From: an uncultured cyanobacterium
Lineage (GTDB): Bacteria > Cyanobacteriota > Cyanobacteriia > Cyanobacteriales > Cyanobacteriaceae
Length of the DNA: 64,000 nucleotides
Direction: 5' to 3'
Assembly (NCBI GenBank): GCA_963710605.1
Contig: CAVQBA010000004.1
Location: 32,001-96,000, forward strand
Under the pieces are notes generated by a model. That model was not told the origin of the DNA. It searched no databases and was given only the letters and a program-made list of their open reading frames with translations. Below are positions 1 through 64,000 of the stretch, one piece after another (the stretch's first letter is position 1; every line of letters starts with the position of its first letter). The position numbers were made by a program, and so were the translations under genes.

Positions 1-432
1 TTGGCTAGAGGAGAAATACCCTCCACGGAAAAAAAATTAAAACTCGCAGGAGCAAATCATGTTATATTACCTGCGGCAGTTAGTGGCTCAAGAATTGCTA
101 ATCTAATTACTCGCCCGACAACTTTAGATTTTTTAGGGCAAAAAGAAGGACAAAATTATCTCAATGATATATTAAATCAAATTGAGGTAACAATGGATGA
201 ATTAACGGTTAGTGAAACTTCTCCTTTGATTGGTAAAACAGTTCGAGAATTAGAGATTAGAGGAAAAGGAGCATTTATTATTATTGCCTTACGACGTAAA
301 AATGGAGAGATAGTTAGTCATCCTCACCCTACTTTTTTACTTAATAATCAAGATACTTTGATTGTGTTAGGGCATCAAGAAGATTTACCGCAATTCGCTC
401 GTTATTATAGGTTAACTTTTATTAAATCTTGA
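1..432 (+). CDS. C-terminal part of a TrkA/RCK-domain potassium channel protein (5' end outside the window)
   Basis: End of an RCK-N domain (LKLAGANHVILP) followed by a TrkA-C-like domain (SPLIGKTVRELEIR...IIALRRKNGE...DTLIVLG). Confidence 0.8.
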   Translation: MARGEIPSTEKKLKLAGANHVILPAAVSGSRIANLITRPTTLDFLGQKEGQNYLNDILNQIEVTMDELTVSETSPLIGKTVRELEIRGKGAFIIIALRRKNGEIVSHPHPTFLLNNQDTLIVLGHQEDLPQFARYYRLTFIKS

Positions 433-647
433 TTCTAAATTGTACATATTTTGCTCCTGATTTAACAACATAATATTTTTCAAGATCGTCAATAATCTGC
501 TGAGCTTGGTTTTAGTCAATTTGAAGACTAATAAAACATCGATAACGAAAATAGAGATTTTCCTGAAAACACCGAATTACTTTTCTTAAAGGACGTATTA
601 CCTCAATCGCTTTTATAATTTAATTAATCATCTCAACTACTAAAAAA

Positions 648-878
648 ATGGAGATAACTAAAAAACAATTCAAAGCTCAAATCGATGAACTTTTAGATAC
701 ATTAAATCTAAGTAATGAAGAAATTATTATCGTAGATGAAGGTAAACCTTTATTTAAAGTTTCTAAATATCCCCAAAAATATCTTAGTACAACAGAATTA
801 TTTGCTTCTGTACGAGGTAAAGTAAAATATTATGAAGATTTAACAACTCCAACTACCGAAGAATGGAGCAATCTATGA
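648..878 (+). CDS. Phd/YefM-family antitoxin
   Basis: 76 aa with Phd-like N-terminus (ITKKQFKAQIDELLD...EEIIIVDEGKP); its stop overlaps the PIN toxin start (ATGA at 875-878). Confidence 0.8.
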   Translation: MEITKKQFKAQIDELLDTLNLSNEEIIIVDEGKPLFKVSKYPQKYLSTTELFASVRGKVKYYEDLTTPTTEEWSNL

Positions 879-1267
879 CAATTGTGTTAGATACTTGTGC
901 TTTAATCTGGTGGAGTTTAGACCCCGATTTGCTTTCGGCTTCAGCTAAAAGTACTTGTGATATTATGGAGGAACAGAAAAACGGTTTAGTTGCCTCTATT
1001 TCATTATGGGAAATCGCTCTTAAAGTTAAAAAGGGTAAGTTGGATTTAGGAATTGACATAGATACTTATATCAAGACTCTTTCACTTTCTGATGTAATTC
1101 AAGTTCTTCCTATCGACGTGGATTTATGGATAGATAGTATTAATTTAGATTGGAATCATCAAGATCCTGCCGATCGAGTCATTGTGGCTTTAGCTAATAA
1201 GTATAAAGCTCAATTAATTACTAAAGATACAGTAATCAGGGATTTTTATTCTTTAAGTGTTTGGTAA
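875..1267 (+). CDS. vapC: VapC PIN-domain toxin
   Basis: IVLDTCALIWW, ISLWEIALK and HQDPADRVIVA PIN motifs; ATG at 875 is coupled to the antitoxin stop. Confidence 0.88.
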   Translation: MTIVLDTCALIWWSLDPDLLSASAKSTCDIMEEQKNGLVASISLWEIALKVKKGKLDLGIDIDTYIKTLSLSDVIQVLPIDVDLWIDSINLDWNHQDPADRVIVALANKYKAQLITKDTVIRDFYSLSVW

Positions 1268-1424
1268 CTATTCATTATTATATACCCCCAATATAGTAAA
1301 CAAGCGAGAATCATCATTTTACTTGATAATTAATTATCGATTTATTCAAAAAGTTATCAACTTACCAAATTAAGGTTTATTTAGAGAGATAATTTCAGGG
1401 TTATCATCAATAAAAATATCAATA

Positions 1425-2996
1425 ATGGATGAGCTTTGGGTTTTAATCTGTTCGGGTTTAGTCTTTCTGATGCAAGCAGGCTTTATGTGTCTAGAATCTG
1501 GCTTAACTCGATCGAAAAATAGTATCAACGTCGCTATCAAAAACCTCGCTGATTTTGGTATTTCTGTCACCCTTTTTTGGGCATTCGGTTACGGTATTAT
1601 GTTTGGCATTTCCCAGATAGGTTGGATTGGTAGTAGTAATTTTTTTCTTTCGGCTGATAATAACCCCAAAGCGATCGTTTTTTTTATTTATCAAGCTATG
1701 TTTTGCGGAACAGCTACCACGATCGTTTCAGGAGCAGTTGCCGAACGTTTGAAGTTTGTCGCCTATTTTATCATTATCATTCTAATATCGAGTATTATCT
1801 ACCCTCTCTATGGTCATTGGGTCTGGAATACCAATGGTTGGTTAAATCAACTTGGATTTATTGATTTTGCAGGAAGTACTGTCGTTCATGGTATCGGTGC
1901 ATGGGTTAGTTTGGCGACATTGTTGGTGATTGGTAGCCGTAAGGGCAGATTCACGGACACAGGAGAAGCGAATAAAATTCAAGGTTCAAATTTACCTTTT
2001 GCCGTTTTAGGGGCGTTAATATTGTGGTTTGGATGGCTAGGGTTTAATGGTGGTAGTACTTTTGCATTTAACGATCGAGTTCCCCATATTATTTTAAATA
2101 CTATTTTGTCGGGGATTGGCGGTATGGTGATGGCAATAATTTTATCGGCAATTAAAACAGGCAGAATAGAAGTAGAAGAATTGATTAATGGTTCAATTGG
2201 TGGTTTGGTAGCTATTACCGCAGGTTGCAATATTATTCCTAATTCCTTAGCTATTATTGTCGGGGCGACAGGGGCGGCTTTTACTCATTTAGTTTCTTTG
2301 GCTTTACGCAAATATCGGATTGATGATGCAGTAGATGCTGTAGCAGTGCATGGTGGTGCAGGTGTTTGGGGGACAATTTGTGTCGCTCTTTTTGGGCAAT
2401 TGGATTTAGTTGATAATGGTTTGAATCGTGGTAGTCAGCTTTTAGTACAATTATTAGGAATTGCGATCGCTTTACTTTGGGCATTCGTCACTACATGGGT
2501 AATCTTAAAAGTAGTCGATCGATTTTTAGTCTTGAGAGTATCTCCTGAAGATGAAGAAATTGGTTTAAATATGTCTGAACATTTAGCTAAAACAGATACT
2601 TATGAATTATTCCAAGTTATGGATATACAAGCTAGAACAAATGATTTAACCCTTAGAGTGCCTGTAGAATCATTTACCGAAGTCGGACATATTGCCACCC
2701 GTTACAATCAAGTTATGGATGCCTTAGAAGAAAATCATCGCCAAAATACCGACTCTTTAGAAGAACTTTATACCATTACCGCCACGGCTGTTTCAGCGGT
2801 AGAAAATAATATTTTTATTCCTGAAGATTTTGCTATGTTTACCAGTCGTGGAGATGAGTTAGGTATTTTAGCTACTGCGTTACAACAGATGGTAGAAATT
2901 ATTAATCAGCAACAACAACAATTAACAGAATTAAAAAATGAATATGGTCAATTGAATGCAGAGGGAAATAAGAAAACCGATCGATTAGAAAAGTAA
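1425..2996 (+). CDS. amt: Ammonium transporter with C-terminal HAMP-like/coiled-coil extension
   Basis: FLMQAGF, DFAGSTVVH, WFGWLGFNGGS and DDAVDAVAVHG motifs with both pore histidines; about 140 aa soluble tail. Confidence 0.93.
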   Translation: MDELWVLICSGLVFLMQAGFMCLESGLTRSKNSINVAIKNLADFGISVTLFWAFGYGIMFGISQIGWIGSSNFFLSADNNPKAIVFFIYQAMFCGTATTIVSGAVAERLKFVAYFIIIILISSIIYPLYGHWVWNTNGWLNQLGFIDFAGSTVVHGIGAWVSLATLLVIGSRKGRFTDTGEANKIQGSNLPFAVLGALILWFGWLGFNGGSTFAFNDRVPHIILNTILSGIGGMVMAIILSAIKTGRIEVEELINGSIGGLVAITAGCNIIPNSLAIIVGATGAAFTHLVSLALRKYRIDDAVDAVAVHGGAGVWGTICVALFGQLDLVDNGLNRGSQLLVQLLGIAIALLWAFVTTWVILKVVDRFLVLRVSPEDEEIGLNMSEHLAKTDTYELFQVMDIQARTNDLTLRVPVESFTEVGHIATRYNQVMDALEENHRQNTDSLEELYTITATAVSAVENNIFIPEDFAMFTSRGDELGILATALQQMVEIINQQQQQLTELKNEYGQLNAEGNKKTDRLEK

Positions 2997-3223
2997 ATTG
3001 AATTAAATTGAATAGAATAATCGCACGAACCATAAATTATCATTCATGGCTAAAAAACCCGTTTAATGAATTAAACTCGATCTTAGAAGAATAAGTAGCT
3101 CCACTTAATTAAACGTAAAATAGACTTATGTTATCGCAACTTTATTTTAATTATTAATAATTTAATGACTAAAGTCATTACTACAAACCCTATTTATAAC
3201 TGTTTATTTAAAGCGTTGATATA

Positions 3224-3381
3224 AATCAATTATCACCATTACGAGGTACATATCGATCCCCCTAAATCCTTATCCCCCTCTATCCCCCGCGCGTTCGGGG
3301 GAAGATAAGCAGATGCTTCGCTTTTATGTCTGGGGACTTGTCGATCGCTAACTGTACTTCACAAGTATGGGAAACGCTATA
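3224..3381 (+). repeat. Dispersed ~160-bp MITE/REP-like element, family A (copy 1)
   Basis: Core CCCCCTAAATCC..TATCCCCCTCTATCCCCC..GAAGATAAGCAGATGCTTCGCTTTTATGTCTGGGGACTTG is shared with 8756-8914 (reverse) and 15319-15479; ends GGAAACGCTATA. Confidence 0.85.
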
Positions 3382-3414
3382 AATCAATAAAATTAAAAAT
3401 TATTTAACTAATAG

Positions 3415-3471
3415 ATAGTTCAATTTATTGAACGAACAGGATGTTAGCCTTGCACGATAGTTCAAGGCGGG
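3415..3471 (+). repeat. Dispersed ~55-bp palindromic repeat, family B
   Basis: GTTYAATTTATTRAACG...TAGCCTTG..CAAGGCGGG recurs at 7847-7900 (reverse), 11184-11241, 18559-18613 and ~56035-56087 (reverse). Confidence 0.7.
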
Positions 3472-3786
3472 TTAATTGCTCATTACTCATTACTCATGAC
3501 TTTTCTTTTTTATTCCGAACTCAGGTTATTTTTAACAAATCAATAAAACTAAAAATTATTCAACCAATACATAGTTTAATTTATTAAACAAATCTTGTAA
3601 GCCCCTCTTCCTTAATAAGGAGGGGGACTCAATCGAAATGTCCTAACTGACTTGTTTGTTGCTATAGAATGATAATTCGAGGCGGATGATAGTATCAAAA
3701 AAATAATGAGCAATAAGAATAGATTACTTATTACTCATTAAGATACTTTTAAAGATAATTTTGATAAACTAACTAAATAGCAAAAT

Positions 3787-4768
3787 TTAGTAGTATAAAC
3801 CAGCTTCTTGAACTTTCTCGATTTGTTTTTTCTTTAATACTAAAAGAATTTGAGAAAGCATAATACCAGCAATCAATACTAATAAACCAGCAATACGAGC
3901 AGGGTTTTGTAAGACAACTTCAGTATCTTTTTGTCCGAAACCACCGACGTTAGGATTGTTAGTTAAAGCTTCACCAGTTGCAATTTCTTGACCTTGAGCT
4001 ACGATTAATTCAGGTCCAACGGGGATATCAACTGTATTAGCTTCACCGGCTTCGTCGGTAATAGTTACTGCATAACCACCAGCACCATCTTCGGTGATAC
4101 TACTAATTGTACCTGTAGCGTTCGATTTGTATAAGTTGTTGTTACTAAGTTGTCCTGTAGGATAAACTTGTCCTCTACCTCTGTTTGCACCTAAGTGTAC
4201 AGAAAATTTACCGTAGTTAACATTTGGGTTTGTTGCAGGATCGGGGGATAATACAGGGAAGACAATCTCTTCATAACTATCACCAGGTAATGGTCAGTAC
4301 AAGAACCCAATTTTCTTTACCATCACGATAAGATTGATAGTAAGTTCCTTCGATTTTTTCCTTCATTTCATCAGGAATACGATCGTCTGGAGCAATTTGG
4401 AAGCCATCAGGTAACATCAAAACAGCACCAACATTTAATGGCGCTCTTGAACCATCAACTTGTACTTGTTGTACATCATGGTCATAAGGTATTTTAACAA
4501 TCGCTTCAAATACACTATCAGGTAAGACAGATTGAGGAATTTCAACTTCTGCCGGTTTAGCCGCTAAGTGACAGTTAGCACAGACAATACGTCCAGTTGC
4601 TTCACGAGGAGTCATTGGAGCAGTTTCTTGTGCCCAAAAAGGATATGCTTGTGCCGACGATGGTAAGACGATATCACTAGCTAATAGTAAGCAAACAGAA
4701 ACAATCGCTACTAAAACTATTTTGTTTATTTTACCGATTACTTTTGTCAAAAAAGATTTATTTTTCAT
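3787..4768 (-). CDS. petA: Apocytochrome f; one frameshift near 4295, probably a sequencing error
   Basis: Signal peptide, then YPFWAQ and heme motif CANCH; the shifted frame continues [19 protein letters not shown]...[11 protein letters not shown]...[19 protein letters not shown]. Confidence 0.96.
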
Positions 4769-4862
4769 TGATATTTACAATTTATACGAAATCAAGTCTC
4801 AAGATATTGTTTTCTTGAGCGAAATTAATTTAAGGATTGATGAAATGTGTTGTGCTAACTAC

Positions 4863-5411
4863 TTAACTCCACCAAGGTTTTTCACCTGTACGGAAATCAG
4901 TTTCTTCCCAGTTAGTTAAATAAACTTTATCTGCTTCTACATTGGTATGTACTAAAGCTAAGGATAAAGGAGCAGGTCCTCTAACTACTTTACCTTCATT
5001 ATTGTATTGTGAACCGTGACAAGGACAGATAAACTTGTCTTCAGAAGTATTCCAAGGTACTACACAACCTAAGTGAGTACATACAGCGTTTAAACCATAA
5101 GAAGCGATATCTTCATCCTCAGAAACAATTAAGTAGGTAGGATCGCCTTTTAATCCTTGAGCTAAAGAACGATCGCCTGGTTGACGAGCCGCAACGAATT
5201 CACTGGCTAAAACATCGTTACCAAGTTTGTCTTTAGCGGCAATACCAGCACCGCCACCACCAGTAGATTTAGGAATGAAAAAACTAACAACGGGATATAA
5301 AGCACCCAAAGCTACACCACCAACAGCACCAAAAGTCAGAACATTCATGAACTGACGACGGCCCATATCTGGTACATCAGCATTATTTCCAGAAGAAATT
5401 TGTGTTGTCAT
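4863..5411 (-). CDS. petC: Cytochrome b6f Rieske iron-sulfur subunit
   Basis: Tat-type DMGRRQFMN, Rieske motifs CTHLGC and CPCHGS; directly upstream of petA. Confidence 0.98.
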
Positions 5412-5624
5412 AAGTAATCTAAATTATTAAATTGTATAGGGTAATTATGGTTTTACAATTAACTAATAACCCTTTATGCTAAACAAGGTTAATCAAAGTC
5501 ATTATCTAATTATTGCAAAAAATGAACCTTTTGTAGAATCATTAATAACGATCATAAGATAAATTTGTCGATCGTATGGTTAGATCTTTAACTTTGTACT
5601 CTATCTTTACTTAAATTAATATTT

Positions 5625-5939
5625 ATGACGGCAGAAGAATTACAACAATTAATATTTAACAAATGGGGTTGTTCTTATGATGTACAAATAATTCGCATCA
5701 AAGACAAAATCTATTTTCAAGTTATGTGGAAGTATCTTGAGCAAAATTCTTTTCATTATACAAAAGAGCAATATTACGAACATCTAGAATATATCACTCA
5801 ATTAGTCAATACTTGGGATGTTGTCAGACAAATACAAGTAGGTATATTAGAAGCTAAAAATCGTCCTCGTTTAGGTAAAGCTGTTAGCTTTTCTTTGAGT
5901 TTAGGCGAAAGAGGCTCGGAGTGGATAATTGATAATTGA
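5625..5939 (+). CDS. DUF3067-family protein
   Basis: KWGCSYDVQ..YFQVMWKYLEQ..RPRLGKAVS pattern; divergent from petC, as is usual in cyanobacteria. Confidence 0.8.
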   Translation: MTAEELQQLIFNKWGCSYDVQIIRIKDKIYFQVMWKYLEQNSFHYTKEQYYEHLEYITQLVNTWDVVRQIQVGILEAKNRPRLGKAVSFSLSLGERGSEWIIDN

Positions 5940-6312
5940 CAATTAATAATGATTTTTTTTCGATCGTCATAATTTATCTTGCTTGATATTATCACTATTA
6001 ATTTAATATTTCGGCGTATTATTATCGATATTGACAGTTATTAAAGATAAAGCGATTAGCCATAATTATTATGAGTTTTCCCGCTCGTTCTATTATCAAC
6101 GATCGTTTTAATATTACTTACAAACAATTTGGTAATAGTATTGAGATAAATGTTTTGAAAAGTATTACTGAAAATATTATTAAGCTGAATGTACTTTCTA
6201 TTTCTACACCTAACCCTTGTCTTATTAGATAAAAAATATTCGGTTAAAGATACTAAACAAAGTAACTATCAAATAACCTAAATTATTAATTATTAATTAT
6301 TAATTATCCATT

Positions 6313-6756
6313 ATGACTAACTATCGTAATCCTGCCCCTACGGTTGATATAATCGTCGAATTAATCGATCGACCATCACGCCCAATTATTTTAGTAGAAA
6401 GAAAATTTGAACCCTTAGGGTGGGCAATACCTGGTGGTTTTGTTGATTATGGTGAAGCCGTGGAAGCTAGTGCTATTCGAGAGGCAAAAGAAGAAATTAG
6501 TTTAGATATTAATTTAATCGAACAATTCCAAGTCTATTCTAATCCCGATCGAGATGACCGTAAACATACCCTGAGTCTGGTTTTTATTGCTCAAGCACGG
6601 GGAGAACCATTAGCGGATGATGATGCTCTTAATGTGGGAGTTTTCCACCTTTGGGAGCTTCCTTCAAATTTATGTTTCGATCACGATTTAATTTTGCAAG
6701 ATTACCTTAATTATCGTTATTATGGTGTTCGTCCTCCCATTCGGCTCAATAACTAA
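6313..6756 (+). CDS. NUDIX hydrolase
   Basis: Nudix box GGFVDYGEAVEASAIREAKEEISL. Confidence 0.92.
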   Translation: MTNYRNPAPTVDIIVELIDRPSRPIILVERKFEPLGWAIPGGFVDYGEAVEASAIREAKEEISLDINLIEQFQVYSNPDRDDRKHTLSLVFIAQARGEPLADDDALNVGVFHLWELPSNLCFDHDLILQDYLNYRYYGVRPPIRLNN

Positions 6757-6836
6757 TAATTGTTATAATTTTAATGGTATGATTTAATGACCTATGTAAC
6801 TACTTTTTTATTGGCAAGACAATTAGACTGTAAATA

Positions 6837-7748
6837 ATGAATGATTTTTTACCTATAGCCTATTTTGAAGGCAAATTTACCCCCTTCGCTGAAGCAACTA
6901 TTTCGATCGCTACTCATGCTTTACACTATGGTACAGGTGCATTTGGAGGGCTAAGAGGTACAATCAACCCAGCCAATTCTCAACAAGTATTACTTTTTCG
7001 TTTAAATCTTCATTGTCAAAGATTAAGTAATAGTGCTAAATATTTACATTATGATTTACCCGCAGATAAAATAGAGCATATCATCAAAGATTTTGTCGCT
7101 AAAAATAAACCAACTCAAAATTTTTACATCCGCCCTTTTGTTTATACTTCCGATTTAGGTGTTGCCCCTCGTTTACACAAAATTGAGAAAAACTTTTTTG
7201 TTTATGGTTTAAATATGGGTGACTATCTAGCCGCAGGTGGTGTTAGTTGTCGTATTAGTTCGTGGTATCGTCAAGAAGATCGTAGTTTGCCACTTAGAGG
7301 TAAAATTAGTGGTGCTTATATCACTTCCGCCTTAGCTAAAACTGAAGCCGTTGATAGTGGTTTTGATGAAGCTATTTTAATGAATTCCAAGGGTAAGGTT
7401 TGTGAAGCTACGGGAATGAATATTTTTATGGTCAGAGATGGTAAACTGATTACTCCTGGTACCGATCAAGATATTCTAGAAGGTATTACTCGTCGTAGTA
7501 TAAAAACGATCGCTCAAGATATGGGGATTGAAGTACAAGAAAGAGAAATAGATAAAACTGAATTATTTATTGCCGATGAAGTCTTTTTATGTGGCACAGC
7601 CGCTAAGGTAACTCCTGTTAAACAAATCGAAAATTATCACTTACCTGAAGATAATAAGATTACTCTCAAACTCAAAGAAAAGTTAACCGCAATCAATCAA
7701 TATCAAGTGCCAGAATATCAAGATTGGATTACTGTTATTGACGTATAA
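6837..7748 (+). CDS. ilvE: Branched-chain amino acid aminotransferase (class IV PLP)
   Basis: THALHYGTGAFGGLR, RGKISGAY, EATGMNIF, ILEGITR, EVFLCGTAA. Confidence 0.93.
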   Translation: MNDFLPIAYFEGKFTPFAEATISIATHALHYGTGAFGGLRGTINPANSQQVLLFRLNLHCQRLSNSAKYLHYDLPADKIEHIIKDFVAKNKPTQNFYIRPFVYTSDLGVAPRLHKIEKNFFVYGLNMGDYLAAGGVSCRISSWYRQEDRSLPLRGKISGAYITSALAKTEAVDSGFDEAILMNSKGKVCEATGMNIFMVRDGKLITPGTDQDILEGITRRSIKTIAQDMGIEVQEREIDKTELFIADEVFLCGTAAKVTPVKQIENYHLPEDNKITLKLKEKLTAINQYQVPEYQDWITVIDV

Positions 7749-7846
7749 CAATAGATAATTGACAATTATGTTTTTGTAATCTCAACGATAGTAATTTCAA
7801 TTAAGATTGAGACAGTATTAATCATATCTAAAACAAGAATATTTAC

Positions 7847-7900
7847 CCCGCCTTGCAATAAATTACAAGGCTAATAGACACCGTTTAATAAATTAAACTC
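7847..7900 (-). repeat. Family B palindromic repeat
   Basis: Reverse-complement match to 11184-11241 and 18559-18613. Confidence 0.7.
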
Positions 7901-8175
7901 AAATTTAATCCAAAAAATTGTATCATCGTTATTTTAAACTACTATAAATCATAACTCTAAAGGAAAGATTATTTATACTAATAAAAATACCAAGAGCGAT
8001 TACTTAAGTTTTTAAAAAACCCCCCTCTCCTCGCAGGAGAGGGGTTGGGGGTGAGGTTAAAATTAATTACTTTTTGTCTCTCGTTAAAAAAAAAGAGTTT
8101 AATCTTCACTCCTTTTACTCATAAAGTTGATTAGAATGTGAAGATAGAATCATCGTACGATTGAGGTAGATAAAG

Positions 8176-8739
8176 ATGAATACAGTTTTAAATCTTGAAC
8201 CAATTACCTCTCTAACCACAGAACAATTTTATCAAATCTGCCTAAAAAATCCTGAGTTACAACTAGAAAGAAATCCTCAAGGAAAATTAATTATTATATC
8301 TCCTGTCGGTGGTGAAAGCGGTAGAAAAGAAGCTAATTTAATTGGTGATATCATCATTTGGAATCGTCAAAGTAAATTAGGATATGTGTTTAGTTCTTCT
8401 ACTATTTTTAGTTTACCAAATGGTGGTGACAGGTCTCCTGATGTAGCATGGGTATCCGCCGAAAAATGGAATAACTTAACTCCAGCCCAAAAAGAAGGTT
8501 TTCCACCTATTTGTCCAGAATTTGTCATCGAATTACGATCGAAAACCGATCGATTAAAACCATTACAAGAAAAGATGATTGAGTATTTAGATTCAGGATT
8601 ACAGTTAGGTTGGTTAATCAATCCTCATCAACAACAAGTAGAAATCTATCGCCCTAAGCAAGTAGTAGAAGTAGTTGAAATACCGACTATTTTATTAGGA
8701 GAAAACATCTTACCTGAGTTGGAAATGTCTATTGATTAA
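8176..8739 (+). CDS. Uma2-family (PD-(D/E)XK) endonuclease-like protein
   Basis: RSPDVAWV, PICPEFVIELRS, GLQLGWLINP. Confidence 0.92.
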   Translation: MNTVLNLEPITSLTTEQFYQICLKNPELQLERNPQGKLIIISPVGGESGRKEANLIGDIIIWNRQSKLGYVFSSSTIFSLPNGGDRSPDVAWVSAEKWNNLTPAQKEGFPPICPEFVIELRSKTDRLKPLQEKMIEYLDSGLQLGWLINPHQQQVEIYRPKQVVEVVEIPTILLGENILPELEMSID

Positions 8740-8755
8740 TCTTGAGAATAAAGTA

Positions 8756-8914
8756 TATAGCGTTTCTCATGCTTATGAGGTAAAGTTTATATTTGCAAGT
8801 CCCCAGACATAAAAGCGAAGCATCTGCTTATCTTCCCCCTTACGAAGGGGGATAGAGGGGGATAGGGATTTAGGGGGATTGAGCAAGTACTTCGTCATAC
8901 TAATAATGGTTATA
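8756..8914 (-). repeat. Family A MITE/REP-like element (copy 2)
   Basis: Begins TATAGCGTTTC; core is the reverse complement of copies 1 and 3. Confidence 0.85.
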
Positions 8915-8916
8915 AA

Positions 8917-11058
8917 TTAATTCTGATAAATCTTAAATCCTGTTTCTGGTTGCCATTGCAGTGCATTATTTTTAACTGAAAATAATTTAATATTTTGTGT
9001 AGTTATATATTCGATAAACTTTTTATTTGTAATTACTGAATTGACAATAATAGTTTGAGGATTTATTTTTTTAATTTCCTCGTAATCTCTTTCTTTATCT
9101 AACCAAACTAATACATCAATCTCATCTTTATTAGTCAAAGAATTATTGTTACTGTTATTTACTATTAACCATTTTTGCTGATTTATTTCTAGTAATAAGT
9201 TATCTTCTTTTTTAGTTAAGTAATTTAAATTAGTTTCTCCTTGAGTAATAAATCGATCGACTTTTATTGATTGAGTTAAACGATCGATTTCTAAATTTTC
9301 TTCCTCTGGATTTTCTACTACTAAATTTAAGTTATTAATTCCCTCATACCTCAAAAAAGGTATTATATTAAACATAATATTTTCTTTATCACCTAAATTA
9401 ATCACAGTATTTTGTTGCTGATTTTGAACCATAATTGTTGGTGTAGTTGAAGTATTTAATACAGTTATTTTAACTAAATTTAGCTTCTGATAGATTAAAG
9501 GAATAACGATCGCTGATAAGGTAATAGTCATTATAAAATACCAATATTTTTGAGCTTTACTACTAATACAAATTAAGCCAAAAACAAAGTAAACTATTAA
9601 TAACTGAACTAAACTTATTTGACCAACAGCTAAAGAGCTAAAAGGTAAATTATTACTAATTTCAACTATCCAAATTAAAATAGTTAAGGGAATAAACAAA
9701 ATATAAGCGATCGCACTACCTAAAAGAGTAATAAATAAACCAATAAAAGCAGAAATAAACCCGCCTATAGTAATAACTAAAACAAAAGGTGTAGCGATAA
9801 GATTAGTTAGAATACTATAAATAGGGACATAATTAAAAACATAACATTGTAACGGTAAAACCCAAATTGTTGCCGCTAAAGGCACAGCTACCAAGTTAGC
9901 TATAGTCGGAGGAAACCAATCAAGACGATTAACAATAGCAGGTAAAGAAACGATTAAACCCAATGTTGCTAAAAAACTCAGTTGAAAACCTAAGTCAGTA
10001 ATCCATACAGGATTGATAAGTAATAAAATAACACCTGCTAAAAGTAAGCTACCATAAACATTAACTTTACGATCGTAAACCATCCCTATTACCACCGCCT
10101 CCCCCATCAAACAAGCCCGAAGAATCGAAGGATAAAAACCAGCTACAGAAGCATAAATTAATAAAATAAACGTTACTACTAACAAGCGACGGGAAGAAGC
10201 AAGGTTGCGAGTTAGATATAACAATAACCCTAATAAAATAGAAACATGAAATCCAGAAGCGGCTAAAACGTGGGCTAACCCACAGATACGAAAACTATTT
10301 TGCAATTCAAAATCTAAATCAACCGCCCGACTACCGATAACCATCGAGCTAACTAAGTTTCCTTGTGGTACTTTTAAGTAACGTACATGAGTTTGCACAA
10401 TACGTTGTCGTAAAAAAGTTAAAATTCGATCGAGTTGATTACCATCATTAATAATATTAACACTATCAGCAGACAAACCAGTAAAAATACCTTCTCGACT
10501 TAGATAATCGGCAAAATCAAAACCCCCCGGATTAAGACTCTTTTGCGGTTGATATAAGTTACCCATTAGGCGAATCGTCATTGAGGGATATAAATTGGTT
10601 GCTTGTAATAAGGGTGCGGTTACATATATTTTTCCTGTTACTTCAATGGGTAATTCATTTTCTTTAAGTAATTGTTGGGCTTGAAAAATGAATTTTGCTT
10701 TTTGTTTTTGATTAATTCTAGGATTAGTTAAAATTATCCCTTCAACGGTAATATTTTCAGGTTGATATTGATTCAGTGGTAACTGATGAGTTATATCTAA
10801 ACTATCAACAGTGGGTAAACGCCAATGACAATAATAAAATCCACTAACAATAATTAAGGCAACTATAAGACAATGAATAGAATTGAAAAAGTAAATCTTT
10901 TTAACTTGGATAATTAAACAAGAAAAGATCGTAATTACCGCAATTATTGTCAAAAATAAAAAACTTTGTTCGATACTAAAAAGCTGAGTACAAAATAAAC
11001 CAATAACATAACTAATTAAGCAGAGATAAAGATAGTTGTTATTATTGATTTTAACCAT
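8917..11058 (-). CDS. comEC: ComEC/Rec2 competence protein
   Basis: NPGGFDFADYL, GLAHVLAASGFHV, SILRA and DLGFQLSFLAT motifs; multiple transmembrane segments. Confidence 0.93.
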   Translation of the reverse strand: MVKINNNNYLYLCLISYVIGLFCTQLFSIEQSFLFLTIIAVITIFSCLIIQVKKIYFFNSIHCLIVALIIVSGFYYCHWRLPTVDSLDITHQLPLNQYQPENITVEGIILTNPRINQKQKAKFIFQAQQLLKENELPIEVTGKIYVTAPLLQATNLYPSMTIRLMGNLYQPQKSLNPGGFDFADYLSREGIFTGLSADSVNIINDGNQLDRILTFLRQRIVQTHVRYLKVPQGNLVSSMVIGSRAVDLDFELQNSFRICGLAHVLAASGFHVSILLGLLLYLTRNLASSRRLLVVTFILLIYASVAGFYPSILRACLMGEAVVIGMVYDRKVNVYGSLLLAGVILLLINPVWITDLGFQLSFLATLGLIVSLPAIVNRLDWFPPTIANLVAVPLAATIWVLPLQCYVFNYVPIYSILTNLIATPFVLVITIGGFISAFIGLFITLLGSAIAYILFIPLTILIWIVEISNNLPFSSLAVGQISLVQLLIVYFVFGLICISSKAQKYWYFIMTITLSAIVIPLIYQKLNLVKITVLNTSTTPTIMVQNQQQNTVINLGDKENIMFNIIPFLRYEGINNLNLVVENPEEENLEIDRLTQSIKVDRFITQGETNLNYLTKKEDNLLLEINQQKWLIVNNSNNNSLTNKDEIDVLVWLDKERDYEEIKKINPQTIIVNSVITNKKFIEYITTQNIKLFSVKNNALQWQPETGFKIYQN

Positions 11059-11183
11059 TGAAAAACAAAACGATCGTCATTATTAATTGATTTATATTAA
11101 CAAATAACGTTAACGATCGTCACCCTTGAGATAGATTTATAGTTAATTCAAATAAGAATGAAACAATTTTAGTATATTTTCTT

Positions 11184-11241
11184 CGAGTTTAATTTATTAA
11201 ACGGTATCTATTAGCTTAATGAAGATTCATTGCAAGGCGGG
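11184..11241 (+). repeat. Family B palindromic repeat
   Basis: GAGTTTAATTTATTAAACGGTATCTATTAGC is identical to the copy starting at 18559. Confidence 0.75.
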
Positions 11242-11478
11242 TTTTATGTTCTTACTTTTACTATTTTTTACTGTCTCGAACTTAATTCAAACAACTATAT
11301 TATTTATCTTGAGTCTTCGATCGTCTATTATAATATTACCAAACACAATAGGTATTACTCGATGCAGTGTGCATTTTGAGGGTAAATTAAGAGTCAAGAG
11401 TTTTATTATTCATTGTTTTTTATGGTATCTTTATATAGATAGAAAGTGATAATTATTTAAGTGAAATAGAAAGAGATT

Positions 11479-12144
11479 ATGTTACTAAAATTATCTAAAA
11501 AAATACTTTGGTTAAGTTTGGTTAGTACTACTTTTACTACTTTTAGTTTAGCTAATCTTTCAGTAGCTAAAGCCGATATGGCAAAAGTTCGTTGTGATTT
11601 TTATATTCGAGGAGAAGAAAATATTAGAGAGTCAGATGTTTGTGATTTTTTCCAAAGACAAGGATTCATCGGCTTAACTAAAAGTGATGGTACGGATTAT
11701 AGTTTTGTGCCTGCATATCCCATTCAACCGAACGCTTATGAAGATGGAAATGGCGATCGAGTTATACGTCAAAATAATGGTGAGCAAGGATTAGTTTTAA
11801 CAACACAACGTGAATCTATTTATATTTATTGGGATAATAATCAATCTAATAACTCACAAATAGAGCAACCAAAAACATATACTAATGTCCAAGATTTTCA
11901 AAATATTGATATTGAGATAACAGAAGGTGATTTTCGTTTTTATGGTAAATTAAAACGTGTTTCAGGTGATTTATTTGTCGGTAGCGATAAACAGGTGAAT
12001 GTTACTTTAAATCCTTATAGTGGTAACGTAATTGTCTTCAATAAAATAACAGGTAATATTTTTTATAATTATAATATCACTCCTATTTCTGGTGTAGGGG
12101 AAAATTCAGATACTATGTGCGATCCTACTACAGAACCGTGTTAA
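11479..12144 (+). CDS. Hypothetical secreted protein
   Basis: 221-aa ORF with an N-terminal signal peptide ending AKA; family not recognised. Confidence 0.65.
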   Translation: MLLKLSKKILWLSLVSTTFTTFSLANLSVAKADMAKVRCDFYIRGEENIRESDVCDFFQRQGFIGLTKSDGTDYSFVPAYPIQPNAYEDGNGDRVIRQNNGEQGLVLTTQRESIYIYWDNNQSNNSQIEQPKTYTNVQDFQNIDIEITEGDFRFYGKLKRVSGDLFVGSDKQVNVTLNPYSGNVIVFNKITGNIFYNYNITPISGVGENSDTMCDPTTEPC

Positions 12145-12196
12145 TGGTTGATAGTTAAAAGACAAAACTATAAATAAAGATAGGATATTAAATAAT

Positions 12197-12778
12197 TTAA
12201 CTATCGAATGGTGATTTTTTCCATTGTTCAAAATCTCTTTCAATGGCGTAACGAAAACTTTTTGAAACTAAAAATATACTAGTTTGTTTTTGCATTTGAT
12301 TCGGGAAAATTACTTGCGCATAAATTTGACTATCATCAAAGTTAGGATTACCTAGAATAATAGTATATCGATCGTTATTAGTTAAAGTCAATTCAATTTT
12401 GTCTGTGGAATCTAACAAACCATATTCTTGCTTTTTGTCTTCAGTTGCCGGTAATTCTACTTTGTTTTGAGCTTGAGGAAATAAATTAACTAAAAAAGAA
12501 ATTGCCCCATCACTAGCGACTAACTTTTGTGGTTGTATCATCAACCAAGGAGACTTGTCGGTATCTTCTCGATCGAAAACGATCGTTTCTTGGTTAGTAT
12601 AAATAGTTATTTGTTGAATATCTTCAGTCGTAAAAGAAAATATTTTCGGGTTGGCGATTTCTTGCTCTGTTTTAGAGTCTAAATTAAATCCTTGTGGTTT
12701 GATTTGAGCTAGATAAACAATGACAGATAATCCTACAGAGAAAACAACCAGACTAATAGTTGTACGATTAAATTTCAT
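12197..12778 (-). CDS. DUF4340-like membrane-anchored protein
   Basis: N-terminal TM segment, EYGL and ILGNPNFDDSQIYA motifs. Confidence 0.7.
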   Translation of the reverse strand: MKFNRTTISLVVFSVGLSVIVYLAQIKPQGFNLDSKTEQEIANPKIFSFTTEDIQQITIYTNQETIVFDREDTDKSPWLMIQPQKLVASDGAISFLVNLFPQAQNKVELPATEDKKQEYGLLDSTDKIELTLTNNDRYTIILGNPNFDDSQIYAQVIFPNQMQKQTSIFLVSKSFRYAIERDFEQWKKSPFDS

Positions 12779-13098
12779 GAAGAGAAAAAACTAAACTATT
12801 TCTTTTTATCATACTTGATCGATTAATAGTTAATAGTTTTTGGTGATAGATTAAAAAAAGTATAAAAGGCTTTGTTGTTAATTGTCAATTATTAATTGTT
12901 AAACTTTGATCGAAAATATTTATTAGTCAATAATTAATAACCAAGTACCAATTAATACACTAATGTTTCCCGTATAATTAAAATAGATGAAAAGCGAAAA
13001 GTAATAACTCATAAACTCATTTATTAGTTTTATTCTCTTAAAAATTAAGATTTTTGCTATAAACTGGTTAAGAATTCTAATTTTATTGAGTAACTCAG

Positions 13099-15078
13099 GT
13101 GCAACTATTTAAAGAAATTATCGCCCGTTGGTGGTCAGAATTTACATTACAAACAAAACTCATGGCGATCGCTACATTAGTAGTATCTTTAGTTATGAGT
13201 AGTTTAACATTTTGGGCGGTCAATTCGATTCAACAAGATGCCCAAATGAATGATACTCGTTTTGGTAAAGATTTAGGAATCTTAGTAGCGAGTAATGTTG
13301 CACCGTTAGTTGCTGAAAATGATCTTTCTGGAGTTGCCAAATTTTCAGGACGTTTTTTTAATAGTACTTCTAGCGTTCGTTATATCATTTATGCAGATGA
13401 AACTGGAAATATTTTATTTGGGATTCCTTTTTCTCACAACGAAATTGCTAATTCTCTTAGTTTAGAAAGTAAATTACAATTACCAGAAGATTATAATGCT
13501 AAAGTAAACAAACCGATCGTCAGACAACATCTTAACCCTGCAGGAATTATTACCGATGTGTTTGTACCGATGTTTGACAAAAATACTTATTTAGGAGTAT
13601 TAGCCATTGGAATTAATCCTAATCCTACCGTTGTCGCTTCTTCTAATTTAACTCGTGATGTGACGATCGCTGTTTTTATTTCTATCTGGGCTATGGTAAT
13701 TTTAGGTGGTGTATTTAATGCTTTAACTATTACTCAACCGATTAAAGAGTTATTGACAGGAGTCCAAAATATCGCCGCAGGAAATTTCAAACAAAGGATT
13801 AATCTCCCTCTTGGTGGTGAGTTAGGAGAATTAATCTTAAGTTTTAACGAAATGGCAGAAAAATTAGAAAAATATGAAGCTCAAAATATTGAAGAATTAA
13901 CCGCAGAAAAAGCGAAATTAGAAACTCTAGTGGCTACTATCGCTGATGGTGCAATTTTGCTCGATTCGCAATTAAAGATGGTTTTAGTTAATCCTACCGC
14001 TCGCAGAATGTTTGATTGGGAAGAGACACATATCATCGGCGAAGATTTATTAGAATACATACCCAGAGAAGTTACAGGGCAGTTACAACAACCATTAAAA
14101 GATATCTCCGAAGGCGAAAATACTGAAGAAGAAGATAGTAATGAGATTTTGCCCACCAGAGGAGAGTTTACTATTAGTTTGACTAAAAAATCTCAGGAGC
14201 AACATACTTTTAGGGTGTTACTTACTCAGGTATTAGATAAAAATCAGGAACAGATTAAAGGTATTGTAATTACTGTTCAAGATATCACCAAAGAAACAGA
14301 ATTAAACGAGGCGAAAAGTCAGTTTATTAGTAATGTATCTCATGAATTGCGTACTCCTTTATTTAATATCAAGTCTTTTATTGAAACCTTATTTGAATAT
14401 GGTGATGATTTAACTGAAGCGGAGAAGTTGGAGTTTTTACAAACAGCTAGTAATGAAACCGACAGGTTAACTCGTTTGGTTAATGATGTGTTAGACTTAT
14501 CTCGTTTGGAATCTAGTCGTAGTTATCAGTTTTCGGCGTTAGATTTAGCCCAACCGATTGAACAAACTTTAAGAACATATCAACTCAACGCTAAGGATAA
14601 ACAAATTGAATTAATCCAAGATATAGAAGCTGATTTGCCACCTGTTTGGGGTAATTACGATCTTTTATTACAGGTATTGATTAATCTAGTTGGTAATGCG
14701 ATGAAATTTACCCTAGAAAGTGGGCAGGTAACGATTAAGACTTATGCTGTTAAAATTGATCCAGAAGATGAACAACGCAATTCTCATGTTAGAGTAGAAA
14801 TTATTGATACTGGGATTGGTATTGCACCAGAAGATCAACAAGCTATCTTCGATCGTTTCTTCAGAGTCGAAAATAGAGTACATACATTAGAAGGTACAGG
14901 GTTAGGTTTATCGATCGTCAAAAATATTGCTGATAAACACAATACTCGTGTTAATTTGAAAAGTAAAGTTGGTGTTGGTACTACTTTTTGGTTTGATTTA
15001 CCTGTGTGTTTAATGAAGGGAAATCTTTATCTGCAACTAATGGTAAAGCCAAAACGATCGATGTTTAGAATAAATTGA
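13099..15078 (+). CDS. nblS: Sensor histidine kinase NblS/Hik33 (TM-HAMP-PAS-HisKA-HATPase); extreme C-terminus possibly frameshifted near 15005
   Basis: WWSEFTLQTKLM N-terminus, HAMP (GGELGELILSFNEMA), H-box SNVSHELRTPL, DTGIGI, VHTLEGTGLGL. Confidence 0.93.
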   Translation: MQLFKEIIARWWSEFTLQTKLMAIATLVVSLVMSSLTFWAVNSIQQDAQMNDTRFGKDLGILVASNVAPLVAENDLSGVAKFSGRFFNSTSSVRYIIYADETGNILFGIPFSHNEIANSLSLESKLQLPEDYNAKVNKPIVRQHLNPAGIITDVFVPMFDKNTYLGVLAIGINPNPTVVASSNLTRDVTIAVFISIWAMVILGGVFNALTITQPIKELLTGVQNIAAGNFKQRINLPLGGELGELILSFNEMAEKLEKYEAQNIEELTAEKAKLETLVATIADGAILLDSQLKMVLVNPTARRMFDWEETHIIGEDLLEYIPREVTGQLQQPLKDISEGENTEEEDSNEILPTRGEFTISLTKKSQEQHTFRVLLTQVLDKNQEQIKGIVITVQDITKETELNEAKSQFISNVSHELRTPLFNIKSFIETLFEYGDDLTEAEKLEFLQTASNETDRLTRLVNDVLDLSRLESSRSYQFSALDLAQPIEQTLRTYQLNAKDKQIELIQDIEADLPPVWGNYDLLLQVLINLVGNAMKFTLESGQVTIKTYAVKIDPEDEQRNSHVRVEIIDTGIGIAPEDQQAIFDRFFRVENRVHTLEGTGLGLSIVKNIADKHNTRVNLKSKVGVGTTFWFDLPVCLMKGNLYLQLMVKPKRSMFRIN

Positions 15079-15318
15079 ATTATGTACGGGTTGAATATTC
15101 TTTAGTAATTATTACGCTTATAAAGGGTGCAAACCGTCTTAGTCAGGCTTCGGTGTCAGGAGTGATCGTTCCCTTCTTGGTCGATTATCCATTGCGTGAT
15201 AGAAACCTCTTCGTCCAATGACCACTTGCACCCCTACAAAAAACATCGTAATTATTTTGTACAAATATTTATAAGGTATGATAATTTGATGTATTTTTTA
15301 AAAACTAATATTAAAGCT

Positions 15319-15479
15319 TATAGCAATTATTAGCACGATGAAGTACAGATCGATCCCCCGCTAAATCCCTATCCCCCTCTATCCCCCGCGCGTTCGGGGG
15401 AAGATAAGCAGATGCTTCGCTTTTATGTCTGGGGACTTGTAAATATAAACTGTACCTCATAAAGATGGGAAACGCTATA
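15319..15479 (+). repeat. Family A MITE/REP-like element (copy 3)
   Basis: TATAGC...GCTATA termini; core near-identical to copy 1. Confidence 0.85.
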
Positions 15480-15495
15480 TTTCTACACTTTAATA

Positions 15496-16322
15496 TTATT
15501 CATATCTTCTTTTTTTTGATTTGATAACTTGGGTTACATCATCATGTTTTTGTCGTGGAATAATATCTTTTAAATGAAGTTCACCATCAATATATTGAAT
15601 ATGAATCCGTCAACCAGAAGTTTTATCAATATCAGCACAGCAATTCTCATTTTGAAGAAGAATATATGTAACACAACAATAATTATATTGTAAATATTCA
15701 TAATTAAATCTAAATTAGACGATTATCAGTTCTGATTTTTCTTTTCTTTGTTATATTACATCAGCACTTCAAAAAAATAGTCATCACAAACTAGACCTAA
15801 TTTTCTTGCTTGATAAAAATTAGGCTTCTTTCTGTGATATTCATTACTTCAAAATCAACTTACCTTTACTGTTTATTTTTTCTCTTTTTAACTTGTGTTG
15901 ATTAACTTTCTTTCTTCTCCTTCCGTTAGTACAAATATGAATAAATCCTGCCAACTTTCAAACCATATATATTTCAATAACGCTCTTATATCATTAAAAA
16001 ATGTTTTTCTCCTCACTAATTTGTCTCTAATTTTTTGATAGTTAACATTCACTAATTCTAAAACATTGTGAAAGAGAAATCCTAGTAGATTTAATGATAA
16101 CAATATTTCGGACAAATTCATGTCAGCACGATAAATAGCTTTTTTAATGCCTCTAATTTTATGTAATCTCGTTTTCGGAAATTTTCTCTGTTGATGACAA
16201 TTTTTATCTTCTAATTCTGCTAATGCTTCTAAAAAAGATAGTTTAAGTTCATTACTCGGCAAAATCTTTATTGCTTCATAGATAATACCATATTCATCTT
16301 TTAGATTAATAAATTGAGCCAT
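15496..16322 (-). pseudogene. Probable RelE/ParE-fold toxin gene split by an IS remnant
   Basis: N-half ends ...LHKIRGIKKAIYRAD at ~16122; C-half ADIDKTSG*RIHIQYIDGELHLKDIIPRQKHDDV...YE* resumes at ~15636; internal TGA at 15610-15612. Confidence 0.65.
15638..16122 (-). mobile_element. Truncated IS (ISNCY-like transposase C-terminus) with a flanking direct repeat
   Basis: Encodes NLSEILLSLNLLGFLFHNVLEL...RKTFFNDIRALLKYIWFESWQDL; probable end CAGCAATTCTCATTTTG at 15638; TCAGCA repeated at 15632-15637 and 16123-16128. Confidence 0.7.
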
Positions 16323-16331
16323 TTTCAAAAT

Positions 16332-16718
16332 TTAAACAGTTTCTAAAATTTCTTTTCTCTCTTGTAAAAAATCTTGATATAGTGACTGTGCTATACCTCT
16401 ATATATATTTTCTAAATTTACTCTTTTAACAACTCGAAAAAAAGTAAAAATTCTTTGTTCAAAAATAGGATCTTCATCTATTGCAAATATTACCCTTAAA
16501 TCTTGATTTATGTTCATAATATACAAAGAAGATTCATCATCAGATAAATTAGATAAATTTAAGGGAATTTGATAAACCTTTTGATAAAACCTTTGCCGAT
16601 TATTAGATAATAAACTTATATAATAATTTGTTTTTTCTATAATCTTAGTTTTTTCTTTTTTAGTAAAATTAGTAATATCTTTTTCAAATGCTTTGGTTGA
16701 TTCGACTAAAATTTCCAT
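16332..16718 (-). CDS. RelE/ParE-fold toxin-like protein
   Basis: MEILVESTKAFEKDI N-terminus and SLYIMNINQDLRVIFAID core fit the RelE superfamily. Confidence 0.6.
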   Translation of the reverse strand: MEILVESTKAFEKDITNFTKKEKTKIIEKTNYYISLLSNNRQRFYQKVYQIPLNLSNLSDDESSLYIMNINQDLRVIFAIDEDPIFEQRIFTFFRVVKRVNLENIYRGIAQSLYQDFLQERKEILETV

Positions 16719-16738
16719 ATTTTTAATCTTAGTATAAG

Positions 16739-16800
16739 TTAGTTGTCAATTTTAAGATCTTTTTTAAACTGATTTGAAACCTGAATTTGTCTTATGGCTC
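16739..16800 (-). pseudogene. YafQ-like toxin N-terminal remnant
   Basis: IRQIQVSNQFKKDLKIDN* directly downstream of the DinJ/RelB antitoxin. Confidence 0.5.
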
Positions 16801-16834
16801 AATATTTAATTCATCATATAAATCATCGATCGAA

Positions 16835-17059
16835 TTATATTTTTTTTGCATCGCTCAAATCTTCATTCAAAGTATCAATAGTTATTTGATTATAGCTTTT
16901 TCTTTGGATCGGAAATGGAATACCATCATTGATTAAAATTTGATGAAAGTAAAGATTAATCGCCTGTGAAGTTGTTAATCCTAAACTAGCTAATACTTCT
17001 TCAACTGATTCTTTGAGTTTGGGATCTACTCTAACACCGATCGTTGTAGTTTTACTCAT
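16835..17059 (-). CDS. RelB/DinJ-family antitoxin
   Basis: IGVRVDPKLKESVEEVLASLGLTTSQAINLYFHQI..GIPF ribbon-helix-helix signature. Confidence 0.88.
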   Translation of the reverse strand: MSKTTTIGVRVDPKLKESVEEVLASLGLTTSQAINLYFHQILINDGIPFPIQRKSYNQITIDTLNEDLSDAKKI

Positions 17060-17190
17060 AATTATTTTATCCCAAGTTTCCTAACAATGTATGTACATAG
17101 TATAACTTTTCTCTTGCTAATTAAGTTTAACTAGCGTTGTACTTTAATTGAAAACTAAATTACTCGTTGTAATATTGGTTTCTACGTTAA

Positions 17191-17463
17191 CTAATTAAAA
17201 ATGCGATTCGACGTAGTCGCACCTTTGGTGAGCGCATCTTGATGATTGTCATCACTAATAATAACTTCTAAAGAAGAAGGATTAGGAATAAAATCTCCAT
17301 CTTCAATTATTAAATCAATATGTCCGTTTAGGGCTTCTGTTGCCATTATTTGAGCTTCTTCGATCGTCTCTCCTGCACTAATACAACCAGGGAAGTCATA
17401 AAATTGTACACCGTAGTCACTGTCTTTGTCTTTGTGTACTGTTGCGATATATTTATTATTCAT
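17191..17463 (-). pseudogene. hicB: HicB antitoxin copy 1, C-terminus disrupted by a 25-nt insertion
   Basis: YGVQFYDFPGCISAGETIEEA; near-identical to 18195-18488 except for the insertion at 17208-17232. Confidence 0.8.
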
Positions 17464-17476
17464 AACTAACTCATCA

Positions 17477-17664
17477 CTATCTTAATTTTAACCGTGCTTA
17501 TTTTTCTATACTAATTAATGTTTTTAAAGGAATATCTTTTTAGGGTGAACTACTGTCACTTTTCCACTTTTCACAGAATGCTTAAAATGATGATGACTAC
17601 CTGTTATTTTTACTAAATACTATCCATCTTGTTCTAGTTTTTTGATTATTTCTTTACTTTTCAT
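17477..17664 (-). pseudogene. hicA: HicA toxin pseudogene
   Basis: MKSKEIIKKLEQDG*YLVKITGSHHHFKHSVKSGKVTVVHP, with two premature stops and an indel; not in the ORF track. Confidence 0.78.
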
Positions 17665-17669
17665 TCATT

Positions 17670-17925
17670 TTAATAAGCATCTTTACGATGTACAGCACTT
17701 ACAATAAGTACGATCGTTTCTTCATCTTTAATTTGATAAATCACACGATAGTTTCCGACTCTAATTCGATAAGTTTGCTCGTAACCTTTGAGCTTTTTTT
17801 ACTCCATTGGGGCGAGGTTGATTAGCTAAAAGTTTGATCGCTTCAATAATTCTGTTTTTTTCTTTCTGTGGAAGATTATTTAGTTGTTTTTGAACAAGTT
17901 TAGGAATAATAATTCTATAACTCAT
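17670..17925 (-). CDS. relE: RelE-family toxin (frameshift in the T-run near 17794)
   Basis: MSYRIIIPKLVQKQL...NQPRPNGVK / KLKGYEQTYRIRVGNYRVIYQI...HRKDAY*; ATGA overlap with the upstream gene. Confidence 0.82.
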
Positions 17926-18131
17926 TGTTGATTCGCTTCATATTCTTCTAAAGTTAGGTAATCTCCTGCTTCATAATCTTTGAGAGATTGTGATATACTC
18001 ATTTTTTCTTCTAAAGTAATATCTTCTTCTACATATCTTGCTTTGATAAACAAAACGTAATCAAGAAGTTGGGAAACTAGAGACTCAGGTATTTCTTCTA
18101 TTTCCTCAATAAGTTGCTGTTTTAAAGTCAT
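17922..18131 (-). CDS. Putative antitoxin (DUF2281-like)
   Basis: 69-aa acidic ORF (LIEEIEEIPESLVSQLLDYVLFIK) translationally coupled to relE. Confidence 0.65.
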   Translation of the reverse strand: MTLKQQLIEEIEEIPESLVSQLLDYVLFIKARYVEEDITLEEKMSISQSLKDYEAGDYLTLEEYEANQQ

Positions 18132-18194
18132 AAGGTTTGATTTTCTATTTATTCTTTATTTCATTATTTAATTAAGTTTAACTAGCGTTGTACT

Positions 18195-18488
18195 TTAATT
18201 AAAAACTAAATTACTGGTTGTGATATTTATTGAGACATTAACTATTAAAAATGCAATCGCATCTTGATGATCGTCATCACTAATAATAACTTCTAAAGAA
18301 GAAGGATTAGGAATAAAATCTCCATCTTCAATTATTAATTCAATATGCCCATTTAAGGCTTCTGTTGCCATTATTTGAGCTTCTTCGATCGTCTCTCCTG
18401 CACTAATACAACCAGGAAAATCGTAAAATTGAACTCCATAGTCACTGTCTTTATCTTTGTGTACTGTTGCGATATATTTATTATTCAT
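18195..18488 (-). CDS. hicB: HicB antitoxin copy 2 (intact)
   Basis: FYDFPGCISAGETIEEAQIMATEAL..IPNPS; a cognate hicA survives only as a fragment near 18670-18710. Confidence 0.85.
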   Translation of the reverse strand: MNNKYIATVHKDKDSDYGVQFYDFPGCISAGETIEEAQIMATEALNGHIELIIEDGDFIPNPSSLEVIISDDDHQDAIAFLIVNVSINITTSNLVFN

Positions 18489-18558
18489 AACTAACTCATC
18501 ACTATCTTAATTTTATAGTCGTTTAAAATAATGATGAGACAATTTTCGAGATAAATTT

Positions 18559-18613
18559 GAGTTTAATTTATTAAACGGTATCTATTAGCCTTGTAATTCA
18601 TACCCAAGGCGGG
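18559..18613 (+). repeat. Family B palindromic repeat
   Basis: Matches 11184-11241. Confidence 0.75.
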
Positions 18614-18948
18614 ATAAAGATTTAAGTTTTAGAGATAATTAATATTGTCTCAATCTTAATTAAAATTACTATAACTTTGCTTGTTTTTCTATACTAATTA
18701 ATGTTTTTAGATAGTGTCGTCAAATTATTTTACTCCATAACTCGATACATCTTATCTGTACGGCGGCTAAGAATGAACTGGTACGCTTCATGTCTTGATT
18801 TCCGCCTTGTCTTGGTGTGCGTTCGGTGTTTTGGTCAGCCTTCTTTTCTTGGTGAACATTCCCCTGCGTCTTCGGCTTCCGTCAGCGGGTTATCACCGCT
18901 TTGCTCCTGCAGGATGAGGATGTACTTTACAATGGGAGGCATCGATCG

Positions 18949-19206
18949 TTAGCCACTCATAACAGGCTCATCAATAGATGGATGACTCTCAGAAGTTACC
19001 TCACCAAAAGCATCGTATGTAGTAAAATTGATGATATTACCATCATTATCTAAAAAATAACGAACCAAACCTTAATTGTCAGCTAAAACCCAATTAATCT
19101 TACCTTGTGCGTTTTCAACCGCAATCACTTGGTTAACTGTGACACCATGAAGGAATCTTTCTTTTAAATTATTCTGCCCGTCAAAAACGAGTGCTATCTT
19201 ATCACC
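18949..19206 (-). pseudogene. RHS repeat-associated core fragment
   Basis: GDKIALVFDGQNNLKERFLHGVTVNQVIAVENAQGKINWVLADN*GLVRYFLDNDGNIINFTTYDAFGEVTSES; stop at 19072-19074. Confidence 0.75.
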
Positions 19207-19533
19207 GAGACAACGGTAAAGGTCAAAGATTATTTTTTAAGACGATCGTGCTTAATATTAATGAGAATAAAATCAGCTAGAAGGACGGTAGTTTAAAGAA
19301 ATTCACTCTAAACATTGACCATCGTAGTTTAGATCGGCGATTACGTAAAATAAGTATTAAAATTAAAACCTAGTACAAACCTGTTTTTTTGACTCTTATT
19401 GCTAAAATAATGGGGTGTACGTTCACCATATTAATTTAATGGAAAATTTTTACATAGAAACTATCTACTAAAAGTAGTCTTGACTGTAGATATTATGAAT
19501 TAGACTTAAAGCAAAAAATACTGAACAAAGAAA

Positions 19534-21505
19534 ATGTCTGAACAGAATAATTTATCCCTTTCCCAGACAGGAGATACATTAAAAGCGAGAGAAGAAGCAT
19601 CTTCTGAAAAAACATCCTATAAAAGACTCAAAGAATTAGCCCAAAGTGAAGATAAAGAGACTCGTCGCCTAGTCACGGCAAATAACAAAACCTCAGTTAA
19701 GGCGTTAACTCAAAAAATATTATTTCAGTTAGTACAAGAATTTCCCGAAGAGTTTTTACGCAATACTAACCTCCAATCTTGGCTCGATTATCTAGATTAT
19801 GAAGTTTTATATTCTAAAATTCCTTTTGAATCCTTACAAAGTTTGCTTAAAAATCCAAATGTGCCAATAAATTTAATTGAGTGGACGATAGAGAACAACA
19901 AAAATAATCTATATCAAGCTATTGTAGAAAACCCTTCAGTTAGTAAATCGACATTAAATATTCTGGAAGAAAAATGCCAAGAAGAATCAATCATTAAAGC
20001 AATTCATTTACACAGTAATTGGCAAGAAAAAGATAAAAATTTATACTTTGAGTTTTTGCAACAAAATTTACTCAATTTAGATGTGCATACATATAAATGG
20101 TATCAATTAAGAAAAATATTTGATGAAGATAAGATTGATGTTTCAATATTTTTAAATTGGTCATATATTAATTTAGAAAATGCTAATTTAGAAGGTGCTA
20201 ATTTAGACGGTGCTAATTTAGAAGGTGCTAATTTAAAAGATGCTAATTTAGAAGATGTTCATTTAGTAGGTGCTAATCTAAACGGTGCTAATCTAAACGG
20301 TGTTCATTTAGTAGGTGCTGATTTAAAAAATGCCAATCTAAACGGTGCTTATCTAACAGGTGCTAATTTATTAAGAAATACTAATTATCTCTTCAAAACT
20401 ACTCGACTAGAAGGTGCTGATTTAGAAAATGCCAATCTAAGAGGTGCTAATCTAACAGGTGCTAATTTAATAGATGCTAATCTAAAAAGTGCTGATTTAA
20501 AAAGTGCTGATTTAGACGATGCTGATTTAAAAAGTGCTGATTTAGACGGTGCTAATTTAAAAGGTGCTAATCTAAACGGTGCTAATTTAGAAAGTGCTAA
20601 TCTAACAGGTGCCAATTTAATAGTTGCTAGTCTAAGATGGGCTAATTTAGAAGGTGCTAATTTAGAAGGTGCTGATTTAGAAGGTACTAATTTAGAAGGT
20701 GCTGATTTAAAAGGTACTAATCTAAACGGTGCTAATCTAAAAAGTGCTGATTTAGACGGTGCTAATTTAGAAGGTGCTAATTTAGAAGGTGCTGATTTAA
20801 AAGGTGCTGATTTTTATTTAAAAAGTGCTAATCTGAAGAGGTGCTAATTTAAGAGGTGCTGATTTAAAAGGTGCTGATTTAAAAGGTGCTGATTTAAAAG
20901 GTGCTGATTTAAAAGGTGTTGATTTAAAAGGTGCTGATTTAAAAGGTGCTGATTTAGAAGGTACTAATCTAAACGGTGCTAATCTAAACGGTGCTAATCT
21001 AAACGGTGCTAATTTAGAAGATGCTGATTTAGAAGGTACTAATCTAAAAAGTGCTAATCTAAAAAGTGCTAATCTAAAAAGTGCTAATCTAAAAAGTGCT
21101 AATTTAGAAGATGCTAATTTAGAAGATGCTGATTTAGAAGATGCTGATTTAGACGGTGCTAATTTAGACGGTGCTAATTTAGTAGGTGCTGATTTAGACG
21201 GTACTGATTTAGACGTTGCTTATTTAATAGATAAAGATGAATTGGATAATATAGTTGAGGAGATAGAATCGATCGCTGGTGAAATTCAAGAGTATTATGA
21301 TAGGGGCTCTTATGATTATATAGATGAAGGGCTTGAGCCTAGTGATGTTCGAGATGAAGTTGATGAGCTTAAAGACAAGCTAACAACACTTCAAGATGAA
21401 CTATTGGACAAAATTTCAGTATTAAAAAACATAGATTCAGACACATACAAATATTATGATGATTATAGTTTTAAATACGAATACTTTGAAGGAGCATTAG
21501 AGTAG
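19534..21505 (+). CDS. HEAT/LRV-repeat N-terminus + ~70 pentapeptide repeats + acidic C-terminal domain; one gene with a +1 frameshift near 20835
   Basis: RLKELAQSEDKETRRLV, KNPNVP and ENPSVS LRV-like motifs; A(N/D)Lxx repeats; the frame from 20840 is open into ORF 21242-21505. Confidence 0.82.
20167..21226 (+). repeat. 15-bp coding tandem repeat (GGTGCT(A/G)AT(T/C)TA(G/A)A(A/C))n
   Basis: Directly visible; encodes the pentapeptide repeats. Confidence 0.95.
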
Positions 21506-21525
21506 TAATCAAATACATCTATACA

Positions 21526-22662
21526 ATGGAAATAATTGCTGTCGGTAGTGCAGAAAACAAAAGAATCAAGTTATTTAAAGAAGCCATAAATAAACGAAAT
21601 CTTACCCTCAAAAATCTCATTACCTACGATCGAATTATCGATAATCCTAGCTTAATCAATCAATTCATCGACAAGAATACGATTATTCGCTTTGACTCTC
21701 CTGAGAGAAATTTTGACATTCAAAAGAAAATAATAGAAGTTGGTTATAATCCTCATAATAACAGTAAAAATAAACAAATATCTCCTAAACAATTAAACAA
21801 CTTTCCTTTTATTAAAGGAGAAATTCGCTACCCAAAACAATTTTTTCAAGGATGGCAAAAACTACTTAAACTATGGGGTGATAACTTACAAATCAAAAGT
21901 TTTAATCATCCTTATGATATAGCTAAAATGTTTGATAAAACTTACTGTAACAATCTTTTTGCTCAGAATAAATTACCCGTTGCCCAATCATTAGGAAACA
22001 TAACTTGCTATGAAGAATTAAAAGAAACGATGTATCAGCAAGGTTACCAAAAAGTCTTTATCAAATTAGCTCATGGTTCATCAGGTTCAGGAGTTGTTGC
22101 TTATAATTTAGGTGAATATAATCAACCTGAATCTGCCATTACTACCGTCGATATAAGAAGAAGAAAAAACGATATTAAGCTATTTAATTCTCGCCAAATT
22201 AAAACCTATAAGAATAAACAAAATATCAAAGATATAATTAATTATCTTTGTGCAGAAGAAGTACAAGTAGAAGAATGGTTACCGAAAGCTAAATTAGGTG
22301 ATTACCCCTTCGATTTAAGAATTGTAGTGATTAACGGAGAACCACAACATACTGTGGTTAGACTTGGTACAAGGGGAATAATTACTAACTTACATTTATT
22401 AAACAAAAGAGGAAATTTAGAAGATTTTTTAAATAAAGTTCACCCGAAACAATGGGAAAAAATGCAAGAAACTTGTGTAAAAGCATTATCTTTATTTCCG
22501 AATAGTTTGTATGCTGGAGTTGATTTATTAGTTTATCCAGACTTTAAGCAACACGCTATTTTAGAAATTAATGCTTTCGGAGATTTATTACCCAACTTAT
22601 ACTGGCAAGGAATGGACACTTATACTAGTGAATTAGTGAGTTTGCAAAAACTTTATTGTTAA
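21526..22662 (+). CDS. STM4014-like ATP-grasp protein
   Basis: IIRFDSP, MFDK, VFIKLAHGSSGSGV, VEEWLPK, DLRIVV, ITNLHL, YAGVDLL, LEINAFGDLLP. Confidence 0.85.
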   Translation: MEIIAVGSAENKRIKLFKEAINKRNLTLKNLITYDRIIDNPSLINQFIDKNTIIRFDSPERNFDIQKKIIEVGYNPHNNSKNKQISPKQLNNFPFIKGEIRYPKQFFQGWQKLLKLWGDNLQIKSFNHPYDIAKMFDKTYCNNLFAQNKLPVAQSLGNITCYEELKETMYQQGYQKVFIKLAHGSSGSGVVAYNLGEYNQPESAITTVDIRRRKNDIKLFNSRQIKTYKNKQNIKDIINYLCAEEVQVEEWLPKAKLGDYPFDLRIVVINGEPQHTVVRLGTRGIITNLHLLNKRGNLEDFLNKVHPKQWEKMQETCVKALSLFPNSLYAGVDLLVYPDFKQHAILEINAFGDLLPNLYWQGMDTYTSELVSLQKLYC

Positions 22663-22714
22663 TATCAAAAGTTAGTAAAAATCAAAAATGAACAAATAAA
22701 GTAGGTGTATATAA

Positions 22715-23518
22715 ATGTTTAATATGAATAATATTGTAGGTAAATATGACATTTTATTTATAACCTTAGATACTTTAAGATATGATGTTGCAGTCAAACT
22801 ATATCAATCAGGAAAAACTCCCAACTTAAATAAAATATTACCCCCTACAGGTTGGGAGAAAAGACACACTTGTGGTAACTTTACTTATACTGCTCATCAT
22901 GGCTTTTTCGCTGGTTTTTTACCTACCCCTATCACTGATGCTATTCATTCTCGTCTCTTTGCATTAAACTTTCAAGGAAGTACAACAACCACAGAAAATA
23001 CTTGTATTTTAGAAGGAGAAAATATAGTAGAAGGACTAGCCAAAAAAAATTATCGTACTGTGTGTATTGGCGGGGTAGGATTCTTTAATAAAGCAACCTC
23101 TTTAAGTTGTGTATTTCCCAATTTTTTTCAAGAAAGCTACTGGGATAAAAGTTTAGGAGTAACAGATATAAATTCTACTCACAATCAAGTTAATTTAGCT
23201 TTAAATATCATTAACAAAACACCTTTATATCAACGATTATTTTTATTTATTAACATCTCAGCTTTACATCAACCAAATTACTTTTACTTAAATCCAGATA
23301 GAGAAGATAAAAAAGATTCTCTCCAATCCCATGCCGCCGCATTAGAATATATAGATAAGGAATTATTACCTCTATGGCAAACATTAAAGGAAAGACATCC
23401 TACTTTTGTTATTTTAACTTCAGATCATGGTACAGCTTACGGTGAAGATAATTATCACGGTCACCGCTGTGGACATTCTATCGTGTGGACAGTTCCTTAT
23501 GCTAAATTTATTTTATAA
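22715..23518 (+). CDS. STM4013/SEN3800-like hydrolase (alkaline phosphatase/sulfatase superfamily)
   Basis: DILFITLDTLRYDVA, GNFTYTAH, ALHQPN, TSDHGTAYGED, GHR. Confidence 0.85.
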   Translation: MFNMNNIVGKYDILFITLDTLRYDVAVKLYQSGKTPNLNKILPPTGWEKRHTCGNFTYTAHHGFFAGFLPTPITDAIHSRLFALNFQGSTTTTENTCILEGENIVEGLAKKNYRTVCIGGVGFFNKATSLSCVFPNFFQESYWDKSLGVTDINSTHNQVNLALNIINKTPLYQRLFLFINISALHQPNYFYLNPDREDKKDSLQSHAAALEYIDKELLPLWQTLKERHPTFVILTSDHGTAYGEDNYHGHRCGHSIVWTVPYAKFIL

Positions 23519-23529
23519 AATTTTGGTTC

Positions 23530-24872
23530 ATGAATTCATTGACAATTGATAATAAGCAAACTATAACAGAATTATTAGAAGATTCACCTTATCGGACTTA
23601 TGTTTATTCTTATCCCCATAAAACAGCCTATCGTAGCCTTAATCCTCCTTTAAAATTAAAAGATATTTGGGCAGAGGAACAAAAAGATGCTTTATTTTTA
23701 TATTTCCATATCCCTTTTTGTGAAATGCGATGTGGTTTCTGTAATTTATTTACTACTGTCAGTAATAATCAAGAATTATTTAATCAATACATTAATCAAT
23801 TACAAAATCAGGCTAAAGTAGTTAAAGAAAAATTAGGAGATATATCTTTTTCTCGTTTTGCTTTAGGAGGAGGAACACCAACTCAATTATCTTTTACTCA
23901 ATTGGAAAAAACTTTCAATATAGCAGAAAATATTTTCAATCTAGATTTACAAACTATTCCTTCATCAGTTGAAGTATCCCCAGAAACAGCAACTAAAGAT
24001 AAACTTCTTTTACTTAAACAAAAAGGAATCAAAAGAATTAGCATTGGTATTCAAAGTTTAATTGATGATGAAGTTTTAGCCATTCAGAGAAGACAAAATA
24101 GTAAGCAAGTAAAGCAAATTTTAGAATTAATTAAAAGTTATAATTTTCCTATTTTAAATATTGACCTAATTTATGGATTACCCAATCAAACTATTCATTC
24201 ATGGTTACAATCATTAGAAATAACTATTAGTTTTGAGCCAGAAGAAATTTATCTTTATCCTCTTTATGTTCGTCCTCTAACAGGGATAGATAAAACAAAT
24301 AAAGAATGGGATGATATTCGTCTTGATTGTTACCGACAAGGAAAACAATTTTTATTAGCTAACGGTTATGAGCAAGTATCGATGCGAATGTTTCGTTTAT
24401 CCTCTAATCAAGTAAAAAATGAGCCTGTTTATTGCTGTCAATCTGATGGTATGATTGGCATAGGATGTGGAGCTAGATTTATACTCGCCGAGTTCACTAT
24501 TCTAATGATTATGCTGTTAACGATAGAAATATTATTAGTATTATTAATAACTATCTTAACAATCAAAAAGAAGAATTTACTTTCACTAATTATGGTTTTA
24601 TTCTTAATCAAGACGAACAAAAACGACGTTATTTATTAATCTCCTTATTATCGGCAGAAGGATTGAATATTAATTTATATAAACAGATATTTAATAGCGA
24701 TATATGGAAAGACTTACCAACCCTTAAAAATTTCATAAACCATAAACTAATTTACCTTGAAAATAATATATTAAGATTGTCAAACTTAGGCTTAGAAAAG
24801 TCAGATACGATTGGATTTTATTTGTTTTCTCCTCAGGTTATCTCGTTGATGAATAATTATGAGTTAAAATAA
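23530..24872 (+). CDS. STM4012-like HemN-type radical SAM protein (frameshift near 24478 joins ORFs 23530-24639 and 24663-24872)
   Basis: YVYSYPHKTAYR, LYFHIPFCEMRCGFC (CxxxCxxC), GGGTPT, NIDLIYGLP, YLYPLYVRP; the shifted frame reads YTRRVHYSNDYAV...DEQKRRYLL. Confidence 0.87.
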
Positions 24873-24892
24873 TAGTGATTTTTTTTGTCAAG

Positions 24893-25747
24893 ATGAAATT
24901 AACAATTCTTTATCGGGGTTCACTATCAAGTTGTAACTATGGTTGTGAATATTGTCCCTTTGCCAAACAACAGCAATCAGCTCTAGAATTAGCTCAAGAT
25001 AAGCAAGAAGTAAAAAAATTTATTAATTGGATTGAAAGTAACACTGACTATGAAATGACTATTTTCTTTACTCCTTGGGGAGAAGCACTAATTCATTCTT
25101 GGTATCAAAAAGCATTAATCAAACTATCCCAAGTAAATCATCTTGATAAGGTAACGATTCAGACAAACCTATCTTGCCCTGTTGATTGGGTTGAACAATG
25201 TAATCCAGAAAAAGTAGCTTTATGGACGACTTTTCATCCTCAATGGAGTAATTTGGAGCAGTTTATCGAAAAATGTATTTTTCTCGAAAACAAAAAGATT
25301 AAATTTAGTGTTGGTGTTGTCGGTTTTCCCCATTTTATACCCATCATTAAACAATTGAGAGAAAAGTTAACGGATGACATTTATTTATGGATTAATGCAG
25401 TCAAAAAACAACTACCTCAAATGTCAGCAAAAGAATTAAATTTTTTTGCCAAAATTGATCCTTTATTTGAGCTTAACACTAATCATTATCAATCATTAAA
25501 TCGATTCTGTCGAACTGGTGCTTCAGTTATTTCTGTTGATGGTGATGGGGTAATAAAAAGATGTCATTTTATTCAAAAACCATTAGGAAATATTTACACT
25601 GATGATTTACAGTATATATTAAAAGAGAGGGTTTGTACTAATCAAGCTTGTCATTGCCATATTGGTTATGTCCATTTAGATTATTTAAAGTTAGAAAAAA
25701 TATATGGCGATTGCATAATTGAAAGAATCCCCTTGAATTATCCTTAA
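24893..25747 (+). CDS. STM4011-like radical SAM protein with Cys-rich SPASM/twitch-like C-terminus
   Basis: ILYRGSLSSCNYGCEYCPFAK, FFTPWGEAL, IQTNLS, CRTG..DGVIKRCHF..CHCHIGY. Confidence 0.87.
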   Translation: MKLTILYRGSLSSCNYGCEYCPFAKQQQSALELAQDKQEVKKFINWIESNTDYEMTIFFTPWGEALIHSWYQKALIKLSQVNHLDKVTIQTNLSCPVDWVEQCNPEKVALWTTFHPQWSNLEQFIEKCIFLENKKIKFSVGVVGFPHFIPIIKQLREKLTDDIYLWINAVKKQLPQMSAKELNFFAKIDPLFELNTNHYQSLNRFCRTGASVISVDGDGVIKRCHFIQKPLGNIYTDDLQYILKERVCTNQACHCHIGYVHLDYLKLEKIYGDCIIERIPLNYP

Positions 25748-25771
25748 AATCTTGTAATTAAAATTATATTA

Positions 25772-26881
25772 ATGACTTCTCCTGAAAATTTACAAATTTT
25801 GTCAGAGTGTGTTAACACCTCATCACCAAGCGTTACTCGTTTAATGGCTTTAACCCATCCAAATCTTCCTTTAGAAGGCTTAATAAATTGTTCGGATTCT
25901 ATTGCATGGGAAGAAAGACACGCTGTAGCCAATCATCCTAATACCCCTAAATCAGTTTTAAAAAAATTAAAACAGGATGTTAATTCTTTAGTGATTGAAG
26001 CGGCAACTCAAAATTGGCAAAATCGTTTTACGGAAAACGAAGAAGAAGAAGGTAATAAATTAACTCATAAAATAGAAAATTTTGACGAAAATAATAGTCT
26101 AGATATAGATAATAATGATATAGATCAAAATCAAAGTGAAAATCAAGAACAACTTAATAATAATGAATTTGATCAAGAATTAAGTAAATTATTAGCTATA
26201 CAAAAAGAAAATAAATATAAACCTACATGGGTTTATTCAAATCTAAAAAATGATTTTACTTTAACTTATCCAAATCTTAAAAAAATTGCTAAGGCTTTGG
26301 ATTATAAAGAAGGATGGGCGTATTATAAATATATTGAAATTTGCCGAGACAAAATAACTAATTCATCTAACCATGAAGAAAAATTAGAATTTATTAATAA
26401 CTTCATTAATGCACATCCAGAATTTGCTGATTTATATATTATCAGAGCTGATTTATATCAAGAGAATAATCAATACAATGAATCATATGAAGATTATACT
26501 AATGCAATAAAATTAAAAAATGACAAGACTGAATATTATCAAAAAAGAGCTAACTTGTGTTTATTAATAAACAAACAGGAACAAGGCATTGAAGATTGTT
26601 ATCAAATTTTAGATTTATATGATAAAGAAGATAATAAATCGAAGAAAAAGCAAGAAGCGATCGACAAATGTTTAAGCCTACTCGATAAATTTAATCAATA
26701 TCCGCATATAACTAGGGATAATATTATCGATAATGCTCAACTTGAAATAGGTGACTGGGTTACAGAAATCAATTATGCCCAAATAATAGCAAAGAATAAA
26801 GAATCAATGACTCTTAAATCTTTACTTGGTAATGAGAAAAAAATAATATTTAATGAAACAGAATCAAATTATTTATTCTAG
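25772..26881 (+). CDS. LRV/HEAT-repeat + YKxxW motif + TPR protein
   Basis: WEERHAVANHPNTPKSVLKKLKQDVNSLVIEAA; YKPTWVY and YKEGWAYY; TPR-like LYIIRADLY...DYTNAIKL, YYQKRANL. Confidence 0.65.
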   Translation: MTSPENLQILSECVNTSSPSVTRLMALTHPNLPLEGLINCSDSIAWEERHAVANHPNTPKSVLKKLKQDVNSLVIEAATQNWQNRFTENEEEEGNKLTHKIENFDENNSLDIDNNDIDQNQSENQEQLNNNEFDQELSKLLAIQKENKYKPTWVYSNLKNDFTLTYPNLKKIAKALDYKEGWAYYKYIEICRDKITNSSNHEEKLEFINNFINAHPEFADLYIIRADLYQENNQYNESYEDYTNAIKLKNDKTEYYQKRANLCLLINKQEQGIEDCYQILDLYDKEDNKSKKKQEAIDKCLSLLDKFNQYPHITRDNIIDNAQLEIGDWVTEINYAQIIAKNKESMTLKSLLGNEKKIIFNETESNYLF

Positions 26882-27314
26882 CAGTTTATACTCTAAAGAA
26901 TCAGAAATTTGTATAGAAGAACTAGGTAATTTACTACAGCAAAAAAACAACATTATAACCTTAGCTATAACCTGTAAAAAAGAGTTTTCCCAATCATTAT
27001 TAAAGCAGAGCATTTGGGATCATATTTTACCATCTTTAAAAAATAAAAATGACGATAATAAAGAATTAGAAACAATTAAACAAATTATTGATGAAACTAT
27101 ACATGAAATAGTAAACGTAAGTAATGAAACCATTATCGGTTGTATTTTTAAAAATTATTTTTCAGAACAAAAAGTTAAGATAATTACTATTAATCATGTA
27201 AGAAAAGAGCGAAAATTACTCACTATAAATTATGAATCAATTGAGAGTATAGTATTTCAAAATATTAAGTATAATATTAGAAAATTAAAAAAAGCTATCT
27301 TGAAACCTGTTTGA
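26853..27314 (+). CDS. Hypothetical protein
   Basis: 153-aa ORF overlapping the previous gene's end; no family recognised; could be a frameshifted continuation. Confidence 0.45.
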   Translation: MKQNQIIYSSSLYSKESEICIEELGNLLQQKNNIITLAITCKKEFSQSLLKQSIWDHILPSLKNKNDDNKELETIKQIIDETIHEIVNVSNETIIGCIFKNYFSEQKVKIITINHVRKERKLLTINYESIESIVFQNIKYNIRKLKKAILKPV

Positions 27315-27594
27315 AGAGTCTTAATAAACTCCAGAAAAAAATATGACTCAATTATCCTGTAGAATTACTTGTTATTTCCACAAACCATTTTGGTAACTCA
27401 GGTAGTCTATATTGTCTATGAAATATAAAGATTGACGTTCTGATTAACTGTAGTTTAGACTTAATAACTCTGCTTTAGACTAATTTAAAACCTCAAACTC
27501 GAAATTGAGAATAAATCATTAACTTAATTTATTTGATTAATCATCGTCTAAAGCAAGTAATATTAATAATTATATAACAGTATTTAATGCAATC

Positions 27595-27712
27595 TATAGC
27601 GTTTATTAAAAACATGAGTTACAGTTTGTTTTTACTACCATTGCGAGAATGGCTATTCCCCATTCCCTCACTTCGATAATTGGTGTACCTCATCTTAATC
27701 AGAATTGCTATA
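27595..27712. repeat. Family A-like element with shared ends but a different interior
   Basis: TATAGCGTTT...GTACCTCAT...TTGCTATA termini resemble copies 2-4. Confidence 0.5.
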
Positions 27713-27785
27713 TATAGTTTCGTAAGAGTTTAAAACCAGAAAAAACAAGCTAAACTCTTGAAAAAATAACAATAATGAAAATAGA

Positions 27786-28634
27786 ATGGAAATACAACAA
27801 ATTAAAATTTTATTGCAACTATTAAAACAAAATGATTATCAAGGAAAGATAGGAGAAATTAAACCGAATAGTAAAACAACAATTAGCGTTACTGAAAAAC
27901 TTTGTTATCAATTATATGATAGAGAATTAATTGAAATCACAGAAAAAAATCAGACAATTATTTGTAATAAAAAATCAGATCAAGTAATAAATAACGATCG
28001 ATATAATCAATTAGAACAAAAAATACTACAACAATGTCAGAATAAAAAAGTAAAAATTTCTACAATAAAAATTACTCCTGCCAGTAAACGAGACTTATTG
28101 ATAGAAAAATTAGCGAAAGAAAAGTTAATTACTATTACTGATAAAAAAATTACTCATGTTAAATTAGTAGAAAAAGGTCAACAATTTTTAGCCGAAGAAC
28201 TATTAGTAGAAGGATTAAGTAATGTTACTTTATTTAAACCATTATTAAATGATTATTTAACCTTTATTCGTAATTATTTTCAAGCTAAAAATAAACATAT
28301 ACTATATTCAAGTAAAATTTTAAATAAAACAGAAGAAAAAGAAAATATTGAGCATGATAAACCTATTAACTCTGATGATGTTTTACAAGTAATAAAAAAA
28401 CTAGATCAACAATTAAATACAGATAATTATTTACCAATTTTTCATCTGAGAAACTATTATCAACAGTTTTTATCAAGACAAGAACTAGACAATATAATAT
28501 TTACATTACAGAAAAAAAATAAAATATCTCTTAGTCGCCTCGTTGATGCCTCTCAATATACAGCAGAAGAATATCAAGCAGGCATTCCCCAAAGTATCGG
28601 TTATCCGATTTTCTATTTAATAGTTAAGGAATGA
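27786..28634 (+). CDS. RcaD-like cyanobacterial protein (probably winged-helix)
   Basis: C-terminal DDVLQVIKKLDQQLNTDNYLPIFHLR..LSRQELD..ISLS..AGIPQ..IFYLIV matches my recollection of proteins annotated RcaD; followed by an ATPase gene. Confidence 0.6.
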   Translation: MEIQQIKILLQLLKQNDYQGKIGEIKPNSKTTISVTEKLCYQLYDRELIEITEKNQTIICNKKSDQVINNDRYNQLEQKILQQCQNKKVKISTIKITPASKRDLLIEKLAKEKLITITDKKITHVKLVEKGQQFLAEELLVEGLSNVTLFKPLLNDYLTFIRNYFQAKNKHILYSSKILNKTEEKENIEHDKPINSDDVLQVIKKLDQQLNTDNYLPIFHLRNYYQQFLSRQELDNIIFTLQKKNKISLSRLVDASQYTAEEYQAGIPQSIGYPIFYLIVKE

Positions 28635-28752
28635 GCGAAGCTTTAGTTAGAATTTTTTTGTTAATAAGCAGGAAAACTATTTGAGAGCAAAGACTAGCAA
28701 TTTTTTTCATTCACTCGTAGTCAAGTAAAATTTAATATCTTCAATCACAAAA

Positions 28753-30733
28753 ATGCCAAATTTAAAACAAATATTAATTAATTTAAAAAAAGAAGAAGGA
28801 GTTATTCCTAATCTATTTGACGATGTAACTCATGGTAATTTTTGGTTTGAAAAAAACCATAAAGCGACAGTCGAATCCATTCACGAATCAACTTTTAGCA
28901 CAATTGAATCTCAATTAAAACTATTCATCAAAAGTCAATTTAGACAAGCAAAAACAATTTTATTAACAGGAGATGCAGGAAGTGGAAAAAGTCATTTACT
29001 AGGAAGTTTAAAAAATAAATTAAACTCTGAAGCTTATTTTGTTTATATTCAACCCATTGAAGACTATCGTTATTTTTGGCGACATATTTTGCAATATACT
29101 GTCACCAGTTTAATGCAAATACCCGAAGGAGAAACAGAATCTCAATTACAGCTATGGCTAAAAAGTTTGCCTGTATTTAATTCTCCCGATTGGGTAGATA
29201 AATTATTAGGACAAAAAAAAGCCTTTGTTCGTCTATTAAAAAATACTTATCCTGCTGGTATTGTTGAAGCAAGAAAATTTTTCAGTATTTTATACGAGTT
29301 AACCACAGAGAATTATGATTTAGCTTGTGACTGGTTAGCAGGTGAAGATTTAGACGAAGAAGATTTACAAATTTTAGGAGTTAGAAAACCTATTGATAAT
29401 GAAAAACTAGCACGAGGAATTTTCAGTAATTTTGGTAGAATTACGGATACAACTAAACCCATTATCATCTGTTTCGATCAAATTGAAAGAGCTTGTAATA
29501 ACGTTTTTAATATCAATACAACTTTTCATAATGAGCGTTTAGTTAATTTTTTAATCTTAATTAGTATTACTAGAGAGAATTGGCAAACCTACAAAAAAAC
29601 GATGCTTCAATCAGATATAGCTCGTATTAATGAGACAATTTTTCTCGATGATATAACTGTTGAAGAAGCAAAACAATTATGGATTAATCATCTTCAACCT
29701 TTGCATCTTCAATCTAATCCTCAACCAAACTCTAGTATTTATCCTTTGAAGGAAGAAATATTAGCAAAAAATGCTTTAGGAGAAAGAATTAATCTTCGAG
29801 TTGCTTTAAATTTAGCAGGTAAAAACTTTCAAGAATTTATCAACACATTACCAGAGTATGAGGATGAAGATGATAAAATTCCACCACCACGTCCGTATTT
29901 TTTGCAAAAATGGGAGCAAGTATTTAAAGAAAGTGAAGAACGAGAAAAAAGTATAGTCTTAAAAACTTTCAAGAAGTACAGTGACGAAGAGTTTCTCGAA
30001 ATGTTTAGATATATTTTTCAGTGTCTAGGTATCGAAAATATTAATCCTAAGTTTTTAAATGGGATAAATGCCACTAAAGGATTTACTTTTACTTGTCCAA
30101 AAACCGGTACTAAAAAGGGTTTTACAGTTAATAATACTTGTAATACAAATTCTTTTACAGCATTTATGAAAGAATGCAAAACAGTATGGGAACAAAATGA
30201 ATGTCAACAGTTAATTTTAATTAGAAATTTTGATGGTCCAAAAGAAAGGACACAAATAGGTGCGCAAATATATCAAGAGTTTATTTAAACCAATGTCTGA
30301 AACCTGTATTCGCCAGAAATTAAAAATAGAAGATTTATATTATCTTTTTACTTATCAAAAAATGTATAAAGATGCTGTGTCGGGTGATTTATTCATCAAT
30401 TTTAAACAAATTTCAATCAAAGAATTATTATCAGATATGAGCAGATATAACATATTAAACAATGCTCAAGTTTTACGAAATCTAGGTTTAGTAAAGTCAG
30501 TTCCCGAAAAAAGTGTAATTGAAAATAATATCAATGCTATTTTAGTCGATTGAGACGAAATTAGTTTTTCGGAATTCTACAACAAAGTGAAACAAGATAT
30601 AAATTTTTATAACTACTTTATTCCTCCTTATTTTTTACGTGACTTGATTTGTCATCTTCATAAAAATAAATCTGTACTAAAAATTATTAATCCTAAAGAT
30701 TTATTTACAGAATGGAGAATTTCTTCTTTATGA
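28753..30733 (+). CDS. P-loop (AAA-like) ATPase, RcaG-like; frameshift near 30283 and in-frame TGA at 30551-30553
   Basis: Walker A GDAGSGKSHLL, Walker B IIICFDQIE; ORF 30260-30553 and the in-frame tail to TGA 30731-30733 read as its C-terminus. Confidence 0.72.
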
Positions 30734-31250
30734 TGATTATCTAAGATAACATCTAAATTAATATTGCTGTCAATAGTATCAACATAATTTGCCTCAAATC
30801 CTTGTAATACTTTTAGTGCATAACTAACTTCATCTATTTTTAGTGATATTTCATTAATTGATTCTGGAAGACTTCTAGATTTAACTTCTAAAATATTAAA
30901 TTTCCAAGATGCTTCTTGGAATAAATCATATCTTTCTTTTGCCGCCGATAATTTTACTCGTTTCTACCAAAGTAATAACTCAGACTCATTATTCTTTAAA
31001 TCACACTCTAAGTTATCTTTTTGTTTTTTTAATTTAATAAGTGGTCTTTTTAAATAACTCATCGATCGTGTATTTTAGTTTTTTTATATTTATAATTATC
31101 ATATTATTATTTTTAGTAAATAATTTTTTGTGTACTATTACTAAAAAAGATATAATTAAGTGATTATTTATTCTGTGTTTTTATCACTATTTAGCTTTAA
31201 TTTTTTGATATTTTTCCGTGTTACGATCGTATTTCTTCTTAATATATTTT

Positions 31251-31640
31251 CTATCTCCGAGTTTTCACATCAGGATAATCTAATATTTTACGATCGAGTG
31301 TAAATAAAGAACAATCATAAACTTTTGCTGTTGCGACAATAATTTGGTCGGCAGGGTCTTTATGAAAGTTAACTAATTTGGTAGATTGAATAATAATAGG
31401 GATAGTCAAATCAATTAACACTATATCTGGATAAGCTAATGCTTGAGTTAACCAATCTTCAACTGGTATGTTTAATCCTAGTCTTTGTTTTTCAACTAAT
31501 TTAGCTATTTCCCAACAAGAAATTACACTAATTCCTAATCCGTCGGTACGATAATTTTCAATTAAATCAAATTGAAATTCTGTCAATCGAGGATTTTTTT
31601 CTACCCACCAAATAAAAATATGTGTATCTAATATAATCAT
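31251..31640 (-). CDS. vapC: VapC PIN-domain toxin
   Basis: MIILDTHIFIWW, ISCWEIAKL, HKDPADQIIVATA; ATGA overlap with the upstream gene. Confidence 0.88.
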   Translation of the reverse strand: MIILDTHIFIWWVEKNPRLTEFQFDLIENYRTDGLGISVISCWEIAKLVEKQRLGLNIPVEDWLTQALAYPDIVLIDLTIPIIIQSTKLVNFHKDPADQIIVATAKVYDCSLFTLDRKILDYPDVKTRR

Positions 31641-31855
31641 GTTAAAACATCCCAATCATCCTCTGAAGTCGCAGATTCAAAAGGATTATGATAATAAATA
31701 ACCGAACCTTCTAAAGGATATTTACTCGATCGATTTATATTTTTTTCTTGAGTTATTTGTTTACTTTTAAAATCAGTAATTTGTTTTAATATATTGGTCA
31801 ACAAATATTCTGGTAGAGAATCAATTTCTGCAATTATTTTCTCTTTATTATTCAT
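31637..31855 (-). CDS. Putative antitoxin
   Basis: 72 aa with C-terminal YPLEGSVIYYHNPFES..DW; coupled to vapC. Confidence 0.72.
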   Translation of the reverse strand: MNNKEKIIAEIDSLPEYLLTNILKQITDFKSKQITQEKNINRSSKYPLEGSVIYYHNPFESATSEDDWDVLT

Positions 31856-31867
31856 TTGTTTTATATT

Positions 31868-32025
31868 TATAGCGTTTGTTATTTTGATAAAACATAGTTT
31901 TTATTTGCAAGTCCCCCTTCAAATAAAAGCGAAGCATCCTTTATTGTCCCCCAGAATTGGGGATTTAGGGGGCAGGGATTTAGGGGGATTGAGATGTGCT
32001 TTGTAATACGAATAATGACCATATA
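31868..32025 (-). repeat. Family A MITE/REP-like element (divergent copy 4)
   Basis: TATAGCGTTT..TTGCAAGTCCCC..ATAAAAGCGAAGCATC..GGGATTTAGGGGGATTGAG, as in copy 2. Confidence 0.75.
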
Positions 32026-32047
32026 TTTTATCTAACCATTTTATACT

Positions 32048-34681
32048 TTATTCAAATATATCTAATTGATTCATTATTTCTTCGGTATTACTGTCACTAT
32101 CGGGCTTTAACTTAGTAATATTTTTCCTTAAACCGATCGCTATTTTACTATGTTTTTCAATTTGCCCCATCACCTGTTTCGCCCTTGAAATAACTACCTT
32201 TGGCAACCCTGCCAATCTTCCCGCCTCAATCCCATAAGATTTATCCGCACCACCTGGTTGCACCTCGTGTAAAAACACCAAATCATTATCTAACTCCTTC
32301 ACCGTCACTTGATAATTAGCCACATTACCCAAAATAGAAGCCAACTCATTTAACTCGTGGTAATGAGTCGCAAAAATACTGCGAGACTGTATCTCAATGG
32401 CTAAATATTCTGCTACCGCCCAAGCAATCGAAAGCCCATCAAAAGTAGCCGTACCTCTACCAATTTCATCTAGTAACACTAAAGATTTATCTGTAGCGTG
32501 ATTGAGGATATTGGCTGTTTCGTTCATTTCCACCATAAAAGTAGATTGCCCTGTGGCGATGTCATCTACCGCACCAACACGAGTAAAAATTCGATCGCAG
32601 ATTGCCAAAGTTGCGTTTTCGGCAGGAATAAAACTACCGATTTGAGCCATTAATTGTATCAATCCAACTTGTCTTAAATAACAACTTTTACCACTAGCAT
32701 TTGGTCCTGTTAATACTACCAAATCGGGCATATTTTCGGCACCCAAGTTAGTAGAATTAGGCACAAACATTCCAAAACCTAATATTTTTTCGACGACAGG
32801 ATGACGACCATTTTTGATTTGAATAACTCTTGCTTCGCTAATCTCAGGACGATTATAATCTTGATATACAGCTAACTCAGCTAAACCAGATAAAATATCC
32901 ATTGCCGCCACTGCTTTCGCTATTTTTCTAATTTCTTGAGTTTTTTGGGCGACTAACGATCGTAATTCAGCAAAGATTAAATACTCTAATTTAGCAAGGT
33001 CATCTTTTGCATTTAATATACGACTTTCTTTTTCTTTTAACTCAGCAGTAATATATCTTTCTTCGTTAGTTAAAGTTTGTTTGCGTTTATAATTATCGGG
33101 TGCTAATTCAGATTTCGATCGAGGCATACTAATATAATAACCAAAGGTTTTGTTATACCCAACCTTCAGATTAGCCACCCCAACTCTTTCTCTTTCCGTC
33201 GTTTCTAAAGTCGCTAACCATTCCTTATCACTATCAATTACCCGACGCATCTCGTCTAATTGCTCGTCCACACCATCACGGATAATACCACCTTCTTTTA
33301 CCTGAATTGGCGGTAACTCCACTAACGAATCGATAACTTTTTTACCTAACTCTTCTAACTCAGGGGGTATATGTTGCAAGGCTTGAAAATAAGGTGCTTT
33401 TCCTTGCTTAGCCAACTCCGAAAGATAACTTAACCTTAGTAAAGAATCACCTAAATTAAGTAACTCCTTGGGATTAGCCGTACCCGCACCAACTCTACCC
33501 GATATTCTTTCTAAATCGTAAATACTTTTGAGGGTATCTCTAATTTCCTCTCGTAAAGGCAAATTTTCCATAAATTCAGCGATCGTATCTTGACGAGCAA
33601 TAATCGCTTTTTTACTGAGAAGTGGTTGCAATAACCATCTTCTTAACGACCTTCCCCCCATCGCCGTACAAGTTCGATCGACAGCCCACAATAATGAGCC
33701 ATAATAGCTACAATCTCTAACTGTTTGGGTAATTTCGAGGTTACGACGGGTTGTGTTGTCTAGGACTAAGTAATCAGCAATATTGTAACTGCGAATCGGT
33801 TGTAAAGGTACTTGATTAGCTTTTTGGGTATCTTGCACGTATTCTAATAATCCACCTGCGGCACGAATAGCTAAGGGTAAATTTTCGCAACCCGCACCTT
33901 CTAAAGATTTAAGCTGATATTCAGATAATAAGCGAGGTTTGGCATCATGTATGTCAAAGTTTTTTTGCGGACGAAGGGAGTAACAAAAGCAGTCGGGTAA
34001 AAAATCGGGAAGACGATCGTTTTTTTCTCCCGGACGTAATAAGCTATTAATATCGGGAGCATCAACGGGATACAAAATCTCAGCAGGTTGCAAACGTAGT
34101 AACTCAGTATTCAACGCTTCTAAGTCTTGATTTTGAGTAGTGAGAAATTCACCAGTAGAAATATCAGCATAAGCCAATCCCCAATGCTCTTTAGCAACTA
34201 CAATAGCCGCAAGGAAGTTGTTTTTACGAGAAGTAAGCATCTCATCATCGGTAATAGTGCCGGGAGTGAGGAGTTTAGTTATCGCTCTTTTGAGTATTCT
34301 TTTCTCCGCTTTAGCTATTGCCGAATCTTCTACTTGATCGCAAATGACCACTGCGTAACCTTTTTCAACTAATTGTCGAGCGTATTTATCAAGGGCATGA
34401 TGAGGCACACCTGTCATCGCTATTCTACCGACATTTACACCCGCATCTTTACTGGTAGTAACTAATTCTAACTCTTGAGCGATGGTAACGGCATCTTGGA
34501 AAAAGCACTCAAAAAAGTCACCAACTCTGTAGAGTAGTAGGGAGTTAGGATATTGCTCTTTTACTTCCACATAATGTTTGTACATGGGAGTTAAGTCTTC
34601 GGGTTTGATATTGCGATAGTCTTCGTGGGGTGCTTCTCTGGTGGCTTTATTTGATGCGGTTTCGCTCATTATCTCTCTCAT
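32048..34681 (-). CDS. mutS: DNA mismatch repair protein MutS
   Basis: TPMYKHY, GDFFECF, TGPNASGKSCYLRQ, STFMVEM, LLDEIGRGT, FATHYHEL, SYGIEAG; the true start may be the Met at 34669. Confidence 0.97.
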   Translation of the reverse strand: MREIMSETASNKATREAPHEDYRNIKPEDLTPMYKHYVEVKEQYPNSLLLYRVGDFFECFFQDAVTIAQELELVTTSKDAGVNVGRIAMTGVPHHALDKYARQLVEKGYAVVICDQVEDSAIAKAEKRILKRAITKLLTPGTITDDEMLTSRKNNFLAAIVVAKEHWGLAYADISTGEFLTTQNQDLEALNTELLRLQPAEILYPVDAPDINSLLRPGEKNDRLPDFLPDCFCYSLRPQKNFDIHDAKPRLLSEYQLKSLEGAGCENLPLAIRAAGGLLEYVQDTQKANQVPLQPIRSYNIADYLVLDNTTRRNLEITQTVRDCSYYGSLLWAVDRTCTAMGGRSLRRWLLQPLLSKKAIIARQDTIAEFMENLPLREEIRDTLKSIYDLERISGRVGAGTANPKELLNLGDSLLRLSYLSELAKQGKAPYFQALQHIPPELEELGKKVIDSLVELPPIQVKEGGIIRDGVDEQLDEMRRVIDSDKEWLATLETTERERVGVANLKVGYNKTFGYYISMPRSKSELAPDNYKRKQTLTNEERYITAELKEKESRILNAKDDLAKLEYLIFAELRSLVAQKTQEIRKIAKAVAAMDILSGLAELAVYQDYNRPEISEARVIQIKNGRHPVVEKILGFGMFVPNSTNLGAENMPDLVVLTGPNASGKSCYLRQVGLIQLMAQIGSFIPAENATLAICDRIFTRVGAVDDIATGQSTFMVEMNETANILNHATDKSLVLLDEIGRGTATFDGLSIAWAVAEYLAIEIQSRSIFATHYHELNELASILGNVANYQVTVKELDNDLVFLHEVQPGGADKSYGIEAGRLAGLPKVVISRAKQVMGQIEKHSKIAIGLRKNITKLKPDSDSNTEEIMNQLDIFE

Positions 34682-34832
34682 TCCGATTGCTTCTACTATA
34701 CATATTATCAGTGAAGTTCTCGGAAATAATCAAGGGGAGGAAATTAAAGTATTGTAAATTCTTACTTTTATATTAGTAAGGGTTGAATATTATTCAACCC
34801 CTACAACTTTATTTGTAAATAATATCGATCGA

Positions 34833-35768
34833 TCACGATTGCAAATATTTATATATATTAAATTCTGATTTATAGTTAGACAAAATTAAATAATCAGAAG
34901 TTTCAAGTTGTCCAACAAAAACACATAATGTTTCATCCCAAAATGTAAAATTATATATTTTTATATTCCGACAATTATTGTCTAAAAACATTGCTACTTC
35001 GATATTGATTTCATCAAAATAAAAGGAAATATCTCCTTCAAGTATTTCAACACCTTCTAAGGAAAGCCAATGACTTCTACTTAATATTGTTTCCACAGTT
35101 TTTTGTCGATCGATTGATGAATAACATAAAATTTGATGTTGATATGATTGTCCATCTACATCTATTGTAATAGGAGAAAGTGTTTGCAGTATTTTTTCAA
35201 TTTTTACTTCAAAAGTAGAAATGCAATCTTGAGTTTTTTTAGGAATTACAACAGGCGATTCATCTACTGTAGGAAGGAATGGATGACAGGGGTACGTAGC
35301 AAAAATAGATAACCATTGATCATCATTCGTTTTACCAATAATTAATCCTGAACAATAAATACAATCGGGAAGATTTGAAACTCCAAAATAATCTAAAAAA
35401 TGTGTATTTTCTTCTGCTTCTGGTAAATCAAACTCAATTAAATATACTTGCAATTCCTTAAGGTTAAATTGTAACTGCTCTACTAAATATTGATATATTT
35501 TCTTTCTATTTTGTTGTTCTTCTGTGTCAAGATAATCGTATTTATCTTTATAGTAATCTAGGTAGTCAGCTAATAACATACCTCTATTTTCCATTGACTG
35601 CCAATTTTTTACAACTGATTCTAAATCTGTTTTTTCGAGAATATCTCTGCTTTCCATAAACTTAACAATGTCAAATTCACCTTGTTTGTCATAATCCCAA
35701 ATCATAGAATTACAATTACTATTTAATTGATACAATTCATCTAATATTTCTTTTGTCTTTTGCTTCAT
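34833..35768 (-). CDS. Hypothetical acidic protein with two possible NuiA-like segments
   Basis: LQFNLKELQVY...LIIGKTNDDQWLSI and FLDNNCRNIKIY...VFVGQLETSDYL resemble the nuclease A inhibitor C-terminal pattern. Confidence 0.45.
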   Translation of the reverse strand: MKQKTKEILDELYQLNSNCNSMIWDYDKQGEFDIVKFMESRDILEKTDLESVVKNWQSMENRGMLLADYLDYYKDKYDYLDTEEQQNRKKIYQYLVEQLQFNLKELQVYLIEFDLPEAEENTHFLDYFGVSNLPDCIYCSGLIIGKTNDDQWLSIFATYPCHPFLPTVDESPVVIPKKTQDCISTFEVKIEKILQTLSPITIDVDGQSYQHQILCYSSIDRQKTVETILSRSHWLSLEGVEILEGDISFYFDEINIEVAMFLDNNCRNIKIYNFTFWDETLCVFVGQLETSDYLILSNYKSEFNIYKYLQS

Positions 35769-35876
35769 GATTTATCTTTAAATACACAAGTACTAAATCA
35801 ACTATAGTACAAAATTTCGTTGATTTCCATATAATTGAAAGTATTAAATAAAATAACGGCTTCAATAAAACAAACA

Positions 35877-36072
35877 ATGAATACTTACAAAGTCAACGCA
35901 TTTTAGGATGCTACAGCTAATATTTAGGTCAGCCAAAGCGTAATAATGCAATCGGTTTTGCAACCGAAGCGTTCGAATATTGATACTTTAACTACAAAAC
36001 TTCGTGTGATAATTCGGTGAGTTACTAACCTTAAATGACAAAGTGCGATCGTTTCTCAAGATACCCAAATCG
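35877..36072 (+). pseudogene. Degenerate DUF1902 (HicB-like) gene, copy 1
   Basis: Aligns to 37801-37990 with stops and indels. Confidence 0.8.
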
Positions 36073-36098
36073 TATTTCTTACTAAATTAAAAATTTAA

Positions 36099-36314
36099 CT
36101 AAGCGGCTATTTCCACAAAACCGACTTTAGTTTGCGGTTGAGGAATTGTTTCACCTCTTTGGGCTAATACTTCTAGATAAAGTTCGATCGCTTCAATTAC
36201 ATTTTCTTTTACTTCTTCTAAAGTATCGCCTATACTGACACAACCTGGTAAATCAGGTACGATTGCACCCCAATTACTTTCTCCTTTTTCATATATAACG
36301 GCATATTGTTTCAT
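36099..36314 (-). CDS. hicB: HicB antitoxin
   Basis: WGAIVPDLPGCVSIGDTLEEVKENVIEAIELYLE. Confidence 0.9.
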   Translation of the reverse strand: MKQYAVIYEKGESNWGAIVPDLPGCVSIGDTLEEVKENVIEAIELYLEVLAQRGETIPQPQTKVGFVEIAA

Positions 36315-36506
36315 TTATTTATCTCCTAACTTAGCTTGTTTCCAAATTGAATTTAGTGTCCCTATTGGTATATCATTACTTGGTTTCCCCGGAACAACCA
36401 CAATACCCGATTTTATCTCATGGGCAAAGATGCGGTGACTTCCACGCATTCTAATTTGATACCATCCATCTTGTTTTAATTTTTTCAAGACATCTCTAAC
36501 TTTCAT
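36315..36506 (-). CDS. hicA: HicA toxin
   Basis: LKQDGWYQIRMRGSHRIF..VVVPG..DIPIGTLNSIWKQA. Confidence 0.9.
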   Translation of the reverse strand: MKVRDVLKKLKQDGWYQIRMRGSHRIFAHEIKSGIVVVPGKPSNDIPIGTLNSIWKQAKLGDK

Positions 36507-36617
36507 TCATAAATTAAATTGTTACTTTCTTAATATTGTAATCAAAAATTATTATCATAACGATCGTAATCGAATAGAACATTAATGTTTATCTAGTAAA
36601 ATATTAAGTATAATTCT

Positions 36618-36875
36618 TGTCCAATGAAAAAATGAATACTTACAAAGTCAACGCATTCAGGGATGATATAGCGAATGTATGGGTAGCAAAAGCGTGATGA
36701 TACGATCGGTTTAGCAACAGAAGCGTTCGAATATTGATACCTTAACCACAAAACTTTGTATTATGATTCGGTGAGTTACTAACCTTAAACGAAATTACCG
36801 ATCGTTTCTCAAGAAACCCAAATCAAATGGGAATTAATAACACATCATCAAGAATTAATTTCTATTGCTTCTTAA
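36618..36875 (+). pseudogene. Degenerate DUF1902 gene, copy 2, followed by the first codons of its hicA partner
   Basis: Aligns to 37786-38040 including upstream DNA; ATGACTAAATCT follows, as at 38041. Confidence 0.8.
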
Positions 36876-36952
36876 ATGACTAAATCTCTTACTTTAGAAT
36901 TAAAAAAGAAAAAATTAATATTTAGTAACTGTAATAAAATTACTAAAATTAC

Positions 36953-36971
36953 TATACCACTAAGTACTATA
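36953..36971. promoter_or_regulatory. Candidate autoregulatory operator of the higBA-like operon
   Basis: Imperfect inverted repeat TATACCACT-A-AGTACTATA ending 9 bp before the toxin ATG. Confidence 0.35.
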
Positions 36972-36980
36972 TAAAAAGTC

Positions 36981-37346
36981 ATGAAAAAGTTAATGACTAA
37001 ACATTTTTCAAAATGGCTGTTAAAACAAAAAATCTCTTATGATGAACTTAAAAAGAACTTAAGTGAGCTTAAACAAGGTAATTTTGAAGCTAATTTAGGA
37101 GGATATTTATACAAAAAAAGAATTCGATTTAAAAATCGGGGTAAAAGAGGTAGTGGCAGAATAATTATTTGTTATGAAAAAGAAAATCGAGCAATATATA
37201 TTTATGGTTTTGCTAAGAACGAAAAATCAAATCTTTCTAAAAAAGAATTAACTGCTTTTAAAGAATTAGCTAAAATTTTACTTAATCTTTCGGAAGCAGA
37301 ATTAGAAATAGCTATCAAAAATAAAGATTTTATTGAATTAAAATAA
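36981..37346 (+). CDS. RelE/HigB-2-like toxin
   Basis: FEANLGGYLYKKRI..RGKRGSGRII..IYGFAKNEKSNLS. Confidence 0.87.
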   Translation: MKKLMTKHFSKWLLKQKISYDELKKNLSELKQGNFEANLGGYLYKKRIRFKNRGKRGSGRIIICYEKENRAIYIYGFAKNEKSNLSKKELTAFKELAKILLNLSEAELEIAIKNKDFIELK

Positions 37347-37651
37347 TGAGAAAATCGATCGCAGAATCTATAACATCTACAGTTAGTGACTTACATAAAA
37401 GTGGACTAGTAGATGAAATTACTATGAAAAATATCCACAATCTTTGTCTTCCTGAAATTAAGGAGTATTCAGCCAAAGAAATTGTTGATATTAGAGAAAA
37501 ATATCGTTTAAGTCAAGCCGCTCTTGCAAGTATTTTTAATCTTAATGTCTCAACAGTACAAAAATGGGAACAAGGAAGTAAAAAACCGAGTAATGCTTCA
37601 CAAAAACTATTAGATATTATCGATCGTAAAGGTTTAGATGTTTTTATTTAA
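37346..37651 (+). CDS. XRE-family HTH antitoxin (HigA-like)
   Basis: IREKYRLSQAALASIFNLNVSTVQKWEQGSKKPS; TAATG coupling to the toxin. Confidence 0.88.
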   Translation: MRKSIAESITSTVSDLHKSGLVDEITMKNIHNLCLPEIKEYSAKEIVDIREKYRLSQAALASIFNLNVSTVQKWEQGSKKPSNASQKLLDIIDRKGLDVFI

Positions 37652-37785
37652 ATGGGATTAATAGTAATTCTTTAAAAAAGTTATTGTCTATGTATATTTA
37701 TTCCGAAGCGACTAATTGTGATAATCACGATCGATCGAGCGAATAGAAAACTAATGTCGATCGACTAAAATATTAAGTATAATTC

Positions 37786-38040
37786 TTGTCCAATGAAAAA
37801 ATGAATACTTACAAAGTTAACGCATTTTGGGATGATATAGCGAATGTATGGGTAGCTACCAGTAATGATATAGCAGGTTTAGCAACAGAAGCAGAGAATA
37901 TTGATACCTTAACCACGAAACTTCGTATCATGATTCCTGAGTTACTTACTTTAAACGACATTATCGATCGAAATCAAGAGACCCAAATCAAATGGGAATT
38001 AATAACCCACCATCAAGAATTAATTTCCATTGCTTCTTAA
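37786..38040 (+). CDS. DUF1902 (HicB-like) antitoxin, intact copy
   Basis: VNAFWDDIANVWVATSNDIAGLATEAENIDTL..MIPELL; the start may be the ATG at 37801. Confidence 0.8.
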   Translation: MSNEKMNTYKVNAFWDDIANVWVATSNDIAGLATEAENIDTLTTKLRIMIPELLTLNDIIDRNQETQIKWELITHHQELISIAS

Positions 38041-38240
38041 ATGACTAAATCTTTTACGCCACGATTAAAAAAACTATTAAGCAAAAATGGTTTGTTTATT
38101 TTGAAAGACAAGGAAAAGGAGATCATGAAATTTGGTATAGTCCTTTAAATGATAAACGATTTGTTGTTGACAATAATATTAAATCTCGACACACGGCAAA
38201 TGCTATCTTTAAAACAAGCTGGTTTAGCTAAAGAATTTTG
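38041..38240 (+). CDS. hicA: HicA-family toxin (frameshifted; pseudogene or read errors)
   Basis: MTKSFTPRLKKLLSKNG / YFERQGKGDHEIWYSP..FVVDNNIKSRHTANAI / KQAGLAKEF*. Confidence 0.75.
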
Positions 38241-38301
38241 ATTGCAGTTAATTTGCGTGGTTAAAATTCTATTAAAGTATTAATATTTTACTTACATTTG
38301 A

Positions 38302-38532
38302 CTATATTTTTCCTTTCTCGGTGATACAGGAATGAGTAAACTTTTTGCTTGTAAATCTTCTTTTACTATTTATTTCCCAAACAACTTTTAATTCATCAAT
38401 AGCAGATGAGGGAGTATCGCTGAATGCAGAGATATTTGGCATTTCTACTAAATGAGCTAACCAATCTCCTTCCTCATCAACATAAAGATTAAGAGTGAAT
38501 CCATCAAAATCATAATTATTATTTACATTCAT
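38302..38532 (-). CDS. HicB-like antitoxin (C-terminus probably frameshifted)
   Basis: DEEGDWLAHLVEMPNISAFSDTPSSAIDELK. Confidence 0.65.
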   Translation of the reverse strand: MNVNNNYDFDGFTLNLYVDEEGDWLAHLVEMPNISAFSDTPSSAIDELKVVWEINSKRRFTSKKFTHSCITEKGKI

Positions 38533-38800
38533 TTATCTAATTTCTTCTGATAATCAATAAATTGTTTTACCCGATTTACTTTTACTTTTTCATCTTTCTT
38601 CCGTTGAATGAGTAAAGAATTATTGTCCATGACGATATATATTTATTCCGAAGCGATTAATTATTATAATAACGATCGTACCCATGAAAAAAGCCAGAAA
38701 AAAGATGAGTATCGGCTAGTAGTATTTATACAATCGTTCATTGAGTTTGAGAAAAAGTATAAAATAGAACTCTAGATTTCAACCATAATCGAGTTAAGTT

Positions 38801-39981
38801 GTGATGACACAGATAAAACAATTTACAACCATTATTTATCGTCTATCATTAGTTTTTTTAATTTTAGCAATCAATGGATGTACAGGTGGTAACAGTATAG
38901 AATCTCTTTTTGCTCCTAATTCAGAATTAGAATCTTCTGATTCGGGTGAAACTAAAAATGTTACAAGCGATCGAAACGATACCATGAAAAACAAAACCAG
39001 TTACCGACAGATTTTCCTAAAGATATACCAATTTATGAGTCTGCGGAATTAGTCTCGATCGATCGAGGTGATAGTACATGGTTATCAGACGATCCGATTA
39101 ATTTAGTTTCTAACTTTTATCAGCAACAATTAACCAAACAAGAATGGGAAATTACAACAGAGGAGGAAAACTTAATCGAAGCTCAAAAAGAATCTGATAA
39201 TAGGGTTTTAGATGTATCTTTTACTATCGAAAATGGTCAAACCAAATTTGTTGTTTCTCAAATAGAGAAATCATCCTCAGTTACTTCTAATTCACAAATT
39301 AAACCAAGTACGAAAAATAATAATACTAACAATCAATTACAGAATCAAGATTTACCAGCTAGTTTAGAGCAATTAGTCAAATTAGATATTCTTTCAATTC
39401 CTCAAGACAAAAAATTCAAACCTTACGACACTATTACTCGTCGTCAATATGCTCGATGGTTAGTAGAAACTAATAATCTTTTGTATGCTAATACAAAGAG
39501 TAAATTAATTCTTTTAGCTAAACCTAACAGTAAGCCAATTTTTACAGACGTGCCTAATAGCAATCGTGATTTTGAGGTAATTCAAGCTTTAGCCGAAGTT
39601 GGATTAATTCCTTCTAGCTTAACTCAAGATACAAATGCGATCGCATTCAACCCAGATAAATCCTTAACTAGAGAAGATTTAATTGCTTGGAAAGTACCTT
39701 TAGATTTTCGTCAAAAAATGCCAACTACTACATTAGATAGTATTCAACAAACATGGGGATTTCAAGATGCTAACAAAATAACATCATCAACATGGTCAGA
39801 ATTATATACAGATTGGCAAAACGGTGAAAACGCTAACATTAGAAAAGCCTTTGGTTATATAACTTTGTTTCAACCACAAAAACCTGTTACTTATGAAGAA
39901 GCGGCTGAAGTTTTAAGTAGCTTTGGTTATCAAACAGATGTTAGTTTATTAGCACAAGTCGAACCAGTAAACGCTAACTAA
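38801..39981 (+). CDS. S-layer-homology (SLH) domain lipoprotein (frameshift near 39000)
   Basis: Lipobox-like AINGC; FKPYDTITRRQYARWL, FTDVP, FNPDKSLTREDL, FQPQKPVTYEEAA SLH-type repeats. Confidence 0.8.
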
Positions 39982-40240
39982 TGTTTATGGAAGATTCAAA
40001 TCCTAGCAGAGAAATAATTATCAATTATTAATTCTCTTGACAAGTACATTAATTACTTTATCTGTCCTGCCTTAACTAAATTGAGTCAATCAAAAACTCA
40101 AGGATTAATTTATTGTTACTAATGTTTTTTAGTTGACTCGATCGTGATTTGGAGATGTTTGATAAGTAGATAGGGAAAAACAAAAGCTAGATAAATAGGT
40201 AGTATATTTCATTCAATCAAGATTGAAGAAAAATTAATTC

Positions 40241-43200
40241 TTAAACATTGGTATTAGCTAATCCAACAACCGCATCGTATTTAGGAGAACTTTGATTTAA
40301 CTCTTGGGTTAAACCCCAAGAACCAAATTTATTATCTTGTCTGACATCACTATATGCCACAAATTCTCCGCCACCAATTTCAAACCATTTTTGTAAATAT
40401 TCTTCATAGATTTCTCCCATACGAGGGTCACTATTGAATTTTTCAAACATTTTGATAACACTTGAATCTTGGTCTTTAGAAACTAAATGTTGACCACCTT
40501 CATAAGCAACCAAAGGAAACCATTTTGTTCTTTACTAATCTGGCTATATTCTTCAATACTATTAAAGGTTGCTTGTAATGCACCACCTTCTGGACTGTTA
40601 TCAAAGAAGCCACCTTGGGTTACTTCTTTGTATAATTTGTCAACTCCTCTATCAATATTTTCAGCCCATCTTCTTAGTCTTGTGTTGTTTTTATTGTTAC
40701 CAATATATCCACCAAAATAGGGAGCGATCGCAATTACATCAATACCATATTCTTCGTGAGATAAAGCTGTTCCACCAGCCCAATTATAATCAAGAATTTC
40801 TCTACCATATTCACTTCTTGCTGACCAAGAACCCATAACACCTAGCACACGTTCTTTGTCTTCAGCAAAAACATCGTCCCATATTTGGGTTACTTGAGTT
40901 GTTCTTCTGCTATACCAATCTTCCTTACTTATTCCTTCTAATTCAGCTTGATCTTCTACCCATCGTGCTTGTTGAAAACTTCCATTCCAAACTTCATTAG
41001 AATATTCTATATAAATGTCTAATTCTGAATCAAGATTCTCCTTAACATATTGAGCAAAATTCTGTACATATTCATCTGTTGCCAGATGAGGCATAGTAAA
41101 CCAAGGATTACTATCATTTTGATTGGCTAATTCAACCAGTACTTCAACAGGAACACCTCCTGATTTAAAATATGTGTAATCATCAATGGTAGTTCTATCT
41201 TCCCATTCACTTTGTTCAGAATTATTAGTTTCCATCCAATCCATAAAACGCAGAGTAGTAAAACTATCTATATTTCTAAGAAACTCAGAATTAAACATTT
41301 CTGGTTGCTGAAGATCAAATGCTTGCGTTTGATAAACATCTGCATATTCTTCAGGGACAATACGAATATTTCTTAGATAATTTCCTGTATTATTAGGATC
41401 GGTTTCGATTAAAGAAATTCTAACTAGATTTTCTGAAGATATGGTTTCAATTAAATCTTTTCCTAGTTCAGAAGAAGTTAATTCAGCACCTTCTGAATAA
41501 ATAAGTGTTCCTTCTCCTTCATATAAAACTACATATGCACCATGACTACGTCTATCAACTTTCATTACTGTAGTTACATATTTATAATCAACATTGTCTT
41601 CAGCAGTAGGCAAAGATTTTATCCAACCATTATCGTCTAAATCTAACAAGTCGTATTCTTTGGTATCAAAAGTACCGTTTGTTTGAGTAATCCATTTTCT
41701 TGATGTTTTAAAAATATCCAAGAAAGGATGTTGAGGTGAATAATAAGAAATACCATTAAGATTAACACCAATATCATAAGTAGGATTTTGAATTATAATC
41801 TCGACTGTGCCTGTATCTTTTCTCCCTTGATTATCAATGATTGTGTATTCGAAGCTATCTTGTCCGACGATATTACCATTAGGTACATACAATAATTGTC
41901 CATTTTCTTGAGTAACAACTCCGTTATATGGTTGTGTAAAGTTTTCTATTTGTATATCGGCAGTTGATGAATAAATATCATTATTTAAAACATCAAAAGT
42001 TTTAGAGATTCCTTTTTTTGTCACAATTTGATCATCAAAAACTACAGGGAAAGGATTATTCTTCGGGATTTCGGTGATGACAACATTATCGATTCCGACA
42101 TTAATTCGGTTGTTTCTACCCCATCAGTAAAAAATCTAATCCCAATATATTCGTAACCATTACCAAAATCTGACTAGCTGAGAAAAGGTTGAATAATCAA
42201 ATTGTTGACTAGCAATATTTCCAGTGTCTAGCAAAACCGAATATTCCATCGGTATGTCAGCCCTCCGAGGATTAGGAGCGTCAGTACCAGATACTCCCAT
42301 TCTAAAATCACCGTCAATACCATAAATTTGTAGTCTTAGAGTATTGTCATCATTACCTTGATTAATCGCATCAAAACTAATAAACTGTAAACCTTGATTT
42401 AAACTATTACTAGTAATTATTTGAGTTAAAGCACTTGCTCCTGTATTGTCGGCAGTGACGTTTTCTTGGCTTAAATTTTCAGACCATTTAGAATTACTAC
42501 TAACCAGCCATCCTTGATCAGCATTTCGCCAATCTGAATTTCCAACTTCGATCAAATCTGTTTGAGTAGAATTAAATTGACTATTCAAGACAATGTTTTG
42601 TAACTCTGGAGTTGGATCTGGAGTTGGGTCTGGAGTTGGGTCTGGAGTTGGATCTGGAGTTGTGTTTCTGAAGTTGGATCTGGAGTTGGGTCTGGAGTTG
42701 GGTCTGGAGTTGGATCTGGAGTTGGGTCTGGAGTTGGGTCTGAAGTTGGATTTGGAGTTGGGTCTGGAGTTGGATCTGGAGTTGGATCTGGAGTTGGATC
42801 TGGAGTTGGATCTGGAGTTGGATCTGGAGTTGGGTCTGGAGTTGGGTCTGGAGTTGGATTCGGAGTTGGGTCTGGAGTTGGGTCTGGAGTTGGATCTGGA
42901 GTTGGGTCTGGAGTTGGATCTGGAGCGACAATATCTGCGATTACAACGTTATCGATCGCCATGAATTCGCTTGCTTCTACCCCATTAGTAGAAAATCGAA
43001 TGCCAATATATTCATAACCACTACCAAAATCTACTTGATGAGAAAAGATTGAATAATCAAATTGTTGCTCGGCAATATTTCTAGTGTCTAATAAAACCGA
43101 ATATTCCATAGGTATGCTACTTTTTCGAGCGGTAGGATCATTCATATTAGACTGTCCTCCCATTCTAAAATCACCATTAATACCATACACTTGTAACCTT

Positions 43201-43484
43201 AACATATTATTGTCATCTCCCTGATTGATAGCTTCAAAACTAATCAATTGTAAACCTTGATTTAAACTATCATTAGTAATTACCTGAGTTAAACTACCTG
43301 CTCCTGATTTGCTAGCGGTAGCATTTTCTTGGGTTAGGTTTTGCGACCATTTAGAAGATTGACTTCCTACTAACCATCCCTGATCTGCATTATGCCAACT
43401 TGTATTTGAAACTTCAGTAAAGGTAGTTGTTCCATTAGAATTATTAAAATCGTGATTTAAAACAATGTTTTTAGATGTCAACAT
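40241..43484 (-). CDS. Large extracellular protein: two ~170-aa repeated domains, PT linker, Ig/cadherin-like domain and GH-A-like domain (about four frameshifts)
   Basis: Duplicated W.NADQGWLV..NQGLQ.ISF.AINQG..LRLQ.YGI.GDFRMG domain; GQDSFEYTI; IGVNLNGI, LRFMDW, IEYSNEVWN, AYEGGQHL. Confidence 0.72.
42607..42924 (-). repeat. 12-bp tandem repeat encoding a (DPTP)n linker, about 26 units
   Basis: GGAGTTGG(A/G)TCT units are directly visible. Confidence 0.95.
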
Positions 43485-44200
43485 AAAAGAGTAAATAAAC
43501 TATATGGTAAGCAAATTTTTAAAAGATAGTTAACGCAAATTACTAGTTAATAAACCTAGGAATTTTATTTCGTTAAATTCATATCTATATATTGACCAAT
43601 TAATAAATAATAAAGATCAGCTAAAACATCCAAATTGTTTCTACATATAATATAAAAAAGTACTATTCACTTAATCATTATTACTTAAGTAAAGTGATCA
43701 TTATTTCTTTAATTACCCCTTAATAGCATTTATAATTTATGATTACTATCTATTCATAAAATTACTTATAGGATTAAAAAAAAATTTAAGAGTTATCTTT
43801 TTTTAATTGTCAATTTTAAAAAATATATTAGAAATTAATGATCAAGATTAAATGTTTAAATAATCAAGAAAACTCAACATCACATAAATTTATCTGTATT
43901 AGACATAAATGATTAATAATCTATTTATCGCCAAAACTTATTATTAGTCATAATTGGATAGCCAAAGCTTGTTTAACATTAATGCGATATGTTAAGTGAA
44001 CAGCATATTTAGGACAAAAAAATTAAGTATTAATTGCTCTATTTTTCAAAAAAACTAGAACTTCAGGATGAAAACAAACCTTAAAGTTTAATTCATAACG
44101 TTAAATGCATCTAAAAAAACGAATAAAACACCTAGTGGCTATCAAAATATAATATATAATGACTCATGTTCATTCATTAATCAGGTTACTCACTTAAAGT

Positions 44201-45559
44201 ATGTCTTCTCTTCAAAAAAAAGCTATCAAGCAATCTTTTTGGGTTGTTATTGGCTTCGGTGGCAGTCAGTTTTTACGCTTAATTAGTAATCTTATTCTTA
44301 CTCGATTGTTAATTCCCGAATTATTCGGTTTAATGGCTTTGGTTAATACTTTTATCATGGGATTGTATTTATTTTCGGATATAGGAATAAGACCAAGTAT
44401 TATTAGAAGTTCGAGAGAGATGACCCTATTTTTTTGAATACAGCTTGGACTGTTCAAGTAATTAGAGGAATAGGATTATGGATATGTTGTTTGATAATGA
44501 CTTATCCAATAGCAATGTTTTATGAAGAAACAAAGTTATTATGGCTAATTCCTATAATTGGTTTTACTACAGTTATTTCTGGATTTAACTCTACATTCTT
44601 TTAGCATTACTCAATCGTAATATTAACCTAAAAAAGTTAATTTCGATAGAATTAATCACTCAAATTATCGCTTTGACCATTACAATTATTTGGGCATTTT
44701 TTCAACAATCTATTTGGGCTTTAGTAGTTGGTACTTTTGTTTCTAAAATTATCCAACTGTATTGGAGTTATCTTATATGTGAGATGAAGCATCGTTTTAC
44801 GTGGGAAAAAGAAGCTCATTCAGGAATTAATTTCTTTTGGACGTTGGATATTTTTGTCAACAGCAATTACCTTTTTAGCAACTCAATCAGACAAACTAAT
44901 TTTGGGCAAGTTTTTTCCGTTTAGAAGCACTAGGAGTTTACACTGTTGCTTTCAACTTTGCTAGAAATACCTAAAAAGAATCGTTACTCAATTAGGCGAC
45001 TAATATACTTAATGCCTACTTGTGAGTCAAAAAATAGATTTACCCCGTCAGCAATTGAGGGAAAAAATACTAACTAAGCGAAAATGGTTGTTAAGCATGC
45101 TAGTATGATTGTTTGTCGCTTTTCTGTCTTGCTTTGGAGATTACATTATCTTGCTTTTGTATGACGACAATTATCAAGATGCGGCTTGGATGCTACCGCT
45201 CTTAGCCCTGGGGTTGTGGCCTATTGATTTTAAGCGATAGTATAGCAAAATCCCTTTTTGCCTTGGGTAAGCCTCAGTATCATACCTTTGGGGCTAGTTT
45301 TAAATTTGTTTATATGTCTATATTATTACCATTAGTTTTATCCAATCAAACAATACTGTGGGGAATAGTCGTTATTGCGTTTAACGATTTTCCCCTTTAT
45401 TTATCTGTTAGCTACGGGTTGATGAAAGAAAGTTTGTCCTGTCTTAAACAAGATATTATTTTTACAACTGGCTTAAGTGTACTTATAAGTATTTTTATTA
45501 TTCTGAGATTCTATATATTAGGCACATTACCTGTTTTATTCCAATACAGTGGATATTAA
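44201..45559 (+). CDS. Wzx-like polysaccharide flippase (multiple frameshifts)
   Basis: NLILTRLLIPELFGLMALV..SDIGI, NTAWTVQVIRG, SIWALVVG, QSDKLILG. Confidence 0.75.
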
Positions 45560-45683
45560 TTAGTGCAAATCTAAATATAATTGACGCTACCTAATTATAA
45601 TTATTGTACTATCACAGACAAATTATCATATGCTATGATAACAAACTAATATTACAATCATAAAATTAAGCGTAGATATTCAC

Positions 45684-46290
45684 ATGAAACCCAATAAGAT
45701 ATTTGGTATAGGTTTTCAAAAAACTGGTACTTCAGTCCTTAGGGATTGCTTTAGATATTTTAGGATATAACGTTTGTGGATATAATCCTTTTAGACCATA
45801 TGCTAATTCAAAAGATTTAAGCTCAGAGATTCTTTTAGAAAAATGTTATCAATTGGCGGAAAATCACGACGCTTTTAAAGATACTCCTTGGCCGATTTTT
45901 TATCAAGAATTAGACCAAAAATATTCCCAATAGTAAGTTTATATTAGTTGTTCGTAACACATCTAGCTGGATTGATAGTACAGTTAGAGATTTCGGTGAA
46001 TATCCTAATGCTATTCATCAACTAATTTATGGTGTTAGTTATCCTAAAACAAACGAATCGGTGTGGATAGAGCGTTATGAACAACACAATCAAGAAGTAA
46101 TCGATTATTTTCAAAATCGTTCTGATGACTTTTTAGTTTTAAACCTTAGTCAAAGCGAATTATTCTGGGAAAAAATCTGCACGTTTTTAGACTTAGAAAA
46201 TCCTTAATCAACCATGGCCGAGGGCTAATACAAGAATGAACAAGAAATATCGACTTTTCCTAAATAAGGTTTTGAACAAATTAGGATAAA
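45684..46290 (+). CDS. Sulfotransferase (frameshifted; absent from the ORF track)
   Basis: MKPNKIFGIGFQKTGTS PAPS-binding loop; DTPWPIFYQELD, KFILVVRN, HNQEVIDYF. Confidence 0.75.
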
Positions 46291-46351
46291 TTTCCCTGAA
46301 TAGCTACATTATTTTAATCAATTTGCTGAAATAATACTAAAAATAAAATAG

Positions 46352-47391
46352 ATGAGTAAACAAGTTAAAGTTAGGCTTCCTTCAGGAGTAAATTCGATCG
46401 ATTCTCTGAAAACGTTTACATATCCTTCTCGACTTGCCGCCGCATGGAATCCACATATTATGCACATACAAATACCTGCTTATGAGCTTGAACGTCCAGC
46501 AATAGAAATAAATATTTGCGAAGGTTTTGTTAACAATATTTTTAAGAAAAAAAATTATCCAATGTAAATTTTTTTGCAAAAAAATTTCGGGTAAAAAGTT
46601 CTAAACCGATAGATTTGGGTGATAAATACATTCTTGATGCCCGATATGAAACAGATAAAAATATTGCTCATATAGTTAAAAACGTTGCTCCAGGATTATT
46701 ACCCGCTCAAAAACTACCGCCACAAATCCCTGATATCACAGTTGTATTAAGTGCTGATTGTTCTAAAATGGCAAAAACAGCATATAAGCTTTTAGGTTTT
46801 TCTATTTTGTGTACCGATAAAGATGTAAAAGGAAAAATAATTGATGCACCCACAGGTAGATATGGACAATATGAAGTATGGTACAAAGAGCTTTTCGGTA
46901 AATTGAGTTTTGAAGGATATGAAAAAGATACACCTAAAAGAATTTTTATTTCTCGTAAAGGAAATAGAAGTTTGATTAATGAATCAGAAATAGAAGAGCT
47001 TTTAAACAAGTATGGTTTTAAAAAATTTTATTATGAAGATATTCCAATATCACAACAATGGTCAATTGGTAGAAATGCAGAAGTTATTGTTGGTTTGCAT
47101 GGTGCTGCACTAAGTAGTACTGTCTTAACCAAAATCAACTCAAGTTAATCGAGTTATTTCACCCTGGATATGTTATTGGTGCATTTAGACATATGGTTTA
47201 TGCTGTGGGGGGAAGTTGGTGCGGTGTAACTGGTCAAATCACTGAAGACGTAATTCAAAGTACTAGATTTTCAACACAAAGCTAGAACATTTGCTGGCTC
47301 ATCAACAATAATCGCTCCAAAATCTTTAATAATGGCTTTAGAACATTTAAAAGTAGAGCCGGTGACGTTAATTAATAAAAAAAAGACTTAA
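46352..47391 (+). CDS. Glycosyltransferase family 61 (DUF563)-like protein (frameshifted)
   Basis: RIFISRKGNRSLINESEI, AEVIVGLHGAAL. Confidence 0.72.
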
Positions 47392-47684
47392 CGCTTTTGA
47401 AAGTAGCTTATTTGACGGATTAAATTATTATCAAAAATTTTTTCAACAAACGAAGGTATAAAGGTATTAGAAAAATGGTAAGGTTTGGCAAAATAAAGAA
47501 TATCATTTTTATTTTAGTCAACGATGACGATTGACGAAATTTATCTGAATTTGTTTTTGGTAGGCTAGTTTCTGTTGAAATTGAAATAACTAATTTTCAA
47601 AATAAGATAATTAGAGAAAAAACTGTGGCGAACAATTACAATTAGAAGACGAATTAGACTATAGTTAATAGCAATAATTTTTTA

Positions 47685-48600
47685 ATGAACAAACCTGACT
47701 TTATCATCATCGGTGCGGCAAAAAGCGGTACAACAACTATTTATGAATATCTGTCTTTACATCCTGATATTTATTTAACCACTCCAAAAGAACCCGATTT
47801 TTTTTCTTTGAATCAACACTACAATCGAGGTATTGAACATTATCAATCATTATTTACTCAAGCACAAAGAAAATCAAATTTGTGGAGAAGCTTCAACTAC
47901 ATATTCTCGTTTACAACGCTATCCTGAAACTGTATCGAGAATTGCTCAATATTTGCCGTCAGTCAAATTTATTTACATAATGAGGCATCCTATCAATCGA
48001 GCTTACTCATTTTATTCCTATCGTTTTAAAGGAAGTAGGACTAATTGTGAATTTTTAGCATCTAGAAACGAACTGATGAAAGCTAAAACATTTGAAGAAG
48101 CAATACAACAAACATCTGAATTTATCGATAGTAGTCTTTATCTTGACCAAATAGAAAAGTATTTAGAATATTATCCTCGTGAATCTTTTCTTTTTTTATT
48201 CATAGAAGATTTAATTTCTAATCCTCAAGAAACAGTTACTAAAATTTTTGATTTTTTAGAAGTCGATGTGCCTGCCGATTTTTTTGCGGAAAAAGCGATC
48301 GTCTCTAATCAAAGAAATAATTTTCCTGATTGGTATGTTAAAAAACAATTAACATCGAAATTAAAACAAAACCCCCTGAGTAACAAGTTATTAAAGATAG
48401 TTCCTAAAAACTTGAAAAATATAATTTATCAAACATGGAAACAAAAAAATTATCAACAATGGCAAGAGAAAGAAAGTGAATATCTACCTCCACCAATGCT
48501 AGCCCAAACACGTAAAATGTTATTGGAAAGGTTTCACGAACCTAATCAAAAATTAAGCCAATTTTTGGGACAATCTTTCTCACTGGAACGAATAAAATAA
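47685..48600 (+). CDS. Sulfotransferase (frameshift near 47870)
   Basis: PDFIIIGAAKSGTTT, KEPDFF, GEASTTY, IMRHPINRAYS. Confidence 0.85.
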
Positions 48601-48637
48601 AGTTTAGTACAGATTATTTAAGTAAAAACAAAAAACA

Positions 48638-49476
48638 ATGGTTTCAACACTAACATATCATCTTAATCCCGAATATTTGGATAAACTCGTTCAAGAATAT
48701 CACCAAAAATATATCTCAGCTAAGCCTTTTCCATATGTAATTATCGATAATTTTCTCCCAGAATACGTTTTAGAAGAAATTTTAACCGAATTTCCTTCTC
48801 CCGACGCAATTAAGTGGCAAACATTTGAAAGTTCAGCAGAAAAAAAACTAGCATCCACTTCTGAATTACAAATGGGAGAAGCAACTAGATTTTTGTTGTA
48901 CGAACTTAATTCAAGTATCTTTATCAATTTTTTAGAGCAGTTAACAGGAATAGACGGAATTGTTCCGGAACCCTCATTTTGTTGGTGGTGGTTTACATCA
49001 AATTGAAAAAGGTGGTTTTTTGAAAGTTCATGTTGACTTCAACAAACACAAAAAAATGCATCTCGATAGAAGACTAAATTTGCTAATTTACTTAAATAAA
49101 GATTGGCAAGAAGAATATGGTGGACATTTTGAATTATGGAATCAAGAGATGACTGGTTGCAAAAAAAGTATTACCTATTTTTAATCGCTGTGTAATTTTT
49201 AATACTTCAGATTTTTCTTATCATGGTCATCCTAATCCTTTAGATTGTCCTGAAGATAGAACGAGAAAATCTCTAGCTTTGTATTATTATTCTAATGGAC
49301 GACCTGCTGAAGAAATTTCGGAAAAACACACCACTGTTTTTAAAGAACGTCCAGGAGAAAAATTTATTTCCCGAAAAAATGGATTTAAATCTAAAAGCAA
49401 AATATTAGCGAAAAAATTGTTACCGCCGATTATTTTTGATTTGAAAAAATCTTGGTTTAAATCCAAGAGTGATTAA
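48638..49476 (+). CDS. 2OG-Fe(II) oxygenase (two frameshifts)
   Basis: PFPYVIIDNFL, GGGLHQI..VHVDFN (HxD), LLIYLN, HGHP, RKSLALYYY. Confidence 0.83.
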
Positions 49477-49577
49477 TCTTTGATCATAAATGTTGATTTA
49501 GCTTAGATAGTTAAATCAACAAGTAATTATTTTATGTGTTATAATCCGATTCCGTTCAACCTATTAAATTATAGCTT

Positions 49578-50984
49578 ATGAGTTTTCAAGCACAATTGGT
49601 AATGATTTTATGGATACCGATTGTTTTTTATTTATTTAAGCGTTTTCCTCCTTATCAAGCAATCATCAATTCTTTTATTATTGCTTGGTTGTTTTTGCCT
49701 CAAAGAGCAGGTTTTACTTTTTCAGGTCTTCCAGAATACGATCGAATTTCTGCCACTTGTTTGGGTGTTATCTTGTGTATTCTCACCTTCAAAGTCAAAC
49801 CACCATCACAATTTAAGTTAACTTGGATAGATATACCTATTATTACTTGTAGTATCTCTCCTTTTTTTTCCTCCATTACTAATGGATTAGGTCTTTACGA
49901 TGGTTTATCTACTGGTTTATCTCGGATAATTGTATATGCATTACCCTATTTTGTCGGTCGAATCTATCTTTCTAATTTAAAAATATTATCAAATTTTACT
50001 AAAAGTATCTTGATTAGTGGATTAGTATATGTTCCTCTTTGTCTAATTGAAATAAGGATGAGTCCACAAATGCACAAATGGGTTTATGGTTATGGTGGAA
50101 TTCTCGATTTTAGTCAAAGTATTCGCTATGGTGGATTTCGCCCTTCGGTTTTCCTCAATCATGGTTTGGGTGTAGGAATGTGGATGATGGCAGTTACCCT
50201 CATTGCTTTTTGGTTATGGCAATCAAAAGTAATTAAAAAAGTTTGGGGCGTTCCGATGAAGTTGATAATTATTGTATTAGTTATAACGTTTATCTTAATT
50301 AAATCAACAGGTGCTTATGGATACTTATTATTTGGATTAATAATTTTATTTAGTGCTAAATTTTGGCGTTTTTCTTTTCCTTTGTTAGGGTTATCTTTAT
50401 TGATCTGCTTGTATTTATTTATCGCATCAACAGGACAGTTAACGGTACCAAGAATAAATGCGATGAGTTCGACTTTATCTCAAGTTTTTCCTCAACAAAG
50501 AGTTCAATCATTATCATTTCGCTGGGAAAATGAGTATTACCTAGCTAGAAGAGCATTAAAACAACCTTTGTTTGGATGGGGGGGATGGGGACGAAATCGT
50601 ATTCACGTTGAAACTAACTCAGGAGAATTAGTTGACGTTAGCGTAACTGATAGTCTTTGGATTATCTCATATGGTATTAATGGCTTTTTAGGTTTAGTAA
50701 GTGTTTTTTGTGTGATGCTAGTTCCACCAATTTATTTTTTCTTTAAATATCCTGCTAAGTTGTGGTTCAAACCAGGAGTTGATTCTATGGCAGTACTGAA
50801 TGTAGTTTTAGTTTTATATGCTTTAGATTGCACTTTTAATAATCAATTCAATCCTGTTTTTATTCTCATTTCGGGTGCTATTTCAAGTTGCTTAGCCAAT
50901 AAAACTAAGCAAAATATACTTGAGCCTAAAAAATTAAGAGTAATCAAAGTAATCAACAAAGCATCGGTATCGAAAACAAACTGA
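49578..50984 (+). CDS. O-antigen ligase/Wzy polymerase-like membrane protein
   Basis: Many TM segments; EIRMSPQ, RYGGFRP, RVQSLSFR, PLFGWGGWGR, TDSLWII. Confidence 0.75.
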   Translation: MSFQAQLVMILWIPIVFYLFKRFPPYQAIINSFIIAWLFLPQRAGFTFSGLPEYDRISATCLGVILCILTFKVKPPSQFKLTWIDIPIITCSISPFFSSITNGLGLYDGLSTGLSRIIVYALPYFVGRIYLSNLKILSNFTKSILISGLVYVPLCLIEIRMSPQMHKWVYGYGGILDFSQSIRYGGFRPSVFLNHGLGVGMWMMAVTLIAFWLWQSKVIKKVWGVPMKLIIIVLVITFILIKSTGAYGYLLFGLIILFSAKFWRFSFPLLGLSLLICLYLFIASTGQLTVPRINAMSSTLSQVFPQQRVQSLSFRWENEYYLARRALKQPLFGWGGWGRNRIHVETNSGELVDVSVTDSLWIISYGINGFLGLVSVFCVMLVPPIYFFFKYPAKLWFKPGVDSMAVLNVVLVLYALDCTFNNQFNPVFILISGAISSCLANKTKQNILEPKKLRVIKVINKASVSKTN

Positions 50985-51250
50985 CTAACGTATTATTAAA
51001 AGTATCAAAGAGTTTTATTATTATCTTTTGTAATAAATTAAGTTTATAACTCTTTTTACTAAAAAGTTAATTTAATTAATATAAATCATAATTACAATAA
51101 ATGAAAATGAGATAACGTTGACGAACAAACAACCACTGGTTATATTTCTTGAATATATATTTAGACACATAATATAGCGTAACTAGGTATTTATATCTTA
51201 AATTAGATCAATCTGATTAACAGAATTATTCAAATAAATAAATTAATATT

Positions 51251-53023
51251 ATGTCAAAGGTAGATTCAAATTACATCGGCAAATATTCTTATCTTATATT
51301 AGTACTTTTGAGTACTTTGTTTTTAAATAGTTGCGAGAAAGAACAAGTACTATTATCAAATACTGAAAATAAAAATGAAGATATCGTTGAGCTTCAAAAG
51401 AAAGAAGATGTCGTTGATGTTCAAAATAAACTATCGATGGGTATCAATTTGAATGGAATTTCTTTTTGGTCAACGCAACTACCTTTTATGAACCATTTTA
51501 AATCTTCTCGTGAGTGGAGAACTCATTGTGCTAGAAAAGAAGTTGAATGCGAGAAAAAAAGAGATACTAAAGAATACGATTTATTAGATTTAGATGAAAA
51601 TGGTTGGGTTAAGTCACTTCCGAAACCAGAAGATACACCTAAATATACTCGTGTTAGTACTTCTATGTTTATCGGGATGAAAGATAATGAATTTACTCCA
51701 GGTAGATATCTCGTTTTATATGATGGTGAAGGAAAAATAGAATATAGTGGCAAAGCTAAAAAAATTGCTGAGGACTCTCAACCTCAAAGAGACGTTATTT
51801 TTCTCGATAATAGTACAGATAAAGGACTAGTATTAACTATTGCAGAAACTGATCCTAACCAAACTGGTAATTACATTCGTAATATTAAGGTAATAGAAGA
51901 AAGATATGAATCAGTTTCACAGCAAGGAGCAATTTTTAATCCATTGTTTATAGAAAGAATCAAGCCTTTTAGTACTCTTCGTTTTATGAATTGGATCGAG
52001 ACAAATAACTCTAAGCAAGAACAATGGCAAGATCGACCAAAAGTAGCTAATCGTAACTATTTCAAAACTGGCGTACCGATTGAAATTATGGTAGCTTTAG
52101 CAAACGAGTTAGATCAAGATCCTTGGTTAAATATACCTCACTTGGCTACGGATGAATATATAACTAATTTTGCTCAATTAGTTAAAGAAAACTTAGATAA
52201 CGATCGCCAAATATATATCGAGTTTTCAAATGAAGTCTGGAATTTCGGTTTTCAACAAAGTAAATATGCCGCCGCACAAGGTAAAGCTAGATGGAATAAG
52301 GAAGAAAACTCTTATTTACAGTGGTACGGTATGAAAACGGCTCAAATGTGCGATATTTGGAAAACAGTTTTTGCAGAAGAAAAAGACAGAGTTAAATGTG
52401 TAATTTCGACTCATACAAACGTAGAAGGGCGAGAAGAAGCTGTTTTAGATTGTCCTTTATGGGTTGCAGAAGGTAATAAACCTTGTTTTGAACACGGAAT
52501 ATCTATATATGCTATTAGTGGTTATTTTGGTGGTGAGTTAGGAAAAAAAGAAACCGTTCCTATCATAGAATCTTGGTTAAATCAACCTGATGGAGGATTT
52601 GAAAGTGCTTTTACGCAACTCAAAACAGGTGGTCTATTAGCTAACAAAAAACCAAGTAGTTTACAAGAAAAATATGATCTTTTTGTCTATCATAATCAAG
52701 TAGCCAAAGAAAAAAATTTAGAATTAGCTGTTTATGAAGGTGGGCAACATATTGTCGGTAGAGCAAGAGTCAAAAATAACAAACAATTAACGAGTTTTTT
52801 CCAAGAATTAAATCGTCATCCTCAAATGTATGATCTTTACGATGAATTACTCAATACATGGGCAGATTCAGGCGGAGGATTATTCATGCATTTTTCTGAT
52901 GTTAAACCAGTTAATAAACACGGTAGCTGGGGATCTTTAGAATACTTGAATGATACTGATGCACCTAAATATAATGCTTTGATTGATTTTATTAATAAAC
53001 ATAATACACAATCTAAAAAATAA
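51251..53023 (+). CDS. Lipoprotein with a GH-A-like ('cellulose-binding protein'-type) domain
   Basis: Lipobox-like FLNSC; MGINLNGI, LRFMNW, IEFSNEVWN, VYEGGQHI; paralog of the C-domain of 40241-43484. Confidence 0.75.
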   Translation: MSKVDSNYIGKYSYLILVLLSTLFLNSCEKEQVLLSNTENKNEDIVELQKKEDVVDVQNKLSMGINLNGISFWSTQLPFMNHFKSSREWRTHCARKEVECEKKRDTKEYDLLDLDENGWVKSLPKPEDTPKYTRVSTSMFIGMKDNEFTPGRYLVLYDGEGKIEYSGKAKKIAEDSQPQRDVIFLDNSTDKGLVLTIAETDPNQTGNYIRNIKVIEERYESVSQQGAIFNPLFIERIKPFSTLRFMNWIETNNSKQEQWQDRPKVANRNYFKTGVPIEIMVALANELDQDPWLNIPHLATDEYITNFAQLVKENLDNDRQIYIEFSNEVWNFGFQQSKYAAAQGKARWNKEENSYLQWYGMKTAQMCDIWKTVFAEEKDRVKCVISTHTNVEGREEAVLDCPLWVAEGNKPCFEHGISIYAISGYFGGELGKKETVPIIESWLNQPDGGFESAFTQLKTGGLLANKKPSSLQEKYDLFVYHNQVAKEKNLELAVYEGGQHIVGRARVKNNKQLTSFFQELNRHPQMYDLYDELLNTWADSGGGLFMHFSDVKPVNKHGSWGSLEYLNDTDAPKYNALIDFINKHNTQSKK

Positions 53024-53050
53024 TATTGATTCAAAAAATATCAATTAATT

Positions 53051-54085
53051 TCAAGCAAATAAGTTTTTAAGATAATTAACTATTGATACTTGTTTTAAAC
53101 TAGATCGATAAGAAGAAAGACGTTCAATTTGATAAACAGAAAATTTAGAAGTGATATTTAATATTTCTGATAAATCTTTAAATTGTGGTCGAATATTTTC
53201 TTCTATTTTATAACCCATTTCTTGCATATATTTACCTGTAATTAATTGACAAATCCATACTTCTGTAGCTGTTAGGTTACGTTTTTTTTGTCCTTGAAAA
53301 GACGTGTTTTTGTTTTTTACTTCAATGGCTTTAGACATTTTAGTATCTAGAAAACTAGCTAATTGTTGGGCTTGTTCATCAGGGTTAGCCACTAATTTTT
53401 CAAACTGAATGATATGGACAGGGGCTTTTTTTGTTTTGATAAACTTTGTAACTTTTTGATATGCCATTTTCCAATATAAAGCATAAGCTAATGGATGATA
53501 TTGTCTATTAGTTCCATCTACTCCTTTCTCTTCAGGTAAATTTTTAAAAGAAGACATTACCTTACGTGGATTTCGCACTAAAAAAACAAACTTAATTTCG
53601 GGAAATAAATCATGTAATGCATCCATATGCATAAAGTCTTGAGGAGTCTTATAACCCCAATTGTGACGATCGTGATGTAAAGCAATTCTAGTCAACCATT
53701 CTTCTAAAACTTGATCCCATAACACATCTTGTCCTTCAAACGTTTGAAAAGCACATTCTTCCATTTTATCAACATCATCCCAAGTACAGTCATGCTGAAA
53801 ACTATAATTATTATGTTTTATTCTTGCTCTCAAAGACCAACCTAATTTGTTGAGCAATTGTTTGATTTGTGCTGAGGTTAAATACTGATCATCTTTTATT
53901 TTCATCGATTTTACTTGCTGATAAGCATACAAATCGTCGAAGACATACCAATCGTCTAATTGAGATAAAACATTAGATAAAAAAGATGAACCACTTCTGG
54001 GTAAACCGACTATTACTACGGGTGGTTTTGATTTTTTGACAAGCGGTGTGATTGAAAATAAAGGACTAACACTTTCGTTACTCAT
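53051..54085 (-). CDS. Sulfotransferase
   Basis: IVGLPRSGSSFL, WGYKTP, LVRNPRKVMSS. Confidence 0.85.
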   Translation of the reverse strand: MSNESVSPLFSITPLVKKSKPPVVIVGLPRSGSSFLSNVLSQLDDWYVFDDLYAYQQVKSMKIKDDQYLTSAQIKQLLNKLGWSLRARIKHNNYSFQHDCTWDDVDKMEECAFQTFEGQDVLWDQVLEEWLTRIALHHDRHNWGYKTPQDFMHMDALHDLFPEIKFVFLVRNPRKVMSSFKNLPEEKGVDGTNRQYHPLAYALYWKMAYQKVTKFIKTKKAPVHIIQFEKLVANPDEQAQQLASFLDTKMSKAIEVKNKNTSFQGQKKRNLTATEVWICQLITGKYMQEMGYKIEENIRPQFKDLSEILNITSKFSVYQIERLSSYRSSLKQVSIVNYLKNLFA

Positions 54086-54403
54086 TTGTAATTATTAATG
54101 AATTTTATCTCGATGAACTCTGATTATATAATATATTTAAAAATGTGGCTATAAAATAAAAATTATCATCTTTAATCAAATAATTATTCAGGACAAGTTT
54201 TAAATTAAAATTATTTAAGAAAAAATTTTTTACTTGCTGAATCGATTCTGGTTTTAGCAACTAATCAAAAGATGTCTAGAGGAATAGATAATCAATCAAA
54301 ACAATGGTTAATTATTTTCATAATTGTAATAATGAGCATTCTTTAATTTGTTTTAAGTAAAACTCAATCAGTTTAATTATTAACTGATCAATTTCTAATT
54401 AAT

Positions 54404-56023
54404 ATGAATAAAATTATCGAATATACCGCTTCAATGGTAACTAATGATGGGGTTAAACTTGCTAGCGATATTTATCGCCTAGATACTAATCAGAAATTAC
54501 CTGTATTGTTGATGCGTCAGCCTTATGGTAAAACGATCGCTTCTACGGTAGTATATGCCCATCCTCGTTGGTATGCACAGAATGGCTATATTGTCGTTAT
54601 ACAAGACGTTAAAGGGAGAGGAGATTCTGAAGGAGAATTTGAACTTTTTAGCAATGAAATCAAAGATACAGAAGAGACGATTAATTGGGTAAGTCGGTTA
54701 GAGGGCAGTAATGGCAAGGTGGGAATGTATGGGTTTTCTTATCAAGGAATGACTCAACTTTACGGGGCGATTAGTCAGCACGAAGCCTTAAAAACTATTT
54801 GCCCGTCGATGGTGGCTTTTGATTTATACTCAGATTGGGCATACGAAAATGGTGTTTTTTGTTATCAAATAAATTTAGCTTGGGCAATACAATTAGCATT
54901 AGAAACTGCGCGTTTAAAACGTGATTTATCTGCTTATAAGTTACTTTATTTAGCTAGTCGTAATTTACCTGTTCATGACATTCCTTTGAATTTAGAAAAA
55001 GCCTTAAAAAAATATTGTCCTAGTAATTTTTATTATCAATGGTTAAATCATCCTGAAAAAGATCGTTATTGGCAAGATTTATCTCCTCAAACTTACTTTA
55101 AAAATATCGATTTACCGATGCTTCATATTGGTGGTTGGTTTGATCCTTATTTACGAGGAACTTTTAATTTATATCAACATATGAAATGTAAAAGTAAGTT
55201 TCAGCAATGTTTAGTTGTTGGTGCTTGGGGGCATATTCCTTGGGGTAACAGTCTAGGTAATCATTATTATACAACTGCTAATAATAACAATATTAATGAA
55301 TTACAAATAGCTTGGTTTGATAAATATCTAAAAGGAAAAGAAAACCCTAATTTTCCGAAGCAAAATATTAATTTATTTCAAATGGGTAGTAATCAATGGT
55401 TAAATTTTGATACACTCAATCGAAATAATACAACTACTTTTTATTTGAACAGTACGGGATTAGCTAATCTTCGTGATGATGATGGAAAATTAATTACTGA
55501 TAATCAGCTTAATAATAATCATAATGAGGATATAATCGTTCATGATTGGTGGCAATCGATTCCCAGTCTCGGCGGTCATGCTATGATACCTGCTGGTAGT
55601 TTCGATCGTAGTAAAATAGATAATTACAGTGATGTAATAACTTATACTTCTGCTTTTTTAACAGATGAATTAGATATTATCGGACAGATTAAATTAGAAC
55701 TTTTTTTAGAAGCCGATGCTGAAGAATTTGATTTGTCTGTGGTAGTTTCTCAGGTATTTACTGATGGCAAAGTCTATAATTTTACGCAAACACAAGCCAA
55801 AATAAAACAAGTAGATTTAGAAAAAGCGATCGTGATAAAATTACAACCTACTTGTATCAAATTAGCTAAAAATACAGCTCTTCGTTTAAGCTTGAGTACA
55901 GGTGCTTTTCCTGCTTATAAAGATTTAAGTATTGAAGAAAAGTTTAATGCTCAACCAATGACAATCAAAGTTTTATCAGGTAAACAAAAACCTTCACGAC
56001 TATTATTAGTTAACTTTAGTTAA
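54404..56023 (+). CDS. CocE/NonD-family serine hydrolase
   Basis: DGVKLASDIY, MRQPYGK, QDVKGRGDSEG, nucleophile elbow GFSYQG, GGWFD, GAWGH. Confidence 0.9.
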   Translation: MNKIIEYTASMVTNDGVKLASDIYRLDTNQKLPVLLMRQPYGKTIASTVVYAHPRWYAQNGYIVVIQDVKGRGDSEGEFELFSNEIKDTEETINWVSRLEGSNGKVGMYGFSYQGMTQLYGAISQHEALKTICPSMVAFDLYSDWAYENGVFCYQINLAWAIQLALETARLKRDLSAYKLLYLASRNLPVHDIPLNLEKALKKYCPSNFYYQWLNHPEKDRYWQDLSPQTYFKNIDLPMLHIGGWFDPYLRGTFNLYQHMKCKSKFQQCLVVGAWGHIPWGNSLGNHYYTTANNNNINELQIAWFDKYLKGKENPNFPKQNINLFQMGSNQWLNFDTLNRNNTTTFYLNSTGLANLRDDDGKLITDNQLNNNHNEDIIVHDWWQSIPSLGGHAMIPAGSFDRSKIDNYSDVITYTSAFLTDELDIIGQIKLELFLEADAEEFDLSVVVSQVFTDGKVYNFTQTQAKIKQVDLEKAIVIKLQPTCIKLAKNTALRLSLSTGAFPAYKDLSIEEKFNAQPMTIKVLSGKQKPSRLLLVNFS

Positions 56024-56215
56024 CGTCTATGATTAGCATTGAACTTAAGTTCAAGGCTTAAATGAAATCGTTCAATAAATTGAACTAAAATTATGTTTTA
56101 ACTATGCTGTTTTTTGCTATCAAATAATATTGACCAAATTAAAGAATATTTAATTCTCAATTGTTAATTGATATTGAACTAAACTGAAGTATTATCAACT
56201 CTCTCTTGGCACTGT

Positions 56216-56899
56216 TTACTGTTTCCATGCAGGGTGAGCAAACATCGCATCAATCACTCTTACACCTCTTAGTTGATTTGATAAGGGTAAATGCCCAACA
56301 GGTGCGTCTAAACTCCAAATAAACTCATGAGGATATTTAGTCCATTTGTTACCTGCTTTCCATTTTAATTTTGTCCATAGTTGAGTGTAATCTTTGCCTA
56401 ATGCTAACCACATTTTACGTTGAATCCGATAACCAAATTTACCTTCGGAATAGACTTGCCAAAGTTGATCGATCGTGTTTAAATCAGTGATAGAAAATTT
56501 TTCGACTTCGGTAAAATAAACCCATTTTCTCTCGATCGCATTTTTTCCTGCTAATTGACACAATTTTACTCTAGTTAAAGCATCGGCTTCCTGAAATTTT
56601 TGCTGTAGCAATAACTGTTGTAAATCTTGATAATCAAGCTCATTATCTGAATTAAAATTGACTAATCCGTGAGGATATTTTTCTTGAATAAAATCACAAT
56701 TGATTGTCGCTTCGCTTTTACTTAAAGTTAGAAAAGCTTTTCCCATTATTGGTGTAGCATCACCTTCACAGGAGTTTAAAAATTCTCTTAAAAATTGATA
56801 ACCGTCATCCCCTTGATTAACTATTTTTTCGATTAAAGGAAGTTTATTTTTATCATTTGTTGCCGTAAATTTTTCTTTAAGAATTTCTAAATTAGTCAT
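56216..56899 (-). CDS. gun4: GUN4 (Ycf53) Mg-chelatase cofactor
   Basis: RKWVYFTEV, LWQVYSEGKFG, APVGHLPLSNQLRG, HPAW. Confidence 0.9.
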   Translation of the reverse strand: MTNLEILKEKFTATNDKNKLPLIEKIVNQGDDGYQFLREFLNSCEGDATPIMGKAFLTLSKSEATINCDFIQEKYPHGLVNFNSDNELDYQDLQQLLLQQKFQEADALTRVKLCQLAGKNAIERKWVYFTEVEKFSITDLNTIDQLWQVYSEGKFGYRIQRKMWLALGKDYTQLWTKLKWKAGNKWTKYPHEFIWSLDAPVGHLPLSNQLRGVRVIDAMFAHPAWKQ

Positions 56900-57105
56900 C
56901 TTTGTCTATGTTTTTAATATTATTAAATTAGATTCTTTATCTAATATTTATTAACGGAAAAAATAATTTATAGTTATTTGGGAATGTCTTATTAAGAGTA
57001 ACAGATCCAACTTATGATTGATGAAGCTAGGACAAAAAACTTAAACTTTTGTATTTAATCTCATTATATCTAAATCGTACACGAACGAATCTAACTGATT
57101 TTAAG

Positions 57106-57882
57106 CTAAGGTAATTGATTAGTAAAAGTAATTAGGTAAGCATAAGCACAAACAATAGCAAATACTGCACCGATAAAAGTATTGATAATATTAACAATTT
57201 CGTTAGTTAACCAAGTCAATTTTTCTTGTAAGGTAGCACCAATTACGCTTTCTATATTCGTTGCGACAAATGCCGCTAAGACACAAATAAAGACGGCTAA
57301 GATGTCAATTAAACCGATCGACCAAGCTAAGACCGAAATTACCACACTAGCTATGATACCAGCTAAAGTACCCTCTAAGCTAACTGCTCCTTCTGTGCCT
57401 CTTGGTACAGGTTGAAAATTAGTAATCAAAAAAGTACTTTTACCATAAACTTTACCAATTTCACTAGCACAAGTATCTGAAAGTTTAGTCGCAAAACTAG
57501 CCACATAACCAATCACAAATAAGGATTTATACTCAGTAGGAGCAAAAACCGCTCCTAAGGCACAGATAGTGGCAATTAAAGCACTACCCCAAACATTTTC
57601 AGGACCTCTTTTTCCTTCTCGTTTTTCAGCTATTCCCGCCGCTTCTTTTTGAGCCATACCGACACGAGTAATCCCTGAGCCAACTAAAAAGTAAAACATA
57701 ACTACTACGTAACCTTGCCATTGTAGGCATCCCCAGACAATTACTCCTAATACCCACGCATTGAGATAGCCCATTACGGTAAGTAGTTTTTTAGGTAATA
57801 TTAAGGCAATGACTAATAAAAAGGTATTGAGACAAATGGCAAATAACCAATGGTTATCAAATATCAATGAAAGGTTATTCAT
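57106..57882 (-). CDS. TIGR00297/DUF92 membrane protein (VTE6-like)
   Basis: RGPENVWGSA, KLSDTCASEIGK, GTEGAVSLEGT, ESVIGATLQ. Confidence 0.88.
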   Translation of the reverse strand: MNNLSLIFDNHWLFAICLNTFLLVIALILPKKLLTVMGYLNAWVLGVIVWGCLQWQGYVVVMFYFLVGSGITRVGMAQKEAAGIAEKREGKRGPENVWGSALIATICALGAVFAPTEYKSLFVIGYVASFATKLSDTCASEIGKVYGKSTFLITNFQPVPRGTEGAVSLEGTLAGIIASVVISVLAWSIGLIDILAVFICVLAAFVATNIESVIGATLQEKLTWLTNEIVNIINTFIGAVFAIVCAYAYLITFTNQLP

Positions 57883-58011
57883 ACAAAAAAATTGAGAATA
57901 TAATTACCATAATAAAGTGCTTCAGACGTATTTATGCTACGTCTGTACACCAGATTTTAATTATAAGTAATTTATTTAATTAAATAAAATTTTTGTCCGT
58001 CTAACTTTTTT

Positions 58012-58558
58012 TTAAACAGCAATCGATTTAGATAAATATCCCATTTTTTCTAAACCAGCAAATACTTTATTGACACTCTCGTCTAACTCTTCTAAATCAG
58101 TACGACATTCAATCTCTGGGTTTGTAGGTGGCTCATAAGGATCGCTTATACCTGTAAACATTTTGATTTCACCCGATTCGAGCTTTTTTGTATAAGCCTT
58201 TTACGTCTCTATCTTCACAAACAGATAAAGGTGCATTAACAAAAACTTCCACAAAATCACCAATTTTTTCTTTTAACTCTTCTCTAATAGCACGATAAGG
58301 AGAAATAGCGGAGACAAGTACGATTACTCCGTTACGAGTTAACAATTGAGAAACAAAACCAATACGACGAACATTAGTATCTCTATCTTCTTTGCTAAAA
58401 CCCAAACCTTTGGTTAAATTAGTCCGTACGATGTCTCCATCAAGTACTTCTAGTTTGTAACCTTCTTCTCTTAATTTAGCTTCTACTTTTTCGGTGATTG
58501 TACTTTTACCTGCACCGCTTAATCCGGTAAACCATAGTGTTACGCCTTTTTGTTCCAT
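58012..58558 (-). CDS. cysC: Adenylyl-sulfate kinase (frameshift near 58175)
   Basis: [31 protein letters not shown]; the shifted frame reads [18 protein letters not shown]...SIAV*. Confidence 0.93.
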
Positions 58559-58768
58559 GATTTTCTCTAATTATTTTTACTAAAATTTAATCTGTCCTCA
58601 AGTATTGTACTAGTAACAATTGACAATTGACAATTGATACAGTTGATAGGGATTAGAAATTAGGTGTATTTGTGTTAAAGATTAGGGGAATGAAACTCTC
58701 AAAGTACTAATTCTCAACGACGCAGGCTACCACCGTAATTCTCAATTCTTATCTTATCTGTTCATTGT

Positions 58769-59695
58769 TTAAGATTTGATTGATGATAGATTACCAGCTA
58801 ATATTTTCAAATAGTCGTGTAATCGATCGATTGTAGCTTCTTTATCATCTTGGCAATGTTCACATATTTGATTAAGATTATCTAAAGACTGAAATAATGT
58901 CTGTGCTTGATCATTAATTTCTTCACTTTTATCTTCTAATATTGGGGTGATAGATTCTAAGGAGTCAAATAATTCTTGATATTGTTCTTGTAACTCACTA
59001 GAGCTACTATCAAATAAAAGTGCGATCGCTTCTGTTATGTTTGTGATGATATCTTGACTTCGATCGCCTAAATTTTGGATTTCGGGTTTAATTTCAGCAA
59101 ATTGACTTAAAAAATCTTCACTTTGTTCGCTGATAAAACTTTTGACTTCCTCATCATAAAATTCATCAAGATTATCTTTTTCTTCAGTTAAAACTTCTTG
59201 ATAATTTTGCAATCCTCTGAGCATGACGTTATTAATAAAGTCACCTGTATTTTCTAAATTTTGTTCTAATTGCGGTTCGATTTCGTTAACTTTTTCGTTA
59301 AAAGAAGTGACAATTGTTTCTAACTCTTCTAACTCATCATTAATATCTTGTTTGCTATCTTGCATTTTACCCACAGCATCAACCATATCTTGTTTGATTT
59401 CGATCGTTGATTGTTCGTTTTGCTCGATAAAACCATCAATTTTAGTTTCTAGATTTTCTAATTGCTCTAATCGTGATTGAGTATGATTGGTAAATTGTGT
59501 TTCTAAACGATCGATTTGTCTTAATAATGATTGTGCCGAATCCATTAAACTCGTCCATTGCGCGTCCATTACCGAATCACTTTGAGTTAGTAATTCTTCC
59601 AAATCTTCAATGTTATCATTAGTGGCTTTTTTTTCGGCTTCAAAACTTAACAAATTTTCGTAAGCTGAGGCGACTATATCAATAAAAATAGGCAT
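58769..59695 (-). CDS. Acidic coiled-coil/helical hypothetical protein (array member 5)
   Basis: 308 aa, E/Q/D/L-rich, heptad-like pattern, few Pro or Gly. Confidence 0.7.
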   Translation of the reverse strand: MPIFIDIVASAYENLLSFEAEKKATNDNIEDLEELLTQSDSVMDAQWTSLMDSAQSLLRQIDRLETQFTNHTQSRLEQLENLETKIDGFIEQNEQSTIEIKQDMVDAVGKMQDSKQDINDELEELETIVTSFNEKVNEIEPQLEQNLENTGDFINNVMLRGLQNYQEVLTEEKDNLDEFYDEEVKSFISEQSEDFLSQFAEIKPEIQNLGDRSQDIITNITEAIALLFDSSSSELQEQYQELFDSLESITPILEDKSEEINDQAQTLFQSLDNLNQICEHCQDDKEATIDRLHDYLKILAGNLSSIKS

Positions 59696-59816
59696 TTTTT
59701 AAATTTTTTAAGATAATTTTGGTGAAAGGGCAAAGGTAAATTAAAAGTTAAGAGGCAAAAGGCAAGAGGCAAGAGATAGTTGATAATTTTTCTTTTTTCA
59801 TTCTCAATTCTTAAAC

Positions 59817-60749
59817 CTACTCTTCATTGATTTGTTTTAAGGTTTCAACCATGTCATCACAAGTTGTTTGTAAATTTTCAGTGTGAGTGATTATATTTTC
59901 TGTACCTTCTGCTAACAACTCTTGTAACTCTTCAATACGATGTTGTTGCTCATCAATCGGTGTAAAAGAATCACTAACTAGGTTATTAAATTGGTTATTA
60001 GCATCTGTCAAAGATGACTGGTGTTGTTCTAAATTAGAACCATGATGATCACTAAATTGCTCAACTTGTGCAATAATTTGTTCAGAATTAAGCTTAATAT
60101 TTTCTGTTAATCTAGTTTCAAGTTCAGATAACTCTTGCTCGAAAACGGCTTCTATTTCATCGTTAATGTTTTCTTGGCTTGATTCTAATTCCTCTTCTAC
60201 TAAACTAATTTGCTCTTGTACCAAATCTTGGAAAGAATTAATTTTTTGTCCTAAAATATTGATTTCTTGTTCGGTAGAATCCCAAGCGATATCGATCGTG
60301 TTATTATGAGTTTCTAAATTTGACCATAACTGATTAAAAGTACCCACTCCTTGAGCCAAAATTTGCAAATGATTATCACCCATCGTCTCTAACTGTTGTT
60401 CAAATTGCTCAAAATAATCATTAATCGCCTCCATCGGCTCGGTTAACTCCTCTCTCTGCTCAAGCATACTTCGGTTTAGCTGTCGTATTTTTGCCCCCAC
60501 TCTTACCATCTGTGTTTGTAGAGAAGATTGCTCTGTAGCAACAAGGTTAGGAAAACTTTGTAGTTTAGATTGTACTTCTTGTAATACTTCGATCGTATCA
60601 GCTTGTTTAGTATTATTTTCGGTAATAATTTCAGCTAGGTTTTCACGAACATCATTAAGTTTTTCTCTCATCTGACTTGACTCTTCGGCTAGACGAGATT
60701 TCACCTCAGAAATATATTTTAAGTTAAAGATTAAATCTTCGTAATTCAT
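59817..60749 (-). CDS. Acidic coiled-coil/helical hypothetical protein (array member 4)
   Basis: 310 aa with the same composition; AGAGGA RBS-like sequence upstream. Confidence 0.7.
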   Translation of the reverse strand: MNYEDLIFNLKYISEVKSRLAEESSQMREKLNDVRENLAEIITENNTKQADTIEVLQEVQSKLQSFPNLVATEQSSLQTQMVRVGAKIRQLNRSMLEQREELTEPMEAINDYFEQFEQQLETMGDNHLQILAQGVGTFNQLWSNLETHNNTIDIAWDSTEQEINILGQKINSFQDLVQEQISLVEEELESSQENINDEIEAVFEQELSELETRLTENIKLNSEQIIAQVEQFSDHHGSNLEQHQSSLTDANNQFNNLVSDSFTPIDEQQHRIEELQELLAEGTENIITHTENLQTTCDDMVETLKQINEE

Positions 60750-60770
60750 GTTTTTAGTCCTCTAATTTGG

Positions 60771-62486
60771 TTAAATAGCATCAAAACTTTGTAATGTTAA
60801 AGCTGATTTTTCTAGTGCTTCATTGGTGTAATTAAGAGCTTTTTTGGTTAATTGAAGTTGTTCATCTGTATGCTCAGAAGAGTCTTCTGTTGATTTGCTA
60901 TAGTTATTAATACTTTGAATTAAAGCAGTCAGGTTATCGTTTATCGGTTCAAATTCGTCAAGATTATCAAGCATTTTTGCTAAAACAGTTTCGATATTTT
61001 CTAAACCAGAGGTATGAATTTCATTAACGAAATTTTCGACTGTTTCCAAACTATTTTCTTGTAAATTTTGTAACGCATCAGTCAAATTATCACGAACACG
61101 TTTTAAGTTTTCGCTTGCCTTTACTTCTTGCTTCTGAGTAATATCTGTTTGCCATTTATCTAAAAATTGACCTAACTGATTATCACCATCGTCTAATGAT
61201 TTAATTAAAGAAGTGACATTATTTTCGTTAGTTAGAATTGATGATTCTAGTTGCTCATTCATCGCCACTAACGATTGACGAAAGGGAGTAAATGAGTCTT
61301 CCATATTTTCAGCAACAGTAGCTAAATCTTGCGGCACAGAAACATCACTATCATCATTACTTGAATTATCACTTAATACTCTGCCTTCTAAAATACTAGT
61401 AATCAAATTCTCAACTTTAGCTAATCTGTCGGTTAGGTTTTGTTTGTCACTCGCTAATTGTTCACTGGTATTATTTTGAGTATCCAGACTTTCTTGATTG
61501 ACGGTATCTAAATCAGTCATTAAGCTGGCTAAAAATTCACCAAAATTATCAAATTCTTCCGTATTTTGGTTTTGACTCGAATCTAATTGCTCTTCATTTT
61601 CAGCTAATTCAGCTTCAAGCGTTTCGAGAAAATCATTTAATTGTTGATTAGATTGTTCAACTTCAGTAATTTCTTCTTCTGCTTGTTCGTTGGTATCATC
61701 AAATAAACCATTCATTTCTTCTAAACCAGTTTCCAAGCCACCTAGTTGTGATTCAATATCATCAACTTGCTCGGAGGTTTCTTCTGCACCACCGCTACTA
61801 CCACTACCACCGCCACTACCACCGCCTAGCCCACCGCCACTACCGCTACCACCGCCAGTTTCTGATGCGTCAGATTTAACAGAGGGTTTACCAGAGTCGC
61901 TAGTGCTTACACCACCGTTTTGACTACTTGTACCTGTTTCACCGCTATTTTTACCACCATCAGCAGATTTATTCTCAGGAGAATCATTCGATTTTTTATC
62001 GGCTGTTTGTCGATCGCTTCTACCAGAAACAGAGTTATCATCTTTATTATTACCTGCCGAATTTTTGTCTGAAGATGATTTATTGTTAGAATCTCTATCA
62101 GCTTTGGTACGATCGTTATCATTACTATCTGTTTGACTAGTTTTGTCTCCTGTAGCTGATTGTTTGTTGCCTAAATCATTTAATTTATTTTGGGCTTGTT
62201 GTATTTCTTTTTGATTAGGTAATTTGCCTTCGGCGACATCGGTTGCTACTTGCCCTAAATATTTACCAATATCTAAAGCTTGTGCTTGCTCATCACCGCC
62301 TAAGTCTTTAGCTAAAGCGAGTATATCTTGACTGTTTTGTTGTAATTCGGCACTAATATTTTTAACTTCGGTTGAATTAGCTTGATTACCATCTCCTTTC
62401 AAACCGAATCCGACTAGGCTTCCTAATACTCCTAAACCACCTAAACTAGAAGCGACTAATTTCTTTGCTCTTTCTGTAATTTCCAT
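60771..62486 (-). CDS. Hypothetical protein: hydrophobic Gly-rich N-terminal segment, S/D/G low-complexity linker, acidic helical domain (array member 3)
   Basis: LVASSLGGLGVLGSLVGFGL; GGGSGSGGG linker; ~330-aa heptad-rich C-terminal domain. Confidence 0.7.
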   Translation of the reverse strand: MEITERAKKLVASSLGGLGVLGSLVGFGLKGDGNQANSTEVKNISAELQQNSQDILALAKDLGGDEQAQALDIGKYLGQVATDVAEGKLPNQKEIQQAQNKLNDLGNKQSATGDKTSQTDSNDNDRTKADRDSNNKSSSDKNSAGNNKDDNSVSGRSDRQTADKKSNDSPENKSADGGKNSGETGTSSQNGGVSTSDSGKPSVKSDASETGGGSGSGGGLGGGSGGGSGSSGGAEETSEQVDDIESQLGGLETGLEEMNGLFDDTNEQAEEEITEVEQSNQQLNDFLETLEAELAENEEQLDSSQNQNTEEFDNFGEFLASLMTDLDTVNQESLDTQNNTSEQLASDKQNLTDRLAKVENLITSILEGRVLSDNSSNDDSDVSVPQDLATVAENMEDSFTPFRQSLVAMNEQLESSILTNENNVTSLIKSLDDGDNQLGQFLDKWQTDITQKQEVKASENLKRVRDNLTDALQNLQENSLETVENFVNEIHTSGLENIETVLAKMLDNLDEFEPINDNLTALIQSINNYSKSTEDSSEHTDEQLQLTKKALNYTNEALEKSALTLQSFDAI

Positions 62487-62645
62487 GTTTAATAATACTT
62501 CGGCTTTACTTTAACTGACGCGGAAACTGAGCGGAGTCGAAGTTTAGCACGAGTTGCTCAATATAAATAAATAATTAATAAATAGACTTTACTATCTGGT
62601 TTTTAGGTTTAACTGTTTGTTAAAATGCACAAAAATTAAACAATT

Positions 62646-63521
62646 TTAAAAAGAAACATTTAATCTATTTTTATATGATTCTAAATTTTCTAATAAGTGT
62701 TCTAAACTATCTATATTTTCGTTGACATTTTCGCTTAAATCATTACTTTTTTTCTCAATTGTTTCTTTGAGCTGTTCAACTTGCTCTTCAATTCTTTGGC
62801 TATCACTAACTAATAGCTCTTTTAATTCACTTTGTAAACGTTGTTGAACAAATTCTTCTATTTGCTCTTCTTGTTCGTTTAAATCGTCTTGAAAGTTCTC
62901 TATTTGTTCATTAGCGATCGTGATTAAACTAGGTAAATAATCTTTAAACTCTTCAAGTTTGGCGAGTAAATTATCTTTAAAATCAGTTAGTTTTTCAGCT
63001 AGATTTTCTTTTTGTTGATTAAAACTCTCACGCCAATTGTCATTAGTAGTTCTTAAATTATCTAATTGATCTAAAAGTTCTTCATTGTATTCAATTAAGT
63101 CTGTTTCTAGATTTTCGATTCTATTTGACCATTGATTGATATTATCTTTTAAACTTTGAGTTGAAAGTTCAATTTGTCGATCGATCGAATTAATTGTAGC
63201 TTGAAAATCTTGAGTTTGTTCTTGAGTATTAGCCATTAATTGTTCGGCTGTTTCTTCAACTAAATTAGCTTGATTTTCTAATTGATTTAGTTTTTCAGAG
63301 GCTAATTCAATTTGTTCGTCTAATTGCGTTTCGATATTTAACATTACCTGTGCTAAATTACTAGTTAAATTAGTAGTTTGTTCAGTGACGTTGTTAATTG
63401 TTTGTTGTAAGTTTTCGATCGTGCGGTTAATATTACTAAAAGAGCCTGAAGAAACTTGAACTTTAGAGTTCATTAACTCCATTCTTTCAGTAGCAATCTC
63501 GATTAATTCGTTAATTTTCAT
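62646..63521 (-). CDS. Acidic coiled-coil/helical hypothetical protein (array member 2)
   Basis: 291 aa, E/Q/N/L-rich heptads. Confidence 0.7.
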   Translation of the reverse strand: MKINELIEIATERMELMNSKVQVSSGSFSNINRTIENLQQTINNVTEQTTNLTSNLAQVMLNIETQLDEQIELASEKLNQLENQANLVEETAEQLMANTQEQTQDFQATINSIDRQIELSTQSLKDNINQWSNRIENLETDLIEYNEELLDQLDNLRTTNDNWRESFNQQKENLAEKLTDFKDNLLAKLEEFKDYLPSLITIANEQIENFQDDLNEQEEQIEEFVQQRLQSELKELLVSDSQRIEEQVEQLKETIEKKSNDLSENVNENIDSLEHLLENLESYKNRLNVSF

Positions 63522-63605
63522 AAGCAGAAATGGAAAATGAATGTAGAATGAATAACAATTAATAATTAATAATATGTAACTATTAACTATTAACTATTAA
63601 CTATA

Positions 63606-64000
63606 TTAGAAACGCTCAAGTAACTCTTTAACCTCCTCAAAAACGCCTAACGCAGTATTCAAACCGATATTCGTCGTATCCATCGCTGTCATTACAGTAT
63701 CTTTAGTGGTATCGACTGTGCCACCTAAATCAGAAACTAATTCACTCAAAGTAGTTAAAGCTGATTCTATATCTTCGGCAGTGGACATTAATTCTTCAAA
63801 TTGATCTTCTACACTACCTGTAAAGTCTTCTAATGCTGAGTTAGCCGATTCTTGAGTGGAGTTAGCTTGCTCTTGTGCTTGAGTACTTACATTCTCAGTG
63901 AATTCTTCAATTTGAGAGCTTAACTGAGATACCATTTCATTTACACGAGACACGGCTTCATCAGCTATTTGTTGTTCTGCTTCAACGGTTTGAGCTTCTA
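63606..64000 (-). CDS. Acidic helical hypothetical protein, 5' end beyond the window (array member 1)
   Basis: The frame stays open to 64000 (EAQTVEAEQQIADEAVSR...). Confidence 0.7.
   Translation of the reverse strand, partial: EAQTVEAEQQIADEAVSRVNEMVSQLSSQIEEFTENVSTQAQEQANSTQESANSALEDFTGSVEDQFEELMSTAEDIESALTTLSELVSDLGGTVDTTKDTVMTAMDTTNIGLNTALGVFEEVKELLERF

Follow-up and report, generated by a model that had tools for sequence, protein, structure and literature searches.

An STM4014–STM4011 cassette with a pentapeptide-repeat protein in the place of STM4015, and a candidate role for its Glu-ending tail

The STM4015–STM4011 cassette, named after genes of Salmonella LT2, consists of a partner protein (STM4015; NF038076) and four enzymes (STM4014, NF038074; STM4013, NF038075; STM4012, NF006067; STM4011, NF038073). 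The cassette, named in NCBI's annotation, is widespread. A canonical annotated example lies on a Deinococcus plasmid in the order STM4015-4014-4013-4012-4011, and its STM4015 protein ends WRFVALGE. STM4014 alone has 2790 database proteins at E ≤ 1e-10, and literature searches found no functional study of the cassette. ATP-grasp enzymes that act on a C-terminal Glu of a protein are familiar from RimK and ribosomal protein S6, LysX and LysW, and tubulin tyrosine ligase; LysW, an amino-group carrier, has an acidic, Glu-ending C-terminus. Pentapeptide-repeat proteins that protect gyrase, of the Qnr and MfpA type, are roughly 200 residues long.

Organization of the cassette

The window, a 64,000-nucleotide stretch from an uncultured cyanobacterium, contains five co-oriented genes (positions 19534–25747, + strand): a pentapeptide-repeat gene followed by STM4014, STM4013, STM4012 and STM4011. 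Their features, and those of the gene downstream, are as follows.

19534–20847, + strand: pentapeptide-repeat gene, 5′ part as assembled, 437 codons (Pfam Pentapeptide, 218.5 bits)
20833–20847, + strand: site of the frameshift in the pentapeptide gene, with one base too many at about 20836–20839 (frame 1 stop TAA at 20845–20847; frame 2 open from 20837)
20837–21505, + strand: 3′ portion of the pentapeptide gene, in the second frame, 222 codons between stops (Pfam Pentapeptide, 156.3 bits)
21482–21502, + strand: proposed C-terminal tag Y-F-E-G-A-L-E, the last seven codons before the stop (likeness to pentapeptide-type tails)
21526–22662, + strand: STM4014-family ATP-grasp enzyme, 378 aa (NF038074, 356.5 bits; cut-off 175)
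22715–23518, + strand: STM4013/SEN3800-family hydrolase of the alkaline-phosphatase superfamily, 267 aa (NF038075, 394.8 bits; cut-off 250)
23530–24480, + strand: STM4012-family HemN-like radical SAM enzyme, N-terminal part (NF006067, 452.5 bits; cut-off 380)
24480–24872, + strand: STM4012, C-terminal part in the next frame (NF006067 profile positions 361–427 match on 24663–24872)
24875–25747, + strand: STM4011-family radical SAM enzyme, 290 aa from GTG (NF038073, 393.6 bits; cut-off 200)
25772–26881, + strand: downstream protein, 369 aa, with N-terminal LRV-like repeats and a weak TPR-like match, starting 24 bp 3′ of STM4011

All four enzymes score above their NCBIfam cut-offs, with STM4012 joined as one gene only across a one-base frameshift, and the order 4014-4013-4012-4011 on one strand is identical to that of the Deinococcus plasmid cassette. 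An earlier note, made from the sequence alone, had named this cassette and described its genes as encoding an LRV/pentapeptide protein, an ATP-grasp enzyme, an alkaline-phosphatase-superfamily hydrolase, a HemN-like radical SAM enzyme and a Cys-rich radical SAM enzyme; the profile searches bear out the identification and all five assignments.

The STM4014 enzyme is RimK-like by family relationship: members of its family match the Pfam models ATPgrasp_YheCD (15 of 16), ATPgrasp_ST (15 of 16) and RimK (7 of 16). STM4013 matches Pfam Sulfatase and Phosphodiest, and a profile search retrieved arylsulfatase and nucleotide pyrophosphatase chains weakly. The N-terminal part of STM4012 covers profile positions 1–299 of 427 and contains the CxxxCxxC motif. 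For STM4011 the alignment points to the Met at 24893 as the true start; C20, C24 and C27 are invariant, as are C212, C230, C254, C259 and C261 in its Cys-rich C-terminal half, and Pfam SPASM is matched by two of 15 family members. The window enzymes keep every invariant column of the three alignments made (A1–A3), in which they are themselves included. The downstream 369-aa protein has no relative among 80 related loci and no BLAST similarity to the N-terminus of the pentapeptide protein. No protease or obvious release enzyme is encoded in the cassette, and no peptidase or amidase is conserved across cassettes; the sequence would fit either a released product or a retained modification.

The pentapeptide protein occupies the position of STM4015, directly upstream of STM4014. 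STM4015 itself was not found: the best match to NF038076 in the genome (assembly 84.88% complete) reaches 25.9 bits, where the cut-off is 275, and none of 11 window proteins matches at E ≤ 0.01. The replacement proposed in the earlier note is thereby supported. In an even sample of the order, STM4014 is present in 23 of 401 genomes, and a Glu-tailed STM4015-like gene lies in the stretch around STM4014 in 21 of the other 22. Two of these 22 (G319 and G360) additionally encode Glu-tailed pentapeptide proteins in that stretch. The window genome is the sole one of the 23, besides one represented by a 5.4-kb contig, for which no STM4015-like gene was detected nearby.

Two frameshifts and the extent of the pentapeptide gene

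As assembled, the first open reading frame of the pentapeptide gene stops at 20847, leaving 678 bp to STM4014. When the frameshift is read through, the gene runs from 19534 to 21505, encodes about 655 residues and ends 20 bp 5′ of STM4014, and the successive gaps between genes become 20, 52, 11, 2 and 24 bp. The earlier note was thus correct as to five co-oriented genes, but its gaps of 10–50 bp do not hold for the assembled sequence and depend on this read-through. Neither the frameshift in the pentapeptide gene nor that in STM4012 appears in that note. An array of 15-nt repeats (69.5 nearly identical copies, 20169–21227) continues unbroken across the frameshift point in the pentapeptide gene. 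A single frameshift at about 24477–24480 divides STM4012, and homologues align to its two parts back to back. Assembly error is the more likely source of both frameshifts, rather than decay, because single-base frameshifts likewise interrupt petA, within the window, and uvrA, at another place in the genome. Another assembly interrupts the tail reading frame at a different place. If the frameshifts are real, the locus would be decaying.

The tail of the pentapeptide protein and its relatives

The pentapeptide protein has three parts. First, residues 1–205 form a predicted LRV-like alpha-solenoid, an assignment that draws on an LRV_2 match at E 0.007 only and on the nearest Atlas clusters being LRV (score 0.93); no homologues of this region were detected, and it differs from the HEAT-like domain common to other cyanobacterial cassette partners. 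Second come the pentapeptide repeats. Third, the repeats are followed by an acidic, Tyr-rich tail of 87 residues (21242–21502), an orphan for which a search of 1.84 billion proteins gave two matches, one being a nearly identical fragment of 47 aa.

The end of this tail can be compared with those of other cassette partners. The neighbours of STM4014 in 80 related loci include one cluster of 178 proteins from 66 loci, of which 128 have a terminal Glu and 121 end in R-[YF]-x4-E; the corresponding counts for 1000 other ORFs are 58 and seven. There are up to five paralogues per locus, proteins of 300–650 residues with binding-type repeat domains, and some paralogues at the same loci, with WD40, SUKH or certain pentapeptide domains, possess the shared N-terminal domain yet lack the tag. 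In three other cyanobacterial genomes the pentapeptide proteins adjoining STM4014 end in [YR]-Y-E-x3-E (L038, L030/G360 and G319); G319 has two, ending DYYESSCE and DYYEPGWE, located 28–29 bp apart directly upstream of STM4014.

Relative to the pentapeptide-type tails YYEPGYE, YYEPGWE, YYESSCE, RYELVGE and YYEAGAE, the window ending YFEGALE agrees at positions −6, −4 and 0 of the pattern [YR]-Y-E-x3-E and has F instead of Y at −5. It does not conform to the STM4015-type R-[YF]-x4-E, with which it has in common just an aromatic −5 position and the Glu at its end. It thus departs from both tag types: F stands at −5 in only two of the 121 R-[YF]-x4-E proteins, and the window tail also lacks the R at −6.

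No ORF in the window genome ends in R-[YF]-x4-E, and [YFRK][YF]ExxxE endings occur in three of its 8552 ORFs, two of which are pentapeptide proteins: the window gene and an unlinked, intact gene elsewhere in the genome (G000:C6:433088-434365; hereafter the C6 gene). The C6 protein ends YYYEAGAE and conforms fully to [YR]-Y-E-x3-E; its N-terminal domain matches those of cassette-linked STM4015 paralogues (35% over 99 residues, E 5e-11), and 12 of its 13 closest relatives end in [YH]YYE[PS]GYE. A survey of 401 genomes, with four candidates scored per genome, found close relatives of the C6 protein (E ≤ 1e-30) in two, both STM4014-positive. The number of independent genomes behind this co-occurrence of cassette and tagged pentapeptide family is very small.

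Possible roles and comparison with known systems

We consider it reasonably probable that the locus is a variant of the cassette in which an LRV and pentapeptide partner replaces STM4015, and in which the four enzymes would post-translationally modify the Glu-ending tail. The tail, and not the fold, is probably the target of the enzymes because the two kinds of partner share only this short Glu-ending segment; what all cassette partners appear to have in common is a C-terminal tag with an aromatic residue five positions before the terminal Glu. The likely substrates would be the adjacent pentapeptide protein and the unlinked tagged C6 protein. The RimK-like STM4014 may activate a carboxylate of the terminal Glu with formation of an amide or ester bond, the SPASM/twitch-like STM4011 and HemN-like STM4012 could cross-link, methylate or decarboxylate the Tyr at −5 or residues next to it, and STM4013, with its alkaline-phosphatase fold, might add or remove a phospho-ester. 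Against this reading stand the departure of the window tail from both tag types, its orphan status, an LRV-like N-terminus unlike that of other cyanobacterial partners, the untagged paralogues in related loci, the few genomes in which tagged family and cassette co-occur and, should the frameshifts be real, decay of the locus. More speculatively, and with a rather low probability, the product could be a new protein modification, such as a Tyr-Glu-derived cross-link or cofactor, on a portable seven-residue tag that evolution has moved between unrelated solenoid folds (LRR and the pentapeptide beta-helix). Were that so, recognition by the enzymes would involve nothing but the tail, and one could see in the tagged repeat proteins a family of armed binding or sensor proteins.

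Several alternatives deserve consideration. The RimK-like character of STM4014 and the acidic, Glu-ending tails of the partners are also what would be expected if the terminal Glu were a handle, as in LysW/LysX, to which STM4014 tethers a small amine or amino acid that the radical SAM enzymes and the hydrolase tailor before the product is released and the repeat protein re-used. Such a carrier would resemble the scaffold-peptide pathways (compare PMC9303977). We regard it as unlikely: partners of 300–650 residues with repeat domains, in up to five paralogues per locus, are hard to square with a passive carrier, the cassette has no conserved peptidase or amidase for release, and a pure handle has no need of a conserved aromatic residue at −5.

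It is also possible, though with a somewhat smaller chance still, that the pentapeptide gene is merely upstream of an eroding cassette that has lost STM4015, and that its Glu ending is coincidental. Two frameshifts lie within 6.2 kb, a related genome of the same family (G013) retains no more than a broken 3′ third of this type of STM4014, the window STM4014 and P0002 sit on a long branch (1.2) in a quick tree, and the window tail deviates from the consensus tag. Against this, the genes are co-oriented with a gap of 20 bp before STM4014, the tail agrees with pentapeptide-type tags at three of four conserved positions, and the genome also encodes an intact second pentapeptide protein with a canonical tag. 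The enzymes, moreover, retain all columns invariant in alignments that include them, and the like frameshifts in the essential petA and uvrA point to assembly error.

A role in conflict or defence, which the earlier note had thought plausible, would make the variable repeat proteins (LRR, WD40, pentapeptide) sensors that the enzymes arm or signal through by way of their tails. The several divergent repeat-domain paralogues per locus, the near-identity of the 15-nt repeats in the window, and the toxin-antitoxin genes and STAND-like ATPases near both tagged genes are in keeping with it, but such neighbours are abundant in cyanobacterial genomes anyway. PADLOC 2.0 gave no system-level match for any of the five cassette proteins; what it found were generic radical SAM matches (PDC-M51A at 43 bits, and pVip), with nothing for STM4014, STM4013 or the pentapeptide tail; no genuine phage records were retrieved, and plasmid matches were mostly to large non-mobilizable replicons. 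These searches lend the suggestion no support and we think it quite improbable, although it is compatible with modification of the tail.

Finally, the earlier note offered the repeat protein as either substrate scaffold or resistance factor; the former fits its acidic, STM4015-like Glu-ending tail, and the latter, in which the cassette makes a toxic (for example gyrase-directed) product from which the pentapeptide protein shields the producer in the manner of McbG, AlbG or Qnr, can be largely set aside as very improbable, for although the protein adjoins biosynthetic-looking enzymes and weakly matches Qnr and MfpA, as any pentapeptide protein would, it scores 73.6 bits against 240 and 73.1 against 360, respectively, is about 655 residues long with an LRV head and a long tail, has LRR-type (STM4015-like) counterparts in 21 of the 22 other cassette loci of the order sample, and has a Glu tail in common with those LRR partners, for which we know of no need in a DNA-mimic immunity protein.

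Modification of the tail remains our preferred reading, and with it in mind the locus can be set beside described systems. With Qnr, MfpA, McbG and AlbG the window protein shares the pentapeptide beta-helix, but it has roughly three times their length, with an LRV head and a tagged tail in addition. As in RimK/S6, LysX/LysW and tubulin tyrosine ligase, a RimK-like ATP-grasp gene lies beside acidic, Glu-ending proteins; STM4014 nonetheless falls below the cut-offs of those families (20.5 bits against 143.4 for the rimK_fam model), is accompanied by two radical SAM enzymes and a phosphoesterase, and has large repeat-protein partners. No LysW/LysX pathway families are among the NCBIfam matches of 11 window proteins, and the likeness to LysW/LysX extends to the working principle only. 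PqqA/PqqE and other systems of radical SAM peptide maturation likewise combine a SPASM/twitch-like radical SAM enzyme with a Tyr/Glu motif of fixed spacing, but the cassette motif is the C-terminus of a full-size protein and reads Tyr-x4-Glu, in contrast to the Glu-x3-Tyr of PqqA, and no PqqB, PqqC, PqqD, RRE domain or protease was seen in the cassette.

The pentapeptide proteins of L038, L030/G360 and G319, and the C6 family (P0122–P0134), likewise have pentapeptide repeats and a [YR]-[YF]-E-x3-E tail, and occur beside STM4014 or in an STM4014 genome. They differ in having a HEAT/GUN4_N-like N-terminus and in co-existing with STM4015-like genes, whereas the protein in the window starts with an LRV head and greatly exceeds them in number of repeats and in tail length. 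The closest system is the STM4015–STM4011 cassette itself, with the same enzymes, the same order and an upstream partner with an acidic, Glu-ending tail; the window partner, however, is an LRV and pentapeptide protein and not an LRR protein, and its tag is YFEGALE, not R-Y-x4-E. The locus appears to be a natural swap: the partner has exchanged an LRR fold for a pentapeptide helix and has kept its acidic Glu-ending tail and its place beside the ATP-grasp gene, which narrows the likely substrate to a few C-terminal residues. A short tag of this kind might also take the modification to other proteins, and the question of the substrate can be put directly to the test by mass spectrometry of short tail constructs.

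The cassette enzymes and the full extent of the pentapeptide gene

The window has a G+C content of about 31%, and its gene content is cyanobacterial, with petA, petC, GUN4, Uma2 nucleases and many toxin-antitoxin genes. The five co-oriented genes described in an earlier note are present, and the four enzymes match the NCBIfam families to which that note had assigned them.

The five-gene cassette and NCBIfam scores of its enzymes
19534–25747, + strand: pentapeptide gene and four enzyme genes
STM4014 (ATP-grasp): 356.5 bits, cut-off 175
STM4013 (hydrolase): 394.8 bits, cut-off 250
STM4012 (radical SAM): 452.5 bits, cut-off 380
STM4011 (radical SAM): 393.6 bits, cut-off 200

The Pfam matches are consistent at the superfamily level (ATP-grasp, sulfatase/phosphodiesterase and two radical SAM proteins), and the canonical order STM4015-4014-4013-4012-4011, headed by the usual leucine-rich-repeat (LRR) partner STM4015, is seen on an annotated Deinococcus plasmid. 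The enzyme comparisons are at the level of sequence: searches of solved structures with single sequences gave no match for STM4014, STM4013 or STM4011, and with profiles STM4013 matched sulfatases and nucleotide pyrophosphatases only weakly, STM4014 and STM4011 returning noise. A fusion of STM4013 with STM4012 was rejected, as the extensions of the long STM4012 ORFs at some loci do not match STM4013. Metagenome scans yielded no close relative of the window STM4014, and full-text literature searches no functional study of the cassette; a single table row of PMC3844500 gives a sigma-54 site in STM4013.

The pentapeptide gene extends beyond 20847 into a second frame, open over 20837–21505, which still encodes pentapeptide repeats to about 21227 (Pfam 156.3 bits), followed by an acidic, tyrosine-rich tail of 87 residues with the C-terminal end ...YKYYDDYSFKYEYFEGALE. 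The 15-nt array identified by Tandem Repeats Finder (69.5 copies, 20169–21227) is uninterrupted at the break, which consists of one extra base at about 20836–20839, and the read-through protein of about 655 residues has its stop 20 bp 5′ of STM4014. STM4012 is likewise broken by one frameshift, at about 24477–24480, and homologue alignments cover its two parts back to back.

These breaks are probably errors of the assembly rather than decay. First, petA, encoding cytochrome f, is split between two frames on the - strand (window 3787–4774; N-terminal part 4280–4774, C-terminal part 3787–4293), and since this gene is essential, single-base assembly errors in the record are indicated. Second, one inserted base splits uvrA elsewhere in this genome (G000:C6:94826–97715), and the assembly of 7 contigs (84.88% complete) yielded no member of the rpoB family; ileS and gyrA are unbroken. 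Third, the tail ORF is broken at a different place in another assembly. On the other side, G013, a genome of the same family, has kept of a window-type STM4014 only a broken 3′ third, with 81% nucleotide identity, so that real decay does happen in the lineage.

The STM4014 remnant in G013
G013:C61:8291–8756 (locus L106): interrupted by stops and by about 120 bp of inserted sequence; contig end 420 bp beyond

A Glu-ending tag is conserved on STM4015 proteins and recurs on pentapeptide proteins beside STM4014

The STM4015 model has no match at E ≤ 0.01 among the 11 proteins of the region, and no canonical STM4015 was found elsewhere in this 84.88% complete assembly, where the best match reaches 25.9 bits, the cut-off being 275. 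STM4014 itself exceeds its cut-off in one of 41 genomes (this one and none of 40 relatives) and is present in 23 of 401 genomes in an even sample of the order. Among the 22 other STM4014-bearing stretches of that sample, 21 hold at least one Glu-tailed STM4015-like gene, the exception being a 5.4-kb contig.

To describe the usual neighbors, 80 loci with STM4014 relatives were fetched, in 75 of which the ORF caller recovered STM4014. In a clustering of the neighbors, one large group gathers 178 proteins of 66 loci. Twenty-seven members were scanned, and 22 match the STM4015 model (E ≤ 0.001; 11 exceed its cut-off), three instead have WD40-type propellers, and two have no match; further Pfam scans revealed HEAT/GUN4_N-like N-termini and one SUKH domain. 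The C-termini stand out: Glu is the last residue in 128 of the 178, and R-[YF]-x4-E the terminal motif in 121, which come from 62 of the 80 loci (e.g. RYCSVAE, RYYSVWE and RYVAVGE). The corresponding numbers among 1000 other ORFs are 58 and 7, and six of those seven are apparent further paralogues or the L030 pentapeptide protein listed below. The Deinococcus STM4015 ends in WRFVALGE. The Nostocales loci (L014–L055) have up to five tagged STM4015 paralogues each, often with one placed between STM4012 and STM4011, and also untagged WD40 and SUKH proteins having the same HEAT-like N-terminal domain.

A tail of this kind is also present on pentapeptide proteins near STM4014 at other loci.

Pentapeptide proteins of other STM4014-bearing loci and genomes
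L038: three upstream of STM4014; one with tail YYYEPGYE, two untagged
L030 (genome G360 of the order sample): one near STM4014; tail RYELVGE
G319 (genome of the order sample): two directly upstream of STM4014, 28–29 bp apart; tails DYYESSCE and DYYEPGWE
G319, unlinked: one; tail HYYEPGYE

These proteins have the HEAT-like N-terminal domain in common with the cyanobacterial STM4015 paralogues. In a quick tree the STM4014 proteins of L030, L038, G319 and the database homologue P0013 form one clade (SH-aLRT 100), and the window STM4014 forms a separate long branch with a second homologue, P0002. In metagenome scans a contig of 1.1 kb carried the only true relative of the tagged pentapeptide family.

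A second tagged pentapeptide protein is encoded elsewhere in this genome, unlinked to the cassette.

The unlinked tagged protein
G000:C6:433088–434365 (L094:7089–8366), - strand: intact pentapeptide protein, 425 aa, HEAT-like N-terminus, ending YYYEAGAE

Among the genome's 8552 stop-to-stop ORFs (60 residues or longer) no R-[YF]-x4-E ending occurs, and three endings fit [YFRK][YF]ExxxE, two of which belong to pentapeptide proteins (the window gene and this one); a regular expression counts 23 pentapeptide-like ORFs in the genome. The N-terminus of the unlinked protein is 35% identical over 99 residues to an STM4015-type paralogue at L038 (E 5e-11). Twelve of its 13 closest relatives end in [YH]YYE[PS]GYE and the thirteenth in the motif plus four extra residues; more distant relatives have the C-termini YYEPGWE or HYYESRWE. 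With four candidates scored per genome, relatives at E ≤ 1e-30 occur in two of the 401 order-sample genomes, this one and G319, both of which carry STM4014. Genes for a 1333-aa AAA/HEPN (Swt1-like) protein and an AAA_35 ATPase, together with a double-GTPase-like gene, lie upstream of this unlinked gene.

The pentapeptide-type tails have in common [YR] at −6, Y at −5 and E at −4, counted back from the terminal Glu (position 0). The window tail, YFEGALE, carries F at −5 but agrees at the other three positions (−6, −4 and 0), and is thus plausibly a deviant form of the tag. Neither the length of the 87-residue tail nor the LRV-like head has a counterpart in the other loci; a homologue search with residues 1–205 found none, and one with the tail gave two matches, one to a 47-aa fragment of nearly identical sequence and one to a repeat protein that is unrelated.

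Surroundings of the cassette

STM4011 is followed on the + strand, at 25772–30553, by genes whose first product (369 aa) has LRV-like repeats and shows a weak TPR-like match; the next two encode proteins of 153 and 282 aa, the fourth a 511-aa ATPase of AAA_16/STAND-like type that weakly matches Avs2-type P-loops, and there is also an ORF of 97 aa. They match no PADLOC system, none of them has a relative at the 80 cassette loci, and BLAST finds no similarity between the N-terminus of the pentapeptide protein and the 369-aa protein. Just 5′ of the pentapeptide gene (about 18512–18690) is a dispersed repeat of about 165 bp, to which 128 blastn matches in the genome, obtained with a 1053-bp query including it, give a MITE-like appearance. 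Toxin-antitoxin genes (RelB, two HicB-like, PIN and RelE/MqsA-like) flank the region at 15888–18488, 31251–31655 and 36981–37651. No transposase was seen in the Pfam-scanned part of the window, no tRNA or Rfam match lies within the window, and promoter and terminator scans gave no more matches than shuffling predicts. A search for the ends of the island in three relatives found no other window gene over the 20 kb beyond mutS.

The tag as a probable substrate

The tag is the sole feature common to partners of two unrelated folds, and we therefore propose that it is probably the substrate of the cassette enzymes. The carboxylate of a C-terminal Glu is the target of RimK-type ATP-grasp enzymes, as in S6 and LysW, and side chains are cross-linked by SPASM/twitch radical SAM enzymes, as PqqE does with Glu and Tyr. 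HemN-like enzymes carry out methylation or the decarboxylation of propionate side chains, and phospho- or sulfo-esters are the substrates of the alkaline-phosphatase fold. By such family chemistry the cassette enzymes would act on the tag. A tagged protein might instead serve as a carrier, in the manner of LysW, which we regard as unlikely. A conflict or defence role, which the earlier note had thought plausible, is more doubtful still: STAND-like ATPases do lie near both tagged genes of this genome, but PADLOC, phage records and plasmids lend no support, the three phage-record matches being apparently bacterial fragments and 11 of the 13 plasmid matches non-mobilizable. Protection of gyrase by the pentapeptide protein, also suggested there, is not supported: Qnr and MfpA scores are far under the cut-offs, and LRR proteins occupy the same position elsewhere.

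The STM4014-4011 cassette itself is known, although uncharacterised; its form with a pentapeptide partner is new, and the worth of the locus is that it singles out the tail as the putative target of the enzymes.
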